From a virus (lineage: Duplodnaviria > Caudoviricetes), in IMG/VR virus record IMGVR_UViG_3300033148_005588, positions 18,833 to 82,832 of that record: a stretch of 64,000 nt of DNA; one strand, given 5' to 3'. Positions 1 through 64,000 of this stretch are shown in pieces. The position numbers and the translations under genes were made by a program. Each line of letters starts with the position of its first letter. Position 1 is the stretch's first letter. The notes beneath the pieces were generated by a model. That model was not told where the DNA came from. It searched no databases and saw only the letters and a list, made by a program, of their open reading frames with translations.

Positions 1-43
1 AAAGGCAAACCCTACATGAGCACCAAAGCTCAGGCAAAACCTC

Positions 44-463
44 TTAGGCTTTCTGCGTACTCTTTCCATTTTTCTTGGCTCCTCTCTTTTCCCAAGTCAA
101 GACCTCTTTTGTGATGATGGTACAGTGCTCATCAATCCACATAGAGCCCAGCTTCTTGCGGATCAGCTCCACACTGGGATTTGATATCTCTATGTAGGTC
201 TGCTCTCCCACATCAGCAATAATGTCTTCTTTTGGAGGCAGCTGAGCCGTTTGCCTCTCTTTCTTTGTGAAAGCCCTGTTGCCATAGGGAACTGAGTCAC
301 CAGCATACATCAGCCGCCCCAGGCGCTCTCTCACCCTGGCAACTTCTTCTTTAGCTTTCTCCAGAAGAGACTCTTTTTTATCCAGCTCCTTAACAAGCTT
401 AGTCAAGAGCTCCTCTCTCTTAGCCACGGTTCTCCGGGAGACAATTCTTTTCTTCTTTTCCAT
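44..463 (-). CDS. Hypothetical coiled-coil protein (likely start MEKKKRIV at 463)
   Basis: ORF track; GGAGG SD at about 474-478 inside a repeated leader. Confidence 0.7.
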   Translation of the reverse strand: MEKKKRIVSRRTVAKREELLTKLVKELDKKESLLEKAKEEVARVRERLGRLMYAGDSVPYGNRAFTKKERQTAQLPPKEDIIADVGEQTYIEISNPSVELIRKKLGSMWIDEHCTIITKEVLTWEKRGAKKNGKSTQKA

Positions 464-472
464 CTCTCTATA

Positions 473-565
473 TCCTCCTTGTTTTTGGATTTGGAGCAGC
501 AGAATTAACCACTCCATTGAGCATACCACCCTGCTGTGGTGATATGCTCTAGCAGAGGTTAATCA
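473..565 (-). repeat. Intergenic leader repeat copy A (hairpin plus SD)
   Basis: Near-identical to 887-982; nested inverted repeats ATTAACC/GGTTAAT and GAGCATA/TATGCTC. Confidence 0.9.
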
Positions 566-567
566 GC

Positions 568-876
568 TTAAACTTCTACATCAAGACCCAAGCGCCTTTT
601 CTGCCCCTCTTCATTTTTCTGGTAGACAGACAAAACAAGATCACCATCACTATTAAAGATAATATTCCACCCTCTGCCTTTAATCTCTTTAAGGTATCCG
701 TCCAAAGTTGCGCTCACTCCTTGGTCAGCTAAACTATCCACAACAGCATCCAGATCGCATTTTGGGCCAGACCACCATGATCTTGTCACACCTCTCTGGC
801 GCTCATAGCTTTCTTTGATGAAACCTATACATTCCAAAGCCTCAGACACTTTTCTATATGGTGTTACTCTACCCAT
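568..876 (-). CDS. Hypothetical protein
   Basis: ORF preceded by leader copy B with GGAGG. Confidence 0.75.
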   Translation of the reverse strand: MGRVTPYRKVSEALECIGFIKESYERQRGVTRSWWSGPKCDLDAVVDSLADQGVSATLDGYLKEIKGRGWNIIFNSDGDLVLSVYQKNEEGQKRRLGLDVEV

Positions 877-886
877 CTCTTCTTAG

Positions 887-982
887 TCCTCCTTGTTTTT
901 GGATTAGGAGCAGCAGAATTAACCACTCCATTGAGCACACCACCACCACGCTGTGGTGATATGCTCTAGCAGAGGTTAATCA
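887..982 (-). repeat. Intergenic leader repeat copy B
   Basis: Direct repeat of 473-565; 873-905 is also identical to 1380-1412 (33 bp). Confidence 0.9.
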
Positions 983-1168
983 AATCTTGCAGACCTTGTA
1001 GGTGAAACGAGTTGGACTAAAGGGACTGTTCATTCTTTTGGTAAGTCTGGCTGCCTCTTTCTCAGCCTCTTCCTTATCCTCAGTTTCATAGATTTCGTCG
1101 TCTCTTTTAAGCCACGCCTCTGCATAGCCCATAAGACCGCCGCTTCTTATAGCTCTTATACGATACAT
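980..1168 (-). CDS. Hypothetical protein (likely start MYRIRAIR)
   Basis: ORF with upstream AGGAG. Confidence 0.65.
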   Translation of the reverse strand: MYRIRAIRSGGLMGYAEAWLKRDDEIYETEDKEEAEKEAARLTKRMNSPFSPTRFTYKVCKI

Positions 1169-1188
1169 AGCATCTCTTCTCCTTTCTA

Positions 1189-1383
1189 TCATCGGACCTC
1201 TACATACTTCATAGTAACCTGCAATAAATGGTCATAGTTGCCACCAAAAGCTTCTTCTGTATACTTCTTTGCCAATTCTTGGTGCCCTGCTCTTTTAAGA
1301 GCCTTTTGCACTTTGGCCAAGATAAAAAAGGCATTACCATCTTCTCCTGTCAGTTTTACTTTCACATTTGTCAACGGTTCCAT
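1189..1383 (-). CDS. Conserved small phage protein (KLTGEDGNAFFIL...NYDHLL type)
   Basis: Recognisable widespread motif; strong SD. Confidence 0.75.
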   Translation of the reverse strand: MEPLTNVKVKLTGEDGNAFFILAKVQKALKRAGHQELAKKYTEEAFGGNYDHLLQVTMKYVEVR

Positions 1384-1509
1384 CTCTTCTTAGTCCTCCT
1401 TGTTTTTGGATTTGGAAAGTTTTGAACCCTCCATAGTGTCCCCAAGCAAGCAGCAAGGCTCACTCAGGAGCACTAGCAAAGCTCAAAACAAGGAGGAGGA
1501 CATAAGAGA

Positions 1510-2084
1510 TTTTCATCACACCACAGAATGGCCTCACCTACGACCGCTTTCCCCTGGGGCCGTAACTTGCCCGTTTCCCTCAACTTACTCCCGCAGTTTC
1601 AGTGTCTACTCTTAACCAGGTGCGTGGCACCGGCACGAGCAAGTCCTAAGCTGCTTCAGTTACTCACAGCCCTCAATGTTTCTGTGGTCGGTTTACAGTT
1701 TCTCAGGACTTAGCACCAGCCACACCATCAAAAGGATGTGGCTACGGGTTGTCCACCTTCTGCCTGCCCCGCCTATTACGATAGGAGATATTTGGCTTGA
1801 CCAGGATACCTGTTTATGGATTGGCTAAAATCCCTCGATATGTTAAAAAGAGAAGAAGTCCTATCTGTCTTTCCCTCTATCTCTTACTGAATTGCCCCTC
1901 TTATCAAGGTCAGGTTTAACGTGGTAGGCTTAACCAGTACTGTCGAGAAATAATCTCTCTACCCTTCCATAGTTAAGCACAAGGCCTCAGCACCATCAGC
2001 ATTTTCTTCCTCCCCAGGCCAAGGGATTGGTTTTTTAAGGATTTAACCTCTTTTTAAGAAGGCCATCCAGTTTCTCAAAGAGCT
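1510..2084 (-). ncRNA. Candidate large structured non-coding RNA or long leader
   Basis: No credible ORF; many 5-10 bp helices and two crossing (pseudoknot) pairings; lies downstream of a sigma70-like promoter. Confidence 0.5.
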
Positions 2085-2090
2085 ATAATA

Positions 2091-2118
2091 ATTATAGTTA
2101 TTATAAGGCAAAAGTAAA
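2091..2118 (-). promoter_or_regulatory. sigma70-like promoter TTTACT-N16-TATAAT
   Basis: Minus-strand hexamers at 2113-2118 and 2091-2096; a second TATAAT at 2100-2105. Confidence 0.55.
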
Positions 2119-2374
2119 GAAAAAAAATAACATTTTTAGAAAAAAATATATTAACGATTTCAATAAGTTATAAAAAAAAATTAGGTTTAAACGCACTAGA
2201 ACCTGTTTCTTAATAACCTATTGAATTCATTAAGGAAATTAGATTCTGGCATTATGTTAACTCATTGATTTTACTAAGGTTTAATAGAAGACTCCAAAAA
2301 CAAGAGAAGCTAGGTTAAAGTGCTGAGATTACTTGATATTCTTTTGAGGAAACGTAACCTACTGGAATTATTAT

Positions 2375-2397
2375 AATAGCCGTGATTCGGCTATTTT
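2375..2397. terminator. Hairpin AATAGCCG-TGATT-CGGCTATT, possible bidirectional terminator
   Basis: Perfect 8-bp inverted repeat with AT-rich flanks. Confidence 0.5.
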
Positions 2398-2428
2398 AGT
2401 CCTAACCTCCCCTCCCCTTTCTCTTCTT

Positions 2429-2465
2429 AAAAAAGCCTAAGAGCATCACGAAACGGGCGTCAGGC
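2429..2465 (-). terminator. Possible intrinsic terminator after primase
   Basis: GCCTGA...TTAGGC stem followed by TTTTTT on the minus strand, just after the stop codon; inner pairing is weak. Confidence 0.45.
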
Positions 2466-2469
2466 ACGC

Positions 2470-3435
2470 TCATTCTACATACCTTACAGCATGCTTTTTC
2501 TCCACTAGGAGAAACCTTTGCTTGCCCAAAGAGGCAACATCCTGCTCGGGGGGCAGCTTAACCACAGTTATGTCTTCAAAGAAGGCACTCATCTCACTAG
2601 CAATATCCATAGCCCTAACATAAGCATCACCATCAAGAGCTATGCGGAGGCTGCTCACTCCCTCATAAGCAGCCAAGTGGCTCAAAAGCCCCACCTGCCA
2701 CCGACTGATCTTATTTGTAAACAAGGCTAAAGTGCAATCATCATCCAGAGCCCAAACGTCAGTTACTCCCTCTACCACTCTCACAAACCCATGAGAGCTG
2801 TCAAAGAAGTCCCATGCGTAGAGGCATTGCCTGGGACTCTTCTTGCTCTCACTAATGGGGCAATTCAAGTACCTAAGCTCACTCTGCCCAAGGTAGTCTC
2901 TGCCAAGGTAAGTGACTAGCTCTCCTTCATAGTACACAGGCACAATAATGCGGCCTGTGTATTTGCCTGATGGGCAAAAACAAAGACCATACTTCTCTGC
3001 AAGATGCGCAGGGTCAAAGCCCCTAGAAGAGAGATAGGATGAAGCCTTGCGCTTGTGAGCTTTGAAGTATGTTTTGCTGTGGAAGGTTTCTGCCTCTTCT
3101 GGTAGGGAGACTTTTCTTCTTGGTTTGACTAGGGGCGGGGCGTCTGGCTCTGGGAGCCCCACCTCGTCACTGAACTCTTTGGCGATGGCTTTTGCCTCCC
3201 GGAAAGAGCAGCCCTCTATGGTCATAATTAAGTCATACAGGGACGGGCGCCGATCAAGATGGGCAAAATTACAAAGCCAGCAATTGAGCAAGCCCTTGCT
3301 CTTGTGGATGCCTAAGTGCTTTCTTGTCTCTCCGCAAAAAGGGCAGTCGATGTTCACATCGTTTGAGCCGACATTGTCCCCTGACTCTCTGTAGTCAATA
3401 CCCCGTGAGTCTAAATACCCAATTACATCAAACAC
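2470..3435 (-). CDS. DNA primase (N-terminal Zn finger plus TOPRIM)
   Basis: CPFC...CWLC Zn finger; RIIVPV, GR; VVEGVTD; DGD TOPRIM motifs. Confidence 0.9.
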   Translation of the reverse strand: MFDVIGYLDSRGIDYRESGDNVGSNDVNIDCPFCGETRKHLGIHKSKGLLNCWLCNFAHLDRRPSLYDLIMTIEGCSFREAKAIAKEFSDEVGLPEPDAPPLVKPRRKVSLPEEAETFHSKTYFKAHKRKASSYLSSRGFDPAHLAEKYGLCFCPSGKYTGRIIVPVYYEGELVTYLGRDYLGQSELRYLNCPISESKKSPRQCLYAWDFFDSSHGFVRVVEGVTDVWALDDDCTLALFTNKISRWQVGLLSHLAAYEGVSSLRIALDGDAYVRAMDIASEMSAFFEDITVVKLPPEQDVASLGKQRFLLVEKKHAVRYVE

Positions 3436-5017
3436 TCTTTTCCTCCTGCCCCCTTAGCACTCTCTTGAATTCTTCATAGCTCAGAGTTTTGTAGAAAACA
3501 TCAACCCCTTTTCTCAGTCTGTGCACTATGGTGTTTTCAATAGTGTTGGCCCCTATAAGGTCATAGTAAAACACTCTGCGTGCTCGTTGAGTCTTTCTAT
3601 GAATACGCTTCTCACATTGTAGCCTGTTGATCACTTTGTCTCCATTAGAGAAGAACACACAATAAGTGGCAGAGACAAGATTTATGCTTGCCCCGCCGCT
3701 CAAGGGATGGGCTATGACCACTCGACAGTCTCTCTCTTCTTCAAACCTGCGTATGTGTGCGTGCTTGTCTTTTGTTCTACCACCTAAAACAGCATACCCA
3801 ACACCCATCTTCTTCAAAAGAGACTCTATAAACACCTCCTCCATTATGAACTCGTGGAATATGACCACCTTGTGTTCAGAGACCAACCCCTCCAGTAAGT
3901 CCTCCAGCAAGTCCAGCTTGGGGTTTGACTTAAAGACAAAGTTGCTCTTCTTGATGAAGCCAGAGCAAATTTGCCTAAAGACCATGGACTTGTTTGCTGC
4001 ATCCATTCTCTTGAACCTCTGGCTTGCCACCTTGAGCAAATCCTCTGTGGCCTTGGAGTAAGCTTCCTCCTGCTCCCGGGACAAGGTATACTTAACCACT
4101 CTGTACACTTTGTCAGGCAGATCAGCTACTTCTGACTCAGAGTACCGTATGGCCTTGGAGTAGAGCTTGGATTGGAGTATGCGCAGACCTCGCTCAGATG
4201 GTGCATAGTTAGGAATCCAAATGCCCCTTGACTCCAGTAAACGACCCCTGTCTTCAAAGTAAATGTCTCTGTATTTGGAGAAACTTGATGCGAAAGTCTT
4301 GCCTCTGTCTAATAGGTAGTATTGGGCCCAGAGGTCTAGCAAACTATTGCCAAAGGGGGTGCCTGTCAGCAGCAGCCTGAAAGGTATTCTGGCTCCCAGA
4401 GTGGCTAGGATTCTAAAGTTGCGGCTTGTAGGAGACTTGACTTTGTGGCTTTCGTCAACAACCAGAGCGTCAAACTTCACCGCCAGCAACCTCTTAACAC
4501 AAGAGCGGTCAATCTTCGTTCTGTGCCTTACCTTTGCCCCTTTGGGAAGCTTGCGCCTGCGACTCAGAGCTGCCCTCAGCCCCTCATAAGACATTATAAA
4601 GAAGTTGGAGGAGGCCGACATCTCTTCCACCAAGCCTAGCCTGTCCTTGCCCCTAACGCACAATGGGCGCAGCTGGGAATGGAGCCTAACCTCATCGGCC
4701 CAATTTTCAACAGCACTGTTAAGGCACACCACCAAGACCTTAACCTTGCCCTTGCTGGCGTGGAAAACAAAATCAATATACCGACAGACATCAATAGCGA
4801 CTTTTGTTTTGCCGACCCCCATATCGGACGTGTCGGCAAAACCATCAATCTTCACCGGCACCAGTCTTTTCTCTTTTTTCTCAGGAGAGAGGCAAGCAAT
4901 AGCGGCCAAAAAGCTTGCCAATTGGTTTGTCCACGGCCTTGTATGAAAGGAAAAGCCTCTAGGAACAATCTTTTCTAGTTCTTTCCTAGAGAGAAGTTTT
5001 ATATCATTCCAGTTCAT
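3428..5017 (-). CDS. SNF2-like SF2 helicase/ATPase
   Basis: DMGVGKT Walker A, VVDESH, LTGTP, GGASINL, Q..KRIHR motif VI. Confidence 0.9.
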   Translation of the reverse strand: MNWNDIKLLSRKELEKIVPRGFSFHTRPWTNQLASFLAAIACLSPEKKEKRLVPVKIDGFADTSDMGVGKTKVAIDVCRYIDFVFHASKGKVKVLVVCLNSAVENWADEVRLHSQLRPLCVRGKDRLGLVEEMSASSNFFIMSYEGLRAALSRRRKLPKGAKVRHRTKIDRSCVKRLLAVKFDALVVDESHKVKSPTSRNFRILATLGARIPFRLLLTGTPFGNSLLDLWAQYYLLDRGKTFASSFSKYRDIYFEDRGRLLESRGIWIPNYAPSERGLRILQSKLYSKAIRYSESEVADLPDKVYRVVKYTLSREQEEAYSKATEDLLKVASQRFKRMDAANKSMVFRQICSGFIKKSNFVFKSNPKLDLLEDLLEGLVSEHKVVIFHEFIMEEVFIESLLKKMGVGYAVLGGRTKDKHAHIRRFEEERDCRVVIAHPLSGGASINLVSATYCVFFSNGDKVINRLQCEKRIHRKTQRARRVFYYDLIGANTIENTIVHRLRKGVDVFYKTLSYEEFKRVLRGQEEKSV

Positions 5018-6401
5018 CAGATTCCTGCGAGGCAGCTTCTCTTAACAACTCTCTGTACTCAAGCCAGTTATACAAACCCCAATCAAGGACAAATTGCCCT
5101 ATGCGAAAGTCTCTCTTTATCCAAACTCTGGTTCCAAACGGGCCATCTGTGTTCTTGAACAGAAACAGCCTGGCAAAGCCCTTTTGTGCCTCTAGGGCGA
5201 AATCTCCGTCTTGCCTAGAGATAGTGTTTATACTGATGCCTACAGTGGCTTTTCTCACTTTGTTTATGTCTTCCCCTACATTACCAGAAGAGAGCCAAAG
5301 CTTGTGCTCGGCTTTTCTTTGGGCTTGGGTTGTGGTACAGATACAGACATCATTCTCTTCCTCTTTGGCGTAGTTCTTTAGCCATGTGTATGTGGCAGTG
5401 TGCCTTTCTATTTTTTCTCTGTATCGGCCCTCTGGGGGAGTAAAGTCGTCTGCAGAATCAATCATTACAAAGCGGGGGCGTCTGCCATATTTCTTCTCCA
5501 CCTTGTCCAAGATATTAGGCAACTCATCAACTCTCATACTCTTCTCATCATCACTCAGCAGAATCACATTACTCTTCTTGACCATGCTCTTCTCCACCAC
5601 CTCTGAAGCTCGTCTTGAGTCTTGCCTGATCTCTCGGGAAGTCATCCCGGTGAAGCACATTCTCAAACGCAGTCTTACTTGTCGGTTACTGCGCTCCAAG
5701 TCTATCAGCAAAGGTGTTTCGCCGAGGCGTGCTGCATGTTTAACAAGATGGCTTGCGCACCAAGACTTACCTACACTTGTGTAGCCAAGAACCAAGATAA
5801 AAGAACCCACGCACAAGCCTCCACCCAGCGCTCTATCAAGAGCCGGAATATTGAACCTAGAGACAGCATCTCGCTCCTGGTCAAGAGGAGACTCCAGCAA
5901 GGACTCTATCTCGCTTGTGCCTGTTCTCTCTTCTACCTCTCTCAGGGCAGTGCGCACTTTTACAAGAGCCTGATTTGGGTCAAAGCTCGGTATCTCTGTC
6001 TCCCTCGCAAGAGAGGAAGTCAGATTGTGAACTATTCTTCTCTTAATGAAAGTGTCAATCTGGTCTAAGAAGAACAACGTATTGGCAGAAGCCTCCCTAC
6101 CGACAAACTCAAGCTTGCCGAGAAAGGCTATGTACTTCTCTTGATCCTCTTCTCTTATTAGAGGGGAGCGGCTCGCTATGACCTCTCCTATGGTCTCTAT
6201 GAGATTGTTTATGCCTGGTGCAGCAAAAAACTTCTTGTAGTGGCTTATGGCTAGTCTTGCTATGGTTTGGCGTACAGAAGAGGAAAAATACTCAGGTTTT
6301 ATCTTTCTCCTGACGCACTGTTCAAGAAACTTTGAATCTGTAACCATCAAGCAGATGATTTGAGTTTGCGCATCTCTCCCTAACTCAAATTTCGCAGACA
6401 T
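5004..6401 (-). CDS. DnaB-like (SF4) replicative helicase
   Basis: GYTSVGKS Walker A, MIDSAD Walker B, TTTQ, KNTDGPFG C-terminus. Confidence 0.85.
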   Translation of the reverse strand: MSAKFELGRDAQTQIICLMVTDSKFLEQCVRRKIKPEYFSSSVRQTIARLAISHYKKFFAAPGINNLIETIGEVIASRSPLIREEDQEKYIAFLGKLEFVGREASANTLFFLDQIDTFIKRRIVHNLTSSLARETEIPSFDPNQALVKVRTALREVEERTGTSEIESLLESPLDQERDAVSRFNIPALDRALGGGLCVGSFILVLGYTSVGKSWCASHLVKHAARLGETPLLIDLERSNRQVRLRLRMCFTGMTSREIRQDSRRASEVVEKSMVKKSNVILLSDDEKSMRVDELPNILDKVEKKYGRRPRFVMIDSADDFTPPEGRYREKIERHTATYTWLKNYAKEEENDVCICTTTQAQRKAEHKLWLSSGNVGEDINKVRKATVGISINTISRQDGDFALEAQKGFARLFLFKNTDGPFGTRVWIKRDFRIGQFVLDWGLYNWLEYRELLREAASQESDELE

Positions 6402-6451
6402 CTCTTCATCTCTCTCCTCTTTCTCTCTCTCTCTCTTTCGAGGGCGCTGTG

Positions 6452-7018
6452 CTAGATATCAACAATCTCCACTTGGCACCGTTTGGCCTTCTGTCTCTCC
6501 CTGAACCTTTGAGGAGATTGTCTCTTGATGATTGCCTTGATCTTTTTCTTTAGGCTTTCTTTGTCCCCATCGAAAGACACTCCCCAATACTCTTCGTCGT
6601 GTTGATCTTCCCAAGAGGAAATCCATTCTTCAAACACAATACAGTTTCTGGCCGTTGGGGCCAATTGCCTCAAGTAAGGAGTTATTTTTTTTAAAGGTTT
6701 GCCGTATCGCTGGTAGGATTCATATATGGAGCAAAAATAGTCCCTCGCCAATATCTCTAAGGGAATAGAAGAATCATTCTCTTTCTTCAAAGACTCAAGA
6801 TACTCCACAATAGAACAAAGCAAGTTGTAGTAGACGCTGCTTCTGGAGGAATCTACAAGCTTTGACGCAAAGCGTTTGTAACTGACTGGCTTGTGACTAA
6901 ATTGAGGCTCTACATCATCAGACAGCACTCTCAGCAGCAGCATCACTTTTGGCTTCATGAGACGGTATCTGGCTTGGCGCAGGGTGCTGTTTCTTCTTAC
7001 TCTTTCCGTTCTGTCCAT
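6452..7018 (-). CDS. Hypothetical protein, first gene of the replication operon
   Basis: ORF with GAGGAGG SD; position only. Confidence 0.65.
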   Translation of the reverse strand: MDRTERVRRNSTLRQARYRLMKPKVMLLLRVLSDDVEPQFSHKPVSYKRFASKLVDSSRSSVYYNLLCSIVEYLESLKKENDSSIPLEILARDYFCSIYESYQRYGKPLKKITPYLRQLAPTARNCIVFEEWISSWEDQHDEEYWGVSFDGDKESLKKKIKAIIKRQSPQRFRERQKAKRCQVEIVDI

Positions 7019-7045
7019 AGCCTCCTCTCTCTCTATTAACAAAAC

Positions 7046-7141
7046 GAATAGGAGAGAGGGGAGGAGACAGGAACAAGGAGGAAGTCCTGTCTGTACTATT
7101 TTTGTGGTCTTACCACAACTCTCCCCTTTACTCTCCTATTC
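7046..7141 (-). promoter_or_regulatory. Branched stem-loop 5' UTR element with an anti-SD loop
   Basis: Helices 7046-56/7131-41, 7057-63/7121-27, 7065-72/7085-92 and 7102-08/7112-18. Confidence 0.65.
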
Positions 7142-7163
7142 TCTCTCCCACCGAGCTGCTTAT

Positions 7164-7191
7164 ATTATAAGCCAAAACGGTAGAAAATCAA
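7164..7191 (-). promoter_or_regulatory. sigma70-like promoter TTGATT-N16-TATAAT for the replication genes
   Basis: Hexamers in the intergenic gap. Confidence 0.55.
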
Positions 7192-7209
7192 ACAGCCAAT
7201 CAACTCTTT

Positions 7210-7512
7210 CTAGTGATGGCGAGGATTGTCCATCCTCTTGCTGAGTCCTATAGCTTGAGCTTCAAGAAGTCTTTGTATTTTTGCGTCAATGTTCAGGATC
7301 AATTGATACAACCTATCTTGATCTTTCATGTATTGATCCCTGAGAACAAATCCCTTAGACAGGTCTGTTATGCGTTGGGCATTGCGACTTGACTCAACCT
7401 TTGACCATCCAGAGACAAAAGTCAACAGAGCTATGAGAAAGTAGACTAAATACGTCAGCCACTTAGTCCCATTGTAAGTGCTGCTGTTTATCCTGTTATC
7501 AGGACTCGTCAT
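7210..7512 (-). CDS. Single-TM membrane protein (possible lysis accessory)
   Basis: WLTYLVYFLIALLTFVSGW TM segment plus coiled coil; within the lysis region. Confidence 0.5.
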   Translation of the reverse strand: MTSPDNRINSSTYNGTKWLTYLVYFLIALLTFVSGWSKVESSRNAQRITDLSKGFVLRDQYMKDQDRLYQLILNIDAKIQRLLEAQAIGLSKRMDNPRHH

Positions 7513-7702
7513 CTTTTGAAGGCTCCTTTCTTCTTGCTATCACAGCCAAACCGTCTTCAATTGCTCCGCACCGATGGGCAATTCTGCCAATAATGTGATC
7601 TAGTTCTAGTTTTTTCTTCTCAAGCTGATTGCACAAAGACCTAATGCTGGAGATACCGTTAAGTGTGACGTGGCAAAGCTCATCAAATTCTTTCTTATCC
7701 AT
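7499..7702 (-). CDS. Hypothetical protein
   Basis: ORF with SD. Confidence 0.6.
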   Translation of the reverse strand: MDKKEFDELCHVTLNGISSIRSLCNQLEKKKLELDHIIGRIAHRCGAIEDGLAVIARRKEPSKDDES

Positions 7703-7740
7703 ATCGTCACCCTTCCCTCCTCTCTCTCTCTTTCTTTGTT

Positions 7741-8352
7741 TTATACTGCTATCTTAGCATTACCATCTCTAAGGCGCATCAAGAATTTCGCCATACGCCG
7801 ATCGCAAAACCACCAGGTGACAGAAGAGACAGTCAAGTATAGAATTGTCATAACCAACTGGTCAAGTAAAGCTGTAGCTTTTGCTGCGTCTAGGGCGCCG
7901 CCAGTATTGTGGACAGCTTCCCATACCAATATAGTAAGCCACGTACTAGCACCAACTAAATAATAAGTCAGAACAGGACGAGCAGCTCTTCTCAGCACAT
8001 CCACAAGAGCAAACAAAAGGCCCACTAGGGCTGGGGCCCACACCCTGGCCCATCGGCTCTCTGTGAGATACTTCATGTATGATTCTTGGAACAAGTCTTT
8101 GGATAAACCTTCATAAGACTTAGCCAGGGCTTCTGTCTCTGCTTTGCGCACCTCTCCCTCTGTTTGGGCCTCTACAACCTTTATCTTAGCCTTTTGCTCC
8201 TGGATCATACTCTGAGTCTCAGCCTCAATTCGTTTTAGTTCGTGTTCGTTCTTCATTTTCTGCATCTTGTAACTGGTGTATGCTGTTATGGCAGAGCCAG
8301 CCAATCCAGTAATGGCCCCAAAAACTCCTGATCCTAATAAACCGCTTAACAT
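7741..8352 (-). CDS. Holin-like protein (3TM, GTA-holin type)
   Basis: Gly-rich N-terminus, coiled coil, DVLRRAARPVLTY and TWWFCDRR motifs; next to the putative endolysin. Confidence 0.65.
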   Translation of the reverse strand: MLSGLLGSGVFGAITGLAGSAITAYTSYKMQKMKNEHELKRIEAETQSMIQEQKAKIKVVEAQTEGEVRKAETEALAKSYEGLSKDLFQESYMKYLTESRWARVWAPALVGLLFALVDVLRRAARPVLTYYLVGASTWLTILVWEAVHNTGGALDAAKATALLDQLVMTILYLTVSSVTWWFCDRRMAKFLMRLRDGNAKIAV

Positions 8353-8354
8353 GG

Positions 8355-8783
8355 TCAGTAAACCTCCTTTATGATTAAGGTGAATGGTTCCTCGTCCATA
8401 ACGCTGTGGAAGGCTCTGAGCGTTACCCTTGATAAGAGAACAGCCTTTTGTCCCCACAGCGTCCCTCTATACTTACCAAGCAAGGGGCATCCATAACTAT
8501 GCGCCTTGTAGCCTTTAGAAGTGTCCCCCGCAACATTGCCAGAGTGGATTCTTATACCAGTTCTATGTCCGGTTCCCAGCAGCAGATACAGCTTCCTTCT
8601 GAATCTCAAAGAGTGACAAAACATAACCTCATACTCTCCTGGGGGTATACAAGAAACATTCTTCCTGTTGTCTCTCCAAGGTAGCTCCATAGTGAAGCAC
8701 TCAAACCCTGCCGTGATGAGGCGGCCTTCTGTGCCTTGATCTCCTGTTGAAGTTCTTATTAGAAAGACTTTTCTCTTAGCCAT
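8355..8783 (-). CDS. DUF5675-family protein, putative endolysin/peptidase
   Basis: TMELPW..N....SCIPPGEY, IRIHSGN and HSYGCPLLG motifs. Confidence 0.75.
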   Translation of the reverse strand: MAKRKVFLIRTSTGDQGTEGRLITAGFECFTMELPWRDNRKNVSCIPPGEYEVMFCHSLRFRRKLYLLLGTGHRTGIRIHSGNVAGDTSKGYKAHSYGCPLLGKYRGTLWGQKAVLLSRVTLRAFHSVMDEEPFTLIIKEVY

Positions 8784-8813
8784 TACACAGAACCTTTCCT
8801 TCTTCTTCTGCTG

Positions 8814-9284
8814 CTAGTGTAATTGCACTGCTCTGCCATGCCTCTCTTCCCACAAAAATATAGCTTTATACATTAGCACTCTCCAATAGTTCTCTGCTGC
8901 CTCGCTCAGAGGCTGTCTATACCAATGAGCACCTCTAATAACATAAAGCAAGGGTTTGTTGTTCTCTAAGTAGCATATCCCTGCAATGTGGTGCTGTGGG
9001 GAGATAACTACAAAAACGACAGCTGCTCGTATGGAGGCATTTCTACTTGGATTAACAAAGACATACGCTCTGATATTTGGACTTCTGTTATTGCTGCCAG
9101 TGAAGATCAAATCCCAAGCATCTACCACTGTAAAGGGAGAGATGCTTGGCTCTTCTGGGTATGAGTCTGGAGATGCTCGTGTGGCTGAGCTAGTGCTGGC
9201 TACAAACGCTCCTAAAAGGAGAGAGATAGCCATTATGGCAGCCACAAGTAAAACCTTCTTTAAAAGAAACTCTTTACTCATCAT
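8814..9284 (-). CDS. Hypothetical protein with N-terminal signal/TM segment
   Basis: Hydrophobic N-terminus. Confidence 0.55.
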   Translation of the reverse strand: MMSKEFLLKKVLLVAAIMAISLLLGAFVASTSSATRASPDSYPEEPSISPFTVVDAWDLIFTGSNNRSPNIRAYVFVNPSRNASIRAAVVFVVISPQHHIAGICYLENNKPLLYVIRGAHWYRQPLSEAAENYWRVLMYKAIFLWEERHGRAVQLH

Positions 9285-9308
9285 TTGTGTTTTCTTTGAC
9301 CTCCTCTC

Positions 9309-9773
9309 TTATTTTTTCTTCTTTGGTTTTTGTGCTGGTGGTGGAGTGGCCTCTTCCTTCTTTATGTTAATGAACTTTGTGATAGAGCCCATGTCATCAG
9401 CACTCCATTTTCTAGCAGCACGCAACTCTTTTGCAGAGATGGTAACCTTGCTCACCCCGCTCATCTCAACCTCTGCTTCTAGCAGTTCATTTAGCTTCTC
9501 TTGGAACTTTTGTAGGTTTGCTGGATTCTGGTAAAAGGTGTACTCTCCTCTGTTGCCTATCTTGGGCTTGCCGCTTTCGTCTTTGTCACAGTATTTCTCT
9601 GCTAAAGCCTTTTTTGTGTCCTGGTAGGCTTTGAGAAACGGCTGCATCTGCTCTCGCTGCTGGTTAAGCTCAAGCGTGATGAGTATGTCATCAAACTCCG
9701 TCTTGTACAGTTTATCATAACCGCTATTCGTGGTTGTGACAGCTTCCAAATCTTGGTTTGTACACTTTATCAT
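9309..9773 (-). CDS. Conserved phage protein, possibly a tail-fibre chaperone
   Basis: KKALAEKYCDKDESGKPKI...ELLEAEVE pattern typical of ORFs following tail fibres. Confidence 0.5.
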   Translation of the reverse strand: MIKCTNQDLEAVTTTNSGYDKLYKTEFDDILITLELNQQREQMQPFLKAYQDTKKALAEKYCDKDESGKPKIGNRGEYTFYQNPANLQKFQEKLNELLEAEVEMSGVSKVTISAKELRAARKWSADDMGSITKFINIKKEEATPPPAQKPKKKK

Positions 9774-9821
9774 ATCTCAAAACTCCTCCTTCTTATGTAG
9801 ATTTTGGTTAAATCTCTTCTC

Positions 9822-10076
9822 TTATCTAGGAGAAAAAAGTTTCAACAAGGTTTCCACTTCTTCCAACTGAGCCAGCAGTGACCGCTTGCGGTTTTCTAAC
9901 TCTCTTTTTTCGTGCTGAATTCTTGTTGGCTGTAAAGCCTCTCCAGTCTCAGGATCAAACCGCTTCTGCTCCAGCACCAGAATTTCATCGGCGGTTACTG
10001 GTGCTGGCTCATTCTTCATCACCTCTACAACAGTCAGCAACCCTTCATTCAGTTTTTCTTGTAGTGTTTTCATCAT
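9822..10076 (-). CDS. Hypothetical protein
   Basis: ORF with SD. Confidence 0.6.
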   Translation of the reverse strand: MMKTLQEKLNEGLLTVVEVMKNEPAPVTADEILVLEQKRFDPETGEALQPTRIQHEKRELENRKRSLLAQLEEVETLLKLFSPR

Positions 10077-10419
10077 GTTTGTCTCCTATCAATAGCTTCT
10101 CTTTCATACTAGAAAGTCTCAGTCGCCTCTGTCTTTCCTCCACAAAAGCCTGCAAGTCAATGCCAGAGTTTCTGCCCATTACTTCAGCTACTACCTGAAC
10201 CCAGGCAGCCTCGTTTCTCATTTCTTCCTGAGCCTTCTCCACCCCAATTAAACGATTGTACAACTCCTGAATCATTAACATAGTTCGTTTTGGAGCGCAA
10301 TCTTCTATGTACTTTATTTCAGTGCTATTCTCTGGCTTCCATCCAGACCTGATATAATTAGGGCATTTTTCTTTGTACTTCTTCCAGAGATGACAATCTT
10401 TGTTGCATGTATTTTCCAT
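10045..10419 (-). CDS. Hypothetical Cys-containing protein
   Basis: ORF in the structural operon. Confidence 0.6.
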   Translation of the reverse strand: MENTCNKDCHLWKKYKEKCPNYIRSGWKPENSTEIKYIEDCAPKRTMLMIQELYNRLIGVEKAQEEMRNEAAWVQVVAEVMGRNSGIDLQAFVEERQRRLRLSSMKEKLLIGDKHDENTTRKTE

Positions 10420-10423
10420 TTCG

Positions 10424-10987
10424 CTAATCCTTTTTTACCATTATGCAGCAGTACGCTGCCGGACGCCAAGAACTACCATGATTGTGGGGTTGACCCCCGC
10501 CAGTAGACCCTATCTGACCCGTTAAAGTTGTGTATTGACTTTGGCCTTGGCTGGCAGCAATACTCTGAGCAGTGCCTTCAGAAGTTTTGAAGTCAATATA
10601 AGAATCGTGACCATGAGATGGCATTTCTGATATTGTCAGGGTATGATTAGGCTGTTGCCATGTCCCACTACTATGAACTGTACCACCAGTCTGCCCACCA
10701 GCAGCGCTACCTTTGGTTACATAGACAAGCTTATCATCTAGCGTGTTCTGAATTGTCCAGCCTGTTGGAGCAGTATTTTCATACAGCAACAAAGTTCTGC
10801 CTGTGGCAAAAAAATTGTTCACCTTATAGTCAATACTGTCTGTATCAACGGAACCATCAATGCCCAGCTTGGCTTCTAGTGCTTCAACTGCATCTTGAAC
10901 ATCATTTATGTCCGCAGCCATCACATTGTCTACGTTGTCTGTTTTATTTGTGAAAGAATCTAATGAAGTTGGATAGTTTGTTGCCAT
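10424..10987 (-). CDS. Short tail fibre / tail-collar-like protein
   Basis: APTGW and HTLTISEMPSHGH...GGGQPHNH metal-binding fibre-tip motifs. Confidence 0.7.
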   Translation of the reverse strand: MATNYPTSLDSFTNKTDNVDNVMAADINDVQDAVEALEAKLGIDGSVDTDSIDYKVNNFFATGRTLLLYENTAPTGWTIQNTLDDKLVYVTKGSAAGGQTGGTVHSSGTWQQPNHTLTISEMPSHGHDSYIDFKTSEGTAQSIAASQGQSQYTTLTGQIGSTGGGQPHNHGSSWRPAAYCCIMVKKD

Positions 10988-10988
10988 T

Positions 10989-11366
10989 TTATTTCTCCTT
11001 TTTCTCTAAGCTATTTAAGCTCTCTTGCTCACTGTTTATCTCTTTGGCTGTCTTGACGACAGCTTTCTGGATTATAGTGTCTTTTGTTGTTGAGTCTAAA
11101 GTTCTGACATCAATAACAGGAGGCACTCTCCCAATTGTAGCCAAATCTTCTTCAGATATTACCACATCATTATTGTCAGGATCGAGGGCTTTTTTTACTA
11201 CCTCATCTTTGGCCTGACGGATGCGATTGTAAATAGCGTTTGCTACCCACTCAATGTAATCATAGGTTATGTGGTTAAAGGCCTTTGCACCAGCAGAACC
11301 ACCAATTGCTAGAATAATGTCTTCAATCTTTTGAATTGCTTCTGATGGAAGTTTGTCTTTCATCAC
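10989..11366 (-). CDS. Hypothetical tail-region protein
   Basis: ORF, position. Confidence 0.55.
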   Translation of the reverse strand: MMKDKLPSEAIQKIEDIILAIGGSAGAKAFNHITYDYIEWVANAIYNRIRQAKDEVVKKALDPDNNDVVISEEDLATIGRVPPVIDVRTLDSTTKDTIIQKAVVKTAKEINSEQESLNSLEKKEK

Positions 11367-11377
11367 TTTATATCCTC

Positions 11378-14300
11378 CTAAGATAATTTATGTATGTCGA
11401 AGTAGGTAGCATCAGCACTAGCAACCAAAGTTTTTGAACTGCCACTATTTTGCCAAACCCAAAGTTCAACATAATCATTTGTTACAAGGTATATAACTGC
11501 TGCTGTTGAACAACTGGCGTTACCCTGAGTTCCCGACACAGAACTGTCACTTTGAGCAACTATCGTACCGTTTTTACGGAGTTGCGTCACGATAGCTTGA
11601 TCGGTTGTTGGAGAACTAAAACGTACTTTACCAATCAACAAGTAATAACCACCGCTATTAGTAGTAAAGCGATAGTTAGAAGCAATATCAAACTCATTCT
11701 GCTCATCATAATTCTTGGTATTAAGGGTAACTTTCGTGAGAGTATTATGTGATATAGACTGCCCTGTTCCGCTCTGATATGCCCTAGCTCTGGATTGTTT
11801 GGGGAGACTCAAGACACCATCATCATCCAAGTCAAAGGCTTCGACTCCTGCTACATCCATACGAATGTGGTCTTCATCTGTGCTTTTCTCTACATAAATT
11901 CTTGTGTCATTATCGTCGTCTCGGATTGTAACTTCCCACGTACCAGGAGTACCAGCAGAAGTACATCTTTTCAGATTGCCATTAACAACACATACATCAC
12001 CTACTTCTGCTGCTCCGGAAGGGTTGCTCGCTCTATTGTAAAAATGGAAATCTGCCACAGTTTGTTCGGCAGCAATATAAAAGGGAACATCATAAGCTGA
12101 ATGATGAATATAGGCCAATGCTCCAGAGCCATACTTAGTACCGTCGCCGTACTTGAAAGTGCCATATTTTCCTGTTGTAGCTCCTGTATCAAGAACAAGA
12201 CCATCAGAGGTGAGAATAATCTTCTTCCCCGACGTAGCCGTCCTGAAAGTGCCTCCGGTGATAATACTTCCGTCTATAGTGCTGCTGGTGATGGAGGCTG
12301 AAGTAATATTACTGGATACGCTGAGATTTCCGCTTGTATCCCAAGAAAAAACGTTTGCGCCAACGAACCATCCACTGCCGTCTATGTTTAATCTCATCCG
12401 TTGCATAGCACCTGAATACATCTGGATGCCGTCAGTTCCATTAAGCAGGATATATTCACCGCTGCTAGAGTCACCCAGCGTGAGCACTCCGTTTGTCAGG
12501 TCAGTGTAGACAGTGGCTCCGTTTTTTATTTGGACTGCTGTGGGGCTTACCTTCACATGCTCCCCGGCCTGCAGCCCAACATACAAATTGCTACCGTCAA
12601 ATTCAAACTCAGGAGTACTGGAACCGCCTAGCTTAAATGTGCCATCATTCAGGTTGAGCATTGAGCCTGCGCTGGCAGCATAATTGTCCGATTGGATAAT
12701 GCCGGTGCGTATTCTGTTTCCGCTTATGCGTGTGCCCCTGTTGCCTGCGGGGTAGAGATAAAGGGCTTTTACCTCTGAGGGTGTGAGTGTCTCTGTATAA
12801 AAACGGCACTCATCAATATTACCAACGAACTGCCACCCTGATGCCAACCTGTAATGACCACCGATTTTAACTGAGTAAGTATCAAGCAGGATATCCGAGG
12901 TGTTTTGAAAAACGCCACCATCGGCTTCCTCCCCGTTTATGTAGACTCTGTACCAGCCTGAAGTATCCCGTGTTAGCACAATAAAGGAGTATTCGTTTAG
13001 ATTGATTGTATCTGTTGTTTTGTGGTTTATAGTCCAGTCTATCCCATCTGTGCTGGCAACAATCCAGATTTTTTCACTGGAATCTAAAGCGAAACTAAGT
13101 GCATTGTGATTCGTTGTACCTATACCCAAAATAGTCTGACCATCTGATGGAGAGGCAGTTGGATTGACCCATACACAGATGCTAAACGGTTTAGCAGAGA
13201 CATCCTGTATATCAAAGACGGAATCAGATGCTATTTGCACATACTCATCAGTCCCCCCAAATTCCAAACACTTTCCAACAACACCGTCAACCCAGTCAGC
13301 CTCTTCCATATTTTGGAGAGTGCCATCATTTCCATTTCCTGAGCTGTCAACCGCCACTGTGCCCGTACCATCATCAAAGCTCCAATACCCAACCAAGTTT
13401 TCATCACTGGGCAAATCGGCAAACGCCCCCACTCCTATGTCCACTGTGCCGGCAATGTTAACGTTGCCAGAGGGATCGGCCTGGAACACTTTGTTATTGC
13501 TAGAGTCGGCAATGAACAGCCCATCCGTGCTGTTCCACTCTATGCGCTCTGTGGAAGAAGTATCCCCTGCCCAAAAGGCCCCCGCTGTAGACAGCTCCAA
13601 GTGGCTTGTGGTGTTGGTGCGCAATTTGATTGTTCCGGCGGTGATCTGGATGTTGCTCTTAGAAACAGCCACCTCACCCAGCGTCCATACGCTGCTGCTC
13701 AGTTGTGCCTGCACCACATCTCCACTATCAAAAAACCTGATGCCATTGCTAGGGTCAATGGTAATGTAGTCAGCGGCGGAGTATTTCCCAAAAGCAGCTC
13801 CATAGGTATCACTACCATACCCATACAAGCCGTTCAGATTGCCCACTGCCCATACTTCTGTCCAATCGTTATATGTGCTACTGTTTCTGACGTTGCCTAC
13901 TATGGTTGGGCCGTACTGAGAGGAAGACTTTACTCCCCTGACTGAGTAGATGTCTATAAATCCGTCTCCCGTAGTGCCAGTGTTTAGCACTGCATCCCCT
14001 GCATACCACTGGTTGGCTCCTGAGCCGTCTAAGTTTCTGGTGACTGTGTAAGAGTAAGGGCCGGAGCCACCAGGAGCTGAGTCAATACTCATAAACTCCA
14101 CTTTGCCGTTTGATTCCAAGTAAACCCTGTCTCCGTTGGCTAGATTGTTGTGCTTTACGTAGATGGTGGTATCCCCAGTGCCCAAATCGCTTGTTAGCTC
14201 TGTGGTAGGGGCCACAAGTATCCTACCGCCAATAGTAGCCATCGTGTCTTGAGCAACCAGGGTCTCAACCCACAATTCTGCTGCGTGCAGGGTGAGGAAC

Positions 14301-17300
14301 TTCTTGGTCAGCAGGCCAAGATTTATATCGTAGTTAGTGTTTGGGTATACATCGTTGCCAGTGGGGTTGAGGATAAAATCTCCAGTGGGAGCCAGGGTCA
14401 AAGTTCCGTTTGAGCCTACTGTAAAACTAGCATAGCTGGAATTGTCATACTCCAATCTCAACTGTTCTGAGGTGGAGAGGACTTGTAGCTTGCCTGCGTT
14501 GTCTGTAGTAGTGCCGATGAGGACGTTGCCAGCGTTTTTTATCGCCATTACAGCATTCTGCCCACCCAAAACAATGTCACTTGAAATTGCACGAATTTGA
14601 AGCGGAGTAGTACCTTGTGATTCAATTAGTGAATTATTACTTCCAACGCCAAACCTATCAAAATCCCTAGTAAAGAAAAGATCGCCACTAGCCGAGTTAA
14701 TGATAAAACTGTTACTCCTTATCTGCCCTATCACATCCAATGGTTTCGATGGGCTCGTCCCAATCCCCAATCTACCATTCTGCATATCCATAGTGATCTT
14801 GGTATTTGGGGAGCCGGAGTTGTAGTCCTGGAAGTAGATTTTGTCTTCTGCTCTGAGGTAAATGTCTGAGGTGTTTGCTGTGCCTTTAGCATCAATGTAC
14901 AGATTGCCTGCAGCTCTGTTTCTTATGTAACTATTTCCTGCGTTATCCAACCAAAAGGCTAGCCCTAATGTATCGGTTGTACTATAGCTATCATTACCAA
15001 TCATTAAAGCATAAGGATTGCCATCGTCCTGAGTTATTTTGAGTAGAATACTGTTACTTGTTCCGCCGTCTTCAATTTCCACATTGGCCTGGGGAGTGGT
15101 GGTGTTAACACCGATCTCTGATGTAAACAGCGCATAACTACCCAAATCAACATCCTTAACTGCCCCGTCATAGGGTACAAAGATACTGCGGAATACTTCA
15201 CTATTGGCAGGAATATCCCACCTGGAGCCTGTACTGCCCCGATAGTAAATACGCACAGTGGGGGCATTACCGCTGCCTGTCACTGAGGCATACAGTTTAC
15301 CTACAATCCTGGAACCACTATCAGGCTCATAGTCTGAAGTGAGCACTAGGGGTATAACAAAAGTGTCTTTGCTGTCAACTTCATTGCTAATGGAAGATGT
15401 TGCTATCAGTGTCTCTGATGTATCCGATTTTCTCTCGTACATCTTCCAGTACAGTTTCAGAGTTTTTGTGCCCGTGGTTTTTTCTGCCGTAAGATAAAAA
15501 TTGAAATCACCAGTCAAGAGCACATTTGGTGATTCTCCAACAGGAGAAATCCAACCACCAATATAATCCTCATCACTTAAGCCGGCAGACTCCAAATAAG
15601 TCTCTGCATCGCCTGATGGTGTTAGAGAGCATAGCTTGTAATCCTCAACACCAGAGGCAGTATCCAACATATAGTAAGAAGCCCCAAGGCTAGTGACAGA
15701 AAGGTCAACGTACTCCTTGGTGGCTAATTGCTGCAAGCTTCCAGCGGTGTCAACAGTGGCATCTGATGTCAGTTCAGCACCGTCCCAGCTCAGGGTAGCC
15801 GCTCCTCCTGTGGTTCTATCCAAAATCAATTGAACAGTAACATCATCAGCATCATCGTTGATAGTGAAGGTGTTGGCAATGGTAGTCGCTATATCTGAAC
15901 TGCCAATAAAATGGCCTGTTATAGTAAGATCAGTACCATCCCATTTTAGATACTTATCATTTGGATTACCAATATGTAATTTATAGGTTCCGCTGTCATT
16001 CCCCATCCAGATTCCTGTACCTGTCATATACCCCGTAGCCGAGCCCATCTCTATGGCAGGGGTTGAAGAGTCCAAAGTGATGTTACCAGCTGTGAGAGAG
16101 TTTGTATCAAAGTTCCATCCTGCAATCACAGCATCAGTGTTTCTAATCCTGAAGACAATATTACCAAAGGCATCTTTGCCCTCTAGGCCATACTCATTTG
16201 TGTCCAGCTTGCCCATCTTAATGCGGTCAATGTCATTCTCGTGTAGCTTTATCACCGGGACGCTTGGGTCTAGCATTATGTACTGGGTATCGCTTCCAGA
16301 AGAGGCCACTTTCAGCTTTCCCGGCAGTACATTAGGTGCATGGCCAGAAGAGACAGTTCCAGAGGGACCAACTACCACAGGAGACCACGTGCCGGTGCTT
16401 GTGTCCGTAGAGGGAGTTATAGAAGAAGGAGACAGGTCGTCCCAATCATCAAGAGCATACTTGAAAGATGTAAGCGAAAACTCCAAAGACAAGTCTTGGC
16501 GTATTCTGACCTGGTCAACTCTTGCGCTAAAGCTTGAACCGTAGAAGCTGTCGTCCACAGTAATAATGTCCTCTGGCTGGTAGACCAAAAGATCATCTCT
16601 GCCTGTGAAAGAGATGCGAGCTTCTGCTCCATATTTGCGCTGGAAGAAGAGCTGTCCCAACTTCTGTGCATGGATGGAGTTTGAAACAAGGGGACAGTAC
16701 AAAATCTCATAAGAGGGATAGTCTGTGCTGCTTTTTGTAGCAACAACAGTCTCCACCAGAGTTTCCTGAGAGGAGCCGGATGGCCTCCATGCCACATGTC
16801 CCGAGTCATAGACTATGTTCTGGTAAGGGGTTTTACGGAATGTTGAGCCCCCTTGCTCATTTCTGCTCCGTACACAGCCACTAGTCAGAGTGCCGCTGCT
16901 TGCCTTGCTCAATAAGTGTAGCTCTATTTTGTCGGTAAAGCGCAGTGTGCAATGAGACATACTCAGAAGCTCTGAGATTAGCCTGCTTCTGTCTTGCTTG
17001 TAAAACAAAGCTCCTTGTAAGCTCAAACTCCAAGAATTGGTATGAATATCCTTTACATATTCAAAAGAGCTTATAGCCTTTACCACAATATTGTCCCATT
17101 TGCTCCAGCCACTTGCTGGGTGTCCATCTTGACAAACTACATAAACAGTGCTAGCTGTTGGAGTGAAGTAAAAAGTGTGAGTGCCTGCTGAAGTTATACT
17201 TTCTTGCACAAGGTCTCCTGTATACAGAGAATCGCCAGAAGGCGAGCTTGTCCCTATACTAAAGTACATATTCGACATGGCACTAGCGGAATCCAGCTTC

Positions 17301-19003
17301 ACCTGCACCTTGTGCTTTTTGCCTGGCAGAACAGGGATAGCTTGATATCCCTTGAGCCATATGCTGGAGCCTGAATCTTGGGTAAGTTTCATTGTGCCAC
17401 TATCATAGGCCAGCGTGCCCACACTTCCTACTTTAGTCCATCCACTAACATCTGAATCAAAAGAGCCGTTTGTGACTAGCTCATTAGTCAAATAGCCTGT
17501 GTCTAGCAGATTGGAGGGCACCCCCATGTCTTCCAGCACATATTCCAAGATGTCAGATGGAGAGGTTGTTTGTTGCAGATCGCTTCTGTAGAACTCAGTG
17601 TTTATATCAAGAAAGGTATCCCCGGAAGGGAACAAACCTACAGAATCAGCCGTACCATCATCATCTGAGTCTGCTATTATGGGTTGGAAGACCTTGTAGC
17701 TTTCTCCTAAGAGAGTCTTGTTTGCTGTGGAGAAAGTGTAGCTGTTGTCCCAAGTAGCCTTATTAGCCCAGTATCTTGGTGTTTGCACCTCGCTTATTGT
17801 ATATGTAGGAGAGGCTGGCCCAAGCAGATAGTACCTTTGGTCGTCAATGAGCAAGCATCTAGTGGGTATATAAACAGTACCAAAAGGCACCGGAACGCAC
17901 ACATTGTCATTGGGGACGTATTCGTCCGCTGGTGACAAACTCTTAACAAGAGGCGTATTGGGGTAGTCTCCCTCAAGGTGGATACTGAGACAATCTTCAC
18001 ACTCAAAGTCCAGAACAGATTGAACTTCTTTAACAGAGTTAGTTCTAAACATCCAAGTAGTAAGAGTACGCTCGTTTGTCCAATCGGTTGCTACCAAGTC
18101 AACTTGCACCATCTTGTTCTCAAAAGCAGAAGGAGACAAAGAATCGTCGTCGTTGCTCACTTGGAAGCTCAGCTGGCTGTAGCCAATAGCTCTCCCCTCA
18201 ACCATAGAGCGCTGTATCCTGATCCCCTCAAAGCCAGAAGGAATAACTCGTCGCTCGTAGGTCTTTCCTCCGTATGTGCACTCCTTAGTTGACCATCTGT
18301 AGGCCGTACCACTAATTATCTTCAAAGCTTCTATGTAGCCGCTGACAGCAAGAGCGTGACCAGAATTATAGCTGTTAATAGCAAACAGATATCTGAAGTC
18401 TTTCTTGGATGAGTGCAGGGCGAGAGAAAGCGTAGAGCCGTGTTGGGCGGACATCTCCTCGTCTGTATAGATAGCTGCGTACAGAGTCCCATAAGTGCCT
18501 ACTGACTCGTCCCTCCATACTCTCACATAGTAGTCGGTGTCATAGGAGATTTGATTGCTGGCGTCAGCGTATTCTGTGCCACCATCTAATTCCAGCAAAC
18601 GGAAAACTGGCGTACCACCATTTTCGTGAAACTCAAACCCTGCTCCATCGTGGCCAGCACTAGCAGCTATAAGATTGTACCAGTCATCAATTACATTCTG
18701 CAGCGAGGCTAAGACAGCAACAGAGTTTGTGTCTGCCCCGCTCTTTATTCTTACCTTGAAAGTGAGATCAAAGTCTGCAGAAAAATATCCAGCACCAAAG
18801 TCTTTGTAAACTCGTGCATCTTCATTGCGACCCAAAGAAGCAAAGTCCACTCTGTTGGCACAAACGGTTATGTGGCTGTTTGGATCTGTCTCTGTATAGT
18901 CATCAAAGTTTTGGTGATCGTAGCCTGGAACAGTAAACAGCCAACTAACTTTCTTAGCATCAGCGCCCAGTATTGACTGTTTAATGGAATCCAGAGTAAG
19001 CAT
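11378..19003 (-). CDS. Large tail tip/central fibre protein (2541 aa) with CBM-like, LamG-like and C1q-like domains
   Basis: Follows the distal tail gene; NELVTNGSFDSDVSGW (CBM-like), GIGT fibre repeats, LVGYWSFDDGTG (LamG), C-terminal C1q/TNF-like beta domain. Confidence 0.85.
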   Translation of the reverse strand: MLTLDSIKQSILGADAKKVSWLFTVPGYDHQNFDDYTETDPNSHITVCANRVDFASLGRNEDARVYKDFGAGYFSADFDLTFKVRIKSGADTNSVAVLASLQNVIDDWYNLIAASAGHDGAGFEFHENGGTPVFRLLELDGGTEYADASNQISYDTDYYVRVWRDESVGTYGTLYAAIYTDEEMSAQHGSTLSLALHSSKKDFRYLFAINSYNSGHALAVSGYIEALKIISGTAYRWSTKECTYGGKTYERRVIPSGFEGIRIQRSMVEGRAIGYSQLSFQVSNDDDSLSPSAFENKMVQVDLVATDWTNERTLTTWMFRTNSVKEVQSVLDFECEDCLSIHLEGDYPNTPLVKSLSPADEYVPNDNVCVPVPFGTVYIPTRCLLIDDQRYYLLGPASPTYTISEVQTPRYWANKATWDNSYTFSTANKTLLGESYKVFQPIIADSDDDGTADSVGLFPSGDTFLDINTEFYRSDLQQTTSPSDILEYVLEDMGVPSNLLDTGYLTNELVTNGSFDSDVSGWTKVGSVGTLAYDSGTMKLTQDSGSSIWLKGYQAIPVLPGKKHKVQVKLDSASAMSNMYFSIGTSSPSGDSLYTGDLVQESITSAGTHTFYFTPTASTVYVVCQDGHPASGWSKWDNIVVKAISSFEYVKDIHTNSWSLSLQGALFYKQDRSRLISELLSMSHCTLRFTDKIELHLLSKASSGTLTSGCVRSRNEQGGSTFRKTPYQNIVYDSGHVAWRPSGSSQETLVETVVATKSSTDYPSYEILYCPLVSNSIHAQKLGQLFFQRKYGAEARISFTGRDDLLVYQPEDIITVDDSFYGSSFSARVDQVRIRQDLSLEFSLTSFKYALDDWDDLSPSSITPSTDTSTGTWSPVVVGPSGTVSSGHAPNVLPGKLKVASSGSDTQYIMLDPSVPVIKLHENDIDRIKMGKLDTNEYGLEGKDAFGNIVFRIRNTDAVIAGWNFDTNSLTAGNITLDSSTPAIEMGSATGYMTGTGIWMGNDSGTYKLHIGNPNDKYLKWDGTDLTITGHFIGSSDIATTIANTFTINDDADDVTVQLILDRTTGGAATLSWDGAELTSDATVDTAGSLQQLATKEYVDLSVTSLGASYYMLDTASGVEDYKLCSLTPSGDAETYLESAGLSDEDYIGGWISPVGESPNVLLTGDFNFYLTAEKTTGTKTLKLYWKMYERKSDTSETLIATSSISNEVDSKDTFVIPLVLTSDYEPDSGSRIVGKLYASVTGSGNAPTVRIYYRGSTGSRWDIPANSEVFRSIFVPYDGAVKDVDLGSYALFTSEIGVNTTTPQANVEIEDGGTSNSILLKITQDDGNPYALMIGNDSYSTTDTLGLAFWLDNAGNSYIRNRAAGNLYIDAKGTANTSDIYLRAEDKIYFQDYNSGSPNTKITMDMQNGRLGIGTSPSKPLDVIGQIRSNSFIINSASGDLFFTRDFDRFGVGSNNSLIESQGTTPLQIRAISSDIVLGGQNAVMAIKNAGNVLIGTTTDNAGKLQVLSTSEQLRLEYDNSSYASFTVGSNGTLTLAPTGDFILNPTGNDVYPNTNYDINLGLLTKKFLTLHAAELWVETLVAQDTMATIGGRILVAPTTELTSDLGTGDTTIYVKHNNLANGDRVYLESNGKVEFMSIDSAPGGSGPYSYTVTRNLDGSGANQWYAGDAVLNTGTTGDGFIDIYSVRGVKSSSQYGPTIVGNVRNSSTYNDWTEVWAVGNLNGLYGYGSDTYGAAFGKYSAADYITIDPSNGIRFFDSGDVVQAQLSSSVWTLGEVAVSKSNIQITAGTIKLRTNTTSHLELSTAGAFWAGDTSSTERIEWNSTDGLFIADSSNNKVFQADPSGNVNIAGTVDIGVGAFADLPSDENLVGYWSFDDGTGTVAVDSSGNGNDGTLQNMEEADWVDGVVGKCLEFGGTDEYVQIASDSVFDIQDVSAKPFSICVWVNPTASPSDGQTILGIGTTNHNALSFALDSSEKIWIVASTDGIDWTINHKTTDTINLNEYSFIVLTRDTSGWYRVYINGEEADGGVFQNTSDILLDTYSVKIGGHYRLASGWQFVGNIDECRFYTETLTPSEVKALYLYPAGNRGTRISGNRIRTGIIQSDNYAASAGSMLNLNDGTFKLGGSSTPEFEFDGSNLYVGLQAGEHVKVSPTAVQIKNGATVYTDLTNGVLTLGDSSSGEYILLNGTDGIQMYSGAMQRMRLNIDGSGWFVGANVFSWDTSGNLSVSSNITSASITSSTIDGSIITGGTFRTATSGKKIILTSDGLVLDTGATTGKYGTFKYGDGTKYGSGALAYIHHSAYDVPFYIAAEQTVADFHFYNRASNPSGAAEVGDVCVVNGNLKRCTSAGTPGTWEVTIRDDDNDTRIYVEKSTDEDHIRMDVAGVEAFDLDDDGVLSLPKQSRARAYQSGTGQSISHNTLTKVTLNTKNYDEQNEFDIASNYRFTTNSGGYYLLIGKVRFSSPTTDQAIVTQLRKNGTIVAQSDSSVSGTQGNASCSTAAVIYLVTNDYVELWVWQNSGSSKTLVASADATYFDIHKLS

Positions 19004-19413
19004 TAGTCCGCAATCCTCCCCACAACCTTCAGAACTACCTCTTGGACACGATGCCCAGAGGATTCAAACCAATCCCTTTGCAAAGATGACCGGAACTTAA
19101 CGACATAAGTATGACCGTCAATGTGGTCCCATTTGAAACTTTTCGCTTGGGCGTTGGCCTTTGAAGAATCCAAGTAGAAATCCATTATTGTCCCTGCGTC
19201 AGCTTTTGAAATGCCCTTACTCCATCTTAGCCTTATGTAGAAAATAGGATCATCACTAAGGGCAACAACCCTATCTGCTCCGTCGTCAAAGTAATGAACT
19301 TCTTGTTTCTTAGCAGCCACCTCTGTGAGAACTTCTTGTGGAGCAACAGCCAGCGTTCCAGAATAGTCTGGAGTTACTGTTGTTAGATAATCATACAGTT
19401 CTTTCTCTGCCAT
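19003..19413 (-). CDS. Distal/minor tail protein
   Basis: Between tape measure and tail tip; FKWDHIDGHTYVVKF pattern. Confidence 0.65.
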   Translation of the reverse strand: MAEKELYDYLTTVTPDYSGTLAVAPQEVLTEVAAKKQEVHYFDDGADRVVALSDDPIFYIRLRWSKGISKADAGTIMDFYLDSSKANAQAKSFKWDHIDGHTYVVKFRSSLQRDWFESSGHRVQEVVLKVVGRIAD

Positions 19414-19434
19414 AGGGAAACCTCACTCTTTTCT

Positions 19435-22400
19435 CTAAAGCCCTGCTATTTTTTGAATGCTCCTCACATATTGAGGATTGGTCTTTGCTAAATCCACAAG
19501 CACTTTACTCATAGTGTGCCCATCAACAGTCAAGTAAATTGGTTGTAAGACAGAGGCCCCCTCTCCTCCTCCTACTCTGTTTGGCAGAGCGCCTGTAGCA
19601 TTCATCTCCTCCAGCGCATCATACCCTATTCTTCTGGCAGCATCTTCCCGGATCACATACTCATACGGCCTCACCCTCATGAGCAAGTCTGCGGCCAACC
19701 CGCCCGCATGCGCTTGAGGAATTCCTAGTCTGCTTCCGATCTGCCCCAAAGCTTTGCCGCCCGACATACCAGCAAGCAGAAGCTTAAAGTTGCGTAGTAT
19801 GGTGGAGATGTTCTCGCTCACATAGTCAAATAAAGTGAACTCTCGCAAAAACCCCATCCCTGACGCACCTAGCTTCTTCACAGCATCCCAAACGCCTTTG
19901 GGTAACTTGGTAACGCCTGCCCACAGACTTTGTGTCATACCAGGCAAGTTAAGCTCTTTCACATCATTCCAGCCATGGGTAGCCAACTCTTTTATCTTGT
20001 CTATGGTGGCTGCTGGCAAACTAACCAACTTGCTAAAAGCATCTTGTCCTAACTGCTTCGCCAAGCCAAAGGCCGCTTCCAAAGAAGAACTAGGCAACTG
20101 AGCAATTACATCTCCTACTGGGCCTGAGAGAATGGCTGTTTTGGTGCCTTCAAGAGCTGTCAAAGCTGCCTTATCAACTACCGTATACCGACCGCCAATC
20201 TTCACTACTGCCTTTTCTGCTCCTCCGAGCATTCTGCCCAAACCGGCAGTAGCTCCTCCAATAGCGCCGCCTGTTAGTGCTCCTGTTAGTATGTCTCCTA
20301 AGTCTCCGCCCCTTATAACGCTTGTTGCAGCTCCTGTTGCAGCCCCAGTCAAAATGGCAGGCACAAGAGTGCCTCCGCTCAACACAGCAGCAGCGGCAAG
20401 TCCTGCTCCAGTTAGCACTTTGCCGATAGTGGTGTCACCAACCCAACTAGAGAACTTGCTCAACACTTTGCCCACTACACCAGCAACTCCTTTTACAATC
20501 TTAACAGGAATGCTGATTATGCTCTTGATTATGTTTCCTATGAAGCTGAAAAAACCGTAGTGTGGCAAGCCTGGCTCTACAAGCCCTCCATAAGCAAGCC
20601 CCCTTTGCCCTGTTTGGGCGGGTATGTTCTTGCCTACTGCAACTTGCCCTGCTGGTCCTGTAACGGCCTCTAAAAAGCCTCGCATTTCTGGCAGTTGTGC
20701 CACTTCTCTTGGCACAACCCATTCCCCAGGAGTCAGCATTGCCATCACTGTGTCTCCGGCAAATCCGCTTCTGCCATTCCACAAGCCAGGCACCTCGCCA
20801 CCCCTGGCAAATGTTAAGAAGGGAACATCTATTCCCAGCAGTTTCTCTATGGTGCCCTGGCCACCAGGCGCCCCAGCCCATGCGCTGCGAAAGTACATTA
20901 TAATTTTCTCGGCTGCTATGTCTGCCACCAAACGCATAAATGAATCTCGTAGATTAATCGCAAAGCTCTCCCACAGCTCGCCCAGATCGCTGATTTGTCC
21001 CTTCATCGCCAGGAAGAAAGTATCTGAAAAGGCCCTTCTCAAGTCTTTGGCTGTTTTCTCCCCAAAATCTGCTATCAACTGGGTTCTGTGCCGGAAGCTG
21101 AGAAAAGCCTTTTCCCAACCAAGCATAAACGAATTCGCCACATCCAGTTCTACTTTCTCCAGCCTTCTGAGGGCTTCTGCTATCTCGTCTGCTGTAGAGT
21201 TCACATTCTTGATTATGTCAAGATTTGCCTTAACATAGTGAACTTTCATCGCATCAGTAGCTTCTATATTCTTACTCTTCAAAGTGTCCCAAGCTGTGTT
21301 AAGTTCCTTGGTTGTATACTTACCAGACTTAAGAACAGCATCAAGAGCCTTTTGAACTCTCTTAGCAGCTGCCTCTTGTTTGCCAACCCCGACAGCCTTA
21401 TCCATCTGCCTCCAAAACTCTGCCCATGCTCCCTTCTTGGCATACTTCTCTTGCTCCTCCAAAGCATCAATCAAGTTCTCGTAATACTCCTCGCTTTTCT
21501 TGCCCATAGCCAAAGCAGCATCGTGCTGGCCAAAGAGAACTTTAAGAATCTCTTTTCTAGCTTCTTTCTCTTTCTCTGTTAGGCTGTATTGCTTGCTTAT
21601 TATATCCAGTAATCCCTCTTGTTTCTTGGCAGTCTTTTCGATACCTTTCTGGGCTTCACTAGATTGGGCAACAGCCAGCTTCTCAATAGCCTTCTTGTTT
21701 CTCTCTGATAGCCTGCGCAAAAGAGCATCTTGGGCAGCAGCACGCCTCTCTGGTGCTTTGTCTATCTGTGTCCAAAGACGCATCACCTCTTCATCAACAT
21801 TACCAAGAGCGTCAGCGTACTCTACCATAACCCGCGCCAGTTCAGTACGGGCTGCCATAGCCCCACGAGCACTAGGCCCCTCAATTTTTATCTCTCCCTC
21901 TGGTACAAGCCTCTTAATAAAAGGCACTTTTCTCATTACATTTGCTATGCCATTAATCCACTTTTCAACTTGTTTGGATAGAGCCTCCATCCCCTCGTAG
22001 AAGGCTAGTTTGATTGCTGGCCAAATAGCCAAAGCATGATACTTTATTGTGAGCCAAGCTTTCTCATAAGTGGCCACTATGGATAGAACATACTTCTTCA
22101 CCTCATCAAAAGTCTCAAAGTAATACTCAAAGGTTCTGCCAACTCCATACATTAGCACTCCGACAATGCCCGCCTTGGCTATGGGAGAAGCCATCAAACC
22201 AGCTATTGCCACATCGATCCTGGCTATGGCAGCAGCCAGTACATTTGCCCCGACAGATGCTTGTGTCAGGGCTGTAGCCATTGTAGCAAAGAGCGCTGCC
22301 GCTTTGTATGCTAAAATAGCCTTGAGGGGCTCGGTGATCAGCCATAAATTATCGCTCAAGAACTTGGCAACCTTGTAAGCTTTCTCTATTGCGCTGGCTA

Positions 22401-23541
22401 GTCCTCTAAAGAACCCAACAACTTTGTCCTCTTTTGCTACTAGTGATGTAGTGATGTCTTCCAAAATTCTCCCAAGAACTGGAAGCACTTCCAGCCCTGC
22501 CTTCATGAATGTGTTCTTAACAGCATTCCAGAATTTCTCGCTAACTCCCTCAAAAGACTTCAAATACCTCTGCCAAGCTTTCTCAAGGCCACCAGCAGCA
22601 CCACCCATCTCTTCTATCAACCCTATTACTCGTCCAAAGTGCTCTACCATCAGGCCGGAAAACGCTATTAGGGCTTCCTTTCTGCCTCCCAGCAATTCGG
22701 CCAGAGCCTCTGTGCTACCTTGGGTAGCTTCATCTATCTTGCGCAGCGTCTCAACAAACCCTATCTTCTGTATTGCTTGTTGAACTCCACCGTAGTCTTT
22801 CATCAAGGCAACCATCTTGTCTGTGGGCTTTATGAGAGATGTTATGAGGGCTTCTAATTGAGTTGTTGCCTCGGCAGTAGAACCAGCCGTTTGGGTGAGC
22901 AAAGCCAACGCACCACCCATTTCTCTTGTGTTCAAGCCAGCAGCACGAGACAAATTAGCAAGGCTACCAATAATAGGCACCAGCTCTTGGAAAGTTGTCT
23001 GGCCAATGCGCTCAATTCTGAACAGAAGGTCTGCTGCCTCTGTTGCGTTTTTAACTTCCCCAGCATAACCAGCCATTAACTTGGTCAGCGCCCTCACGGT
23101 GTCGCTCTGCTGGACATGGGCGGCACGAGCAGCTTTAGAGGCCACTACCAGCAGATCCAACGCTTTCTTAGGCTTAGTAACACCAGCACTGATCACTTGG
23201 TAGTAGCCCTTTGTCAACTCTGTCACATCGCCCAGAGAGGGGCCAATTGACTCCACCTGCTTCCGTATGGTCTTTGTAGTCTGCTCTGTGACTTTCCCCA
23301 TATCAACAATAGCACTTTCGTAGTTCTTTGCGTAGTTAATAATCTGGCGGAAAGACATAGAAGCAGCAAAGCCAATTATGGCTCCTTGCAAGCCTGTAGC
23401 AGCTCTCACAGCAGAGCCAAAGCTTCTAGTCACATTTGTGGTGAAGCTTCTGACTCGCCTCTCTGCCATATCAAGCTGAGAATAATCAGCTCCTATTGTC
23501 GCATAAATGGAGCCTAAGTTCCCACCGCCGCCACCAAACAC
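19435..23541 (-). CDS. Tail tape measure protein (1368 aa)
   Basis: Ala/Gly/Lys-rich helical sequence, TP901-type core, GDTV.AMLTPGEWVV motif; position. Confidence 0.95.
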   Translation of the reverse strand: MFGGGGGNLGSIYATIGADYSQLDMAERRVRSFTTNVTRSFGSAVRAATGLQGAIIGFAASMSFRQIINYAKNYESAIVDMGKVTEQTTKTIRKQVESIGPSLGDVTELTKGYYQVISAGVTKPKKALDLLVVASKAARAAHVQQSDTVRALTKLMAGYAGEVKNATEAADLLFRIERIGQTTFQELVPIIGSLANLSRAAGLNTREMGGALALLTQTAGSTAEATTQLEALITSLIKPTDKMVALMKDYGGVQQAIQKIGFVETLRKIDEATQGSTEALAELLGGRKEALIAFSGLMVEHFGRVIGLIEEMGGAAGGLEKAWQRYLKSFEGVSEKFWNAVKNTFMKAGLEVLPVLGRILEDITTSLVAKEDKVVGFFRGLASAIEKAYKVAKFLSDNLWLITEPLKAILAYKAAALFATMATALTQASVGANVLAAAIARIDVAIAGLMASPIAKAGIVGVLMYGVGRTFEYYFETFDEVKKYVLSIVATYEKAWLTIKYHALAIWPAIKLAFYEGMEALSKQVEKWINGIANVMRKVPFIKRLVPEGEIKIEGPSARGAMAARTELARVMVEYADALGNVDEEVMRLWTQIDKAPERRAAAQDALLRRLSERNKKAIEKLAVAQSSEAQKGIEKTAKKQEGLLDIISKQYSLTEKEKEARKEILKVLFGQHDAALAMGKKSEEYYENLIDALEEQEKYAKKGAWAEFWRQMDKAVGVGKQEAAAKRVQKALDAVLKSGKYTTKELNTAWDTLKSKNIEATDAMKVHYVKANLDIIKNVNSTADEIAEALRRLEKVELDVANSFMLGWEKAFLSFRHRTQLIADFGEKTAKDLRRAFSDTFFLAMKGQISDLGELWESFAINLRDSFMRLVADIAAEKIIMYFRSAWAGAPGGQGTIEKLLGIDVPFLTFARGGEVPGLWNGRSGFAGDTVMAMLTPGEWVVPREVAQLPEMRGFLEAVTGPAGQVAVGKNIPAQTGQRGLAYGGLVEPGLPHYGFFSFIGNIIKSIISIPVKIVKGVAGVVGKVLSKFSSWVGDTTIGKVLTGAGLAAAAVLSGGTLVPAILTGAATGAATSVIRGGDLGDILTGALTGGAIGGATAGLGRMLGGAEKAVVKIGGRYTVVDKAALTALEGTKTAILSGPVGDVIAQLPSSSLEAAFGLAKQLGQDAFSKLVSLPAATIDKIKELATHGWNDVKELNLPGMTQSLWAGVTKLPKGVWDAVKKLGASGMGFLREFTLFDYVSENISTILRNFKLLLAGMSGGKALGQIGSRLGIPQAHAGGLAADLLMRVRPYEYVIREDAARRIGYDALEEMNATGALPNRVGGGEGASVLQPIYLTVDGHTMSKVLVDLAKTNPQYVRSIQKIAGL

Positions 23542-23544
23542 TCT

Positions 23545-23886
23545 CTATGCTTCCTCCTTCTTTCTCTTTGTTTCTGTTGCCAAAGCCATTAAGACCATCT
23601 TCATATCCTCAACGCTTTGTCTAGGCCCTATGCTCATAGTTTGATAAAAGTCCTCTGGCCTAATGCTTTTAGTTCCCTTGCGCTTATGGGTGTTGACCAA
23701 AATGGCAGCAATATGAGCTAGAAGCCTACACACTTGATCTACACCAAAAGGTTCTACTCTGTAGTAAGCCATCCATTCTGTGAACTGCCTAGAGCTTATC
23801 TGTGCCAGCAGGGCATCAGGATGAGGATACCCAAGGGCCAGAGCGAGACGAAAGGCTAGTCTGCGCTCTGGCCTTCGAGCAAATTT
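23545..23886 (-). CDS. Tail assembly chaperone -1 frameshift extension (gpT-like)
   Basis: A-AAT-TTG slippery heptamer at 23880-23886; the -1 frame reads RRPERRLAFRLALALGYPHPDALLAQISSRQFTEWMAYYRVEPFG. Confidence 0.8.
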   Translation of the reverse strand, partial: KFARRPERRLAFRLALALGYPHPDALLAQISSRQFTEWMAYYRVEPFGVDQVCRLLAHIAAILVNTHKRKGTKSIRPEDFYQTMSIGPRQSVEDMKMVLMALATETKRKKEEA

Positions 23887-24284
23887 TCTGTCATCTCATC
23901 CAGCTCTTCCCTCTCTATGCCGTTCAAGTCTTGTGCTTCTTTAAACAGCACTTCCAAAGCAGCAGCATTCTTCTTAGCCAACGCCGCCACATCATTCTTG
24001 TCTTTAAAGAGCAAATTTCCCTCAGCATCGCACAGGCACTTAGAAACAAGCAAAGTTCTAATGCTTATTCTATCCAAAATGCCTCGCTGCCTTGCCTGGT
24101 ATATCTCCCACTCATAATTATCTCTGACCTTTGCACTCATGTTGCGGAGATATACATATCGGCCCCACTTTTCCACGAACACTTTACGAATCTCAACATC
24201 ATCAATGCTGATAATGTCCTCTTTGGTTAAAAGGCACTTTTCTTGCTCCTGCTCATTACTTACTTGTTCTTCTGCTGTTACCAT
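23856..24284 (-). CDS. Tail assembly chaperone (gpG-like)
   Basis: Between tail tube and TMP; carries the frameshift site. Confidence 0.85.
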   Translation of the reverse strand: MVTAEEQVSNEQEQEKCLLTKEDIISIDDVEIRKVFVEKWGRYVYLRNMSAKVRDNYEWEIYQARQRGILDRISIRTLLVSKCLCDAEGNLLFKDKNDVAALAKKNAAALEVLFKEAQDLNGIEREELDEMTENLLEGQSAD

Positions 24285-24328
24285 GGCGTTTCCTCCTTCT
24301 CTCTATGGTTAAGAGTGTTTGTTAAAAA

Positions 24329-24748
24329 TTAGCTAGACAAAGTCACCTGTCCTGTGATCTTGAAAGTGGCTGTTGCTGTCACCTTGTCACCAGCAGGCAC
24401 AGCCACCCCAAGAGCTGTAATAAAGGCAGTGAACTCAAACGTTGTCTCTCCAGTATCCGGGAGAACAATCTTGTAGTTGTGGCTGCTATCGCTCTCAAGG
24501 TCTATCTTCAGGTCATCATAACCATCAAGGGTGAAGTTTAGCTCTATGCTAACCTCTCCCCCATCCCTAAAGCCTGAGATGAACTCTCGGTATCCTCCTG
24601 TGGAACTAAGGTTCGTAGCATCCACAACGTCCCTTGTGAGGTTGGGGCCTGTTATAGAGGCCACTTCCGCTATTGCGGAAAAGGTCTCACTGCTAGCCCC
24701 GTCTCCCCTTTGAAATTCAGCTCCTACACCAGTAAACGCATCAGTCAT
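24329..24748 (-). CDS. Major tail tube protein
   Basis: IAEVASITGP..TRD.VDAT.L.S..GYREFI.G..DGGE motif. Confidence 0.9.
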   Translation of the reverse strand: MTDAFTGVGAEFQRGDGASSETFSAIAEVASITGPNLTRDVVDATNLSSTGGYREFISGFRDGGEVSIELNFTLDGYDDLKIDLESDSSHNYKIVLPDTGETTFEFTAFITALGVAVPAGDKVTATATFKITGQVTLSS

Positions 24749-24800
24749 TTGATGTTACCTCCTTTTTCTCTCTTTAGCTTATGCTTGCGCTCTCTCTGTG

Positions 24801-25223
24801 CTATGTAGAGCGCATAATGTCAAAGTTCAAAGAAATAATAGGCCGATTCAGATCATCATAACCTACAAACAGTATCCCTCCTCGGAGCAGGATTTGAACG
24901 TACCTTGTACCATTCCAAGTCTCGCCCGCTCTGCGATGAAGGGCATCAACAACCTCTTTTGCTTTGTCCCAGGCAGCTTGATAACCAAACTTTGCTCCTC
25001 TTATGCGCACCTGGACAGATGGCCTATCTATATAGCCACCCAAGTAATTGTCTGGATCGGCTCCTCCTGTGTCAAAAATTCCAATACAAGTATCTGGGGT
25101 ATTAGCGTCGTCGGGAATTGTGCTTATATAAACAGACCAACCAGAAGACACAGCAAACCCGTCTGCCACTCCAACAGAGCTATCAATGAGTATGTCTTTG
25201 ATGTCTTCACTAGCAGGATTCAT
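24801..25223 (-). CDS. Tail terminator / neck protein
   Basis: DTGG..PD......PSVQVRIRG...DDLNRP..SLNF pattern; position. Confidence 0.8.
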   Translation of the reverse strand: MNPASEDIKDILIDSSVGVADGFAVSSGWSVYISTIPDDANTPDTCIGIFDTGGADPDNYLGGYIDRPSVQVRIRGAKFGYQAAWDKAKEVVDALHRRAGETWNGTRYVQILLRGGILFVGYDDLNRPIISLNFDIMRST

Positions 25224-25642
25224 ACTCTACGCACCCTTCTTATTCTTGTTTTGCTGAGACCTTCACCAGCATAGTCCCGGATCAAGCGCAAGATGTCTCC
25301 CCTTGACTCTTGTATGGCTCTCTCTAAGTATTTCCACGACGTGCCAGGAGCACGATAGTTCTTGTCAATCTCGTGGACAAACACTGCGTAAGAGGCAGTG
25401 TAGCCAACCTCAGCAACTGGCCCCCTCTTGGTATCCTCAGAGATGACGTAAGCAGAGTTGCGCAAGTTGCCTGTCTTGACAGGAGTCTTAGGTAAAGCTC
25501 TGCTCTTCACTAAGAGGCCCGCAGCGTGCACCCCTGCTTTGGTTCTGTTCTTTATGCCTCTAATCTCTCTGGTCAAGTTGGTAAGAATTTCCTTACCACC
25601 ATAAACCCCTGGCCTTCTTGCCTTTGGCCTTCTCATACCCAC
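25220..25642 (-). CDS. HK97 gp10-like neck protein
   Basis: TPVKTGNLRNS...VGYTASYAVFVHE motif. Confidence 0.85.
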   Translation of the reverse strand: MGMRRPKARRPGVYGGKEILTNLTREIRGIKNRTKAGVHAAGLLVKSRALPKTPVKTGNLRNSAYVISEDTKRGPVAEVGYTASYAVFVHEIDKNYRAPGTSWKYLERAIQESRGDILRLIRDYAGEGLSKTRIRRVRRV

Positions 25643-25977
25643 ACCTTGCGCAAGAATTTTGTGCCTTTATAATTAGGCACCTTTGCAAAAGCCTTGATCT
25701 GATAGGCTCCGCTTACGGAAGTCGGATCACCATATTGGCTATCGCTGTAATCTCCAAGAGCTATGTATCCTCCCACTACAACATCACTCTCTACAAGCAC
25801 AACGGCCTTGCTGCGTTGTTCTCTACCACTCTCATCTGTGAATACCTCTATCCTGTCAATCCAGCGGCAGTTCACAGTCACTGGGTCGCTGAACTCATAC
25901 CCTCCCCATCCATCAGAAGAAGGCCCAGCCCAGTATGTTGCTGTCTGCTTCAGCAGTCTTTTCAAATAGTGCGTCAT
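25633..25977 (-). CDS. Head closure protein
   Basis: QTATYW...DGWGGYEFSDPV; position. Confidence 0.75.
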   Translation of the reverse strand: MTHYLKRLLKQTATYWAGPSSDGWGGYEFSDPVTVNCRWIDRIEVFTDESGREQRSKAVVLVESDVVVGGYIALGDYSDSQYGDPTSVSGAYQIKAFAKVPNYKGTKFLRKVWV

Positions 25978-26007
25978 CCGCTTCTCTCCCTCTCTCTACA
26001 CTGCACT

Positions 26008-26382
26008 CTACAAATCCAAGTCTATAGCGTTAAACTCCGCACGCTTCTTACCAGCACTGCGCAATCGGCCTGTTGTATCAAGAGCACAAGCCATCTGTCC
26101 ATAAGGCGTCATCATCAGATTGCTTGCTCCATCAACAGTGCCCAACCAGTATTCCACTTTGGTGCCTTCTGTGGTCTCTGCCCGGACAACAGGATCTCGT
26201 ATGGCAACAAAATGCGCTGCCAACCAACGCTCTATCTCCTTCAGCTGATCTGTGGATAGGGAACTGTCCTCGCTCAAAAGCTTATTAACAAGCAGATTGG
26301 CGACTGTGATAAACGGAGTTAAATCCGAAACATCAGTGTCTATTATTGCGGACACTTCCGCAGCAGTTACTCTTGTCGACAT
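26008..26382 (-). CDS. Head-tail adaptor/connector
   Basis: IERWLAAHF...TPYGQ.A..LD motif. Confidence 0.8.
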   Translation of the reverse strand: MSTRVTAAEVSAIIDTDVSDLTPFITVANLLVNKLLSEDSSLSTDQLKEIERWLAAHFVAIRDPVVRAETTEGTKVEYWLGTVDGASNLMMTPYGQMACALDTTGRLRSAGKKRAEFNAIDLDL

Positions 26383-26431
26383 TTCAATTCACCCCATCAT
26401 AAAAGATTGCTCTCTTTGCCCAAATATACCT

Positions 26432-27166
26432 CTACCTCTTAACAGCTTCATTGCTCCTGCTCCTTAGCCATAAAGATGGCGTAATGAACTTGGCGACTTC
26501 ATCTGCCTTCCACTCTAAGCCCAAGTCATTTACCACCATCTGTAGCTCTATCAAGTCTCCGTTGATGGCCCTTTGGGGCCACACTTCATAGATTTTAAGC
26601 TTGGCATCAGCCATCTCCTCAAAACGTTTCTCGTGCTCTGCTACCCACCGCAGCCATCCCGATCGGCTTCTGTAGCCTCTCATGAAGGCTGTTTTAAAAC
26701 AAGAGCGTACAATGTCCTCAGGGTGCCTGCGCACAATAATCCACTGTGCCTCTGGGAAAGCCTCTGCCCATAGGGGCCAAAAGAGGCATATCTTTGCTCC
26801 CTTGTAGAACCAAGGTCCCTCCTGGTAGCCTTGCTTAGCCACTGCGGAGAAAATCTCCTCCCGCCACACCTCGGCCAACTGCCCCAAAGTGTAGGGCTTT
26901 TCCTTGTGCACAAGCAAGGGTTCTTCCTTAGCCTTATGGAACACCACAATATCAGGCAGAGGATTCTGACCCATAGGGTCAAAGCCCATCTCTTTCAAGA
27001 AAGGCTTCACTAAATTTCGTACAATCTCTTTGTTCTCAAACATTCCCTTCTGGTTAAACCTGTTTGGGCCTCTCATCTCACCGCCCCAAGCTCCGCAGAT
27101 ATGAAGCGTACCAGCAACAAGAGAAGTCCCAGACCTAGCTGCTCCTGTCACAAGAATTGGATCCAT
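26432..27166 (-). CDS. Sulfotransferase-family protein
   Basis: ILVTGAARSGTS 5'-PSB loop; IIVRRHPEDIVRS 3'-PB motif. Confidence 0.8.
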   Translation of the reverse strand: MDPILVTGAARSGTSLVAGTLHICGAWGGEMRGPNRFNQKGMFENKEIVRNLVKPFLKEMGFDPMGQNPLPDIVVFHKAKEEPLLVHKEKPYTLGQLAEVWREEIFSAVAKQGYQEGPWFYKGAKICLFWPLWAEAFPEAQWIIVRRHPEDIVRSCFKTAFMRGYRSRSGWLRWVAEHEKRFEEMADAKLKIYEVWPQRAINGDLIELQMVVNDLGLEWKADEVAKFITPSLWLRSRSNEAVKR

Positions 27167-27168
27167 GG

Positions 27169-27531
27169 TTAGGCTCCTCCTCCTTCTTCTTCAAATTCTT
27201 CATATTTACTCACAGTCCACAGATAACCGCCCCTCCTATGGACAAGAATTAAGTCTTCCCCAAACAAGGACTCGAAATATCGTCTTATAAAATCTGTAGG
27301 TGCAACACAAACGATTATTGGCACCACCCCCGCTTTGTGTATTGCTCTGGCGTAAGTGGCTAAAGTCACCAAGTGTCTATGGATGCCTTCCTGTGTAAAG
27401 TTATAGTTCCCTGTCTCCTGCCTCAAATAGTGGCTGTCCAGGATAACTGATGGCTGATTCAACTTGGATTGTATCTCAGCCGCCATCTTTGTTTTGCCTG
27501 TACCAGGTTTACCGATAATCAAGCATACCAC
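27169..27531 (-). CDS. APS-kinase-like P-loop kinase (short)
   Basis: GKPGTGKT, LDSHYLR, NFTQEG, A....G...II..VAP. Confidence 0.65.
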   Translation of the reverse strand: MVCLIIGKPGTGKTKMAAEIQSKLNQPSVILDSHYLRQETGNYNFTQEGIHRHLVTLATYARAIHKAGVVPIIVCVAPTDFIRRYFESLFGEDLILVHRRGGYLWTVSKYEEFEEEGGGA

Positions 27532-27967
27532 GGCTTTGCCACCTCTCTGGTTCTACAACTTTTACCATTTCTCCCAAGTCCAAACTCTCTTTCCCAAGCC
27601 ACCTTTTCAAGTACACAGCTGTGGACTCTCTGTCCAACAGAGTCAAAGAGTAATCAATTGTGGCAACCTTCACGCCTGCCTCTCGCAAGGCAGCCTTTGT
27701 CTCATCTACAGCATCCAGCAAACGACCCCTTCTCACCTTCCTTAATCCGTAGTGCGGTAAGGCGCCAAACGTCTCCTTCAATATGTCTTCCAAGTATCTC
27801 TCCGCTACAATTACTGCCACTTGCTGAGGAGGATGCTTGATTGCCTCTCTTACAGCCTTTCTCAGGGGGAGCTCCTCTACTAGCCCATCATATCCACCAT
27901 TCTTCAGCATACGGACGACTAGAGACTTACCTGCTTTCTTCAAACCTGTAACAATAATGTGCTTCAC
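27509..27967 (-). CDS. Degenerate sulfotransferase-like protein
   Basis: IVTGLKKAGKSLVVRML..GG N-terminus and EMVKVVEP C-terminus resemble small phage sulfotransferases. Confidence 0.5.
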   Translation of the reverse strand: MKHIIVTGLKKAGKSLVVRMLKNGGYDGLVEELPLRKAVREAIKHPPQQVAVIVAERYLEDILKETFGALPHYGLRKVRRGRLLDAVDETKAALREAGVKVATIDYSLTLLDRESTAVYLKRWLGKESLDLGEMVKVVEPERWQSRGMLDYR

Positions 27968-28365
27968 GTCAGCATCTCCTCCCTCTCTGTGTCTTCCTTA
28001 CGTCGTATGATAAAGTTCGCTTCACACCATCCCGGATGAAAGGGATACCTTGAATCTCCCTCAAAATCATTATGGGTGATGTAGAGAAATGTACAGCTAG
28101 TGATCTTCTTTACCATTGCCCGCAGGGACTCATAAGGCGTAGTGGCAGCAACAACTACCAAGTATCCCTTTGCCTCTATCTTTCTTGCCAGTAGGGCAAG
28201 CTGCTCATAGTCCCCCTTCTCATAATCGCACTCGTCTGTTCGCTCCAACCCAGGCAAAAACTGCTTCATCCAATCTGAGTCCAAGAACACAGTATTCTTG
28301 CCCAAGAGCTTTTTAGCTTGTGTTGTCTTGCCCGATCGCCTCTGCCCAAACACCCAAAAGATCAT
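27964..28365 (-). CDS. APS-kinase-like P-loop kinase (short)
   Basis: GQRRSGKTT, LDSD, KGYLVVVAATTPYESLR. Confidence 0.65.
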   Translation of the reverse strand: MIFWVFGQRRSGKTTQAKKLLGKNTVFLDSDWMKQFLPGLERTDECDYEKGDYEQLALLARKIEAKGYLVVVAATTPYESLRAMVKKITSCTFLYITHNDFEGDSRYPFHPGWCEANFIIRRKEDTEREEMLT

Positions 28366-28592
28366 TCTTTCTCCTCCTCCTCTTCTTCTTTCTTCTTTAT
28401 GCCTGTGAGTGTTGCAGTGAAGCGCAGCCTGCCCTCGTTCACATAAGACACCCGATAAACCGCTCTGCCAAGAATGACTGGTGCGCCAACCTTTGGCAAC
28501 AAAGTCTGCTTCTTCTTGTTAGGCAACTTCTCAATCTTTGGCATAAGACTTGCCTCATCATCTTCTTTATGCCACCTTTGAGCCTTCAACAC
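28362..28592 (-). CDS. Hypothetical protein
   Basis: ORF within the island. Confidence 0.5.
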   Translation of the reverse strand: MLKAQRWHKEDDEASLMPKIEKLPNKKKQTLLPKVGAPVILGRAVYRVSYVNEGRLRFTATLTGIKKKEEEEEEKE

Positions 28593-29343
28593 CCTTCCTC
28601 CATTTGCTTAAGAAATAACGCTCATTCCGCTTGAGCAGCATTTTGTACTTGCTCCGCTCTATGATAAGACTGAGCTTTGGATGCTCTTGGTGGAGCACCA
28701 CCAAATCATCCCTGTACACAAAAGGTATGCCAGCATCCATTACTTTCTCCCTGAAATCATCATCATCATACGCTACACCATGAGCATATTCCTCATCAAA
28801 CCCCTCAATACCCTGGTAGTTGTCCCTGCTAATGGCAGAACAAAAGTGGTATCCTACGTTGCGCCTTTTGCTATGCTGATACCAGCGCAAGAGCTTATAC
28901 TCAAAACTCTCAGGGGCATAAAAGATTCTTCTAGGCCGGATATGTTTACAAGCACAAACAACATACAGAGAGGAGCTTCTGCTGAACTCTTGATCCAACC
29001 CTGCCAATATGTCAGTAGTGTGGATACACTCCGGACTAGTCAAGATAAAGTAATCTCCCCTAGCAGCGTCTGCTGCCTGGTTAAAGAGAGGAGCAGGATT
29101 GTATGTGTCTTTCTCAGCCTCAGGCACAGTGATCAACATATAGGACACATAGCTTGCTATGACCTTGTTGAAAGCTGCATGGAACTTAGCATCTTTAACA
29201 TTCTTAGCATCCTCTACAATGACCACTTCCCAATCCTTTCTACTACTGTAGAAGTGCCGAAATGAGGCCAAGGTATTGGCCAGCTGTGGGGCTCGGTTCC
29301 AATATGGCATCAGTATGCTGTATTTAATCCCCAACAATCCCAA
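28567..29343 (-). CDS. GT2/GT7-like glycosyltransferase
   Basis: SILMPYWNR, VIVED, GFDEEYAHGVAYDDDDF, HQEH. Confidence 0.85.
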   Translation of the reverse strand: MGLLGIKYSILMPYWNRAPQLANTLASFRHFYSSRKDWEVVIVEDAKNVKDAKFHAAFNKVIASYVSYMLITVPEAEKDTYNPAPLFNQAADAARGDYFILTSPECIHTTDILAGLDQEFSRSSSLYVVCACKHIRPRRIFYAPESFEYKLLRWYQHSKRRNVGYHFCSAISRDNYQGIEGFDEEYAHGVAYDDDDFREKVMDAGIPFVYRDDLVVLHQEHPKLSLIIERSKYKMLLKRNERYFLSKWRKGVEGSKVA

Positions 29344-30202
29344 GCATCCTCCTCAGCAAGACAGACGTTTTGGCTTTATCTTGTATGTTTCTCTCAGTCA
29401 CCGTATACTCCATTTGGCTGCTAGCTTTATGGCCTGCGTACCAATGAAGACCAATTGTCTCTGGCGGCAAAGACAAAGGCTGCTGCCTGTAGTACCGATG
29501 AGCATTTCTCACAGGGTACACAACCTCAGAAGGCAAGAGAGACACTACTGGATCATCAGACGCCGAGGACAACTTTTCCGATAGCATTTGCTCCAGCAGA
29601 AACCGCCCAAAGGTCTGATACCCTCTGATAGACTTAGGATCATACTTCAAGAGCTTCTTGCCTCGCTCGAAAACCTCTTCATAGAAGCTTTGTCCTGCGC
29701 CTTCTCCAGCTCCAAGAAATCCTATTGGGTAAACAAGCCTTCTGTCTTTTTTGTAGGTACAAAAGAAAAGGTCTGCCTCTGTGGCAAGCAGCGGCATCAG
29801 CTCACTCATAGGTTTTATGTACACAATATCAAAATCACTCCACACACCAGCAAAGGTAGAAAACAAGTACCAGCGCAGCAAATCAGACTTGTGCACCTCT
29901 GCTACCCTCTTTCTTATGCCAAGAGAGTAAAAGCTCACTTCTACCAGCTCAACTCTCTCCAGCGTCTGGAGCTTGCTGAAATAGTTTGAGTAGTTCCTAG
30001 GCACCCGACAACCCACTTGCTCTTTGGTGCTCCAAGTTTCTCCTCTCCCCTTGTCCCGGGAGTAGTATATGTGAACTTCCCAGTCAGGATTCAGACTAAC
30101 AAAGCTCTTCACAGTCAAATACCGCATAAGGGACAGCGGCCTATTGCGGCCCCAATACAAAAACAGCCTCTTAGGAATCTTCTCACAGGCCCACCTACTC
30201 AT
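29324..30202 (-). CDS. DXD glycosyltransferase (GT32-like)
   Basis: IPKRLFLYWG, SDLLRWY, GVWSDFDIVY, GLHWYAG. Confidence 0.8.
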   Translation of the reverse strand: MSRWACEKIPKRLFLYWGRNRPLSLMRYLTVKSFVSLNPDWEVHIYYSRDKGRGETWSTKEQVGCRVPRNYSNYFSKLQTLERVELVEVSFYSLGIRKRVAEVHKSDLLRWYLFSTFAGVWSDFDIVYIKPMSELMPLLATEADLFFCTYKKDRRLVYPIGFLGAGEGAGQSFYEEVFERGKKLLKYDPKSIRGYQTFGRFLLEQMLSEKLSSASDDPVVSLLPSEVVYPVRNAHRYYRQQPLSLPPETIGLHWYAGHKASSQMEYTVTERNIQDKAKTSVLLRRMLGIVGD

Positions 30203-30753
30203 CTCTTCTTACCTCTCTCCATAATGTATGTTCCTACCAAAACAGAACCTGCTCTGTTCCACCCTTGGTGAAGGCGCTTGAATCCTAAAGCAACCAACTC
30301 CCTATGTGTCCATTGATATCTATGGGTCTCATAAGGGTTTCCATAGACGCTTCCATCTTGCTCACAAGGCGTAATAGGAATTGTTAGAAAGACAGCTTCC
30401 AACTTGCTGCCTTTCTGCCCTAATAGTTCTTTCAGCTTAAAGACAAGCACAGTAGCGTCTTCATAAGGCAAGTGCTCCAACACATCTCCAAGGATTATAA
30501 TGTGATAATTGCCAAAGCGATCAAATTCTCTTATGTCCATTGCATAAACCACATCATAAACCTCTCTAAGTTTGTATTTGTTAATGTATGGCTTCCAAAT
30601 TTCCACTCCATCTATTTTAGCAACATTCCCACAAAGCAGCCTTCCCCACTTTCCTGCTCCAGCACCAATATCCAAAATGGCTCTCTTGGGATTAGCCAAA
30701 ATGCTCTGGAGCATAATCTTTTCACCTTCCCTTGGTTGCTCGGACATAGGCAT
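30199..30753 (-). CDS. Class I SAM-dependent methyltransferase
   Basis: ILDIGAGAGKWG, GDVLEHL. Confidence 0.85.
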   Translation of the reverse strand: MPMSEQPREGEKIMLQSILANPKRAILDIGAGAGKWGRLLCGNVAKIDGVEIWKPYINKYKLREVYDVVYAMDIREFDRFGNYHIIILGDVLEHLPYEDATVLVFKLKELLGQKGSKLEAVFLTIPITPCEQDGSVYGNPYETHRYQWTHRELVALGFKRLHQGWNRAGSVLVGTYIMERGKKR

Positions 30754-30760
30754 CTGTGCT

Positions 30761-31045
30761 TTACTCCTCTGGCAAATTGTAAGTTCTTACCTCAGCAGTC
30801 GCCCCTAAGCTGCCTCTCTCTATGGCTTCAGCCAAGCGCCTATTGATCTCATCTCTCAAGCGTACTCGTTGTTCTCCGGCCTTCCGTGCCTTAAACTCTA
30901 AGAGAGAAATCTTTTTATGGTTTGGATTTGGCTTCCTTCTCTCTGCCAATATTGCCATGTTACTATCGTAGCACTTTATGTTCTCTATCGAGAGCTTGTC
31001 TATTAGCTCTCCTATAGAACAAATGAAATCGTAAGCCTCCCTCAT
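30761..31045 (-). CDS. Small helical protein (SIGELIDKLSIENIK motif, DUF4254-like)
   Basis: Motif common in polysaccharide/GT clusters. Confidence 0.55.
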   Translation of the reverse strand: MREAYDFICSIGELIDKLSIENIKCYDSNMAILAERRKPNPNHKKISLLEFKARKAGEQRVRLRDEINRRLAEAIERGSLGATAEVRTYNLPEE

Positions 31046-31047
31046 AC

Positions 31048-31845
31048 CTATTCCTTTCGCATGTGACCAAATTCTTTTGTCCGTTTAAAGTGCCTCCGCT
31101 CTCCTGCCTCTTGGTGATACACAATGGAAGACCTGCTCATCACAAACCTAGCTCCGGCCTCGTGGCAACGCTGAAAAAATCTCACATCAGGTGCTCTAGG
31201 TCTATCTTCCGCTAATTCCAACTCCCAAGGCCCATACAACTCCCACCACTTCTTATTAAATACATAAGGAAAACCAAGGGCACTGCGCCAGCTTCCTCGC
31301 TCTTCTTCTGTCTCTAAACGATTAGCATAGAGTCGCCTATAAAGAAGCAGAAATTGCTCCTCATCAAACTCTCCTTCTCTTACAGCTCCCAAATCAGCTG
31401 TTATGACGCAGTTACTTCTTATTGGGCTTAAGAGCATGGAACTAACAATAATATTCTCATCAATGTACTTGAGCAAATTAGCTAACCAGTTTCTACCAAA
31501 GTAAACATCAGAATTGACAAGGCAAGCATACTCATTCAATTCAAAACAACAATCTAAAGCCTCATTAATCATAGCTCTTATATTCGGTATGTATCCTATG
31601 TTGCTGTCTTCTGTATAAGTTAAGTGATGTAGATGGCAGAAGCTCTTTAAACGATCAAGGTACTCCAATAGACGATCTGGTGCTTTCCATGTCACAACTA
31701 CATAATCAATATTCTCAGTAGGGACACCTGCATTCTCAAACAAAGATGTAGTGCTGTAGCGAAACATCTCATAGTCCAGTGAGATCATATTGCCTACTGA
31801 GATGCGTCTTTCAGTACGCTTCTTATCAGACTCGTTATGGTGCAT
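31048..31845 (-). CDS. GT2-like glycosyltransferase
   Basis: VNSDVYFGRNWL, PDVRFFQR, IVYHQ. Confidence 0.7.
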   Translation of the reverse strand: MHHNESDKKRTERRISVGNMISLDYEMFRYSTTSLFENAGVPTENIDYVVVTWKAPDRLLEYLDRLKSFCHLHHLTYTEDSNIGYIPNIRAMINEALDCCFELNEYACLVNSDVYFGRNWLANLLKYIDENIIVSSMLLSPIRSNCVITADLGAVREGEFDEEQFLLLYRRLYANRLETEEERGSWRSALGFPYVFNKKWWELYGPWELELAEDRPRAPDVRFFQRCHEAGARFVMSRSSIVYHQEAGERRHFKRTKEFGHMRKE

Positions 31846-32621
31846 CGGTTTCTCTTATCCCAATAGTTTGATCTGGTAATTCTATTGTTGAAATCTTGAT
31901 TGTTGCCCGCATACCAATGAACACCAATTGTTTCCTCTGGCAACTTAACTCTTCTGTGAAACAAAAGTCTTCTGTATCTCTTTTGCGCTTGTGTGTCGGC
32001 AAAAGGAAAAACAATCTTAGGGTCTAACCACTTCACCTTCTTCAACCTAAGTAACAACCACACCTTATCCGGAGAAAACAAAGGAGCTCCTAAGCATTCA
32101 TAGGTTCCAGTAGTGGCAGCAAGTGCCTCTTTATACATATCAAGAAAAAACTCATCTCCTCCCTCTTTTGCTCGCATAAACGAAACAGTAACGTAACCAG
32201 GCAATGGGTACTGCCTGAAACGAATCAACTCTACATTAGCCTCTGTCTCTGGCAAAGGCCGAAAATACAGTATGTCTGTGTCGCTCACTGTGCCTCCATG
32301 AAAAGCCAATATATACCAAGAAAGCAAATCGCTCGTGTAGATGTCGTTATATCTCAACTCTGCTACCTCTTTGCAAAAGTCTTCCAGATAGACAATCTGT
32401 ATCAAACCCTGATCCTTCAACCTGAAAACATTAGGAAGATAATCAGGCCCTTTATAAGTGCTGAAGTCCTGCTTGACTTCCCACTCACTTACCAAGGGCT
32501 GCTCTCTTAGAACTTCTCTGCGTAGTACAAGAGATACTTGCTCGTTGTATTTACAAGCAGAGTACAAACTCATGTATCTAAGAAAGCTCAGCTTTTGTCC
32601 TCCCCAATAGAAATAAATCAT
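31794..32621 (-). CDS. DXD glycosyltransferase (GT32-like), paralog of 29324-30202
   Basis: IYFYWG, SDLLSWY, GGTVSDTDILY, GVHWYAG. Confidence 0.8.
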   Translation of the reverse strand: MIYFYWGGQKLSFLRYMSLYSACKYNEQVSLVLRREVLREQPLVSEWEVKQDFSTYKGPDYLPNVFRLKDQGLIQIVYLEDFCKEVAELRYNDIYTSDLLSWYILAFHGGTVSDTDILYFRPLPETEANVELIRFRQYPLPGYVTVSFMRAKEGGDEFFLDMYKEALAATTGTYECLGAPLFSPDKVWLLLRLKKVKWLDPKIVFPFADTQAQKRYRRLLFHRRVKLPEETIGVHWYAGNNQDFNNRITRSNYWDKRNRCTITSLIRSVLKDASQ

Positions 32622-33583
32622 ACATGATCCCTATGATCCAATTCTTTTCTCAACCCATCCAAGAAGTTATTGTAATCAGTATAATAACAGTATCTACACT
32701 TGCTACCATCAAAAGGCTCCTGATTGATCCAGTGCTTTATGTGAAGGTTCATCCTTGCTTCCAGGCTATAATCTTTAACAGAACTAAGCCCAGCATATTG
32801 TATTCCACAACAAGGATAAAGAAAACCATCAGCCGCAACAACAGGCTTTAACAAAGAAATCCAGCAACGCTTTGTTCCTGGTCTGGGAGTCTTTCTATTC
32901 TGAAATAGAACAATCGGGTCTTTAGGCTCTTCTACTATAGGCACGTTCTCTATATCAAGTAAATTACTCACCACCCTAACATGAGTAAAATTATATTCTT
33001 TTGCCTTCTGGACGTACTTCTTGAGATTCTCTGGCTTATGGTCTCTTTTAACAACATAAGAAAAAGCCCAATCTACACCAGGAGCCTGCTTAATGGCCCT
33101 CTCCACCTTGCTCCACCAGCTATCGCTAAACTCTACTTCATCAGAGCACGAAATTCTACACCACAAGACATTTGCCCAATCCAGTGCTCTCAAACGATCT
33201 ATTACATCCCCGTTGGTCACCAGTCCTATGCTTATGCCCATCTCCGATAGACTATAGATAATATCAGCAATGCTAGGGTGCAAAAGTGGTTCTCCTCCTC
33301 CAGTAATAGTCACTGACCGACAGCCTAGCTTTTTAAACTCCTGCATAATTCTCAAGATTGCCTTAAAGGGCAGCTCCAAACTCTTATCTCTATCAGAGCA
33401 AGAGCAAAAGCGGCATTGCCTGGTGCATTTATTAGTAGGACACAGTTGCACATGAACAGGTGGTATGAACTGTTTCTCCACAATGCTTTCAATGGTGCGG
33501 TAGTCTTGAGCCAGCTTCAAAGGGAATTGATCTGCTGCAGTGTAAGAATGTAATTTTTTCATCGCCAATACTCCTTTACCCAC
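32618..33583 (-). CDS. Radical SAM protein with SPASM/twitch domain
   Basis: CTRQCRFC (CX3CX2C), TGGGEP, C-terminal C...ADG..YPCC...CRYC. Confidence 0.9.
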   Translation of the reverse strand: MGKGVLAMKKLHSYTAADQFPLKLAQDYRTIESIVEKQFIPPVHVQLCPTNKCTRQCRFCSCSDRDKSLELPFKAILRIMQEFKKLGCRSVTITGGGEPLLHPSIADIIYSLSEMGISIGLVTNGDVIDRLRALDWANVLWCRISCSDEVEFSDSWWSKVERAIKQAPGVDWAFSYVVKRDHKPENLKKYVQKAKEYNFTHVRVVSNLLDIENVPIVEEPKDPIVLFQNRKTPRPGTKRCWISLLKPVVAADGFLYPCCGIQYAGLSSVKDYSLEARMNLHIKHWINQEPFDGSKCRYCYYTDYNNFLDGLRKELDHRDHV

Positions 33584-34194
33584 CCATCATCAACTTCATG
33601 GGGTAGTGGGCTTCCATGAAAGCAAACTATTGTGGCGTCGTCCGGGAGGCCTTCTCCTCTGCAATGGCGTTTATAGCTATAAACGTTAATAAGGCTCTGG
33701 ATTGGCTTCATGGGAATCCTTAACCTCTTTGCCATATGGGCAATGTATTTTTGATCCCAAGAGAACAAGTCTATATGCTTTTCACGAAACCCGGATTGGA
33801 TAGCTTTCAAAGAACCCATCCATGCCATAACACCACTAGCCCATCCAGCACGTCTAAAAGGTTTAAGCATATACAGCACCTGTCCGTCTGACTCTTGGAC
33901 TTCTTCTGCTATAGGAGTAATGTCGTTGACGATGATGGTGTCGAGATCAAAATAAATGCAAGGCCCCTCATAAGAGAAAACATCCACTTTGCCCCACCAC
34001 TTTGGTTTATCACAAGGCACACAAGAGATTCCTGCTATCTGCTTATCAGTGAGACAAATAAACTCATGTTCCCAAAGCAAGTGTTGCTTGACCATATTTC
34101 TCAAACGATAAACATAGTCAGCGTTGTATTTCTCACCTACTTTAACACAAAGAACCTTGACTCTCACAGAGTGCCTCACAACAGACTGCTCCAA
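33559..34194 (-). CDS. GT-A glycosyltransferase (GT8-like)
   Basis: KYNADYV.RL, WWGK, YFDLDTII, WDQ, VCFHG.P.PH. Confidence 0.85.
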   Translation of the reverse strand: MEQSVVRHSVRVKVLCVKVGEKYNADYVYRLRNMVKQHLLWEHEFICLTDKQIAGISCVPCDKPKWWGKVDVFSYEGPCIYFDLDTIIVNDITPIAEEVQESDGQVLYMLKPFRRAGWASGVMAWMGSLKAIQSGFREKHIDLFSWDQKYIAHMAKRLRIPMKPIQSLINVYSYKRHCRGEGLPDDATIVCFHGSPLPHEVDDGWVKEYWR

Positions 34195-34412
34195 TACTTA
34201 TCCTCCGGTTCTGGCTGTTCAGTAACAAACCCTATTTTTGAAACTGTGTTAGTATCAAAACGCAAAAACCCTCTGTCAGCGCTTATATTCTCACTCTGCT
34301 CTTGTCCTTCTACTAAAGAGTTAAGCACCAGTTCAACTCTCTTAAGCACACAAGAGACATCTTTCAATAGTTGTACCTGTTCCTGTTTGCTAATCACCAT
34401 TGTCTCCTCCAA
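34176..34412 (-). CDS. Hypothetical protein
   Basis: ORF within the island. Confidence 0.5.
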   Translation of the reverse strand: MEETMVISKQEQVQLLKDVSCVLKRVELVLNSLVEGQEQSENISADRGFLRFDTNTVSKIGFVTEQPEPEDKYWSSLL

Positions 34413-35082
34413 TTTTCTCTTCTTTGGTTAAGTATTCTTCCAAGGTCATTATAGGAAATTGGTCAATAGCGCTTCCGGGTGTACAATTGACTATCTCCAA
34501 ACCCAACCCCTCTGCCTCCTTGGCTATACGAGGGTAGTGCTGGAGAAATCTGGCATAAGGGTTTTTGTCAGGAGAGGGATGGTCATTGTGCCAATTGGTC
34601 TTCCCGTCCACTCTTCTCATATCAAACCCCAAGAGCACTACCCTCCTGGCTCCCAGGTGATAGGCAAAATTGATTGCGCTTGAGCCGCTACAACCATTCC
34701 ACGCTACATAGGTGGGCCTAGCTTCAATGCCTGCTGGCTTGCCTCTCTTGTATCCTACCATCGCGGTTTTATTCAAGAACTTTGGGACACAATGGGCAAT
34801 AATACCAGGGTACTCTCGTAGTCCCAGGTGGATGTGCTGCTCAAACCACTTACTATCTCCAAACCAGCATGCATCAACCCAGCTTCTAGGCTCATACCGG
34901 CAAGCTTTGCCTTCTGAGCCAGCACCAAGCACAGGGTCTCCGTAGGCGTTGTTTATGCCTATGATGCGCCTATTCCGTATCAGGCTCAGGTCTACTTGGT
35001 TTAACCCTGGCCCTCCGCCTAGAAGGAACACCACTGCTCCTTTCCACAGTTGAGGTAGTGGGGGCTGTGTCGTCATCTTCAT
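34390..35082 (-). CDS. DUF115/MAF-like (sialyltransferase-fold) putative glycosyltransferase
   Basis: LLGGGPGL, IGINNAY, SGSSAINFAYHLGARRVVLLGFDM, NWH. Confidence 0.7.
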   Translation of the reverse strand: MKMTTQPPLPQLWKGAVVFLLGGGPGLNQVDLSLIRNRRIIGINNAYGDPVLGAGSEGKACRYEPRSWVDACWFGDSKWFEQHIHLGLREYPGIIAHCVPKFLNKTAMVGYKRGKPAGIEARPTYVAWNGCSGSSAINFAYHLGARRVVLLGFDMRRVDGKTNWHNDHPSPDKNPYARFLQHYPRIAKEAEGLGLEIVNCTPGSAIDQFPIMTLEEYLTKEEKIGGDNGD

Positions 35083-35473
35083 CCTCTTGTTCCTCTTCCT
35101 CTTCTGTGGTAGTAGCCTCTGGCAAATCAACCTCTCCTCTCACAAGAGCCTCAGCTTCCACCTTGTTCAAGTAGCCTTCATTGATCTGCTCTCCGGTTTC
35201 TTTGTTAATCACAACATACCGTCCAGCGCCTCGATGAATCATCTTGAGACTGATCTTTGGCTCAAACGCCGTCTCCGGTTCCTCAATAGCTTGAGCTTCC
35301 TCGGGATTAACAGGCTCCATTATGTCCAAGAAAGCCTTGACTCTGCTGGGCTGGGCATAGAAAGTGTCCCCAGCCCGCAAAGTCTTTCGCTTTCCTGTCT
35401 CTGGATCACGCATGTTAAACTTCCCACTAATCATCCTGTAAAGAATCTTCTCTTCTCCTCCAGCCATAGTCAT
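34970..35473 (-). CDS. Acidic protein following the capsid gene
   Basis: ORF directly after MCP; E/D-rich tail overlapping the next gene. Confidence 0.6.
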   Translation of the reverse strand: MTMAGGEEKILYRMISGKFNMRDPETGKRKTLRAGDTFYAQPSRVKAFLDIMEPVNPEEAQAIEEPETAFEPKISLKMIHRGAGRYVVINKETGEQINEGYLNKVEAEALVRGEVDLPEATTTEEEEEQEDEDDDTAPTTSTVERSSGVPSRRRARVKPSRPEPDTE

Positions 35474-35547
35474 GTTTCTCTGGCCTCCTTTCTCTTTGGT
35501 TAAGAGCTTAAGAGTTGTTAGTGCCTGTGTCTCTCCCTAGAGAGAGA

Positions 35548-36549
35548 TTAGCTGTAGTGGACAATACCACAACGACCACTTTGGTCATGTCTGGTCTGTG
35601 GTACCTGAATGACCATCACCTTGAAGTTGATCTTCATTCCTCCCTCACTATCCCACTGGACTGTGGTGATAGGCAAGCCATTCACCAAGCGAATAACGTC
35701 ACTGGTCATTTGAACCAGCAAAACATTATCGTCGGTAAGCTTGTCAGCCACCTTGACATCCTGGATGTTAGAAATCCGCAGGATACGCTCTCTGATAGTG
35801 ACATCGGAGTTGGCTTTAAAGTCATCATCCAACGTAGCCTCATAGTTCGTAGGTACATAAAGTACATACGGCCCATAGGCTCTATCACTAATAGCAGCCT
35901 GCTTCATTGCGATAACATCCCCAAGGATGTCGCTGCCATCTTGGGCACTTTCATCCCAGTTTCCGGTCAGCGAGCCAGTATTCCGATTTGGCTCATCTGT
36001 ATACCCGTAAATGGTACCACCACCAAAGGTGTATGTACTTGCTCCAGTAAAGAGAATTTCCTCTACCTTCTCAGCAACTTTACGGGCAGCCAGCTCTGCC
36101 ATTGTAGTATCCAACGGCATATTGCCGCTGCGTGAGGCTTCAATTTCCCTTATAGAGAAAGAGAAGTCTTTGTGGATAATTGGCAAGGGCAGATAGCTGA
36201 TGTCAAACTCAGGTCTATCCCTGCGTCCTTTAACCACACCATCCATATTCATCTCGGCATCCTCAATGTCGCTAGCATCCTGGTATCCTAGCACGGTCTT
36301 CCCTAAACCATTAGGAATGTCATAGGTCAGACCACGAGCTTCCAGGTCAGCCACACCAACAAGCCTCTCTTGGTAGGCTTTGAGAACAGCCTTATCAATA
36401 GCCTTCCATTCATCATAGAGCAAGACATCATTTGTCCTGAGAGCATTTACATTCAACTCGTTCTGAAGCAGCTTCTGAGCAACATTACCAAATGCCTTGC
36501 CTTTACCAAAGTTAACGAAATCAATGTTCGCTTCACCTTTGTGCTTCAT
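35548..36549 (-). CDS. Major capsid protein (HK97 fold, encapsulin/linocin-like family)
   Basis: 333 aa; RLVGVADL..RGL, PLPIIHKDF....RE..ASR, P..R.DQSGRCGIVHYS; position. Confidence 0.85.
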   Translation of the reverse strand: MKHKGEANIDFVNFGKGKAFGNVAQKLLQNELNVNALRTNDVLLYDEWKAIDKAVLKAYQERLVGVADLEARGLTYDIPNGLGKTVLGYQDASDIEDAEMNMDGVVKGRRDRPEFDISYLPLPIIHKDFSFSIREIEASRSGNMPLDTTMAELAARKVAEKVEEILFTGASTYTFGGGTIYGYTDEPNRNTGSLTGNWDESAQDGSDILGDVIAMKQAAISDRAYGPYVLYVPTNYEATLDDDFKANSDVTIRERILRISNIQDVKVADKLTDDNVLLVQMTSDVIRLVNGLPITTVQWDSEGGMKINFKVMVIQVPQTRHDQSGRCGIVHYS

Positions 36550-36610
36550 ATCATTCTTACCTCCTCTTCTTCTGTGCTATGTATTTGTAGTCAAAATGTC
36601 ACACCCTATC

Positions 36611-37081
36611 CTACACAGCCACCGCCTTAATAAGCGCAGCCCCTTGTCCAGAGCTAGAAGCATTCAGAGCCTCAAGCGCTTGGGCCACTATGCGGTTTGT
36701 GTACTCTGTTCCAGTGTACGCTGAGCTTTCCACCGGAGCGGTGTGTTTTTGAAAGTAGCCATTCCCTTTGGATTCCAGAAAGTCTCCAAAAGAGATGTTC
36801 TCTCCATCAGCTACATAAGCTAGAAATTCATCACCAGGACGCAGATGCACAAACTGGCACCTGTCTCCAGCAGAGTAGCTGTCTCCAATTTCCTGGCCCT
36901 CAAGAGAGTTCTCAATAGCAACCATGGCGGTTGCGTTCCCCCCTTGAGTGCTGTGAGGTTGGATTGTGTCATCATCTGTCACATACTCCACAAGCATACC
37001 AGGATAAATGGTTTTCCCGGTGTTAACTTCTGCTTCTTTCTGCAGCGGATCACCTTTCAACACTATTGTTTTGTAGCTCAT
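36611..37081 (-). CDS. Capsid decoration/cement protein
   Basis: IYPGMLVE...VA.EN..EG..I.D.Y..GD; between scaffold and MCP. Confidence 0.7.
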   Translation of the reverse strand: MSYKTIVLKGDPLQKEAEVNTGKTIYPGMLVEYVTDDDTIQPHSTQGGNATAMVAIENSLEGQEIGDSYSAGDRCQFVHLRPGDEFLAYVADGENISFGDFLESKGNGYFQKHTAPVESSAYTGTEYTNRIVAQALEALNASSSGQGAALIKAVAV

Positions 37082-37133
37082 ACTTCTGTTACCTCCTGTA
37101 TATGTTTATTTGTTGCGTGTGTGCTCTTTTTGC

Positions 37134-39581
37134 CTACTGAAGATGGCTAAAGTCTGGCTTGCCATCTGGTGTCCATTTAGGCCTCGGTGGCTCAGGAACA
37201 GTCCCTTCCTCACCGCCCTCAGCCGCAGGCGGAGCACCAGCATTAGCAGAAAAGTCAACCGGCACTTTAGCCAGCTCTGCCAGAGCCTCTAAATCATCTA
37301 TGCTCATTTGCTCTAGCTTCTCTTTAGAAAACTTGTTACGCTTGTTAGTCAAAATAGCCTTAACAAGCTGCTCTCGTTTCTGCCTGTGCATACGCAAACC
37401 GGCAGACAGCACCTCTTGTATCTCAGCAGGCGCATTGGCAATAAACTCATCCGGAGTTTGTGCCTTGGGCTCTGGTCCCTCTTGCTGTTGTTGCTGCTGA
37501 GGCTCTCCGGTGTCTGTCTGCACATTAGCATTAATATCACCACCATCGTCCCCGCTGCCAGGTTCATCACCAGTAGTAGCAGCGGCAGCTTGCTCTGCAG
37601 CGGCTTTTGCCTTCTGAAGAGCAACCAGCTTCTCCAGCTGCTCTTCCTCCAGAGTTTTCAGCCACTCAACGTCAGGCTCGCAAAAAGTACAATCTTCCTC
37701 GTTGGAGACTAGCTCCTTAATGAGTTCTTCTTTTCTGTCCATATTACTGTTTACCTCCTTCTTTGAATTGCTCGTGTTTTGTTTAGCAGCAGCAGTAGCG
37801 CCATCGCCTTCTTCTCTGGCTCCTGCCTCACCACCGACACCATCTTCAGTAGGGACAGCATCACCACCACCACTACCATCATCATCAGCAGACATCTCTT
37901 TATAGGTCACCTGGCGAACAACCTCAACAGGATCACCGGTGAAAGAAATCTCTCCTGTATCCTCGTTTTCAATAGTGTACTTCTGTTTGAAAAGTTTCAC
38001 TTCTCCATTCTCATTCCTTGCCTCATAGACAAAGTAATCCTCAAACACTTCCAAAACCCAAGCATACACTCCTTCATCAGACTTGTCCCCTACTATTTCT
38101 GCGAGGAGCAAGTCTTGGAGCTTCTGGCGCACTTGCTCAAAGCTCATCTCTTCTGCTACCCGCAAGCCAAGGGCACGGCCAAGTTGTTTGACAACATCAA
38201 TTGCCACTTGGCTCGCTTTGCGCTTTTGTGGCTTGAGACTAGCCCCAAACTCCTTATTGAGCAAGGAGCGGGCTTTACTTTGAGCAGACTTGAGCGCAGA
38301 GGCTGGAATCTTTGCTTGAGCCCCTCGGCCACTAATCACCGCACGCAGCGCTCCCTCATTCAGCTTGTCTGTGCTAGGGTTGACCACAGGGAAAAAGATC
38401 AAGTCCCCTATGGTGTCTGCCTTCGGATCCCCAAGCAAGCTCTTAGAAGCAATCCAGCTCTTCATAGCTGCCGGAGCGTCTTGTACCCGCTTGGGTATCT
38501 CATCAGCATCAGAAGGCTTGCCACCTTTGTGCTTGTAGTAACCATCTCGGTAAGCGTCAAAGCTCTTATCCACCTTGGCCCAAGATGTGCTCTCGGTGCC
38601 ACTGTAGCTCGGAGTTCTGGCAGTGCTACGAATGTTTTCTACTACCAGATCACCACTCATCTCTCCCTCCTTTTCTCTTCCAGTTTTATTGGCTCTGAGG
38701 CCACAGCCATCTCCCCAGTTGCAAGCGCCCTCTGCGCCAGGCAACACCGCAAGATGGTCTGGCCTGTAAGCTCTAAGTATAGAGAAATACTCTTCTCCAT
38801 TCCACTCCCCTTGAACAAGCTCTTCCTCCCCCCAAAGTCCCGTACTCACTTCTACTGGCTCTCCGTTGAGCACCATGTTTAGCAGCTCCGGAGCATGCTC
38901 CCTGAGGTGCTCAATATCAAACCACACCTCCCCCTTGAGGCGGGCTGCCTCTTGATCGTACTCCACATTCCACACTCGCCCCAGATATTGCCTCTCGTGT
39001 ACCTGAGGATCATTGCAAGAGATGGGCTCTCCGTGGGGGTCTTTCGGATGATTAAGAGAGACAGGTATACCATTCCATGCCTCCGGAAACGTGGCTAGTT
39101 CCTCGGCAGGATACAGTATTCTGTTATGAACCCCCTCAACAAGCATCACAACAGGGACAGCCAAGTGCGGCCTGTCCATCCATATTTCTTGCCTAGCTTT
39201 GTAAGCTCTGTTAATCAAACTGTACAATTTAAAGGTGGTTTCCATAGCTGTCATGTTCTCCTTTGCCTTACTTGCTGCTTTCTCAAAGCGCCCCTTCAGA
39301 GCGTGCTTCTTTATCCACGCTTTGGCCTTGGCGGGGTCGCGCCCCCAATACTTCACCGGAAACCGCAAAGCTTGCGCCACCGGAGGATCATCTTTGCCAG
39401 CCTTGCCCTTCAGCTTGCCCCAAATGACTGAGACGCTTTTAGGAATCCTGACTCCTTGCACCTTGGCTTTACCGCTGCCCTCTGTGCGGCGGAATGTGCC
39501 AGGAGCAAAGTCCCCTGGGTCTCTCAAACGCAACGAATGTTCATTGGGATAAGGATTGACTATGTAAGCGTTATTTCTCAT
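37134..39581 (-). CDS. Prohead protease (DUF2213-like) fused to scaffold, with extra domains
   Basis: WNGIPVSLNHP, VEVSTG, PDHLAVLP..GAC...DGCG; acidic coiled-coil C-terminus. Confidence 0.8.
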   Translation of the reverse strand: MRNNAYIVNPYPNEHSLRLRDPGDFAPGTFRRTEGSGKAKVQGVRIPKSVSVIWGKLKGKAGKDDPPVAQALRFPVKYWGRDPAKAKAWIKKHALKGRFEKAASKAKENMTAMETTFKLYSLINRAYKARQEIWMDRPHLAVPVVMLVEGVHNRILYPAEELATFPEAWNGIPVSLNHPKDPHGEPISCNDPQVHERQYLGRVWNVEYDQEAARLKGEVWFDIEHLREHAPELLNMVLNGEPVEVSTGLWGEEELVQGEWNGEEYFSILRAYRPDHLAVLPGAEGACNWGDGCGLRANKTGREKEGEMSGDLVVENIRSTARTPSYSGTESTSWAKVDKSFDAYRDGYYKHKGGKPSDADEIPKRVQDAPAAMKSWIASKSLLGDPKADTIGDLIFFPVVNPSTDKLNEGALRAVISGRGAQAKIPASALKSAQSKARSLLNKEFGASLKPQKRKASQVAIDVVKQLGRALGLRVAEEMSFEQVRQKLQDLLLAEIVGDKSDEGVYAWVLEVFEDYFVYEARNENGEVKLFKQKYTIENEDTGEISFTGDPVEVVRQVTYKEMSADDDGSGGGDAVPTEDGVGGEAGAREEGDGATAAAKQNTSNSKKEVNSNMDRKEELIKELVSNEEDCTFCEPDVEWLKTLEEEQLEKLVALQKAKAAAEQAAAATTGDEPGSGDDGGDINANVQTDTGEPQQQQQQEGPEPKAQTPDEFIANAPAEIQEVLSAGLRMHRQKREQLVKAILTNKRNKFSKEKLEQMSIDDLEALAELAKVPVDFSANAGAPPAAEGGEEGTVPEPPRPKWTPDGKPDFSHLQ

Positions 39582-39855
39582 TGTGCACTCCGTCCACGAC
39601 AAACACTGCCAGCTCTGCTTTGCCCTTCAGGGCATCCAGCAGATTGTCTATTGTGGCTTGTACTTCTTTGCTGGCTCCTTTTATATCTTCCAATTCCCTT
39701 ATGAAAATCTCTGTAATAAGAGCAGCCCCCTTCTCCAAGAAGCCCTGAAGATTGTAGAGGTTGTGCCTATCGGCAAACTGGCGCAACTGCCTCAAGCCGC
39801 CCACCGTGGCCAGCGGGGCAACATACCCTCCAACATCATATAAGTCGTAAGCCAT
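39571..39855 (-). CDS. Small protein downstream of MuF, candidate immunity protein
   Basis: Position after the toxin-like MuF; no motif evidence. Confidence 0.5.
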   Translation of the reverse strand: MAYDLYDVGGYVAPLATVGGLRQLRQFADRHNLYNLQGFLEKGAALITEIFIRELEDIKGASKEVQATIDNLLDALKGKAELAVFVVDGVHNEK

Positions 39856-39864
39856 CTCTACTAG

Positions 39865-40068
39865 CTAGTCTTCCTCCTCGTAGACAATGCTGTTCTTTTG
39901 CCCTTCAATAGGTTCCATATGGTCCTCATCTCCATAAGCAATGGCAACAGGTATACCACCAGGAAAGGCTTTGCATACAACCTTCTCCTCTTCCTCAGTC
40001 TCATTCGGTTGATAGATACCTATAAAATGTTTGCATCTCCTAGTAAAACATCTCGGCTCAACTAACAC
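39865..40068 (-). CDS. Small Cys-containing protein (CKAFPGGIP motif) downstream of MuF
   Basis: C..C.H...CKAFP.GIP...DH motif. Confidence 0.6.
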   Translation of the reverse strand: MLVEPRCFTRRCKHFIGIYQPNETEEEEKVVCKAFPGGIPVAIAYGDEDHMEPIEGQKNSIVYEEED

Positions 40069-40086
40069 ACCCTTTCTCCTTTCCTA

Positions 40087-42315
40087 CTACTTCTTCAACG
40101 ACGGCGCAACCTTCGTTTTAAAGAACTCCTCGACTTTCTTTGGAAGCTTCTTTTTCTTGTACAAAGGAGAAGTATAAGCAGCAAAGCACTCCGCAAAAGC
40201 CTCTTTCTCGTTGGCCGCAGCATACTTCGACACCATCCGAGCTATATCATCCTTCTCCTGGCTCCACACTTCAGCCCAGTCTCGGAAGTAAAGGCCTCTG
40301 TGATACACATGATGACCATACTCGTGCCTAAACAAGGTACGCAGATCGGTCCCAACACTCCAGTTCCCTCCACTCATATGAAGAGTTGGTTTAGCTGGCT
40401 GCTTTGTGCCAAGAACAATCATTCTCTCATCAGGATAGTACCCTCCACGACTGTAACCATCTACAGTAAGCCATCTATCTTCATCCTTAAGCTGTAGCTT
40501 AAATAAAGGTCTATCCTTGACCTTGCCTAAGTCAAAGCTCTCTGTTATCCGATCCAGTTCATCAACCAACTCTGCAGAGGCCTTCAAGGTGTTCTCTGTT
40601 GGTGCCAATATAGTGCCTCGCTTTGGATCAATATACTTGCGATCCCGAAACATCTCTGTTGCCTCTTCAATGCTCTTCGGCACGGAAACCTTCGGCGGTT
40701 TCTTCTTAACAGGTGGTAACGGGGCTTTCTTCCTAGGCACTTTCTTAACAACCTTCCCTTTCTCAACAACAGCCTCTGCACCCTCCTCCAATACCTTGCT
40801 AAAGGTTTTCAGTTCTGGCACCTCGACCATGCCTTTCAGCCTAAAGCTGCCCACGCCTTCTCTGTAGTAAATCTTACCCACCCTGTCGTCAAACACCACT
40901 GTGTGCACTTTGGCCTTGGGAAACCTGGCAGCAAACGCTTTCTTGCGCCTCAGAGAGTCTGGATGCATGGTAATCTTATTGTTCTTGCCTCTTACTATGG
41001 TCTTGACTTCTATGAGATGCCTGGGGTTTTTCTCTGTACCCACCACTACGTCAAACGGCTTATTGTCCCCGCTGGTTTTGCCCTTTACCACCTTGGCCAA
41101 GCGAGCCTCATTGGCCTCGGCCTGGCGCTGGATGTCTACTGTGGCTGGCTTGTGGCTGTCTTTTGCTCTTTTTATTCTTTGCCTCTGGGTAGCTGTGAGG
41201 CACTTAGCAGCAGCCAACACTATTACGTTGCTCTTGCTGAGGAGGAACTTTCCCGGGATCACCTCGCCACAATCGGGCAAGTATCCATACGTACCACTAA
41301 TGACCTCTGGTCCCTCTCGTGCCCATTGCTCATATGGGAGTGGAAGGAAACTGCATCTGCAATTTGGGTGCACTGGTATGAGTCCCTCTATCTCGTCAAT
41401 ACTGTATATGCCATTGTTCCGGCTGGCCAAACCCTCACATATAGGACAAACGTCAAACCCCGCAGTCAGCCACTCGGCCACAATGCGCACCCCCAGAACT
41501 CCTGCCGCTCTGGCCTCTGCCACATTGGCAGAGTGGTGGGCTCTGGTGATCTCTGTTCTGGCTAGTGTGCGTGCTCTTGTGCGTCCTATCTTCTTTACTC
41601 TGTCTGTCAGGGAGCGAGCAATCTGTAGCGGCGAGCGCCCCTCAACCAGCCCTTGCGCCAGAGTGCGACTGATCTGCGCATCCATGGCTCTTGTGATTCC
41701 TTGCAAATCCCGGAATGTTCTTGTGTACAAAGCACCCACTCTGTCTGCGTGAAACGGCTGATTGAACGCTATGGCCATGTCCTGCTGAGGATCGGGAGAA
41801 AACTTTGGTATGTCGTAGCCTGCCTTGCGCAACTCTGCTCTGCTCTGTTGAATGCCCTTCTGGTAAGCAGAGCGCACAAACACATCTGACCAAGCCTCCT
41901 CCACACCCCTGATGGCGCCTGGGCGATGGGTCACTTCCAAAACGCTGCGCTGTTCCATTTCCTCCAGCCAATCCATAAACGCATCCACCTTATCAGCAGT
42001 TCTAGGAAAGTCAAACGCCCTCTCTCTCACCACTCTTAGGGCATCTTCCGGAGAGAGGGAAAACTTTGCAGCAGGAAGCTGGAGAGTGGTTATGTTCTCT
42101 GCTCCTCCCCCCAGCAGACCAAACACATCTTTGTCCACTATGGCTCTGTGTATCACGGTGGCGAGCCAATTGAACCGCCGATTCACCTCAGCCAGAAACT
42201 GCCTGCGCAAGCCCATAGTGCGAGTGGGGTCCACCCTGCTCAGCACCGCCAGGCTCACCGCTGCCTCTGGTGGGTAAAAGACCTCTGCTGTGTTTAGGGC
42301 ACTACTACTCTTCAT
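40087..42315 (-). CDS. MuF/SPP1 gp7-like minor head protein with PD-(D/E)xK nuclease-like and HExxH metallopeptidase extensions
   Basis: RARTLARTE...VCPIC...PVHPNCRC (MuF); E...PFD...EVK; HEYGH...EAFAE. Confidence 0.85.
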   Translation of the reverse strand: MKSSSALNTAEVFYPPEAAVSLAVLSRVDPTRTMGLRRQFLAEVNRRFNWLATVIHRAIVDKDVFGLLGGGAENITTLQLPAAKFSLSPEDALRVVRERAFDFPRTADKVDAFMDWLEEMEQRSVLEVTHRPGAIRGVEEAWSDVFVRSAYQKGIQQSRAELRKAGYDIPKFSPDPQQDMAIAFNQPFHADRVGALYTRTFRDLQGITRAMDAQISRTLAQGLVEGRSPLQIARSLTDRVKKIGRTRARTLARTEITRAHHSANVAEARAAGVLGVRIVAEWLTAGFDVCPICEGLASRNNGIYSIDEIEGLIPVHPNCRCSFLPLPYEQWAREGPEVISGTYGYLPDCGEVIPGKFLLSKSNVIVLAAAKCLTATQRQRIKRAKDSHKPATVDIQRQAEANEARLAKVVKGKTSGDNKPFDVVVGTEKNPRHLIEVKTIVRGKNNKITMHPDSLRRKKAFAARFPKAKVHTVVFDDRVGKIYYREGVGSFRLKGMVEVPELKTFSKVLEEGAEAVVEKGKVVKKVPRKKAPLPPVKKKPPKVSVPKSIEEATEMFRDRKYIDPKRGTILAPTENTLKASAELVDELDRITESFDLGKVKDRPLFKLQLKDEDRWLTVDGYSRGGYYPDERMIVLGTKQPAKPTLHMSGGNWSVGTDLRTLFRHEYGHHVYHRGLYFRDWAEVWSQEKDDIARMVSKYAAANEKEAFAECFAAYTSPLYKKKKLPKKVEEFFKTKVAPSLKK

Positions 42316-43747
42316 TGTCCCCCGTCACCTCTTCCATCAAACCTCTGACCATCTCAGCCCTTTGCTCTATCTCTTCCTTGGACCAGTGCAAATACTTCTC
42401 CAAGAACAGCTCCACCGGCATCACCAGCTCTGCCCCTGGGGCAGAGACAAACTTGGCTATTGCCTCGGCAGCCATACGAGCAATCTCCATTTGCTCCTTG
42501 GGAGTGAGCACCAACATACTAGGCCACTCAACAGAATACTCCTCTTCCTCGTCTCCCTTGGGCGGGGGCAGTACGCCCACTTCCACCAGCCTATCAATCA
42601 GCGGCCTCAGCAGCACTGCCTCTGCAAAATTCACACGGCGCTCGTCTATGCGCTCTTGCCATGCCCTCTCGTCCTGGCTACTGGCCAACTCCCCCCTCTC
42701 ACTGCCTAAGAGAATGCGCTTGGGGATACGAGCACCGGCAGCAATCAACGTCACTAGCACATCCACGTGGTCAGCGGGGGAGGCCACTTGCGGTGCCAGC
42801 TCTTGCACATCTATGCCTTGGAGCCGTATGTAGCGACGCAGCTCATGCAAGTAGTCTTGAATCTCATCTTCCAAGTCGTCCAAGTCTTGAGTCTCCATAA
42901 CTGCGTCTGGTTGTGCCTTAAAGGCATACCCAGGAAAACTCCCCCTCCAAAACATCTCTGCGCTGCCTCCGGAGACAAGCTCCAAGTCTTGAAGCCGATT
43001 GAGCACTGGCTCCAGCCGTGGCGTTCCATAAGTGTCGTTATCAACCAGCCCCTCCGCAACATGGATCACTCTGGTGTGGTGTATGCGCAAATCTCTACTA
43101 ACACCACCAGCGCCGCTGGCCACCACTTTGTACACTCTGGGCAAACCATAGCGTTCATTGCCCACGTCGTCTTCCCACTTGTCCACCTCTACAGAGCCCT
43201 GGCTGTAGGGGCGCAAGTAGAGCAGCTCTTTAGCCGACTCTACTGGGTTTTCCAGCTCCCGGAAACTGGACACATCATCAAATCCCAAGAGCAATATGCC
43301 AAACTGGCCTATGCCAGCCACAATGTCCATACGACGCAAATACGCATACACCTTGCGCTTGCGCACTAGCTGCCTCCACGCCTTCTCAAACTCCGTTTCC
43401 TCTTTCTCCCTCTCTACCACAGAGGGCAGCTTGCCCCATGTGGCCAAAGAGGCCGCTTCCACTATGGGCTTGGCTATGTCTTGGCGTTTGTAGCGTGCTG
43501 CGTACGAGCTGTAAGTAGGAGTTTGTTCATACCCAAGAGCCTCATACAAGTTTCGCTTTGCCCCTGTGCCGCTGCTTGACCAGTAGCTCTTGCCCAACTT
43601 GTCGGCCAAAGAGGCCCTTGATGCAATAGTGGATGCTAGGCTGAACAGTGCTCTGTCCAATCCCCTGTGTCCAAAAGAGATTATCCTCTTGTTGTTGCTG
43701 GTATCGGCTTTTTGTTTGCTGCTGGGTATTTTTGTTGTCGTAGCCAC
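42305..43747 (-). CDS. Portal protein (DUF1073/HI1409 family)
   Basis: IHHTRVIH, YGTPRL, IPKRIL.GSERGELASSQDE; follows terminase. Confidence 0.85.
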   Translation of the reverse strand: MATTTKIPSSKQKADTSNNKRIISFGHRGLDRALFSLASTIASRASLADKLGKSYWSSSGTGAKRNLYEALGYEQTPTYSSYAARYKRQDIAKPIVEAASLATWGKLPSVVEREKEETEFEKAWRQLVRKRKVYAYLRRMDIVAGIGQFGILLLGFDDVSSFRELENPVESAKELLYLRPYSQGSVEVDKWEDDVGNERYGLPRVYKVVASGAGGVSRDLRIHHTRVIHVAEGLVDNDTYGTPRLEPVLNRLQDLELVSGGSAEMFWRGSFPGYAFKAQPDAVMETQDLDDLEDEIQDYLHELRRYIRLQGIDVQELAPQVASPADHVDVLVTLIAAGARIPKRILLGSERGELASSQDERAWQERIDERRVNFAEAVLLRPLIDRLVEVGVLPPPKGDEEEEYSVEWPSMLVLTPKEQMEIARMAAEAIAKFVSAPGAELVMPVELFLEKYLHWSKEEIEQRAEMVRGLMEEVTGDNEE

Positions 43748-43767
43748 GCTACCTCTCCTCCCTCTCC

Positions 43768-44040
43768 TTACTCCCTTAGTGTTCTAAAGTGCACCGTGGT
43801 GCCTGGAGTAACCTCTCCCTCAAATGGAGAAGCCCACTCCCTCCTCCTGCGCACCTTGTTGTGCCTGGGTGCCACCGCCACACCGGCAATCTCCCCCCTT
43901 GGGCGCCTGCGCCTTCTGCGCTCTGGAGTAAGACCTTCTTTGTCCCTGCCACAAAGTGGGCAAAGTTCTGAGCCTTCTACTTGCTTGTTGCACCTAACAC
44001 AGAACCACACTGTGTGCTGCTGTGACACTACTTGTACCAC
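43768..44040 (-). CDS. Small Zn-ribbon, Arg-rich protein
   Basis: CVRC...CPLC; poly-Arg. Confidence 0.55.
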   Translation of the reverse strand: MVQVVSQQHTVWFCVRCNKQVEGSELCPLCGRDKEGLTPERRRRRRPRGEIAGVAVAPRHNKVRRRREWASPFEGEVTPGTTVHFRTLRE

Positions 44041-44474
44041 TATCTCTCCTCCTCCTCCTTAAGATAAGAGAGTGTATGACTCAGCGGAAGCAGTCGCGAT
44101 ATTTGGGCTCTCCCTGCCCAGCCACTTACACCCAATATGGTGTAGTTTTGGCTGGTCGCTTTCCCAAGGCAGTGGGCGAGCGATTTGTTCCGCCCAAGGT
44201 CTGCCCCCCTTGAGCTTTTTGTCGCTCCTGTATAGAGGTGTACCTGCTCTTGCTGAGCTCCCTCCAGATTCATCCAGACACACACTACCTCTCTTCTCCC
44301 TGTAGACAGAGGCTCGTATCTCCGGCCAAAATACAAGCCCTCCCACAAAGAGAAAGAGAGAGTTAGCTTCCGGAGTGGTGTGGGTGGGGCTTGCTGGGCG
44401 TACAAGCTCACCGCCAGCACCGTTCCTCCAGAGGGACTTGCCAACCGATGGAAGTTCTGTATCATTTGCCCCAA
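44040..44474 (-). CDS. Hypothetical protein
   Basis: ORF coupled to terL and the next gene. Confidence 0.5.
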   Translation of the reverse strand: MGQMIQNFHRLASPSGGTVLAVSLYAQQAPPTPLRKLTLSFSLWEGLYFGRRYEPLSTGRREVVCVWMNLEGAQQEQVHLYTGATKSSRGADLGRNKSLAHCLGKATSQNYTILGVSGWAGRAQISRLLPLSHTLSYLKEEEER

Positions 44475-45991
44475 ACTCCTGCCTTTTTCACCAGAGCCAA
44501 CTTGTTGAATGCGCCAGCAGCAGCATCCACTTGGTCTTTGAAGCGGCTCATAGGAAAGTCCTCGTGCTCTTGGATAAAGCTAGCATTCCACTCTGCCCTC
44601 AAGAGCTTCACCTGGCCCTGGTTCACTTGTACAGAGTACGGCTCCGCCCTGGTTACCTTGTTCCCAGTGACTCTGTCTGCGTACACCTTGTACCCTGCCA
44701 ACGATCTTATGGTGTTCTCGGCGCTTTCTTTGCCCCCCGAGCCACCCTCTTGCTCTACCCAAATAGTCACATCCGCCCCGTCCAAAGATGCCGTCTGGCG
44801 TATGATAGCCTCCCGCTTGTCCCAAGACCATTGTCCCTTTCTTACATCAAGCACAGCAAACGATCCGTCCACCAGCTTTGCCATCTTGATTCCGGCGCTG
44901 CGTGCGCCTCCGCCCTCTGTGGCTGCCTTGTCCCAGTAGCGCACCACGCGCAACGGAGCACTAGGCGGAGCATCTATAATCTCAAAGCGCTCCACACGGA
45001 ACATGCCCCCACCCCTGGGCTGTGGCCGTTGCTGATGCTGGCTAGCTACAGCATACTCTGTCATCTCGGCCTCTCTGGTGTCCAGCACCTCTTCAGGGAA
45101 TTTCTCTGGCCAAAGGGGTTGCCCCACCTGTGTGCGCCAATCCCTAGGACATAAATGGGGATGGTCTGGTTCATAGCGTGCCGGCAAGCACAAGTGGGTG
45201 TAGCCTGCCTCTGTCTCCAGTATGTGGCCTGTGAGATCATTTTGGTGGGTGCGTTGCATGACTATAACCTTTGCCCCTGTGCGCTCGTCGTCCAAACGGG
45301 TGCTCATACTCTCGTCCCACCACAAGAGCACCGCTTGGCGCTTGGCGTCACTCTCGCCATCTCGGACATTGTGCGGGTCGTCGCACACAATTCTGCTGCC
45401 ACCCTCGCCTGTGCCTAAACCGCCCACACTAGTGGCCACTCTGTATCCGGTCTTATCATTTTCAAAGCGCATTTTTTCATTTTGGTCTGAGACAATCTTG
45501 AACCTGTCGCCCCAAAATGCCTGGTACATGGGGGACTGGATTATGCGCCTGCACTTCAGCGAATCCCTCTTGCTCAGGGCTTCTGCGTAAGAAGCATACA
45601 ACCACCGAGAACCTGGCCGATTACATGGGCCCCATTCCCAGGTGGGCCAAAAAACGCTCACCAACAAGCTTTTCATCATTCGTGGTGGTATGTTTATAAT
45701 AAGGCGAGTTATTTCTCCTCTGGTTACGGCTTCCAGATGCTCACAGATTATGTCTATGTGTCTGCCATCAACAAAAGGAGTGTTTGGTTCTACTACGGGC
45801 CACAATAGACGGGCATAGTGCTTCAGGCTCTTTTCAGCCAGCGCCACAGCAACAGCACTCAAGGAAGGCACCGCCACCCCATCACCAGAAGAGAAGCTCT
45901 CTGCCTCTGCCAACAGGGGTGCTTTACTGTAACTGGCGAGTTGTGGTTGTAGGGAGCGTCGAAATCTTTTGGGCCTGGCGCTGGCTACCAT
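44462..45991 (-). CDS. terL: Terminase large subunit
   Basis: NIPPRMMKS Walker A, IVCDDPH Walker B, VMQRTH, YWDKAA, KDQVDA nuclease motifs. Confidence 0.95.
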   Translation of the reverse strand: MVASARPKRFRRSLQPQLASYSKAPLLAEAESFSSGDGVAVPSLSAVAVALAEKSLKHYARLLWPVVEPNTPFVDGRHIDIICEHLEAVTRGEITRLIINIPPRMMKSLLVSVFWPTWEWGPCNRPGSRWLYASYAEALSKRDSLKCRRIIQSPMYQAFWGDRFKIVSDQNEKMRFENDKTGYRVATSVGGLGTGEGGSRIVCDDPHNVRDGESDAKRQAVLLWWDESMSTRLDDERTGAKVIVMQRTHQNDLTGHILETEAGYTHLCLPARYEPDHPHLCPRDWRTQVGQPLWPEKFPEEVLDTREAEMTEYAVASQHQQRPQPRGGGMFRVERFEIIDAPPSAPLRVVRYWDKAATEGGGARSAGIKMAKLVDGSFAVLDVRKGQWSWDKREAIIRQTASLDGADVTIWVEQEGGSGGKESAENTIRSLAGYKVYADRVTGNKVTRAEPYSVQVNQGQVKLLRAEWNASFIQEHEDFPMSRFKDQVDAAAGAFNKLALVKKAGVWGK

Positions 45992-46538
45992 CGCCACCGT
46001 TTCCTCCTTCCTCCGGCAGCTCAAGCGGTGCTTCTAGCTTTCTCAGTATTCTCTCCAGAACCTCCAACTCGTCCACAGTCAGCTTCTGGAGCAAGAAGTC
46101 CACTTGAACCTTAAGATCAAGGGAAACTTTGCTCGTGCTCTCCACTTGAGCAAATGTGCGCTTGGCAAACCCACGCTCAAAGCCTTTGCGGTGATGGAGC
46201 AGGAACCACTCAGCCACCCTGCGACTGGACTTCAGAGAGGAAAAAACCTTCTCCTGGGCAGTGTCTGCTGCTTTCTCATACACAACATCCATTACTTCAG
46301 AGAACCTCCGCGCAAACCAAGGGTTCTGTCTCACCCACTCATTCACAAGCCCTCGTCCACCACGGATACCCGCAGCACGCAGGGCTTTAGCCACATTTCC
46401 ATACGACTTCTCCAAACACACCAGGAAGCGCAAGTAATCTTCTTTCTCATACTTACGAGCATACAGAGCCACATCAGCATCAAACGCACTACCGTGCCCC
46501 TGTGCTCTGATGGCTCTTTTGACTCTCTTTACACCCAC
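45924..46538 (-). CDS. Terminase small subunit
   Basis: Directly upstream of terL; HTH-like GNVAKALRAAGI...W; helical. Confidence 0.7.
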   Translation of the reverse strand: MGVKRVKRAIRAQGHGSAFDADVALYARKYEKEDYLRFLVCLEKSYGNVAKALRAAGIRGGRGLVNEWVRQNPWFARRFSEVMDVVYEKAADTAQEKVFSSLKSSRRVAEWFLLHHRKGFERGFAKRTFAQVESTSKVSLDLKVQVDFLLQKLTVDELEVLERILRKLEAPLELPEEGGNGGDGSQRQAQKISTLPTTTTRQLQ

Positions 46539-46570
46539 TCAGCAAAGCCTCCCTTCACCTGCTACCCCCT

Positions 46571-46599
46571 ACTATACCCCAAAAGGGGCCGTAAGTAAA
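46571..46599 (-). promoter_or_regulatory. sigma70-like promoter TTTACT-N17-TATAGT for the packaging/structural operon
   Basis: Hexamers with 17-nt spacing in the gap before terS. Confidence 0.6.
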
Positions 46600-46686
46600 G
46601 AAATCACTAAAAAATAGACCACAATCAGGTACGATTTTTAACTTCCCCCGTTACCACCACAACTTACCACCCCACCACCACCATTT

Positions 46687-47235
46687 TCACTCTCCCCCTC
46701 CCATGCCCTTACTCTTTCTTTCCTGGCACAAGACTTCCGGAATCAACTCTGCCTCCCCCTTAGAGAAGCGTCTGCCCACCCGTCCATACCCAAAGTACTC
46801 CCTCCGCTTCAGTACTTCTTTTCTTTTAGCGGGATTTAGCAGTTCACAAGCCTCTTTGGCCACTTGCCAATCGTCCATGCCCAATACCCAAGCAATTCTA
46901 CGGTAACTCATTCTCTTAGTCACTCTCAAGTCATAGAGCATGTCCTCAAATCCCCAGTAGCCACATTTCTTAGCCACCCGTCCATAGAAAGCACGGCTGG
47001 GGGTGCTGCGCACTCTCAAAGGCAACCCCCATTTCTCTACAGACCTTCTCACTACATTCCACCCAACATTCAGCTTCTCCATTATTACCCACACAGAGTC
47101 AAAGTCTCTGCTAATGGCTGTCCACATATCCTTTAAAGTGAATATGTGTTTACACCGAGGGCAATAAAGCTTGTGTGCTGCGTGAGCAGGCCTCAAGCAC
47201 TCTCTGTTTTCTTCTGCGCGGTGGCGGCGGGCCAT
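46687..47235 (-). CDS. Putative DNA-binding regulator (Zn ribbon plus HTH-like segments)
   Basis: CPRC; MSYRRIAWVLG HTH-like segment; precedes the late promoter. Confidence 0.5.
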   Translation of the reverse strand: MARRHRAEENRECLRPAHAAHKLYCPRCKHIFTLKDMWTAISRDFDSVWVIMEKLNVGWNVVRRSVEKWGLPLRVRSTPSRAFYGRVAKKCGYWGFEDMLYDLRVTKRMSYRRIAWVLGMDDWQVAKEACELLNPAKRKEVLKRREYFGYGRVGRRFSKGEAELIPEVLCQERKSKGMGGGE

Positions 47236-47462
47236 ACCCCTTCACCTCTCCTCGCTTCTCTTTCCATAACCATAGCGACCCATCCCTCTTGTTCCACCAG
47301 AGGGAAACTCTCCCCCTTGGGGTCTTCCCTTACTGCTTGGATAGCTCTGCGTTTTGCTTCATCCATGCTCTCTGCCATAACAGTCACCACTGTGCTTGCG
47401 CTTACTCTAAGCAGCAAAACCCCAAACATCTCCTCCTTTTTTCTCTTCTTCCCCTTAGCCAT
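47193..47462 (-). CDS. Hypothetical protein
   Basis: ORF with SD. Confidence 0.55.
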   Translation of the reverse strand: MAKGKKRKKEEMFGVLLLRVSASTVVTVMAESMDEAKRRAIQAVREDPKGESFPLVEQEGWVAMVMEREARRGEGVWPAATAQKKTESA

Positions 47463-47637
47463 ACGCTCCTCCCTCTAAAAGAATAAACCCAAAAGCCACT
47501 CACCGTACCTCACCCCTAAAGCACACAAGACACAAGCCGCCGACCCAAGAACAGCCAACAGCAAAGCGACCAGTGCTTGCGCCAAGAGGGGCACCAAGCT
47601 GCCACCCCAACAAAAACTGTCCTTTCCGCTACTATTG

Positions 47638-48021
47638 CTACCCGTGCCTCTGCTTCCTCCTTTCTTTACTGCGGTAGAGATTGATGCTGCGCTTGACTTT
47701 CAGCTTCCAATCATCAAGGTGGTTTATGAAGCCCTCATACCGGTCCACCCACTCCAGCCAATCCCCTAAGGCAATCTCTGGCCCGTTTTGAATTATGGCT
47801 GGAAGGTCTCTTGCGGCTTGCTCTAAGAGGTTCTTGCCCTCATAGAACAGCTCCTCTACGCCAGCTTTCTCATAGTGATTCATTTCTCCCCACCTCTCCT
47901 TTCTTCTCTTTTTCTTCACTTTCATCAGCCATTGCCTCCTCTTCTGTGTCGGCACAAGCTTCTTTCCATTGATAACCGCACAATTCGCAAGTGCGCGACA
48001 GGTATTCTGCTCTAGGGCCAA
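47638..48021 (-). CDS. Hypothetical protein (true start probably MNHYEK)
   Basis: ORF track. Confidence 0.5.
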   Translation of the reverse strand: MALEQNTCRALANCAVINGKKLVPTQKRRQWLMKVKKKRRKERWGEMNHYEKAGVEELFYEGKNLLEQAARDLPAIIQNGPEIALGDWLEWVDRYEGFINHLDDWKLKVKRSINLYRSKERRKQRHG

Positions 48022-48100
48022 TATACTTTACATCAGCCCCCATATTTCCACATTTAGGACAAATGGGAAATCGGCCTGAGTATTTTGGTAGACTCTTCAT
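47870..48100 (-). CDS. Zn-ribbon protein
   Basis: CPKC...CELC. Confidence 0.65.
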   Translation of the reverse strand: MKSLPKYSGRFPICPKCGNMGADVKYIGPRAEYLSRTCELCGYQWKEACADTEEEAMADESEEKEKKGEVGRNESL

Positions 48101-48212
48101 TTTATCTCCTCCTCCCTTTCCTCTTCTGGATTATTGACATTGCAGAGAGCACCCAACCCAAGGCCAATGATGGCGCATACAAACAAGGCACAAAGGCTCT
48201 CTTCTTCTCTCT

Positions 48213-48800
48213 CTAACCGTTCTTTTTCTCTTGCTTTGCCTCATTCTCAAGCTCCCTATCTATCTTATCAGCAACATACTCTCCCACCCCATCCCAAAAA
48301 TCATCAAACTTCTCCCAAAATCTGAGACCTTGGTAATTAACAGGCTCCCACTTTCCCCTTTTTCTCTTCTTCTCTATGTATTTCTGCTGTTTCTTACACC
48401 ACCTACAAGAGCGCAAAACCGGAGCAGGATCAAATTCATTCCTTGGAATGCCTGAAAAGTACCACCACTTGTGCAAACCAATACGACAAAGCCAGAGCCT
48501 TTTCTGCTGGCCTCTTTCCTCTTTCTTCTTGCCCGTTTTCTTTTTCGTTCCTCTGCTACAACTGACCACAAGCCAAACTCCTATTCCAATTAACACAAGA
48601 CTACAAACTCCATCACCTATGTCCATTCCAAATTTCATCTTAACTCTCTCCTTTCCTGCCTGCCTATCTCCGCCGAAACACCTCGTGGTCTGTGGTGTTG
48701 GCGATGACAGGAATAGATTGGTAGTATCCCTTGCCCACACCCAAGAAACAGTAATGCCGCAAGCATACATCACAAATCCAATCAGGAACAATATCGCCAC
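48213..48800 (-). CDS. Membrane-anchored hypothetical protein (true start probably MKFGMD)
   Basis: TM segment; CRIGLHKW...CRWC. Confidence 0.5.
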   Translation of the reverse strand: MAILFLIGFVMYACGITVSWVWARDTTNLFLSSPTPQTTRCFGGDRQAGKERVKMKFGMDIGDGVCSLVLIGIGVWLVVSCSRGTKKKTGKKKEERGQQKRLWLCRIGLHKWWYFSGIPRNEFDPAPVLRSCRWCKKQQKYIEKKRKRGKWEPVNYQGLRFWEKFDDFWDGVGEYVADKIDRELENEAKQEKKNG

Positions 48801-48891
48801 CTGGAGTCATGGAAACAGAACCGGATACCATTCGCATTTTATGTCCACACTTAGGACAAAAACCCTTATAGACCTTTTCAAAATTCTCCAT
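48664..48891 (-). CDS. Zn-ribbon protein
   Basis: CPKC...CDVC. Confidence 0.6.
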   Translation of the reverse strand: MENFEKVYKGFCPKCGHKMRMVSGSVSMTPGGDIVPDWICDVCLRHYCFLGVGKGYYQSIPVIANTTDHEVFRRR

Positions 48892-48917
48892 TCTTCTCCC
48901 CTTTGCTCTCTCTCTCT

Positions 48918-49358
48918 CTATGCAGACTTCTGTGTGATGGTTAACAGCGCAGGATTCAACACTGTCCCTTTCTCATTCGCCCTTTCTCCTTCATCTCCAA
49001 TTTGTATTTCAAGATTATGCCAGCGCCTAAGAGCCTCACCATAAACCCAAGCTTCTGCCAAAATGCCAACAGCAGCCCCATACATGAATCCAGTGATGCC
49101 TTCTGTATTTGCCTCGTGGCTGGTTTGCTTTGCAATATCTTCTAGCTTCTCACCAGCAGCCATCTCTTTCTCCATTAGATCAGCCCATCTCTCGGCGTAA
49201 TCAAAACAGGCTCTTCCGTAGGAGTCTGTATTCTTGTTACGCCACTCTTTATATTCATCTTCTTTTCCCTTAACAATTTCCATCTTCCTCCTCCTTTCAT
49301 TTCGAGTTGGCACGCCGTTTGGGCAATTTTGTTGCCACAAACATAGCCCTTTACTCAC
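48918..49358 (-). CDS. Conserved hypothetical phage protein
   Basis: DSYG...YAERWA..ME...GITGFMYG.AV..L...W.YG..LR.WHN motif. Confidence 0.7.
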   Translation of the reverse strand: MSKGLCLWQQNCPNGVPTRNERRRKMEIVKGKEDEYKEWRNKNTDSYGRACFDYAERWADLMEKEMAAGEKLEDIAKQTSHEANTEGITGFMYGAAVGILAEAWVYGEALRRWHNLEIQIGDEGERANEKGTVLNPALLTITQKSA

Positions 49359-49361
49359 CCT

Positions 49362-49496
49362 CTAAAACCAAAATTTAAATATAAGAAGACAAACGCCAAA
49401 CGTAAAAGCAGTAATGCCCACAGACAAACCAACACTGATAAGAAGCACACGGCGCTCAGCCTTTCTCCACACCTCTTCTATCTCTTGCTCTTTCAT
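49362..49496 (-). CDS. 44-aa single-TM microprotein (not in ORF track)
   Basis: MKEQEIEEVWRKAERRVLLISVGLSVGITAFTFGVCLLIFKFWF; fills the gap and overlaps the upstream stop. Confidence 0.55.
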   Translation of the reverse strand: MKEQEIEEVWRKAERRVLLISVGLSVGITAFTFGVCLLIFKFWF

Positions 49497-50062
49497 TCAG
49501 CTCTCTCCTCCTCTCTCTCTCTAAACTTTCCTGGTATAGCTAAAATCTCTTCTGTGAAGCTGTCTGTTGGTCTTAACGGAGCAACACACCCAACTCTTCC
49601 ACCAGAGAGATTTTCAGCCAGCAAAACTCCATCACTCCCCACCGCCCACTGCACGTCCTTAAAAAATCTATGAAACATATTTATATATCTCTGATTGTAA
49701 ACAAACTTGCCGCCATAATTTGCCTTAAACACGACAAAATTCCAATTAGCCCCCTCTCCCTGCCCCTCCAAAAAAGCTAAAGGCTTTGTGCGACAGTAGC
49801 CATACTCTTCTGTCTCAGAATTATAATAAGCATAAAAAAGAATCACAGCAGGATAAAACTTTGCCTTCTTCAATTCTTCCAGCCCCTCTTCTATCCGAGC
49901 AAGACGCGATGGAGAAAGAGGCCCAATAAATTTCAAGCCCCCTCTCTTCTTCAGCAGCTCTCTGCCTTCCAGAAAGAGAACACAACCATCAGTAATCCAG
50001 CCCCTCTTCTCATCATAATAATAGCCTTTCCTTTTAATTACATTACAAGCTCTCATGCCCAA
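49493..50062 (-). CDS. Hypothetical protein
   Basis: ORF with SD. Confidence 0.6.
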   Translation of the reverse strand: MGMRACNVIKRKGYYYDEKRGWITDGCVLFLEGRELLKKRGGLKFIGPLSPSRLARIEEGLEELKKAKFYPAVILFYAYYNSETEEYGYCRTKPLAFLEGQGEGANWNFVVFKANYGGKFVYNQRYINMFHRFFKDVQWAVGSDGVLLAENLSGGRVGCVAPLRPTDSFTEEILAIPGKFREREEERAE

Positions 50063-50080
50063 AGCTCCTTTCTCTCTGCC

Positions 50081-50953
50081 CTACTCTAAGTATCCCTTAA
50101 TCTTCCACCCTTGCTCTTTACAGATTCGAATTATCAAGTCCCGGAGGGCCATTGATGGCTTGCCAGGACGCCAAACCTCTCTCACATTCTTCAACGAGAA
50201 GCACCACCACCTCTCTTCATTTCTATACGGGCACAAGCCACCCTCAGCCCACTTATCAAACAGTTCAGGACGAGGATGAGCATCACAATCAAGACGCATC
50301 AGCTCTCGCAAAGTCTCTTCAGAAACTTGCGTAAGACGCAAAGAAGAAAGTGTACGGATGGAAGGAAAGAATCTAAACCTCAGTTTTACTTCTAAGAGAA
50401 AAACATCCTGGAGATTGGCATCTCTCAAGTCAACATCCCAAAGATTGGCAGATTCTAAGTCTGCATACCGGAGATCAGCCAAGCTCAAATCAGCATTAGT
50501 CAAATCAGCCTCACACAAATTAGCATACCGCAAGTCCACCTCAACCAGTTTAGTGTGTTGAAGATTGGCACGAGCTAGATTTGCTTGCCGCAAGTCAGCA
50601 TTAGTCAAATCAGCCCGCTCCAAACAGGCCTCGCTGGCTACGACACGCCTCAAATCAGCCCAATGGAGAAAAGCTCGCCCAAGATTGGCAGAATCCAACT
50701 TGGTGCGTCTAAGGTCTGCGCGATAGAGATTGGCCTGCCTGAGATCAGCTCCCCTCAGATCAGCATTTCTCAAATTGGTGTTGTAGAGATCGGCACCACA
50801 AAGATTAGCAGACTTAAGACAAGCTCCCTCCAAATCAAAACCCCCAAGATCAGCATCTTTAAGATTGCCCTTGTTGTCTTCTGCTAGCTGCCGCAAGGGC
50901 TTGTTCCCTTGGGCGACGATTGCCCCTGTCTGCCTTTTCCTGATTGTAGTCAC
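50081..50953 (-). CDS. Pentapeptide-repeat protein
   Basis: About 30 A(D/N)Lxx repeats plus a unique C-terminal domain. Confidence 0.9.
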   Translation of the reverse strand: MTTIRKRQTGAIVAQGNKPLRQLAEDNKGNLKDADLGGFDLEGACLKSANLCGADLYNTNLRNADLRGADLRQANLYRADLRRTKLDSANLGRAFLHWADLRRVVASEACLERADLTNADLRQANLARANLQHTKLVEVDLRYANLCEADLTNADLSLADLRYADLESANLWDVDLRDANLQDVFLLEVKLRFRFFPSIRTLSSLRLTQVSEETLRELMRLDCDAHPRPELFDKWAEGGLCPYRNEERWWCFSLKNVREVWRPGKPSMALRDLIIRICKEQGWKIKGYLE

Positions 50954-50971
50954 AAGTTTCCTCCTTGCTCA

Positions 50972-51104
50972 TGGTGTGGCCACAGCCGAGATTCGAACTC
51001 GGACGGCAGTTGCCTCCGCTGCCAGGCGGGATATTAAGGACTGTGAGGAAACCTCAATGTCCACCCCGGAACACCTTGTGTCTACCAATTCCACCACTGT
51101 GGCC
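50972..51104 (-). tRNA. tRNA-Leu-like RNA with expanded anticodon arm (atypical or pseudo-tRNA)
   Basis: GGCCACAG/CTGTGGCC acceptor, GTGGAATTGGTAGACAC D-arm, long variable arm, CCGAG-TTCGAAT-CTCGG T-arm; 36 extra nt in the anticodon arm. Confidence 0.7.
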
Positions 51105-51110
51105 ATAAAA

Positions 51111-51302
51111 TTACAAGTCATTATCCTTTTCACATTGTGCATAACCATCAGCAAAACCTTCATCATATTTTGCATCCAGGCACTTCTCACATGGCTCAAC
51201 GGTGATGTACTGAGAATGGCCGTTTGTGCCTTCTTTTGTATTACCGCACAGCCCGCTACCACAAGAGCAATAAACCTCGAATTCCAATTCTAAAGTTGGC
51301 AT
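51111..51302 (-). CDS. Small Zn-ribbon protein
   Basis: CSCG...CEKC. Confidence 0.55.
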   Translation of the reverse strand: MPTLELEFEVYCSCGSGLCGNTKEGTNGHSQYITVEPCEKCLDAKYDEGFADGYAQCEKDNDL

Positions 51303-51321
51303 TTACTGTCCTCCTTTGTAG

Positions 51322-51576
51322 TTAGAGCCACAAATCTGGATAACCTTTCATTCCAAACTCAAACCACTCTTTCCAGGCCTTTGCCCAATCGGACCTATAA
51401 TCTTCAGGGCGCAATAAAACCATTCCTTTTTTGCTGACACAATTAAAGATAGGGCATCTGTGGCAAAGCCCTCCCTGTGTAAATGGTTCATTGTGTCCGG
51501 GACAATTCTCAGGACATCTCGTAGGGAACTCTTGTCCCCCTATAACTATGCTTCCCAAAATTTCTTCCTCCATCAC
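51322..51576 (-). CDS. Cys-rich hypothetical protein
   Basis: ORF with SD. Confidence 0.55.
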   Translation of the reverse strand: MMEEEILGSIVIGGQEFPTRCPENCPGHNEPFTQGGLCHRCPIFNCVSKKGMVLLRPEDYRSDWAKAWKEWFEFGMKGYPDLWL

Positions 51577-51923
51577 TTACTTTGTCCTTCCTTTTGCCAT
51601 CTATGTTCTCCCCGCTCATACCTAGCAATAGCCTCTTTTGCCATTTCTATAGCTTTTTTCTCGCCAAAGGCTATGCAAGGGCAACGGATAGTGGTTAACC
51701 GCCTCGTCCGAAATTTCCATTTAGTAAGAAAATCCCTACACATCACACAGACTTCTGCTGAAATTTGTGATTCATATTTGCTGGAATCACGAGCGTCCAA
51801 TATTACTACATTATCTTTCCACTTCTTATCTTCCTTCTCCCACATAGGGCAGGTACTACATACGTTGTCACAATGCTCTATCATGTCCTTTAGCCGCAGG
51901 TAGTATTGTCTTTTGGTTATCAC
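51573..51923 (-). CDS. Cys-rich hypothetical protein
   Basis: ORF with SD. Confidence 0.55.
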   Translation of the reverse strand: MITKRQYYLRLKDMIEHCDNVCSTCPMWEKEDKKWKDNVVILDARDSSKYESQISAEVCVMCRDFLTKWKFRTRRLTTIRCPCIAFGEKKAIEMAKEAIARYERGEHRWQKEGQSK

Positions 51924-51946
51924 GGTTTATCTCCTTTTTGTAGTGC

Positions 51947-52138
51947 GGCCACAGCCAGGATTCGAACCTGGACGCTCCCTCTAACCTGACAGAGCCTTGC
52001 ATGTGGGAAGCACCTCAGTCACGGCAAGGCTGGCTGTGTCTACCAAGGGCAGGTGGCGTCCGAGTTTAAATTGCTAAACTCGGCCCCTATGTACACTCAG
52101 GTTTGCACTGTCGCCTACCACATTCCACCACTGTGGCC
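51947..52138 (-). ncRNA. tRNA-like RNA (192 nt) with a 76-nt D-loop insertion and expanded anticodon arm
   Basis: Same acceptor stem as 50978-51104; CCAGG-TTCGAAT-CCTGG T-arm; split D-arm GTGGAAT...TGGTAGACAC. Confidence 0.65.
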
Positions 52139-52144
52139 ATAGAG

Positions 52145-52549
52145 TTACTCGTCCCCCCGATCATCATCCGCCTCTGGTAATTCCCAGTGGTTCCATACAA
52201 GTGCAGAGGGTTCTTCTTTTGAAGTTTTACCCCTTTCCCAGGCTTTTATTTTGCCACTTTCAGTCCAACCGGCAAAATGACGTCTTAATGTTGCACCTTC
52301 ATAATCCCACACAATTACGGGATCGTCTATTTGAAGATCCGGACACTTAATAGAAATATCAATATCTGATTTTTGTTTTACTTCACCTCTGTTTTTAGTT
52401 CGGGCTGGTGGTATCCCCTTTTTCATCTCATGTTCCATCCACGCTCCAGGTCTTTTGAAGATACCTGGATGATGATGACTTGGATTTCTCGGATCACTCG
52501 GGCCTCCCATACTATCTACCTCCTTAATTTTAGGTTTTGGGGGCTGCAT
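52145..52549 (-). CDS. Hypothetical protein
   Basis: DDPVIVWD...RRHFAGW motif; SD. Confidence 0.6.
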   Translation of the reverse strand: MQPPKPKIKEVDSMGGPSDPRNPSHHHPGIFKRPGAWMEHEMKKGIPPARTKNRGEVKQKSDIDISIKCPDLQIDDPVIVWDYEGATLRRHFAGWTESGKIKAWERGKTSKEEPSALVWNHWELPEADDDRGDE

Positions 52550-52666
52550 AATTTGTACGCTCTTTCAATCACTATGTGCACTTAATGATGAAAGAGCAAC
52601 TACCAAAACTAATTATTCCCAGTCTTGGCCTTCCTGGGCACCCCCATCACAATAGCTACAAAGTCT

Positions 52667-52867
52667 TTACCCAATCTTACCCATCGCCTCAAGTTCAGCA
52701 CAAGCCTCAACCACAACAGCAGGTTCTATGCCAAGATTTTCAACTAGCTCGTCGTAACCAATTGTTCGTCCATCATTTTCGCGAAAATAGCGGGCAATCT
52801 CCTCTTTAGCTTTCTTCAACGGAAGTGAGCGAAGCGTAATTAGGTTGTTCTTACCTTTTTGCTTCAT
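52667..52867 (-). CDS. Small winged-HTH-like protein
   Basis: ELVENLGIEPAVVVEACAELEAMGKI. Confidence 0.5.
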   Translation of the reverse strand: MKQKGKNNLITLRSLPLKKAKEEIARYFRENDGRTIGYDELVENLGIEPAVVVEACAELEAMGKIG

Positions 52868-52870
52868 TTC

Positions 52871-53149
52871 TTACTCAATTCTACCTTCCACTGGTTCATA
52901 GGTCTTCTCAAAGATATCGGCTTTGCACAGGTACATTTCGCCATTAACATCTATAACTATCCAATCTCCAACATTGCCAACCATGACCCCTTCTCGTGTT
53001 TCAATTTCAACACAGCGCTTTCTAGGATTGACAGTGGCGAGGGAATTTGGTGTAGCAACAAGGTATAACGAGTTTGGATGTTCTCCGTCAAACCATTCTT
53101 CTGTAATTTGTACCGCATCAACTATTACTGACTTTTTTCTAACTTTCAT
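52871..53149 (-). CDS. Conserved phage protein (TREG...GDWI...G.MY.CK..IFEKTYE family)
   Basis: Motif recognition. Confidence 0.75.
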   Translation of the reverse strand: MKVRKKSVIVDAVQITEEWFDGEHPNSLYLVATPNSLATVNPRKRCVEIETREGVMVGNVGDWIVIDVNGEMYLCKADIFEKTYEPVEGRIE

Positions 53150-53405
53150 TTCCCTCCCTCCTGTAATCCCTTATCTCAGCAATCAAAAACTTGTTGAAGC
53201 AATATTCAGAATCACCTGTTTCGGTACTCTCGAAAAACTTCTTCAAGGCTTCTTTGGTACAATACAGTTCGCAAACGGGGCACAAATCAAAGCTCTCCGA
53301 AATAGTCTCTGTGCTGCCTGCTGCAGATAAGCGACGGTCATAAGGCAGAGTTCTTCTCGCAACACCTTTCTCTGTCCTGCAAATATCGCATACTGTAATT
53401 TGCAT
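53139..53405 (-). CDS. Zn-finger protein
   Basis: CDIC...CPVC. Confidence 0.6.
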   Translation of the reverse strand: MQITVCDICRTEKGVARRTLPYDRRLSAAGSTETISESFDLCPVCELYCTKEALKKFFESTETGDSEYCFNKFLIAEIRDYRREGNES

Positions 53406-53433
53406 TTTCTTCCTCCCCCTAAATTTCTTAATG

Positions 53434-53640
53434 CTAAAATCCTTTCCCCGTGACCTTCTTCAAGAACCCTCCTTTTTCCTCCTCACAAGTCCCTGGATGT
53501 CCCTTTAATCTCCATTCTTGCAATTGCTCATCCCATTCAATCCAGACATGAGCACCGCATCTGTAGAACGCCTGGTGGATAGAACCACCTATTAGAGGCT
53601 TCCTACAGAAGGGGCATCTATCTGGTGCGTAGAGTTTCAT
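53434..53640 (-). CDS. Zn-ribbon microprotein
   Basis: CPFC...RCG. Confidence 0.55.
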   Translation of the reverse strand: MKLYAPDRCPFCRKPLIGGSIHQAFYRCGAHVWIEWDEQLQEWRLKGHPGTCEEEKGGFLKKVTGKGF

Positions 53641-53653
53641 CTCCCTCCCCCTT

Positions 53654-53929
53654 TTATGCTTTTGCTAGTTGCATAATAATCATATTCTCAGGCAATCCGA
53701 ACTGTCTGCCTTTCAGAATATAAGTAATCCTCCGTGAAACGACTCTACCAGTGTATTCTTCAATCTGTGGGCTCCATTCCCGCAAAAGCACGAAATCTCC
53801 AACCTCGAAATTTCGATCATCTACCCTAAACTCGAACATTTTTGCTCCAGATAGTGAACTGTTGAATGCCTTGGGCCATGTCTTTAATTCATGCCATTTG
53901 GCTGATTCTGTGGCGACATTTGAAGTCAT
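53654..53929 (-). CDS. ASCH/PUA-like (DUF3850-type) protein
   Basis: HELKTWP..F.....G.K.FEFRVDDRNFEVGD...LREW...YTGR. Confidence 0.8.
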   Translation of the reverse strand: MTSNVATESAKWHELKTWPKAFNSSLSGAKMFEFRVDDRNFEVGDFVLLREWSPQIEEYTGRVVSRRITYILKGRQFGLPENMIIMQLAKA

Positions 53930-54336
53930 TTCCTTTCCTCTTCTCTATCAATTAAAGCATTGTATTTATCCCAAGAATCAAAAGATGTTGGCTTGCCGTC
54001 TTCTGTTCTTACATTGCCGTGGTAAGCCGCCGCAAATGCTTTTAAGCCATGCTTTCCATAGTGATCTGGATTTTTTTCAGCGGCCTCAATAAAGCCTATA
54101 GGATCATCAGTTTCAAGTAATACCTCACCACGAGGGCCACAGGGAAGACCATCTTTAAGAAGATAGGGAGGATCTCCAAGTTTCCACCAGCAAGTGTTAA
54201 AGCCATAGACAAGGCGATTATAGCTCTTTGCCGCCGCCTTGAGAGCCTCAAAACCTATAAACCAATTAAGGTGAAATCTATCCATTACTTTACCCCCTTT
54301 TATCAGCAAACTCATCGAAAGCCCAGTAACCATCAC
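53926..54336 (-). CDS. Hypothetical protein
   Basis: ORF track. Confidence 0.55.
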   Translation of the reverse strand: MMVTGLSMSLLIKGGKVMDRFHLNWFIGFEALKAAAKSYNRLVYGFNTCWWKLGDPPYLLKDGLPCGPRGEVLLETDDPIGFIEAAEKNPDHYGKHGLKAFAAAYHGNVRTEDGKPTSFDSWDKYNALIDREEERK

Positions 54337-54496
54337 ATAGTCTAAGAAAGACTATTCCCCCATAGAAATCGGACTCACCAAACAGCGGACACCAATCCCC
54401 GCAGTATCCGTCGTCTAATCTGGGGCAGCCCTGGGGCTTCATCACACCTGCTCTTTCAATCTTCAAAAGACCATCTTTGTTTATAAGTCCCTTCAT
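54290..54496 (-). CDS. Cys-rich hypothetical protein
   Basis: CP...CGDWCPLF. Confidence 0.55.
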   Translation of the reverse strand: MKGLINKDGLLKIERAGVMKPQGCPRLDDGYCGDWCPLFGESDFYGGIVFLRLCDGYWAFDEFADKRG

Positions 54497-54681
54497 ACTC
54501 TCACCTTATCCTTCCAGAAATGACTCCCATCGGCATCCCTCAATCTTAGCTCTTCTTCTACGGCCAGGACAAGATCATTGTCCTTCTCAATAAACCAATC
54601 CTGCTCTAAGAGCCATTTCAAGTAACCTGAATTAATGAAGACTAGATCAACATTCTTGTATTTTCCAAAAGGCATCCTCAT
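54493..54681 (-). CDS. DUF3820/exonuclease-X-C-terminal-like small protein
   Basis: MPFGKYK......I..GYLKWL. Confidence 0.7.
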   Translation of the reverse strand: MRMPFGKYKNVDLVFINSGYLKWLLEQDWFIEKDNDLVLAVEEELRLRDADGSHFWKDKVRV

Positions 54682-55178
54682 CTCTATTTCCTCAACTCAA
54701 GCACGAGCAACACAAAGGCTGCTCCTGCTATCATTCCAAATGCGAAAATTATGTATCCCATTAGCCCCATCACTTCTCCTTTCTAAATTGCGCCCTTCCC
54801 TGCAACCTCCGCAGACCGGCATCGCTTGCGAAATTCCCAGGGACACGCCAGTGCAGCACTTTGACGTTCAAGCTTTTCCCTCACTTTTAAGTCTCTTCTC
54901 TAGTCACTGCCTCTCTGCTGCCTGGTTAGGGCATACTATAAACTTAACACTTGCCTTTCTTTCCACCCTTTTTGCGTCCCACTCCTTTCCCAGGCGCTCG
55001 GCCCTTGCCTCCGCCTTTTCCACTGCGTGGGCCTTTGGAGCCACTAGGTGGCCCAGTACCATCTCTCTTTGGCATCTTTTCATCACCTCCTTTCCCTCTC
55101 GTCAAGTCAAAAATAAGCCCCCATTTCCTGAGATTGAAAACACCACATCTAGCTCCATATTGCTTCTCCCCCTCTTCT

Positions 55179-55571
55179 TTAGGTTAGCACCTTCACAGCA
55201 CCAAAGCACACCGTATCCCTTGGAGGAGTTGCATATGTGCATGTGCAAACAGTATAAACCGCTTCCCTCATCTTCTTCCTTAGCTTATAATACTCATCAA
55301 GACAAGACTCTGTCCCTGCAGGAGCAATCTGGTAAGGCCTCTTTGGTTCTCCCAACCCCTCCACTTCTATTATCAAATGTGACCATAAAGAGCCTGGAAT
55401 AACCCTCAAAAGATTGCTAAACCTCTGAGCTGCTGTTTCGCTCTCAAAGCACATAAGGCCAACAGTTCGCGATGGTGCCTTCACTACGGCGCCCTTCTTA
55501 TAAGTCTTTCTGTATTTGCCTTTAGCAAAAACACTCCTTCTGTTCTGGGTAACTATCTTGTAAGCTTTCAT
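55179..55571 (-). CDS. Hypothetical protein
   Basis: ORF with SD. Confidence 0.6.
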   Translation of the reverse strand: MKAYKIVTQNRRSVFAKGKYRKTYKKGAVVKAPSRTVGLMCFESETAAQRFSNLLRVIPGSLWSHLIIEVEGLGEPKRPYQIAPAGTESCLDEYYKLRKKMREAVYTVCTCTYATPPRDTVCFGAVKVLT

Positions 55572-55683
55572 GCTCTTCTCCTTCTTCTTTCCCTTTCTCT
55601 TTTACTAACTCCAAGAACTGGTTATCATCTTACACCAATTGAATCGCACAGAGTCACAAACATCTGCATGGCTTGTTTTTCGG

Positions 55684-56654
55684 TTAGTTTCGTTTTCTTA
55701 CTTTCTCTCCTCTCTTGACAACTTCACAGTTAGGCATATGCCACTCGTCCAGTTTATCTATAAATGCCTTTGTCAACTTATATGTTTCAAACGATTCCTT
55801 TACAGCTTCTGCTCTTTCGTCCGGCTCTTCCCCTTCCACTTCTTCTACTATGAAGCCGTCATACCCAAACATCCCATGCACTGCCAAATAGTGCTCCACT
55901 GCAATTCCTATACTAGGAGCTTCTATCACACAGCTTAGAGCACTGCCATCAGTGGGAGTAAGCTTGTACTTTTTCCAGTTCACACTCTTCTCCTTCCCTC
56001 TTCTCTTAATTGCTTGGTGTCTTTTCCTCACTCTTAACATCGCACAATTTTAGTAGTTCGCAGAACTCGCCAATGTGCTCATCCAGACCCTCCCCTTGGT
56101 CAAAAGACATCACAAGTTGCTTCCCTTTGTAACAAAAGCCCATAACAAAGGGCATATCGTCCGGGAATTGAAGTTCGAGTTCTTCCTCATCCTCTTCTTT
56201 GTATTTTATAGTTACCATTAGCTTGTCCCTTCTTTCTCTTCCTCTCCTTTCTCTTTTACAAACTCCAAGAATTGATCATTATCCTGCTGTTTCAGAATCT
56301 CATTTACCAATGCCCGTCTCTGCTCGCTGTTAAATCTGAAAGGTGGCCCTCCTACTATACTAATTGAGTCATACAGTGTTAAAAACATCAGTAAAGCTTG
56401 ATTTTCTGTTAGTCTCATTGCTTGCTCTCCTCTCTTTTTCTCTTCCTTCTTTCTTTTGAGTCTACTAAAAGCATAAAGTATCCCTTACTCAAAACAAGAA
56501 CTATTAAAATCTCTCCTAACCAAATATCATAAGAGGGGAGCACTTTTAGATGTGTCATAACCCAAGACCCGTAGTATAAAGCTCCCCAAGCTAAAACAGT
56601 CATCGCACCCACTATAAACATTTCTTTCCTCATCCCTTTTCTTCTTTTAATCAT
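55684..56654 (-). CDS. Run of four small coupled hypothetical ORFs (55684-56040, 56006-56218, 56218-56418, 56415-56654)
   Basis: Overlapping start/stop codons; the last ORF has two TM segments. Confidence 0.55.
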
Positions 56655-56679
56655 CCCGCATTTCTTTCTCCTTAAAATT

Positions 56680-56961
56680 TTACTCTACTGTAATCAAGCA
56701 CTTTCCATTTTGGTTAGTGCCGATTCCGATACAGCCCCTTGCTATGTGTAACTTTGTCTCTGGGCTTTCTACCCATTGTTCTCCGCAAGAACGACACTCA
56801 ACATTGGGCCAAGCATGTCCAATGTATCTTGTAAAGTAGACATTCTCCTCCCCACAAAAAGGGCACTTCTTTCCTTTTAATTTTCCTCCAATGCTTAACT
56901 TCACAGTACACTCTCCCTCACTTAAACAGCAAAAGCACGCCACATTTAGGCTCATTCTCAT
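56680..56961 (-). CDS. Zn-ribbon protein, Lar (restriction alleviation)-like pattern
   Basis: KKCPFCG...VECRSCG. Confidence 0.45.
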   Translation of the reverse strand: MRMSLNVACFCCLSEGECTVKLSIGGKLKGKKCPFCGEENVYFTRYIGHAWPNVECRSCGEQWVESPETKLHIARGCIGIGTNQNGKCLITVE

Positions 56962-57008
56962 TTATGATTACCCTCTCTTTCCAGCATACAGCTTTCCTCA
57001 ATCCTCCT

Positions 57009-57689
57009 CTATCCTTTTTGCAAACTCCTTTCCCCCTCCGCCACTTCATAAACTGTAATCGTTTGCCTGAAGAACAACTGTCTCCCACACCTCGGACACA
57101 CAGCAAGGTCTTTGGAGTAAGGGCTTAGCACAAACTCCCAATAATCAAATTCTTCCCCACACTTGCACTTCATCAAGGGAAGATATCCGTCGTCGGGAGC
57201 TCCGAACTGTACTTCAGAAGTAATGTCTACCAAACAATTCCAAATGATCCACATGGATTCCTGCCTCACAAATGACCCTATCCCTAGTGTCTAATTTTAC
57301 AGCAACCACCTTGTCATTGTGTTCCCTGGGATCAGGGCCCATTACCGTGCCAACTTCATTAGCTATGCCCCAGGCCCTTGACATTGCATTATCCTTTATT
57401 TTGACTTTTGTGCCTACTTTCATTGTTCTCTTTTCTCCTCTTTGTCTGCCCATTGTGTCCCATTTTGGGCTTGCTCCCACTTCTCCAGGTAAAGTTCCTC
57501 TGCTGTCTGGCCTCGCTCAGTACCTCCTTCTACATAGGTATCACACCAGCCACACCACCAGTCCCAAGGATACTGTGGTGGATAAGTTAACAACATGTGT
57601 TGTCTATACCTCTTAATCATAACCTTCCCACAATTAGGGCACCTTTTCTCTTCAGAAGTCTTTTGCTCTTGGCTCTTCTTCTCTACCAT
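57009..57689 (-). CDS. Three small ORFs (57009-57269 Zn ribbon, 57214-57480 SH3/KOW-like, 57420-57689 Zn ribbon)
   Basis: CKCG..CPRCG; MKVGTKVKI; CPNCG..CGWC. Confidence 0.55.
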
Positions 57690-57713
57690 TACTCCCTCTC
57701 CTTCTTCTCTCCC

Positions 57714-58223
57714 TTAGCAGTCAAGCCTCAAAGAACAAGACTCAAACAAAGAAGTATTCATAGTCTTGTCTCTCATCCTCTGACAATAGTGGCATATTTG
57801 CCTATTGTCGTTATGGATATATCCATCACAAAGAGAGGACTTAAAGCCTAACACTTCCATCGCTCTACATTTTCGGAGTTTCTTCTCGGACTTCTTTCGC
57901 CGCTTTCTGGTACCAATCTTATCTTTATTCTCCTCTCTCCAAACCCTACTGCGCTCACTCACACAGGCAGGATGTCTACAATACTTAGAGCAGCGCCTGC
58001 GAAAAGAGCCATAAATGCGCCCACAGTAAACACAACGATGTATAAACTCAGGAGGCAAGTAAATTGGCTTCTTTCCCTCTCTAAAGCAACTCTCGCATAC
58101 ACCTCTCCATCCATACTTTGTTCCTGTCCCAGGATGAAACTCATCAGGAGACTTATACTTCCCGCAAGCACCACAAAACTTCTTCTCAAACTTTCTTGTA
58201 GCAGGCCTGCCTCTCTTACCCAT
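57714..58223 (-). CDS. Multi-Zn-finger protein
   Basis: CGAC..CESC, CVYC..C, CHYC. Confidence 0.6.
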   Translation of the reverse strand: MGKRGRPATRKFEKKFCGACGKYKSPDEFHPGTGTKYGWRGVCESCFREGKKPIYLPPEFIHRCVYCGRIYGSFRRRCSKYCRHPACVSERSRVWREENKDKIGTRKRRKKSEKKLRKCRAMEVLGFKSSLCDGYIHNDNRQICHYCQRMRDKTMNTSLFESCSLRLDC

Positions 58224-58523
58224 AGCACAAACCTCCCCACTATGAGCCAGCTCTCTTTATAACCACAGCAGGATACTTGTCCCAATTGCGCATTTCTTCT
58301 GCCCACACAACAATGCCTTCCCTCTCCACATAATAGAATTTCACTTCTCTCTCCAGCTTAGAAACCTTCAAGCTCAAACGGTAAAGCAAACAAGCCATCT
58401 GCTCTTGATCTCTCTCCATCATTCTTATACAAGTATTAGCCTCAGTAGCCAAGCCAAAAAACAAGCCCCACAAAAGCCCATAGCTAACCAGAAAAGCAAC
58501 CAGTATCCAAAGAACAATAGTTT

Positions 58524-58862
58524 TCACTTCTGCCTCTCTCTCCTTCCACCAGAGCGCCTCCTCGCCAAAATTGACTCTATGTACTCCTTGATAACATCCG
58601 CATGGCAAGGGAGTGGAGCACACCAGCAAACCAAATCAATGTCTTGCCTCTTAGCCAAAGCCACAATCCTCTCCACAGCTCTGCGTTGGGGACTAGAGCG
58701 CTCTCTCATTCGCTCAAGAAACCACTCTCTATACTTTTCAATAACCTTGGCTCTGCTGTCTGGATCGTTGGAGTCCATCCTCCAAGGATTGCCAAGAGGC
58801 GAGGGCCTACCCACATATATCCCAGGCCCCTTAAAACGCTTTTTATTTCTCACCCTAATCAC
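58524..58862 (-). CDS. DUF4326-family protein
   Basis: YVGRPSPLGNPW...YREW...LVCWCAPLPCHADVI. Confidence 0.85.
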   Translation of the reverse strand: MIRVRNKKRFKGPGIYVGRPSPLGNPWRMDSNDPDSRAKVIEKYREWFLERMRERSSPQRRAVERIVALAKRQDIDLVCWCAPLPCHADVIKEYIESILARRRSGGRRERQK

Positions 58863-58920
58863 ATCTTTCTCCCTACACTATTATAAGCCAGAAATTCCTA
58901 TTGAAGATAGGCGCTTTGGC

Positions 58921-59136
58921 TCAATCCTTTATATAAATCTCAAGCCCCTTGTCTAAGGCAACCCACTCCGGCACAAGCACCTCTCCCTCCCTCTCATCAA
59001 TCCAAGAAATATGCCTCTCGGGAATCCACACCTTCTCGTCCCCAAAGCTCAAAAGGCAAGCAGCCTCCGTACGACAAGCAACATAGTCAAATTGTAAAAC
59101 AACTTCCTGCAGATTACTGAATCGCGCATATTTCAT
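58921..59136 (-). CDS. Small conserved phage protein
   Basis: KVWIP...I.......VPEWVALDKGL motif. Confidence 0.6.
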   Translation of the reverse strand: MKYARFSNLQEVVLQFDYVACRTEAACLLSFGDEKVWIPERHISWIDEREGEVLVPEWVALDKGLEIYIKD

Positions 59137-59606
59137 ACTCTAGGCACCTCTTTATCTTTCTTCCACAACCTCACCACCAGAAGCTGCTCTCTGCCACAAC
59201 GAAAACAACGACAATAGCCATAAGCCACTCCATTATTGACGTGAGAGAGAACCACATCATCATGCCCAAAGACTAGGCAAATAAACTCTTTGAGCTTTTG
59301 AGTATTGGGCCTCAACAATTTTGGCAATTTCATCCTCTTTTCTTCCTCCTGTTTTTCGCAGCTCTTAGTCTGACCTTCCCCTCCATAGCAGAGAGACACC
59401 TGGCGCAACAGCTCTTCCCAAGGTTTAAAAGCTTTTCTCTCTTCTTCCTCGTAGTCCAAAGTTCCCTCTTGTTCCTCTGGCAAATCAAGCCCAGGCCCCT
59501 GGGGATTAAACCAATCTGGCCTCCTCTCCTTCTCCATATTGCACTTTACCTCCTTCTCACAAATCCACGACCCCACGATCCTTGCCACCCACCAGGCTTT
59601 AACCAA
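59133..59606 (-). CDS. Hypothetical protein (may be two short ORFs)
   Basis: ORF track; C.VFGH...CFRCG. Confidence 0.45.
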   Translation of the reverse strand: MVKAWWVARIVGSWICEKEVKCNMEKERRPDWFNPQGPGLDLPEEQEGTLDYEEEERKAFKPWEELLRQVSLCYGGEGQTKSCEKQEEEKRMKLPKLLRPNTQKLKEFICLVFGHDDVVLSHVNNGVAYGYCRCFRCGREQLLVVRLWKKDKEVPRV

Positions 59607-60130
59607 TGGGCATACCGTCTATGAAGCTTCTTAGACTCTTCATACACATCATCACTGTATACACTCCAAATATCATGCCAGATCACATCAAACTTCTCTC
59701 CTTTCTTGGGCTTCCAAGAGAAGGCATCAGCTCCCACATTCACTACAAGCTTGCCATCAGAGTCTGGCAAGTGAGGTGCAACAAGACTGACTACCTCTCT
59801 TGAAATCTCATTAACAGTAACCTTGTTAACAGTAGACTTCTTTAAAACTTCTACAGTAACAAGACCAAGGCCCAGCCCATTAATCAAAACCTCCCCACGA
59901 GCCTGGTAGATTGCCTCTTGGTGATCTCTCTCTTCTGCTGGAGTATCAGACATAATCAGCACTCTCCCCCGAACAAGCTTTGTATACTGGCCAGGCTCAA
60001 TGGCTCTACTCCCTTGACCAGAGAAGAGAAGAGATGTGTTAAACAAACTAGCCTGCTGCTCAGTTACTGTAAACTTCTCAATCCGATAGTCTCCCCATTT
60101 ACCCTCCGGAGCACAAGCTTTCCAAACCAT
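59546..60130 (-). CDS. Spermidine-synthase-like class I SAM-binding protein
   Basis: MSDTPAE, VLINGLGLG, VNEIS.EV, DAF, FDVIWHDIW. Confidence 0.75.
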   Translation of the reverse strand: MVWKACAPEGKWGDYRIEKFTVTEQQASLFNTSLLFSGQGSRAIEPGQYTKLVRGRVLIMSDTPAEERDHQEAIYQARGEVLINGLGLGLVTVEVLKKSTVNKVTVNEISREVVSLVAPHLPDSDGKLVVNVGADAFSWKPKKGEKFDVIWHDIWSVYSDDVYEESKKLHRRYAHWLKPGGWQGSWGRGFVRRR

Positions 60131-60131
60131 C

Positions 60132-60662
60132 CTAACCTCCCTTCCCACTTTGGGCAACTGTTGCTTTCTTTCTCTCCTCCTCTCCTAACTGCCCCCTATT
60201 AAGTCTATTACGAGCAAAGTCAATACACTTAGACATGGACTGCGCAAATTCTCTAGCTTGCTCCCTGTTCACAAAAGGAGCAAAAATCGCTTCCACTATC
60301 ATGGAATCAAGAATAGTGTTACAACTTATCCTCAAATCCACAAGCCAATAATAATAATCCATTACGACAGGAAAATACTTCAACAACAGCCCATTTAAAA
60401 GCCTTCTGTGCTCCATCACAGCATCAACATAAGCCTTATATGCCCCCTCTGGTGGTGGCTGCTGAACTTGGTAAAGAAAATGTAAGAAAACCTCCTTTGC
60501 TATCCCTAGAAGCAGTGCACTTCTTTGTGCTTGTGCACTCTCCTCAGGAGAAATAGGACACACAAAATACCCACGAGCAACCGTAGTAGCAGCTCCTCCT
60601 TGAGTAGTAACAGTTTGCTCTTTATCCATCACGATATCTCCCTTACTTGTCCCATTAAACAC
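60132..60662 (-). CDS. Hypothetical protein
   Basis: ORF track. Confidence 0.55.
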   Translation of the reverse strand: MFNGTSKGDIVMDKEQTVTTQGGAATTVARGYFVCPISPEESAQAQRSALLLGIAKEVFLHFLYQVQQPPPEGAYKAYVDAVMEHRRLLNGLLLKYFPVVMDYYYWLVDLRISCNTILDSMIVEAIFAPFVNREQAREFAQSMSKCIDFARNRLNRGQLGEEERKKATVAQSGKGG

Positions 60663-60903
60663 GACTCAAATAAACAGTCACTGTGCACAAGGCGGTTCCC
60701 TCCAGCTCTTTTTGGCTAATGAGATAATAATCATATACTACCTTACGCACACGATAACAGGTTCTCAAAGAAGGCAATGAGCTTGCCTTCTTGATATTTG
60801 GCAAAACAATATGGTCTCCCTCGCTTGGTATAAGATCAACATCCATTTTACCTAAACTCTTTACCCCTCCCTTGTCCTGGTCGGCAACAAACTTCACAAG
60901 CAT
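60655..60903 (-). CDS. Hypothetical protein
   Basis: ORF with SD. Confidence 0.55.
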   Translation of the reverse strand: MLVKFVADQDKGGVKSLGKMDVDLIPSEGDHIVLPNIKKASSLPSLRTCYRVRKVVYDYYLISQKELEGTALCTVTVYLSRV

Positions 60904-61038
60904 TCTAAAGCCTCCCCCTAATCTTTCGATTCTTGTTCTGAAGCGAAAGCTGCTACAGTCCGCTCGTGATAAAGCTGAGTTTTCTTCTTTTTGTGCTTAG
61001 CAGACACCAAATGTCTCTGCCCAAAAACATTGCCCCTC

Positions 61039-61221
61039 TCATCCCTGTGCTGGTGTACAGCATAGTCCATCCGCTTTCTTCCTTTTCTCTTCCTCATAAC
61101 AGAGCCTCCCTAAAAAGTCAAATAGCTCTTCTCCTATGTACTGTTTTAAAGTGCGCTCTTGTTCTTGGGCAAAATCAAAGCCGCACTTTGGCCCAACAAG
61201 AACAGAATCAAAGTCTTCCAT
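61039..61221 (-). CDS. Hypothetical protein
   Basis: ORF track. Confidence 0.45.
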   Translation of the reverse strand: MEDFDSVLVGPKCGFDFAQEQERTLKQYIGEELFDFLGRLCYEEEKRKKADGLCCTPAQG

Positions 61222-61223
61222 AA

Positions 61224-61967
61224 CTACCCCCTCTTCACTCTCTTTGGCTTGCTTCTCTTGACAGTAGCAGTATTGCCTTGCTGCTGTGGCAAAGGGCGCT
61301 CAGTAAACGACACAGAGCGTCTCTCCACAACAGAAATTCTTGCTCTCTGAGACACTCTATACACAGTATCAAAAATAGAGTATATTTCAGGCAGATGGCT
61401 TATCATCAGTATTTGAAGCCCTACTTTTTGGGAAAGCTCTTTCATCATAAGAGCACACCTGTTTTGCAAATCGGGGGAGACATACTTAAATGGTTCATCC
61501 AAGAGAAGAAATTTTCTCACACCAAACTTCTTAAACAAAAGCGACAAGTACCCAACCCTCAGCACAAAGCTGGCCACATCCTTGACCCCGCCGCCAGAGG
61601 ACTCCATAGGAGAAATACGCAGCTTACCATCACGCACAAAGTACATCTCGGCTTCTGTTTGTCCTCTCTTAACACCAAAACGCAACTCAAATTGGTAGGC
61701 TTCTCTTTCCCAAACAGCAGACAACGCAAAAGACACCAAGGAATCAATCCTGGACTCTATTTGTTTCTGAGTATCAATGGCAACCTTTTGAACAAGAGCC
61801 AAAGCCTTGCCCACAGCCACCTTGCGCTCCTCCAACGCTTTCTTGCGCTGTCTCACCCTGGCAAGCTCTTTCTCAGCCTGGGCCTTCTCTGCACAAAGGG
61901 CATAATGGGCCTGCTTAAATTGTTCCAGCAAATTCTCCCTTCTGCTCTGATCAATCAGAGTCCCCAT
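61224..61967 (-). CDS. Rad50/SbcC C-terminal half
   Basis: SSGGG ABC signature, LLLDEPF Walker B/D-loop, ISH H-loop; N-terminal coiled coil; no Walker A. Confidence 0.85.
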   Translation of the reverse strand: MGTLIDQSRRENLLEQFKQAHYALCAEKAQAEKELARVRQRKKALEERKVAVGKALALVQKVAIDTQKQIESRIDSLVSFALSAVWEREAYQFELRFGVKRGQTEAEMYFVRDGKLRISPMESSGGGVKDVASFVLRVGYLSLLFKKFGVRKFLLLDEPFKYVSPDLQNRCALMMKELSQKVGLQILMISHLPEIYSIFDTVYRVSQRARISVVERRSVSFTERPLPQQQGNTATVKRSKPKRVKRG

Positions 61968-62205
61968 AAGTGCCCTCCAATTTCCTCAGCAAAGAGTCAA
62001 ACTTCTTCTGCTCTTTAGTAATCTCTGCCTCTATGGCCTTTATGCCTTCCCTGGCACTCTCAAGGGAATCAAACCCTTTGCTTTTAAGCTCGCCCATAAC
62101 TTGCTCAAGCTGGCCTTCCAACTTAGCAGCAGTAACCTTTGCCCTATCAGCAGCAGTTTTAAGCCTCTCTAATTTAGCCAAACTGGTAGAATCATAGCTT
62201 ACCAT
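61951..62205 (-). CDS. Small coiled-coil protein (probable Rad50 arm fragment)
   Basis: Entirely heptad-like; coupled between the Mre11 gene and the Rad50 C-half. Confidence 0.6.
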   Translation of the reverse strand: MVSYDSTSLAKLERLKTAADRAKVTAAKLEGQLEQVMGELKSKGFDSLESAREGIKAIEAEITKEQKKFDSLLRKLEGTYGDSD

Positions 62206-63106
62206 ACCCACACCTCTCCACAGCCTCATAAATGACTCTCTTAACAAGCGGTGGTAGGCCCCTTGTGGCCTTCACCGCCAACGACAAATTACGCAAGAAG
62301 TCAACCCCTACATCATAATCTTTAACAGCCGCCACAAAAGATTCCATCAGAGAGAGAAACTCTTGGGATTCTTCCTTGGATTCAAAATCAAGAACTTCTT
62401 GGGCTGGCAGAACAGGAACCTCTACCATCTCCAAAGTGCAAGAGGAAGACTGCCAAATGCCTACCACCGGGACATGTTCTCTCTGATCAACCCGAGAGCG
62501 CATAAGAGAACCAGGATTAAAAACAGTACAGCTTCTGCCCTCATGGACGAGAGTTTCATGGTTATCTCCACACACTACAAGAGAATATCCTGGAGCCCAA
62601 GAAGACACCTTCTTCAGAGGGAAAAGCTCCTCACACCCAGGCCACGGCTTTCCATCTGTGACAAGCAAATGGGCAAGCAGAATATTGGCTCCCCAATTTC
62701 TTTTCCGAGGGACAGGAATCTCTTCATCATAACTAGCACCATACAAGTAAAGTCCCTCTCCAAGAGAAATAGGCTTTCTGCCAGCAACAGTGACCAGTCC
62801 CAGCTCTTCAAGAAAAGCCAAAGCGGTGTTTTGCCTTCTGCGAAAGGCAGTATCATGTTGGCCAAAAACACAATACACTGGAGGAAACTGCTCAGTAAGC
62901 AGATAAATATACTCAGCAAGAAGAGGATAGGGTTGGACAGGAGAATCAAAGAAATCACCAGCTACAAGTACAGCATCACACGCTGCCTCTTTGGCTAACC
63001 CTGCAATCCACCTCACCTTCCCCATCTGAGTAGACGGATAATCATCCACTCTACTCAACGGGGTCTTGCTTGTTATATGAAGATCAGCAGCCAATAAAAG
63101 CTTCAT
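62192..63106 (-). CDS. Mre11/SbcD-like metallophosphoesterase nuclease
   Basis: DLH, GDFFD, GQHD, AH, GDNH, NPGS motifs. Confidence 0.9.
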   Translation of the reverse strand: MKLLLAADLHITSKTPLSRVDDYPSTQMGKVRWIAGLAKEAACDAVLVAGDFFDSPVQPYPLLAEYIYLLTEQFPPVYCVFGQHDTAFRRRQNTALAFLEELGLVTVAGRKPISLGEGLYLYGASYDEEIPVPRKRNWGANILLAHLLVTDGKPWPGCEELFPLKKVSSWAPGYSLVVCGDNHETLVHEGRSCTVFNPGSLMRSRVDQREHVPVVGIWQSSSCTLEMVEVPVLPAQEVLDFESKEESQEFLSLMESFVAAVKDYDVGVDFLRNLSLAVKATRGLPPLVKRVIYEAVERCGYGKL

Positions 63107-64000
63107 TTCTTCTCCTCAACAGATATCACAGAACCGCACAAAGGACAACGACGAGCCTTAACTAATGCTTGCTCAAAAGCCTTGGCTGTTTTTGTTTGCT
63201 CTTTCTTGGCTAGAGACAAACGGCTTTGTATCGAGACAACTTGCTCAATAGCAAAAAGAAGAACCTCTCTCTCGTGGTATAAGCTTCTTATTCTCTCTGA
63301 ACAGGAAAGTGCTCTGTCCAAAAGAGCCTCTGATGCTAGAGCTTTCTTTGCTTGAATAAGCTGATGCTCTAACCTCTCTGCCCTATCAATAAGGTGCTCC
63401 ACCTCTGTCCTAAATGCAACAGCTTCCTCTATGAATCCTAAAGCCTCTTTTGCCTGGCTTATAAGCTTCTGGCCCTCCTCCAGAAAATCATAGCTCCCCA
63501 GTAATTCTTCAAGCCTAGACTCAGAATCCCCAGCATCAAGCAAAGCAACATCAGCAGAATGAACCTCCGACTTCAAGTAGGAGATAATGCTATCAATGGC
63601 ACCAATATCTGCTGCCCTGTTAAACTTTCTAGCAACCTCTCCTGCGCTCTCTTGGAGCATAAAGTAGGGATCATATTGGTGCTGAAAGCAAGCATCATCC
63701 AAAGCAAGCAAGGTGGAAACTTCTTCCGGAACGTCCCCCTTAATAGCATTGAACTCTGCCGCCAAGGCACCATCAGCAGAGTAAATCCTGTAGCCATTAA
63801 ATTTTCTCTCCTTTCTACGCTCAACAGATTCTCCGCTATCAAGCCACACCCTAACAGAAACAGGCTCGCTCTTCTTTGTGCCCTCTCTTCTAACTTCCTC
63901 CTCACTCAAGGGACGATTCTTTGCCAGCCAGCGCAAAGCCTGCGCTATACATGTTTTGCCAGCCTCACTAGAACCAACAATAGTGGTTATTCCTGCCGAC
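63103..64000 (-). CDS. Rad50/SbcC N-terminal half (5'-partial)
   Basis: Open frame reads ...TTIVGSSEAGKTCIAQALRW (Walker A at 63952-63975); FQHQYD Q-loop; ends with CPLC zinc hook. Confidence 0.85.
   Translation of the reverse strand, partial: SAGITTIVGSSEAGKTCIAQALRWLAKNRPLSEEEVRREGTKKSEPVSVRVWLDSGESVERRKERKFNGYRIYSADGALAAEFNAIKGDVPEEVSTLLALDDACFQHQYDPYFMLQESAGEVARKFNRAADIGAIDSIISYLKSEVHSADVALLDAGDSESRLEELLGSYDFLEEGQKLISQAKEALGFIEEAVAFRTEVEHLIDRAERLEHQLIQAKKALASEALLDRALSCSERIRSLYHEREVLLFAIEQVVSIQSRLSLAKKEQTKTAKAFEQALVKARRCPLCGSVISVEEKK

Follow-up and report, generated by a model that had tools for sequence, protein, structure and literature searches.

An uncultured tailed phage genome carries, inside its late head operon, an island of 15 tightly coupled ORFs, all on the minus strand at 26432–35082 of the window (the whole 64,000-nucleotide stretch of DNA analyzed here), flanked by the genes for the major capsid protein and a head–tail adaptor. 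We favor, at a probability of roughly 0.55, a reading in which the island encodes a late, wholly cytoplasmic pathway that puts a short methylated, sulfated glycan on a virion protein during head assembly. The acceptor would most likely be the major capsid protein or a head decoration protein. If this is correct, the virus particle would bear a sulfated sugar coat, a chemistry with no measured phage precedent; our literature searches found no characterized sulfated phage virion glycan, in agreement with the original prediction for this DNA, which knew of none.

Layout of the island

Pfam, PHROG and fold matches, together with the capsid and adaptor genes at the two borders, confirm both the genes predicted and their placement within the late head operon (Table 1). 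The prediction had counted 14 genes rather than 15; the coupled island stands, and the difference in number lies in the choice of small ORFs. The tight coupling of the island genes is real, with neighboring ORFs in the listed coordinates mostly overlapping or 2–7 nt apart and the largest gap, 74 nt, directly after the capsid gene. Promoter-like sites in the island show no excess over shuffled sequences (15 versus 19.0 ± 4.3), and terminator-like sites are somewhat more common than in shuffles (21 versus 13.4 ± 4.0), though they match the consensus weakly and occur on either strand. We observed no membrane helix in any island protein, so all of the products are predicted to be soluble and export-type polysaccharide machinery is absent.

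Table 1. Features of the island and its borders (window positions; all on the minus strand; bits are given against the family cut-off)
Position	Strand	Feature	Evidence or remark
26008–26382	−	Head–tail adaptor-like protein	Downstream border; phrog_37884, phrog_302 virion structural protein
26432–27166	−	PAPS-type sulfotransferase (Sulfotransfer_3), 244 aa	Pfam 2.8e-8, 34.7 bits vs 27
27169–27531	−	Short lid-less APS-kinase-like P-loop protein, 120 aa	APS_kinase 28.1 bits vs 21.1
27509–27967	−	P-loop protein, possible short second sulfotransferase, 152 aa	Weak
27964–28365	−	Short lid-less APS-kinase-like P-loop protein, 133 aa	APS_kinase 23.1 bits vs 21.1
28362–28592	−	Putative 76-aa ORF	No family match, none in relatives
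28567–29343	−	GT2 glycosyltransferase, 258 aa	Glycos_transf_2 5.8e-9, 36.5 bits vs 23.3
29324–30202	−	GT32-like DXD glycosyltransferase, 292 aa	Gly_transf_sug 23.1 bits vs 23
30199–30753	−	SAM-dependent methyltransferase	Methyltransf_23 4.3e-6, at cut-off
30761–31045	−	Conserved 94-aa protein	Weak DUF4254 match, E 0.014
31048–31845	−	GT2-like glycosyltransferase, 265 aa	Pfam GT2 only E 0.031
31794–32621	−	GT32-like DXD glycosyltransferase, 275 aa	Gly_transf_sug E 0.014, 16.6 bits, under cut-off 23
32618–33583	−	Radical SAM enzyme, SPASM/twitch-like C-terminal auxiliary Fe-S Cys motif	Pfam Radical_SAM 9.2e-16
33559–34194	−	GT8-like GT-A glycosyltransferase	phrog_1962 8.6e-23; invariant D-x-D aspartate
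34176–34412	−	Putative 78-aa ORF	No family match, no tblastn match in relatives
34390–35082	−	Maf/DUF115-fold (GT42-like) transferase, minimal	phrog_4603 4e-32
34970–35473	−	Small conserved protein after capsid gene	Acidic, Ser/Thr-rich C-terminal tail
35548–36549	−	Major capsid protein, HK97 fold	Upstream border, candidate acceptor; Pfam DUF6260 6.1e-29, Linocin_M18 1.6e-15; phrog_771, phrog_264

The capsid protein is 43% identical to that of Brevundimonas phage StAshley. The small ORF with the acidic tail lies next, and its tail overlaps the following Maf-like gene by 113 nt; its product gave no Pfam or PHROG match, and homologues of 109–204 aa occupy the same place in at least 14 loci.

One slot with variable content

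Synteny in related phages, one of the checks suggested with the original prediction, came out in its favor. StAshley and MaInes, the Brevundimonas phages that are the nearest relatives in culture, leave this slot empty. Uncultured relatives fill it with a variable sugar-enzyme cassette, in which a Maf-like gene lies close to the capsid gene and a sulfotransferase adjoins the adaptor gene. Where a related locus extends 2.4 kb or more beyond the capsid gene, a Maf-like gene turns up in 23 cases, and only the five most distant loci lack it. Relatives of the sulfotransferase are encoded on at least 561 IMG/VR contigs, and we counted neighboring genes in the best 80 sulfotransferase loci. Within that set, an adaptor homologue is found in all 78 loci with downstream flank and directly follows the sulfotransferase in 60 of 77; a GT8-like gene is the commonest direct upstream neighbor (31 of 77 related loci), and the Maf-like gene occurs in 35 of the 42 loci with at least 5 kb upstream.

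The relatives' cassettes contain methyltransferases (the commonest family), GT2, GT-D, GT1/4 and GT9 enzymes, SDR proteins, acetyltransferases, a PseB-like dehydratase and Sulfotransfer_2, which we take to be a carbohydrate sulfotransferase family; judged by sequence, this content reads as a sugar-building vocabulary. Minimal modules also exist, consisting only of the Maf-like gene and the sulfotransferase, and one relative (L006) has a second such pair behind the adaptor gene. An unrelated prophage, in the cultured bacterium Euryhalocaulis caribicus JL2009, likewise has such a pair in its head module, where the order is TerL, portal, MuF, Maf-like, sulfotransferase, protease and capsid, the last from a different capsid family.

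Enzymes and the proposed pathway

The Maf-like protein belongs to a family with 529 homologues, many of which match PF01973, although the window's own protein falls below the cut-off of that family (13 versus 34.6 bits). Its AF2 model (pLDDT 93.6) is closest among solved folds to the Maf glycosyltransferase 5mu5 (Z 13.8 over 191 residues), followed by Cst-I (Z 10.3), MptE (Z 9.8) and thiamin pyrophosphokinases (Z 6–8), with CstII as the top Foldseek match; phrog_4603 itself is labeled "alpha-2,3-sialyltransferase". The invariant residues of the family are GGG, G-x-D and H165. The 5mu5 fold is that of a protein O-glycosyltransferase, which counts for a protein acceptor, and we propose the Maf-like enzyme, near-universally the first enzyme of the cassette, as the candidate initiating glycosyltransferase. 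The DUF115 fold also covers pyrophosphokinases, which, like the sub-threshold PF01973 score, counts against this role.

The family profile of the GT8-like enzyme matches the Skp1 galactosyltransferase AgtA (6mw5, 6.7e-5), glycogenin (1.3e-3) and the GT8 structure 5gvv (2e-3). Both AgtA, acting on Skp1, and glycogenin glycosylate proteins in the cytoplasm, which speaks for the favored reading. The two GT32-like proteins are full-length paralogues (E 6e-18). Homologues of the 275-aa GT32-like protein (39% identity) and of the 258-aa GT2 enzyme (45%) occur in relative loci L004 and L006, and the Atlas model of the 265-aa GT2-like protein superposes on GT2 clusters with TM 0.72–0.78 (feature score 0.98). 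Enzymes of the GT2, GT8 and GT32 families also work at the cytoplasmic face of the membrane, on intermediates of LPS and EPS, which counts against a virion acceptor.

In the radical SAM enzyme, both the CX3CX2C motif (C53, C57, C60) and the C-terminal cysteines C240, C258, C259, C296 and C299 are kept in six of six homologues, and the match to solved enzymes is limited to the core; we propose that it performs a sugar-tailoring step. The 94-aa protein, 75% identical in L004 and 74% in L006, always adjoins the methyltransferase.

The sulfotransferase is the fixed last gene of the cassette, immediately ahead of the adaptor gene. Its family has an invariant 5'-PSB loop (T7, G8, R11, S12, G13, S15), an invariant 3'-PB pair (R147, S155) and an invariant E44. 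Two sulfotransferases had been predicted: this one holds, with its Pfam match and a fold Z of 15, whereas the case for the 152-aa protein is weak, as hhalign aligned it with the sulfotransferase family only over a 20-residue P-loop stretch; its Atlas language-model neighbors are short viral Sulfotransfer_3 clusters (score 0.93). The two predicted APS-kinase-like genes were both recovered, above the Pfam cut-off and with matches to solved APS kinases. The 133-aa protein covers profile positions 4–102 of 152, has its best solved matches in 2yvu and 7yq0, and carries Walker A, D-S-D and T-P-Y..R motifs. The 120-aa protein (24% identity to the other, E 1e-6) matches 2yvu (1.4e-4) and 8a8h (5e-3), and the second aspartate of its D-G-D motif is replaced (D-S-H), while a homologue in L005 retains L-D-G-D. 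The pair match the profile only within positions 4–106 of 152 and are therefore missing the lid as well as the C-terminal third. Short versions of this kind make up a populated family; in some relatives they are joined to sulfotransferase domains. We propose that these proteins make the sulfate donor PAPS, the lid-less kinases presumably being active.

In the order of steps that we infer, the Maf-fold enzyme would attach the first sugar to a Ser or Thr of the acceptor, from a donor that is possibly CMP-activated and probably host-made, given that the phage has no genes of its own for making one. Lengthening of the chain would fall to the GT8-like enzyme and to the GT32-like and GT2-like pairs, the radical SAM enzyme and methyltransferase would tailor its sugars, and the two APS-kinase-like proteins would convert host APS to PAPS beside the sulfotransferase or sulfotransferases, which would then add sulfate. 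Genes for a flippase, a CMP-sugar synthetase, an ATP sulfurylase or nonulosonic-acid synthesis are absent from the genome, and without the synthetase and the sulfurylase the donors are assumed to come from the host. The predicted virion glycan gains partial support from the slot, the variable cassettes, the solubility of the products and the recurrence in a prophage, with the acceptor a candidate; nothing in our analysis supports the description of the glycan as branched.

Alternative readings and known systems

The cassette might instead act late in infection on a glycan of the host envelope, altering intermediates of LPS, capsule or EPS from the cytoplasmic side of the membrane, which could keep progeny off debris or exclude other phages. 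Phage seroconversion is an established phenomenon, and its genes usually lie near integration modules; this genome, by contrast, is lytic-type in appearance, with terminal repeats and replication genes. Seroconversion (mentioned in PMC12619734), weak NCBIfam EpsD and WcaA-like matches for GT2, and the frequency of GT2, GT8, GT32 and Sulfotransfer families in LPS/EPS clusters speak for such remodeling, but we consider it unlikely given that the island has no membrane protein, flippase, polymerase or priming transferase and that hundreds of phages share the fixed slot next to the capsid gene, with a further occurrence in an unrelated head module. A rather unlikely alternative concerns the sulfate itself. 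The AF2 model of the sulfotransferase (pLDDT 91.2) has as its nearest solved folds, by two methods, the protein-tyrosine sulfotransferases TPST1, TPST2 and tick TPST (5wri, 3ap3, 8w5z; Z 14.8–15.2 over ~200 residues, against 10–12.5 for other sulfotransferases), so the enzyme could sulfate a virion protein directly, by tyrosine O-sulfation as TPST and RaxST do, while the glycosyltransferases act separately on the same or another acceptor. Sulfotransfer_3 is also the Pfam family of TPST and RaxST, and the minimal modules fit this as well. Identity to TPST is only 16–19%, however, with sequence E-values of 0.28–0.74, and no acidic tyrosine motif is tied to the sulfotransferase; its gene neighborhoods, with a GT8-like gene most often upstream and Sulfotransfer_2 enzymes added in other cassettes, point to a sugar acceptor.

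That the products serve a soluble small molecule, or modify a host or phage protein outside the virion with the operon providing late timing only, seems improbable to us. Pyrophosphokinases do share the DUF115 fold, and a radical SAM/SPASM enzyme near small ORFs resembles peptide-maturation clusters, yet none of the small ORFs except the 94-aa one is conserved, five or six glycosyltransferases require a polymeric or protein acceptor, and the cassette is strictly co-inherited with the capsid and adaptor genes. The hardest to credit is that the island helps the phage genome escape restriction by hypermodifying its bases through glycosylation, sulfation or phosphorylation. Thymidine hypermodification pathways include P-loop kinases and radical SAM enzymes, as the island does, but its P-loop proteins match APS kinases best. 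Phage glycosyltransferases of LPS-like families can act on 5hmC, their clusters sometimes lying near structural genes (bioRxiv 10.1101/2023.12.21.572611). Against this, we found no C5-DNA methylase and no ThyA-like hydroxymethylase in the genome (positive controls worked in both searches), and it encodes ThyX, indicating ordinary dTMP synthesis; a Tet/JBP search gave no match for either the genome or the positive control. Prerequisites of the known DNA glycosylation routes are thus missing, as expected from the prediction that DNA is not the target.

Several known systems resemble the proposed virion glycosylation. Mycobacteriophages (Che8, Corndog, Myrna; Freeman et al. 2023, Cell Host Microbe) glycosylate capsid and tail-tube proteins (PMC12619734, PMC11256854), using phage-encoded soluble glycosyltransferases on their own virion proteins in the infected cell, as is proposed here. 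Their hosts are actinobacteria, the accessible parts of those two papers report no Maf-fold, sulfotransferase, APS-kinase-like or radical SAM gene, and the cassette described here is unlike theirs in being hypervariable within one fixed slot. The Maf flagellin islands (5mu5, Magnetospirillum) share a DUF115-fold enzyme and variable sugar-tailoring genes beside a structural gene, and the proposed role, cytoplasmic O-glycosylation of a self-assembling surface protein, would also be shared. In contrast to flagellin Maf, the phage protein is a 230-aa catalytic core without the N- and C-terminal domains, its genome lacks nonulosonic-acid synthesis, and the proposed acceptor is a capsid protein. NodPQ with NodH (Nod factor) and RaxPQ with RaxST (tyrosine sulfation of RaxX) place a dedicated PAPS supply beside a sulfotransferase. 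The phage sulfotransferase would similarly have its own APS-kinase function and thereby be independent of host PAPS, although its kinases, unlike NodPQ and RaxPQ, are 120–133 aa, lid-less, duplicated and without an ATP sulfurylase partner. Although the slot of Pseudomonas phage D3 holds no sulfotransferase or further glycosyltransferases, and the D3 methyltransferase lies two genes further on, D3 (orf6.5/orf7) and its relatives PAJU2 and PMG1 also carry a Maf-like gene between the major capsid and head–tail adaptor genes, preceded in D3, as here, by a small overlapping ORF.

Gene content of the post-capsid island

The window covers positions 18833–82832 of its source record, an IMG/VR virus of 82,832 bp with direct terminal repeats that is rated complete, and all of the genes of interest lie on the minus strand. 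The late operon runs from the large terminase gene to the tail genes (see table), and the remainder of the genome encodes replication functions, among them a 5′–3′ exonuclease, RecA-like and gp32-like proteins, ThyX, and an AAA ATPase. Between the major capsid gene and the head–tail adaptor-like gene, positions 26432–35082 are filled by fifteen ORFs. The junctions are mostly overlaps or gaps of 2–7 nt, with the widest gap, of 74 nt, located just after the capsid gene. We found no strong promoter or terminator dividing the island: promoter-like sites show no excess over shuffles, and terminator-like sites are mildly above them (21 vs 13.4 ± 4.0), as weak matches on both strands. The G+C content at 30–34 kb is 0.425–0.43, compared with 0.47–0.55 in the flanking structural genes, a dip that fits cassette exchange.

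Coordinates of features in the window, in related loci and in cultured genomes
Feature	Source	Coordinates	Strand	Remark
Large terminase	window	44462-46024	-	first in late operon, in transcription order
Portal	window	42305-43747	-	after large terminase
742-aa head protein, then 822-aa protein (phrog_760)	window		-	after portal
Head decoration protein	window	36611-37081	-	before major capsid gene
Major capsid protein	window	35548-36549	-	HK97-type; DUF6260 6.1e-29, phrog_771
Small post-capsid protein	window	34970-35473	-
Maf-like protein	window	34390-35082	-	230 aa
133-aa kinase-like protein	window	27964-28365	-
152-aa ORF	window	27509-27967	-
120-aa kinase-like protein	window	27169-27531	-
Sulfotransferase	window	26432-27166	-	last enzyme of the island
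Head-tail adaptor-like gene	window	26008-26382	-	directly after island
Neck and tail genes, with tape measure and 2541-aa fibre	window	19435-23541 (tape measure)	-	after adaptor-like gene
Small post-capsid homologue	locus L005	11029-11385
Small post-capsid homologue	locus L034	190-549
Second Maf-like and sulfotransferase pair	locus L006	18288-19696		contig shared with L095
Domain fusion/extension	locus L013	12181-14676
Domain fusion/extension	locus L014	12334-14772
Domain fusion/extension	locus L003	9031-10719
Domain fusion/extension	locus L016	4967-6004
Prophage-like head module	Euryhalocaulis caribicus JL2009, NZ_ASJA01000008.1	3003-12837
Maf-like protein	Euryhalocaulis caribicus JL2009	7402-8007		201 aa; phrog_4603 2.4e-32
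Sulfotransferase	Euryhalocaulis caribicus JL2009	8004-8618		204 aa; between MuF and protease genes
Maf-like ORF	Pseudomonas phage D3, NC_002484.2 (L038)	3956-4552		198 aa; GTG start; overlaps orf6.5

Families were called by Pfam, PHROG, and NCBIfam scans and by profile searches against solved structures, with two AlphaFold models, fold searches on these models, and Atlas neighbors as a further basis. By these measures, the gene list of the original prediction holds up in its essentials, and four points need qualifying. The two proteins named as APS kinases do match that family, as short forms whose match covers the domain's first two thirds and no more. The second predicted sulfotransferase, the 152-aa ORF, is doubtful and we do not call it as such, as hhalign aligns it to the sulfotransferase family over a 20-residue P-loop only. 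The radical SAM assignment stands (58.9 bits in Pfam, where the cut-off is 29.5; CX3CX2C residues C53, C57, and C60 kept in 6/6 sequences), and its SPASM part rests on five C-terminal cysteines, likewise kept in 6/6, in a region without a SPASM model match. Lastly, the small ORFs of 76 and 78 aa remain putative. The GT8-like protein has no Pfam GT8 match; its family profile matches 6mw5, glycogenin, and 5gvv at 6.7e-5 to 2e-3, and D85 of its DXD motif is invariant. The two GT32-like proteins score 23.1 bits (292 aa) and 16.6 bits (275 aa) against a cut-off of 23 for Gly_transf_sug (PF04488).

The AlphaFold model of the Maf-like protein is confident (pLDDT 93.6), and its closest neighbor in an exhaustive structural search is the catalytic core of the Magnetospirillum Maf flagellin glycosyltransferase (5mu5), with a Z score of 13.8 and an rmsd of 4.0 over 191 residues. 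The aligned part of 5mu5, chain residues 257–514, is the central catalytic domain. Cst-I, a sialyltransferase from Campylobacter (Z 10.3), and MptE, a pyrophosphokinase of archaea (Z 9.8), come next, and Foldseek places CstII at the top. Whereas the Maf flagellin enzymes are ~630 aa long with N- and C-terminal domains, the phage protein consists of the core only. It misses the gathering score of PF01973 (DUF115, MptE-like; 13 vs 34.6 bits), a domain carried by many of its 40–57% identical homologues.

Just after the capsid gene, a small protein conserved across the clade has a hairpin-like motif at its N terminus, together with an acidic linker and the core sequence G-G-x-Y-x-V-V-N/D. Its counterpart in the related locus L003 has an additional C-terminal tail resembling an HeH/SAP-type motif.

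Sulfotransferase and short APS-kinase-like proteins

The last enzyme of the island is, as judged from its Pfam match, invariant PAPS-binding motifs, and fold, a predicted PAPS-type sulfotransferase. Its Sulfotransfer_3 (PF13469) score of 34.7 bits exceeds the cut-off of 27, and residues T7, G8, R11, S12, G13, S15, R147, and S155 are invariant across 34 family members. We take the residues from T7 to S15 to form the 5′-phosphosulfate loop and R147 and S155 to be the Arg/Ser pair that contacts the 3′-phosphate. The fold matches more than 10 sulfotransferase structures with Z scores of 10–15 and a Foldseek probability of 1.00. The protein has no PHROG match and no tblastn match among 50,697 cultured phage records.

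Both kinase-like proteins exceed the cut-off of 21.1 bits for APS kinase (CysC, PF01583), at 28.1 bits for the 120-aa and 23.1 bits for the 133-aa protein. Each contains the Walker A loop G-x-x-G-x-G-K-T, and APS kinases are the best solved matches of both in profile searches. The position of the D-G-D motif reads D-S-D in the 133-aa protein, D-S-H in the 120-aa protein, and D-G-D in the homologue from locus L005. A full-length APS kinase domain with its mobile lid is absent from the two proteins, which match profile positions 4–106 and 4–102 of 152. A word-indexed search with the 133-aa protein returned only the self-match; an exhaustive profile search revealed the short form to be a populated family, with 727 cluster representatives at E ≤1e-10 and top matches mostly of 110–160 aa. 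In some relatives (P0301 and P0337), the short domain is fused to a sulfotransferase domain, which ties it functionally to sulfation. In several metagenomic proteins (P0245, P0266, P0327, and P0370), it is fused to a cytidylyltransferase-like domain (PF01467), an arrangement that may represent a compact enzyme for two activation steps.

The slot in relatives and in cultured genomes

The same slot is filled by cassettes in IMG/VR relatives and is empty in the closest cultured phages, the Brevundimonas phages StAshley and MaInes, in which the gene for a 43% identical capsid protein is directly followed by small head–tail genes. Across 30 IMG/VR relatives found via the capsid protein, the cassettes range from ~1.6 to >9 kb. 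Where the flank is long enough, 23 loci contain the Maf-like gene, and only the five most distant lack it. In the smallest cassettes, this gene stands alone or together with a GT8-like gene and a sulfotransferase gene. Further genes in the relatives' cassettes encode methyltransferases, GT2, GT-D, GT1/4, and GT9 glycosyltransferases, short-chain dehydrogenases, hexapeptide acetyltransferases, epimerases, a PseB-like dehydratase, a transketolase, and two Sulfotransfer_2 enzymes.

The island in the window is a mosaic of two blocks. One (Maf-like, GT8-like, radical SAM, GT32-like, GT2-like, 94-aa protein, methyltransferase, GT2) occurs in the same order in loci L004 and L006 at 30–75% identity; the second is a kinase–sulfotransferase block of the kind found in L003 and L005. 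On a contig assigned to a deltaproteobacterial MAG, radical SAM, methyltransferase, GT32-like, GT2, GT8-like, kinase-like, and sulfotransferase genes are consecutive. Some relatives encode multidomain proteins of 562–831 aa that incorporate the GT8-like domain, as well as a Maf-like domain extended to 345 aa; fusion is therefore common in the cassettes. Besides its main post-capsid cassette, L006 has a second Maf-like and sulfotransferase pair in a slot between the adaptor gene and the neck gene that follows. The capsid, cassette, and neck genes of the clade are also found on four contigs (L040, L041, L039, and L042) binned as Bathyarchaeia, Syntrophobacteraceae, Deltaproteobacteria, and Gammaproteobacteria MAGs. 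These are probably mis-binned viral contigs, so their taxon labels give no host.

Relatives of the sulfotransferase are encoded on at least 561 IMG/VR contigs. Among the best 80 of these, every one of the 78 loci that include downstream flank has an adaptor homologue, which directly follows the sulfotransferase gene in 60 of 77. The commonest upstream neighbor in the same 80 is a GT8-like gene (31 loci), with the Maf-like gene directly upstream in four and a kinase-like gene present in about one tenth of the loci.

Screening one genome per species located the sulfotransferase in two cultured alphaproteobacteria; of 401 genomes sampled from that class, 3 gave strong matches. The Euryhalocaulis caribicus JL2009 gene resides within a prophage-like head module whose capsid belongs to another family (phrog_264), in the order terminase, portal, MuF, 96-aa ORF, Maf-like, sulfotransferase, protease, decoration-like, capsid, and neck. 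In Microbaculum marinum, a 62% identical sulfotransferase and a weak Maf-like match are separated by ~0.5 kb. The Maf-like gene itself occurs in 69 cultured phage records, including Caulobacter, Brevundimonas, and Xanthomonas jumbo phages as well as Pseudomonas phage D3 and its relatives, which carry it in the interval from the capsid gene to the adaptor gene. A weak match to PmgO/PmgP of P1, covering 38% of its query (E 2e-4), is partial and serves as a lead only. The D3 ORF, within positions 3828–4552 of that genome, retains the G-x-D and H-x-D-H-P motifs; RefSeq starts orf7 downstream of the ORF start, at 4094, and thus misses the nucleotide-binding N terminus. The D3 ORF overlaps the small orf6.5 by ~166 nt, much as the Maf-like ORF of the window overlaps the small post-capsid ORF by 113 nt.

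Candidate acceptors and relation to known systems

The island is a real and coherent feature, and it is best read, from its gene content and setting, as a putative phage-encoded cytoplasmic system for the glycosylation and sulfation of a virion protein. The fixed slot beside the capsid gene, its hypervariable content, and the recurrence of the Maf-like and sulfotransferase pair in an unrelated head module argue for such an acceptor. A virion protein is likewise favored by the cytoplasmic, protein-glycosylating enzymes to which the Maf fold and the closest GT8 neighbors, AgtA (acting on Skp1) and glycogenin, belong. Modification of DNA instead, which the original prediction had set aside, is disfavored: a C5 methylase (PF00145) and a ThyA-like hydroxymethylase (PF00303) are absent from the genome, with positive controls matched, and the thymidylate synthase encoded is ThyX. 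A genome search for Tet_JBP lacked a working positive control and is not counted. Known phage DNA-glycosylation clusters (C5-MT + 5mYOX + GT) are defined by such modification genes (bioRxiv 10.1101/2023.12.21.572611). The virion protein is, for its part, a proposed acceptor only. Were the enzymes to build an exported polysaccharide, membrane components would be expected as in the gtrABC-type seroconversion modules for O-antigen modification, which include an integral membrane flippase or transferase; the island has none of these. No island protein contains a membrane segment (the most hydrophobic 19-residue segment scores 1.52 against a threshold of 1.6), and the island encodes no flippase, polymerase, or priming transferase, which speaks against work of the export type.

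The small post-capsid protein was considered as a candidate acceptor, but the family is also present where the slot is otherwise empty (377–463 nt in loci L031 and L032), and its alignment contains no conserved Ser/Thr patch. A contrast of Ser/Thr or acidic Tyr sites between the capsids of relatives with and without a cassette would be confounded by phylogeny because the five cassette-free loci have the most distant capsids. As for sulfate, tyrosylprotein sulfotransferases (TPST, RaxST type) rank first by both structural methods (Z 14.8–15.2, vs 10–12.5 for other sulfotransferases), yet profile matches to them have E values of 0.28–0.74, and the gene neighborhoods favor a sugar over tyrosine. 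The phage encodes neither a CMP-sugar synthetase, with no CTP_transf_3 gene in its genome, nor an ATP sulfurylase; host APS and host nucleotide sugars must therefore be assumed.

A bolder reading, to which we tentatively assign a probability of about 0.4, is that a large and widespread uncultured phage clade and some alphaproteobacterial prophages O-glycosylate their capsids in the cytoplasm, starting with a stripped-down Maf enzyme and adding sulfate from phage-made PAPS supplied by lid-less mini APS kinases, to yield a strain-variable, negatively charged sulfated glycan coat. In full-text literature searches, we came across no account of a sulfotransferase in a phage head module and, in agreement with the original prediction, no characterized sulfated phage virion glycan. 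If the reading is true, the coat would be the first sulfated virion glycan of any phage and would put the flagellin-glycosylation toolkit to a new use. It would also assign a function to phage sulfotransferases, whose role was called unclear in a study of OM43 phage (PMC10580990), and would mean that viral 'cysC-like' genes provide the donor for sulfation instead of serving sulfur assimilation. A sulfated, methylated glycan on the capsids of an abundant environmental clade would alter current views of the surface charge of phages, of how they adsorb to mucus and particles, and of their grazing and decay in water. The Euryhalocaulis prophage and orf7 of phage D3 are cultured systems that allow direct tests, the former offering a culturable module for virion glycosylation and sulfation together.

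To our knowledge, glycosylation of the phage particle has been demonstrated only for mycobacteriophages. There, virion glycosylation is known from Freeman et al. 2023, as cited in PMC12619734 and PMC11256854. The island system would be a new variation on this known virion glycosylation and on the logic of flagellin glycosylation.
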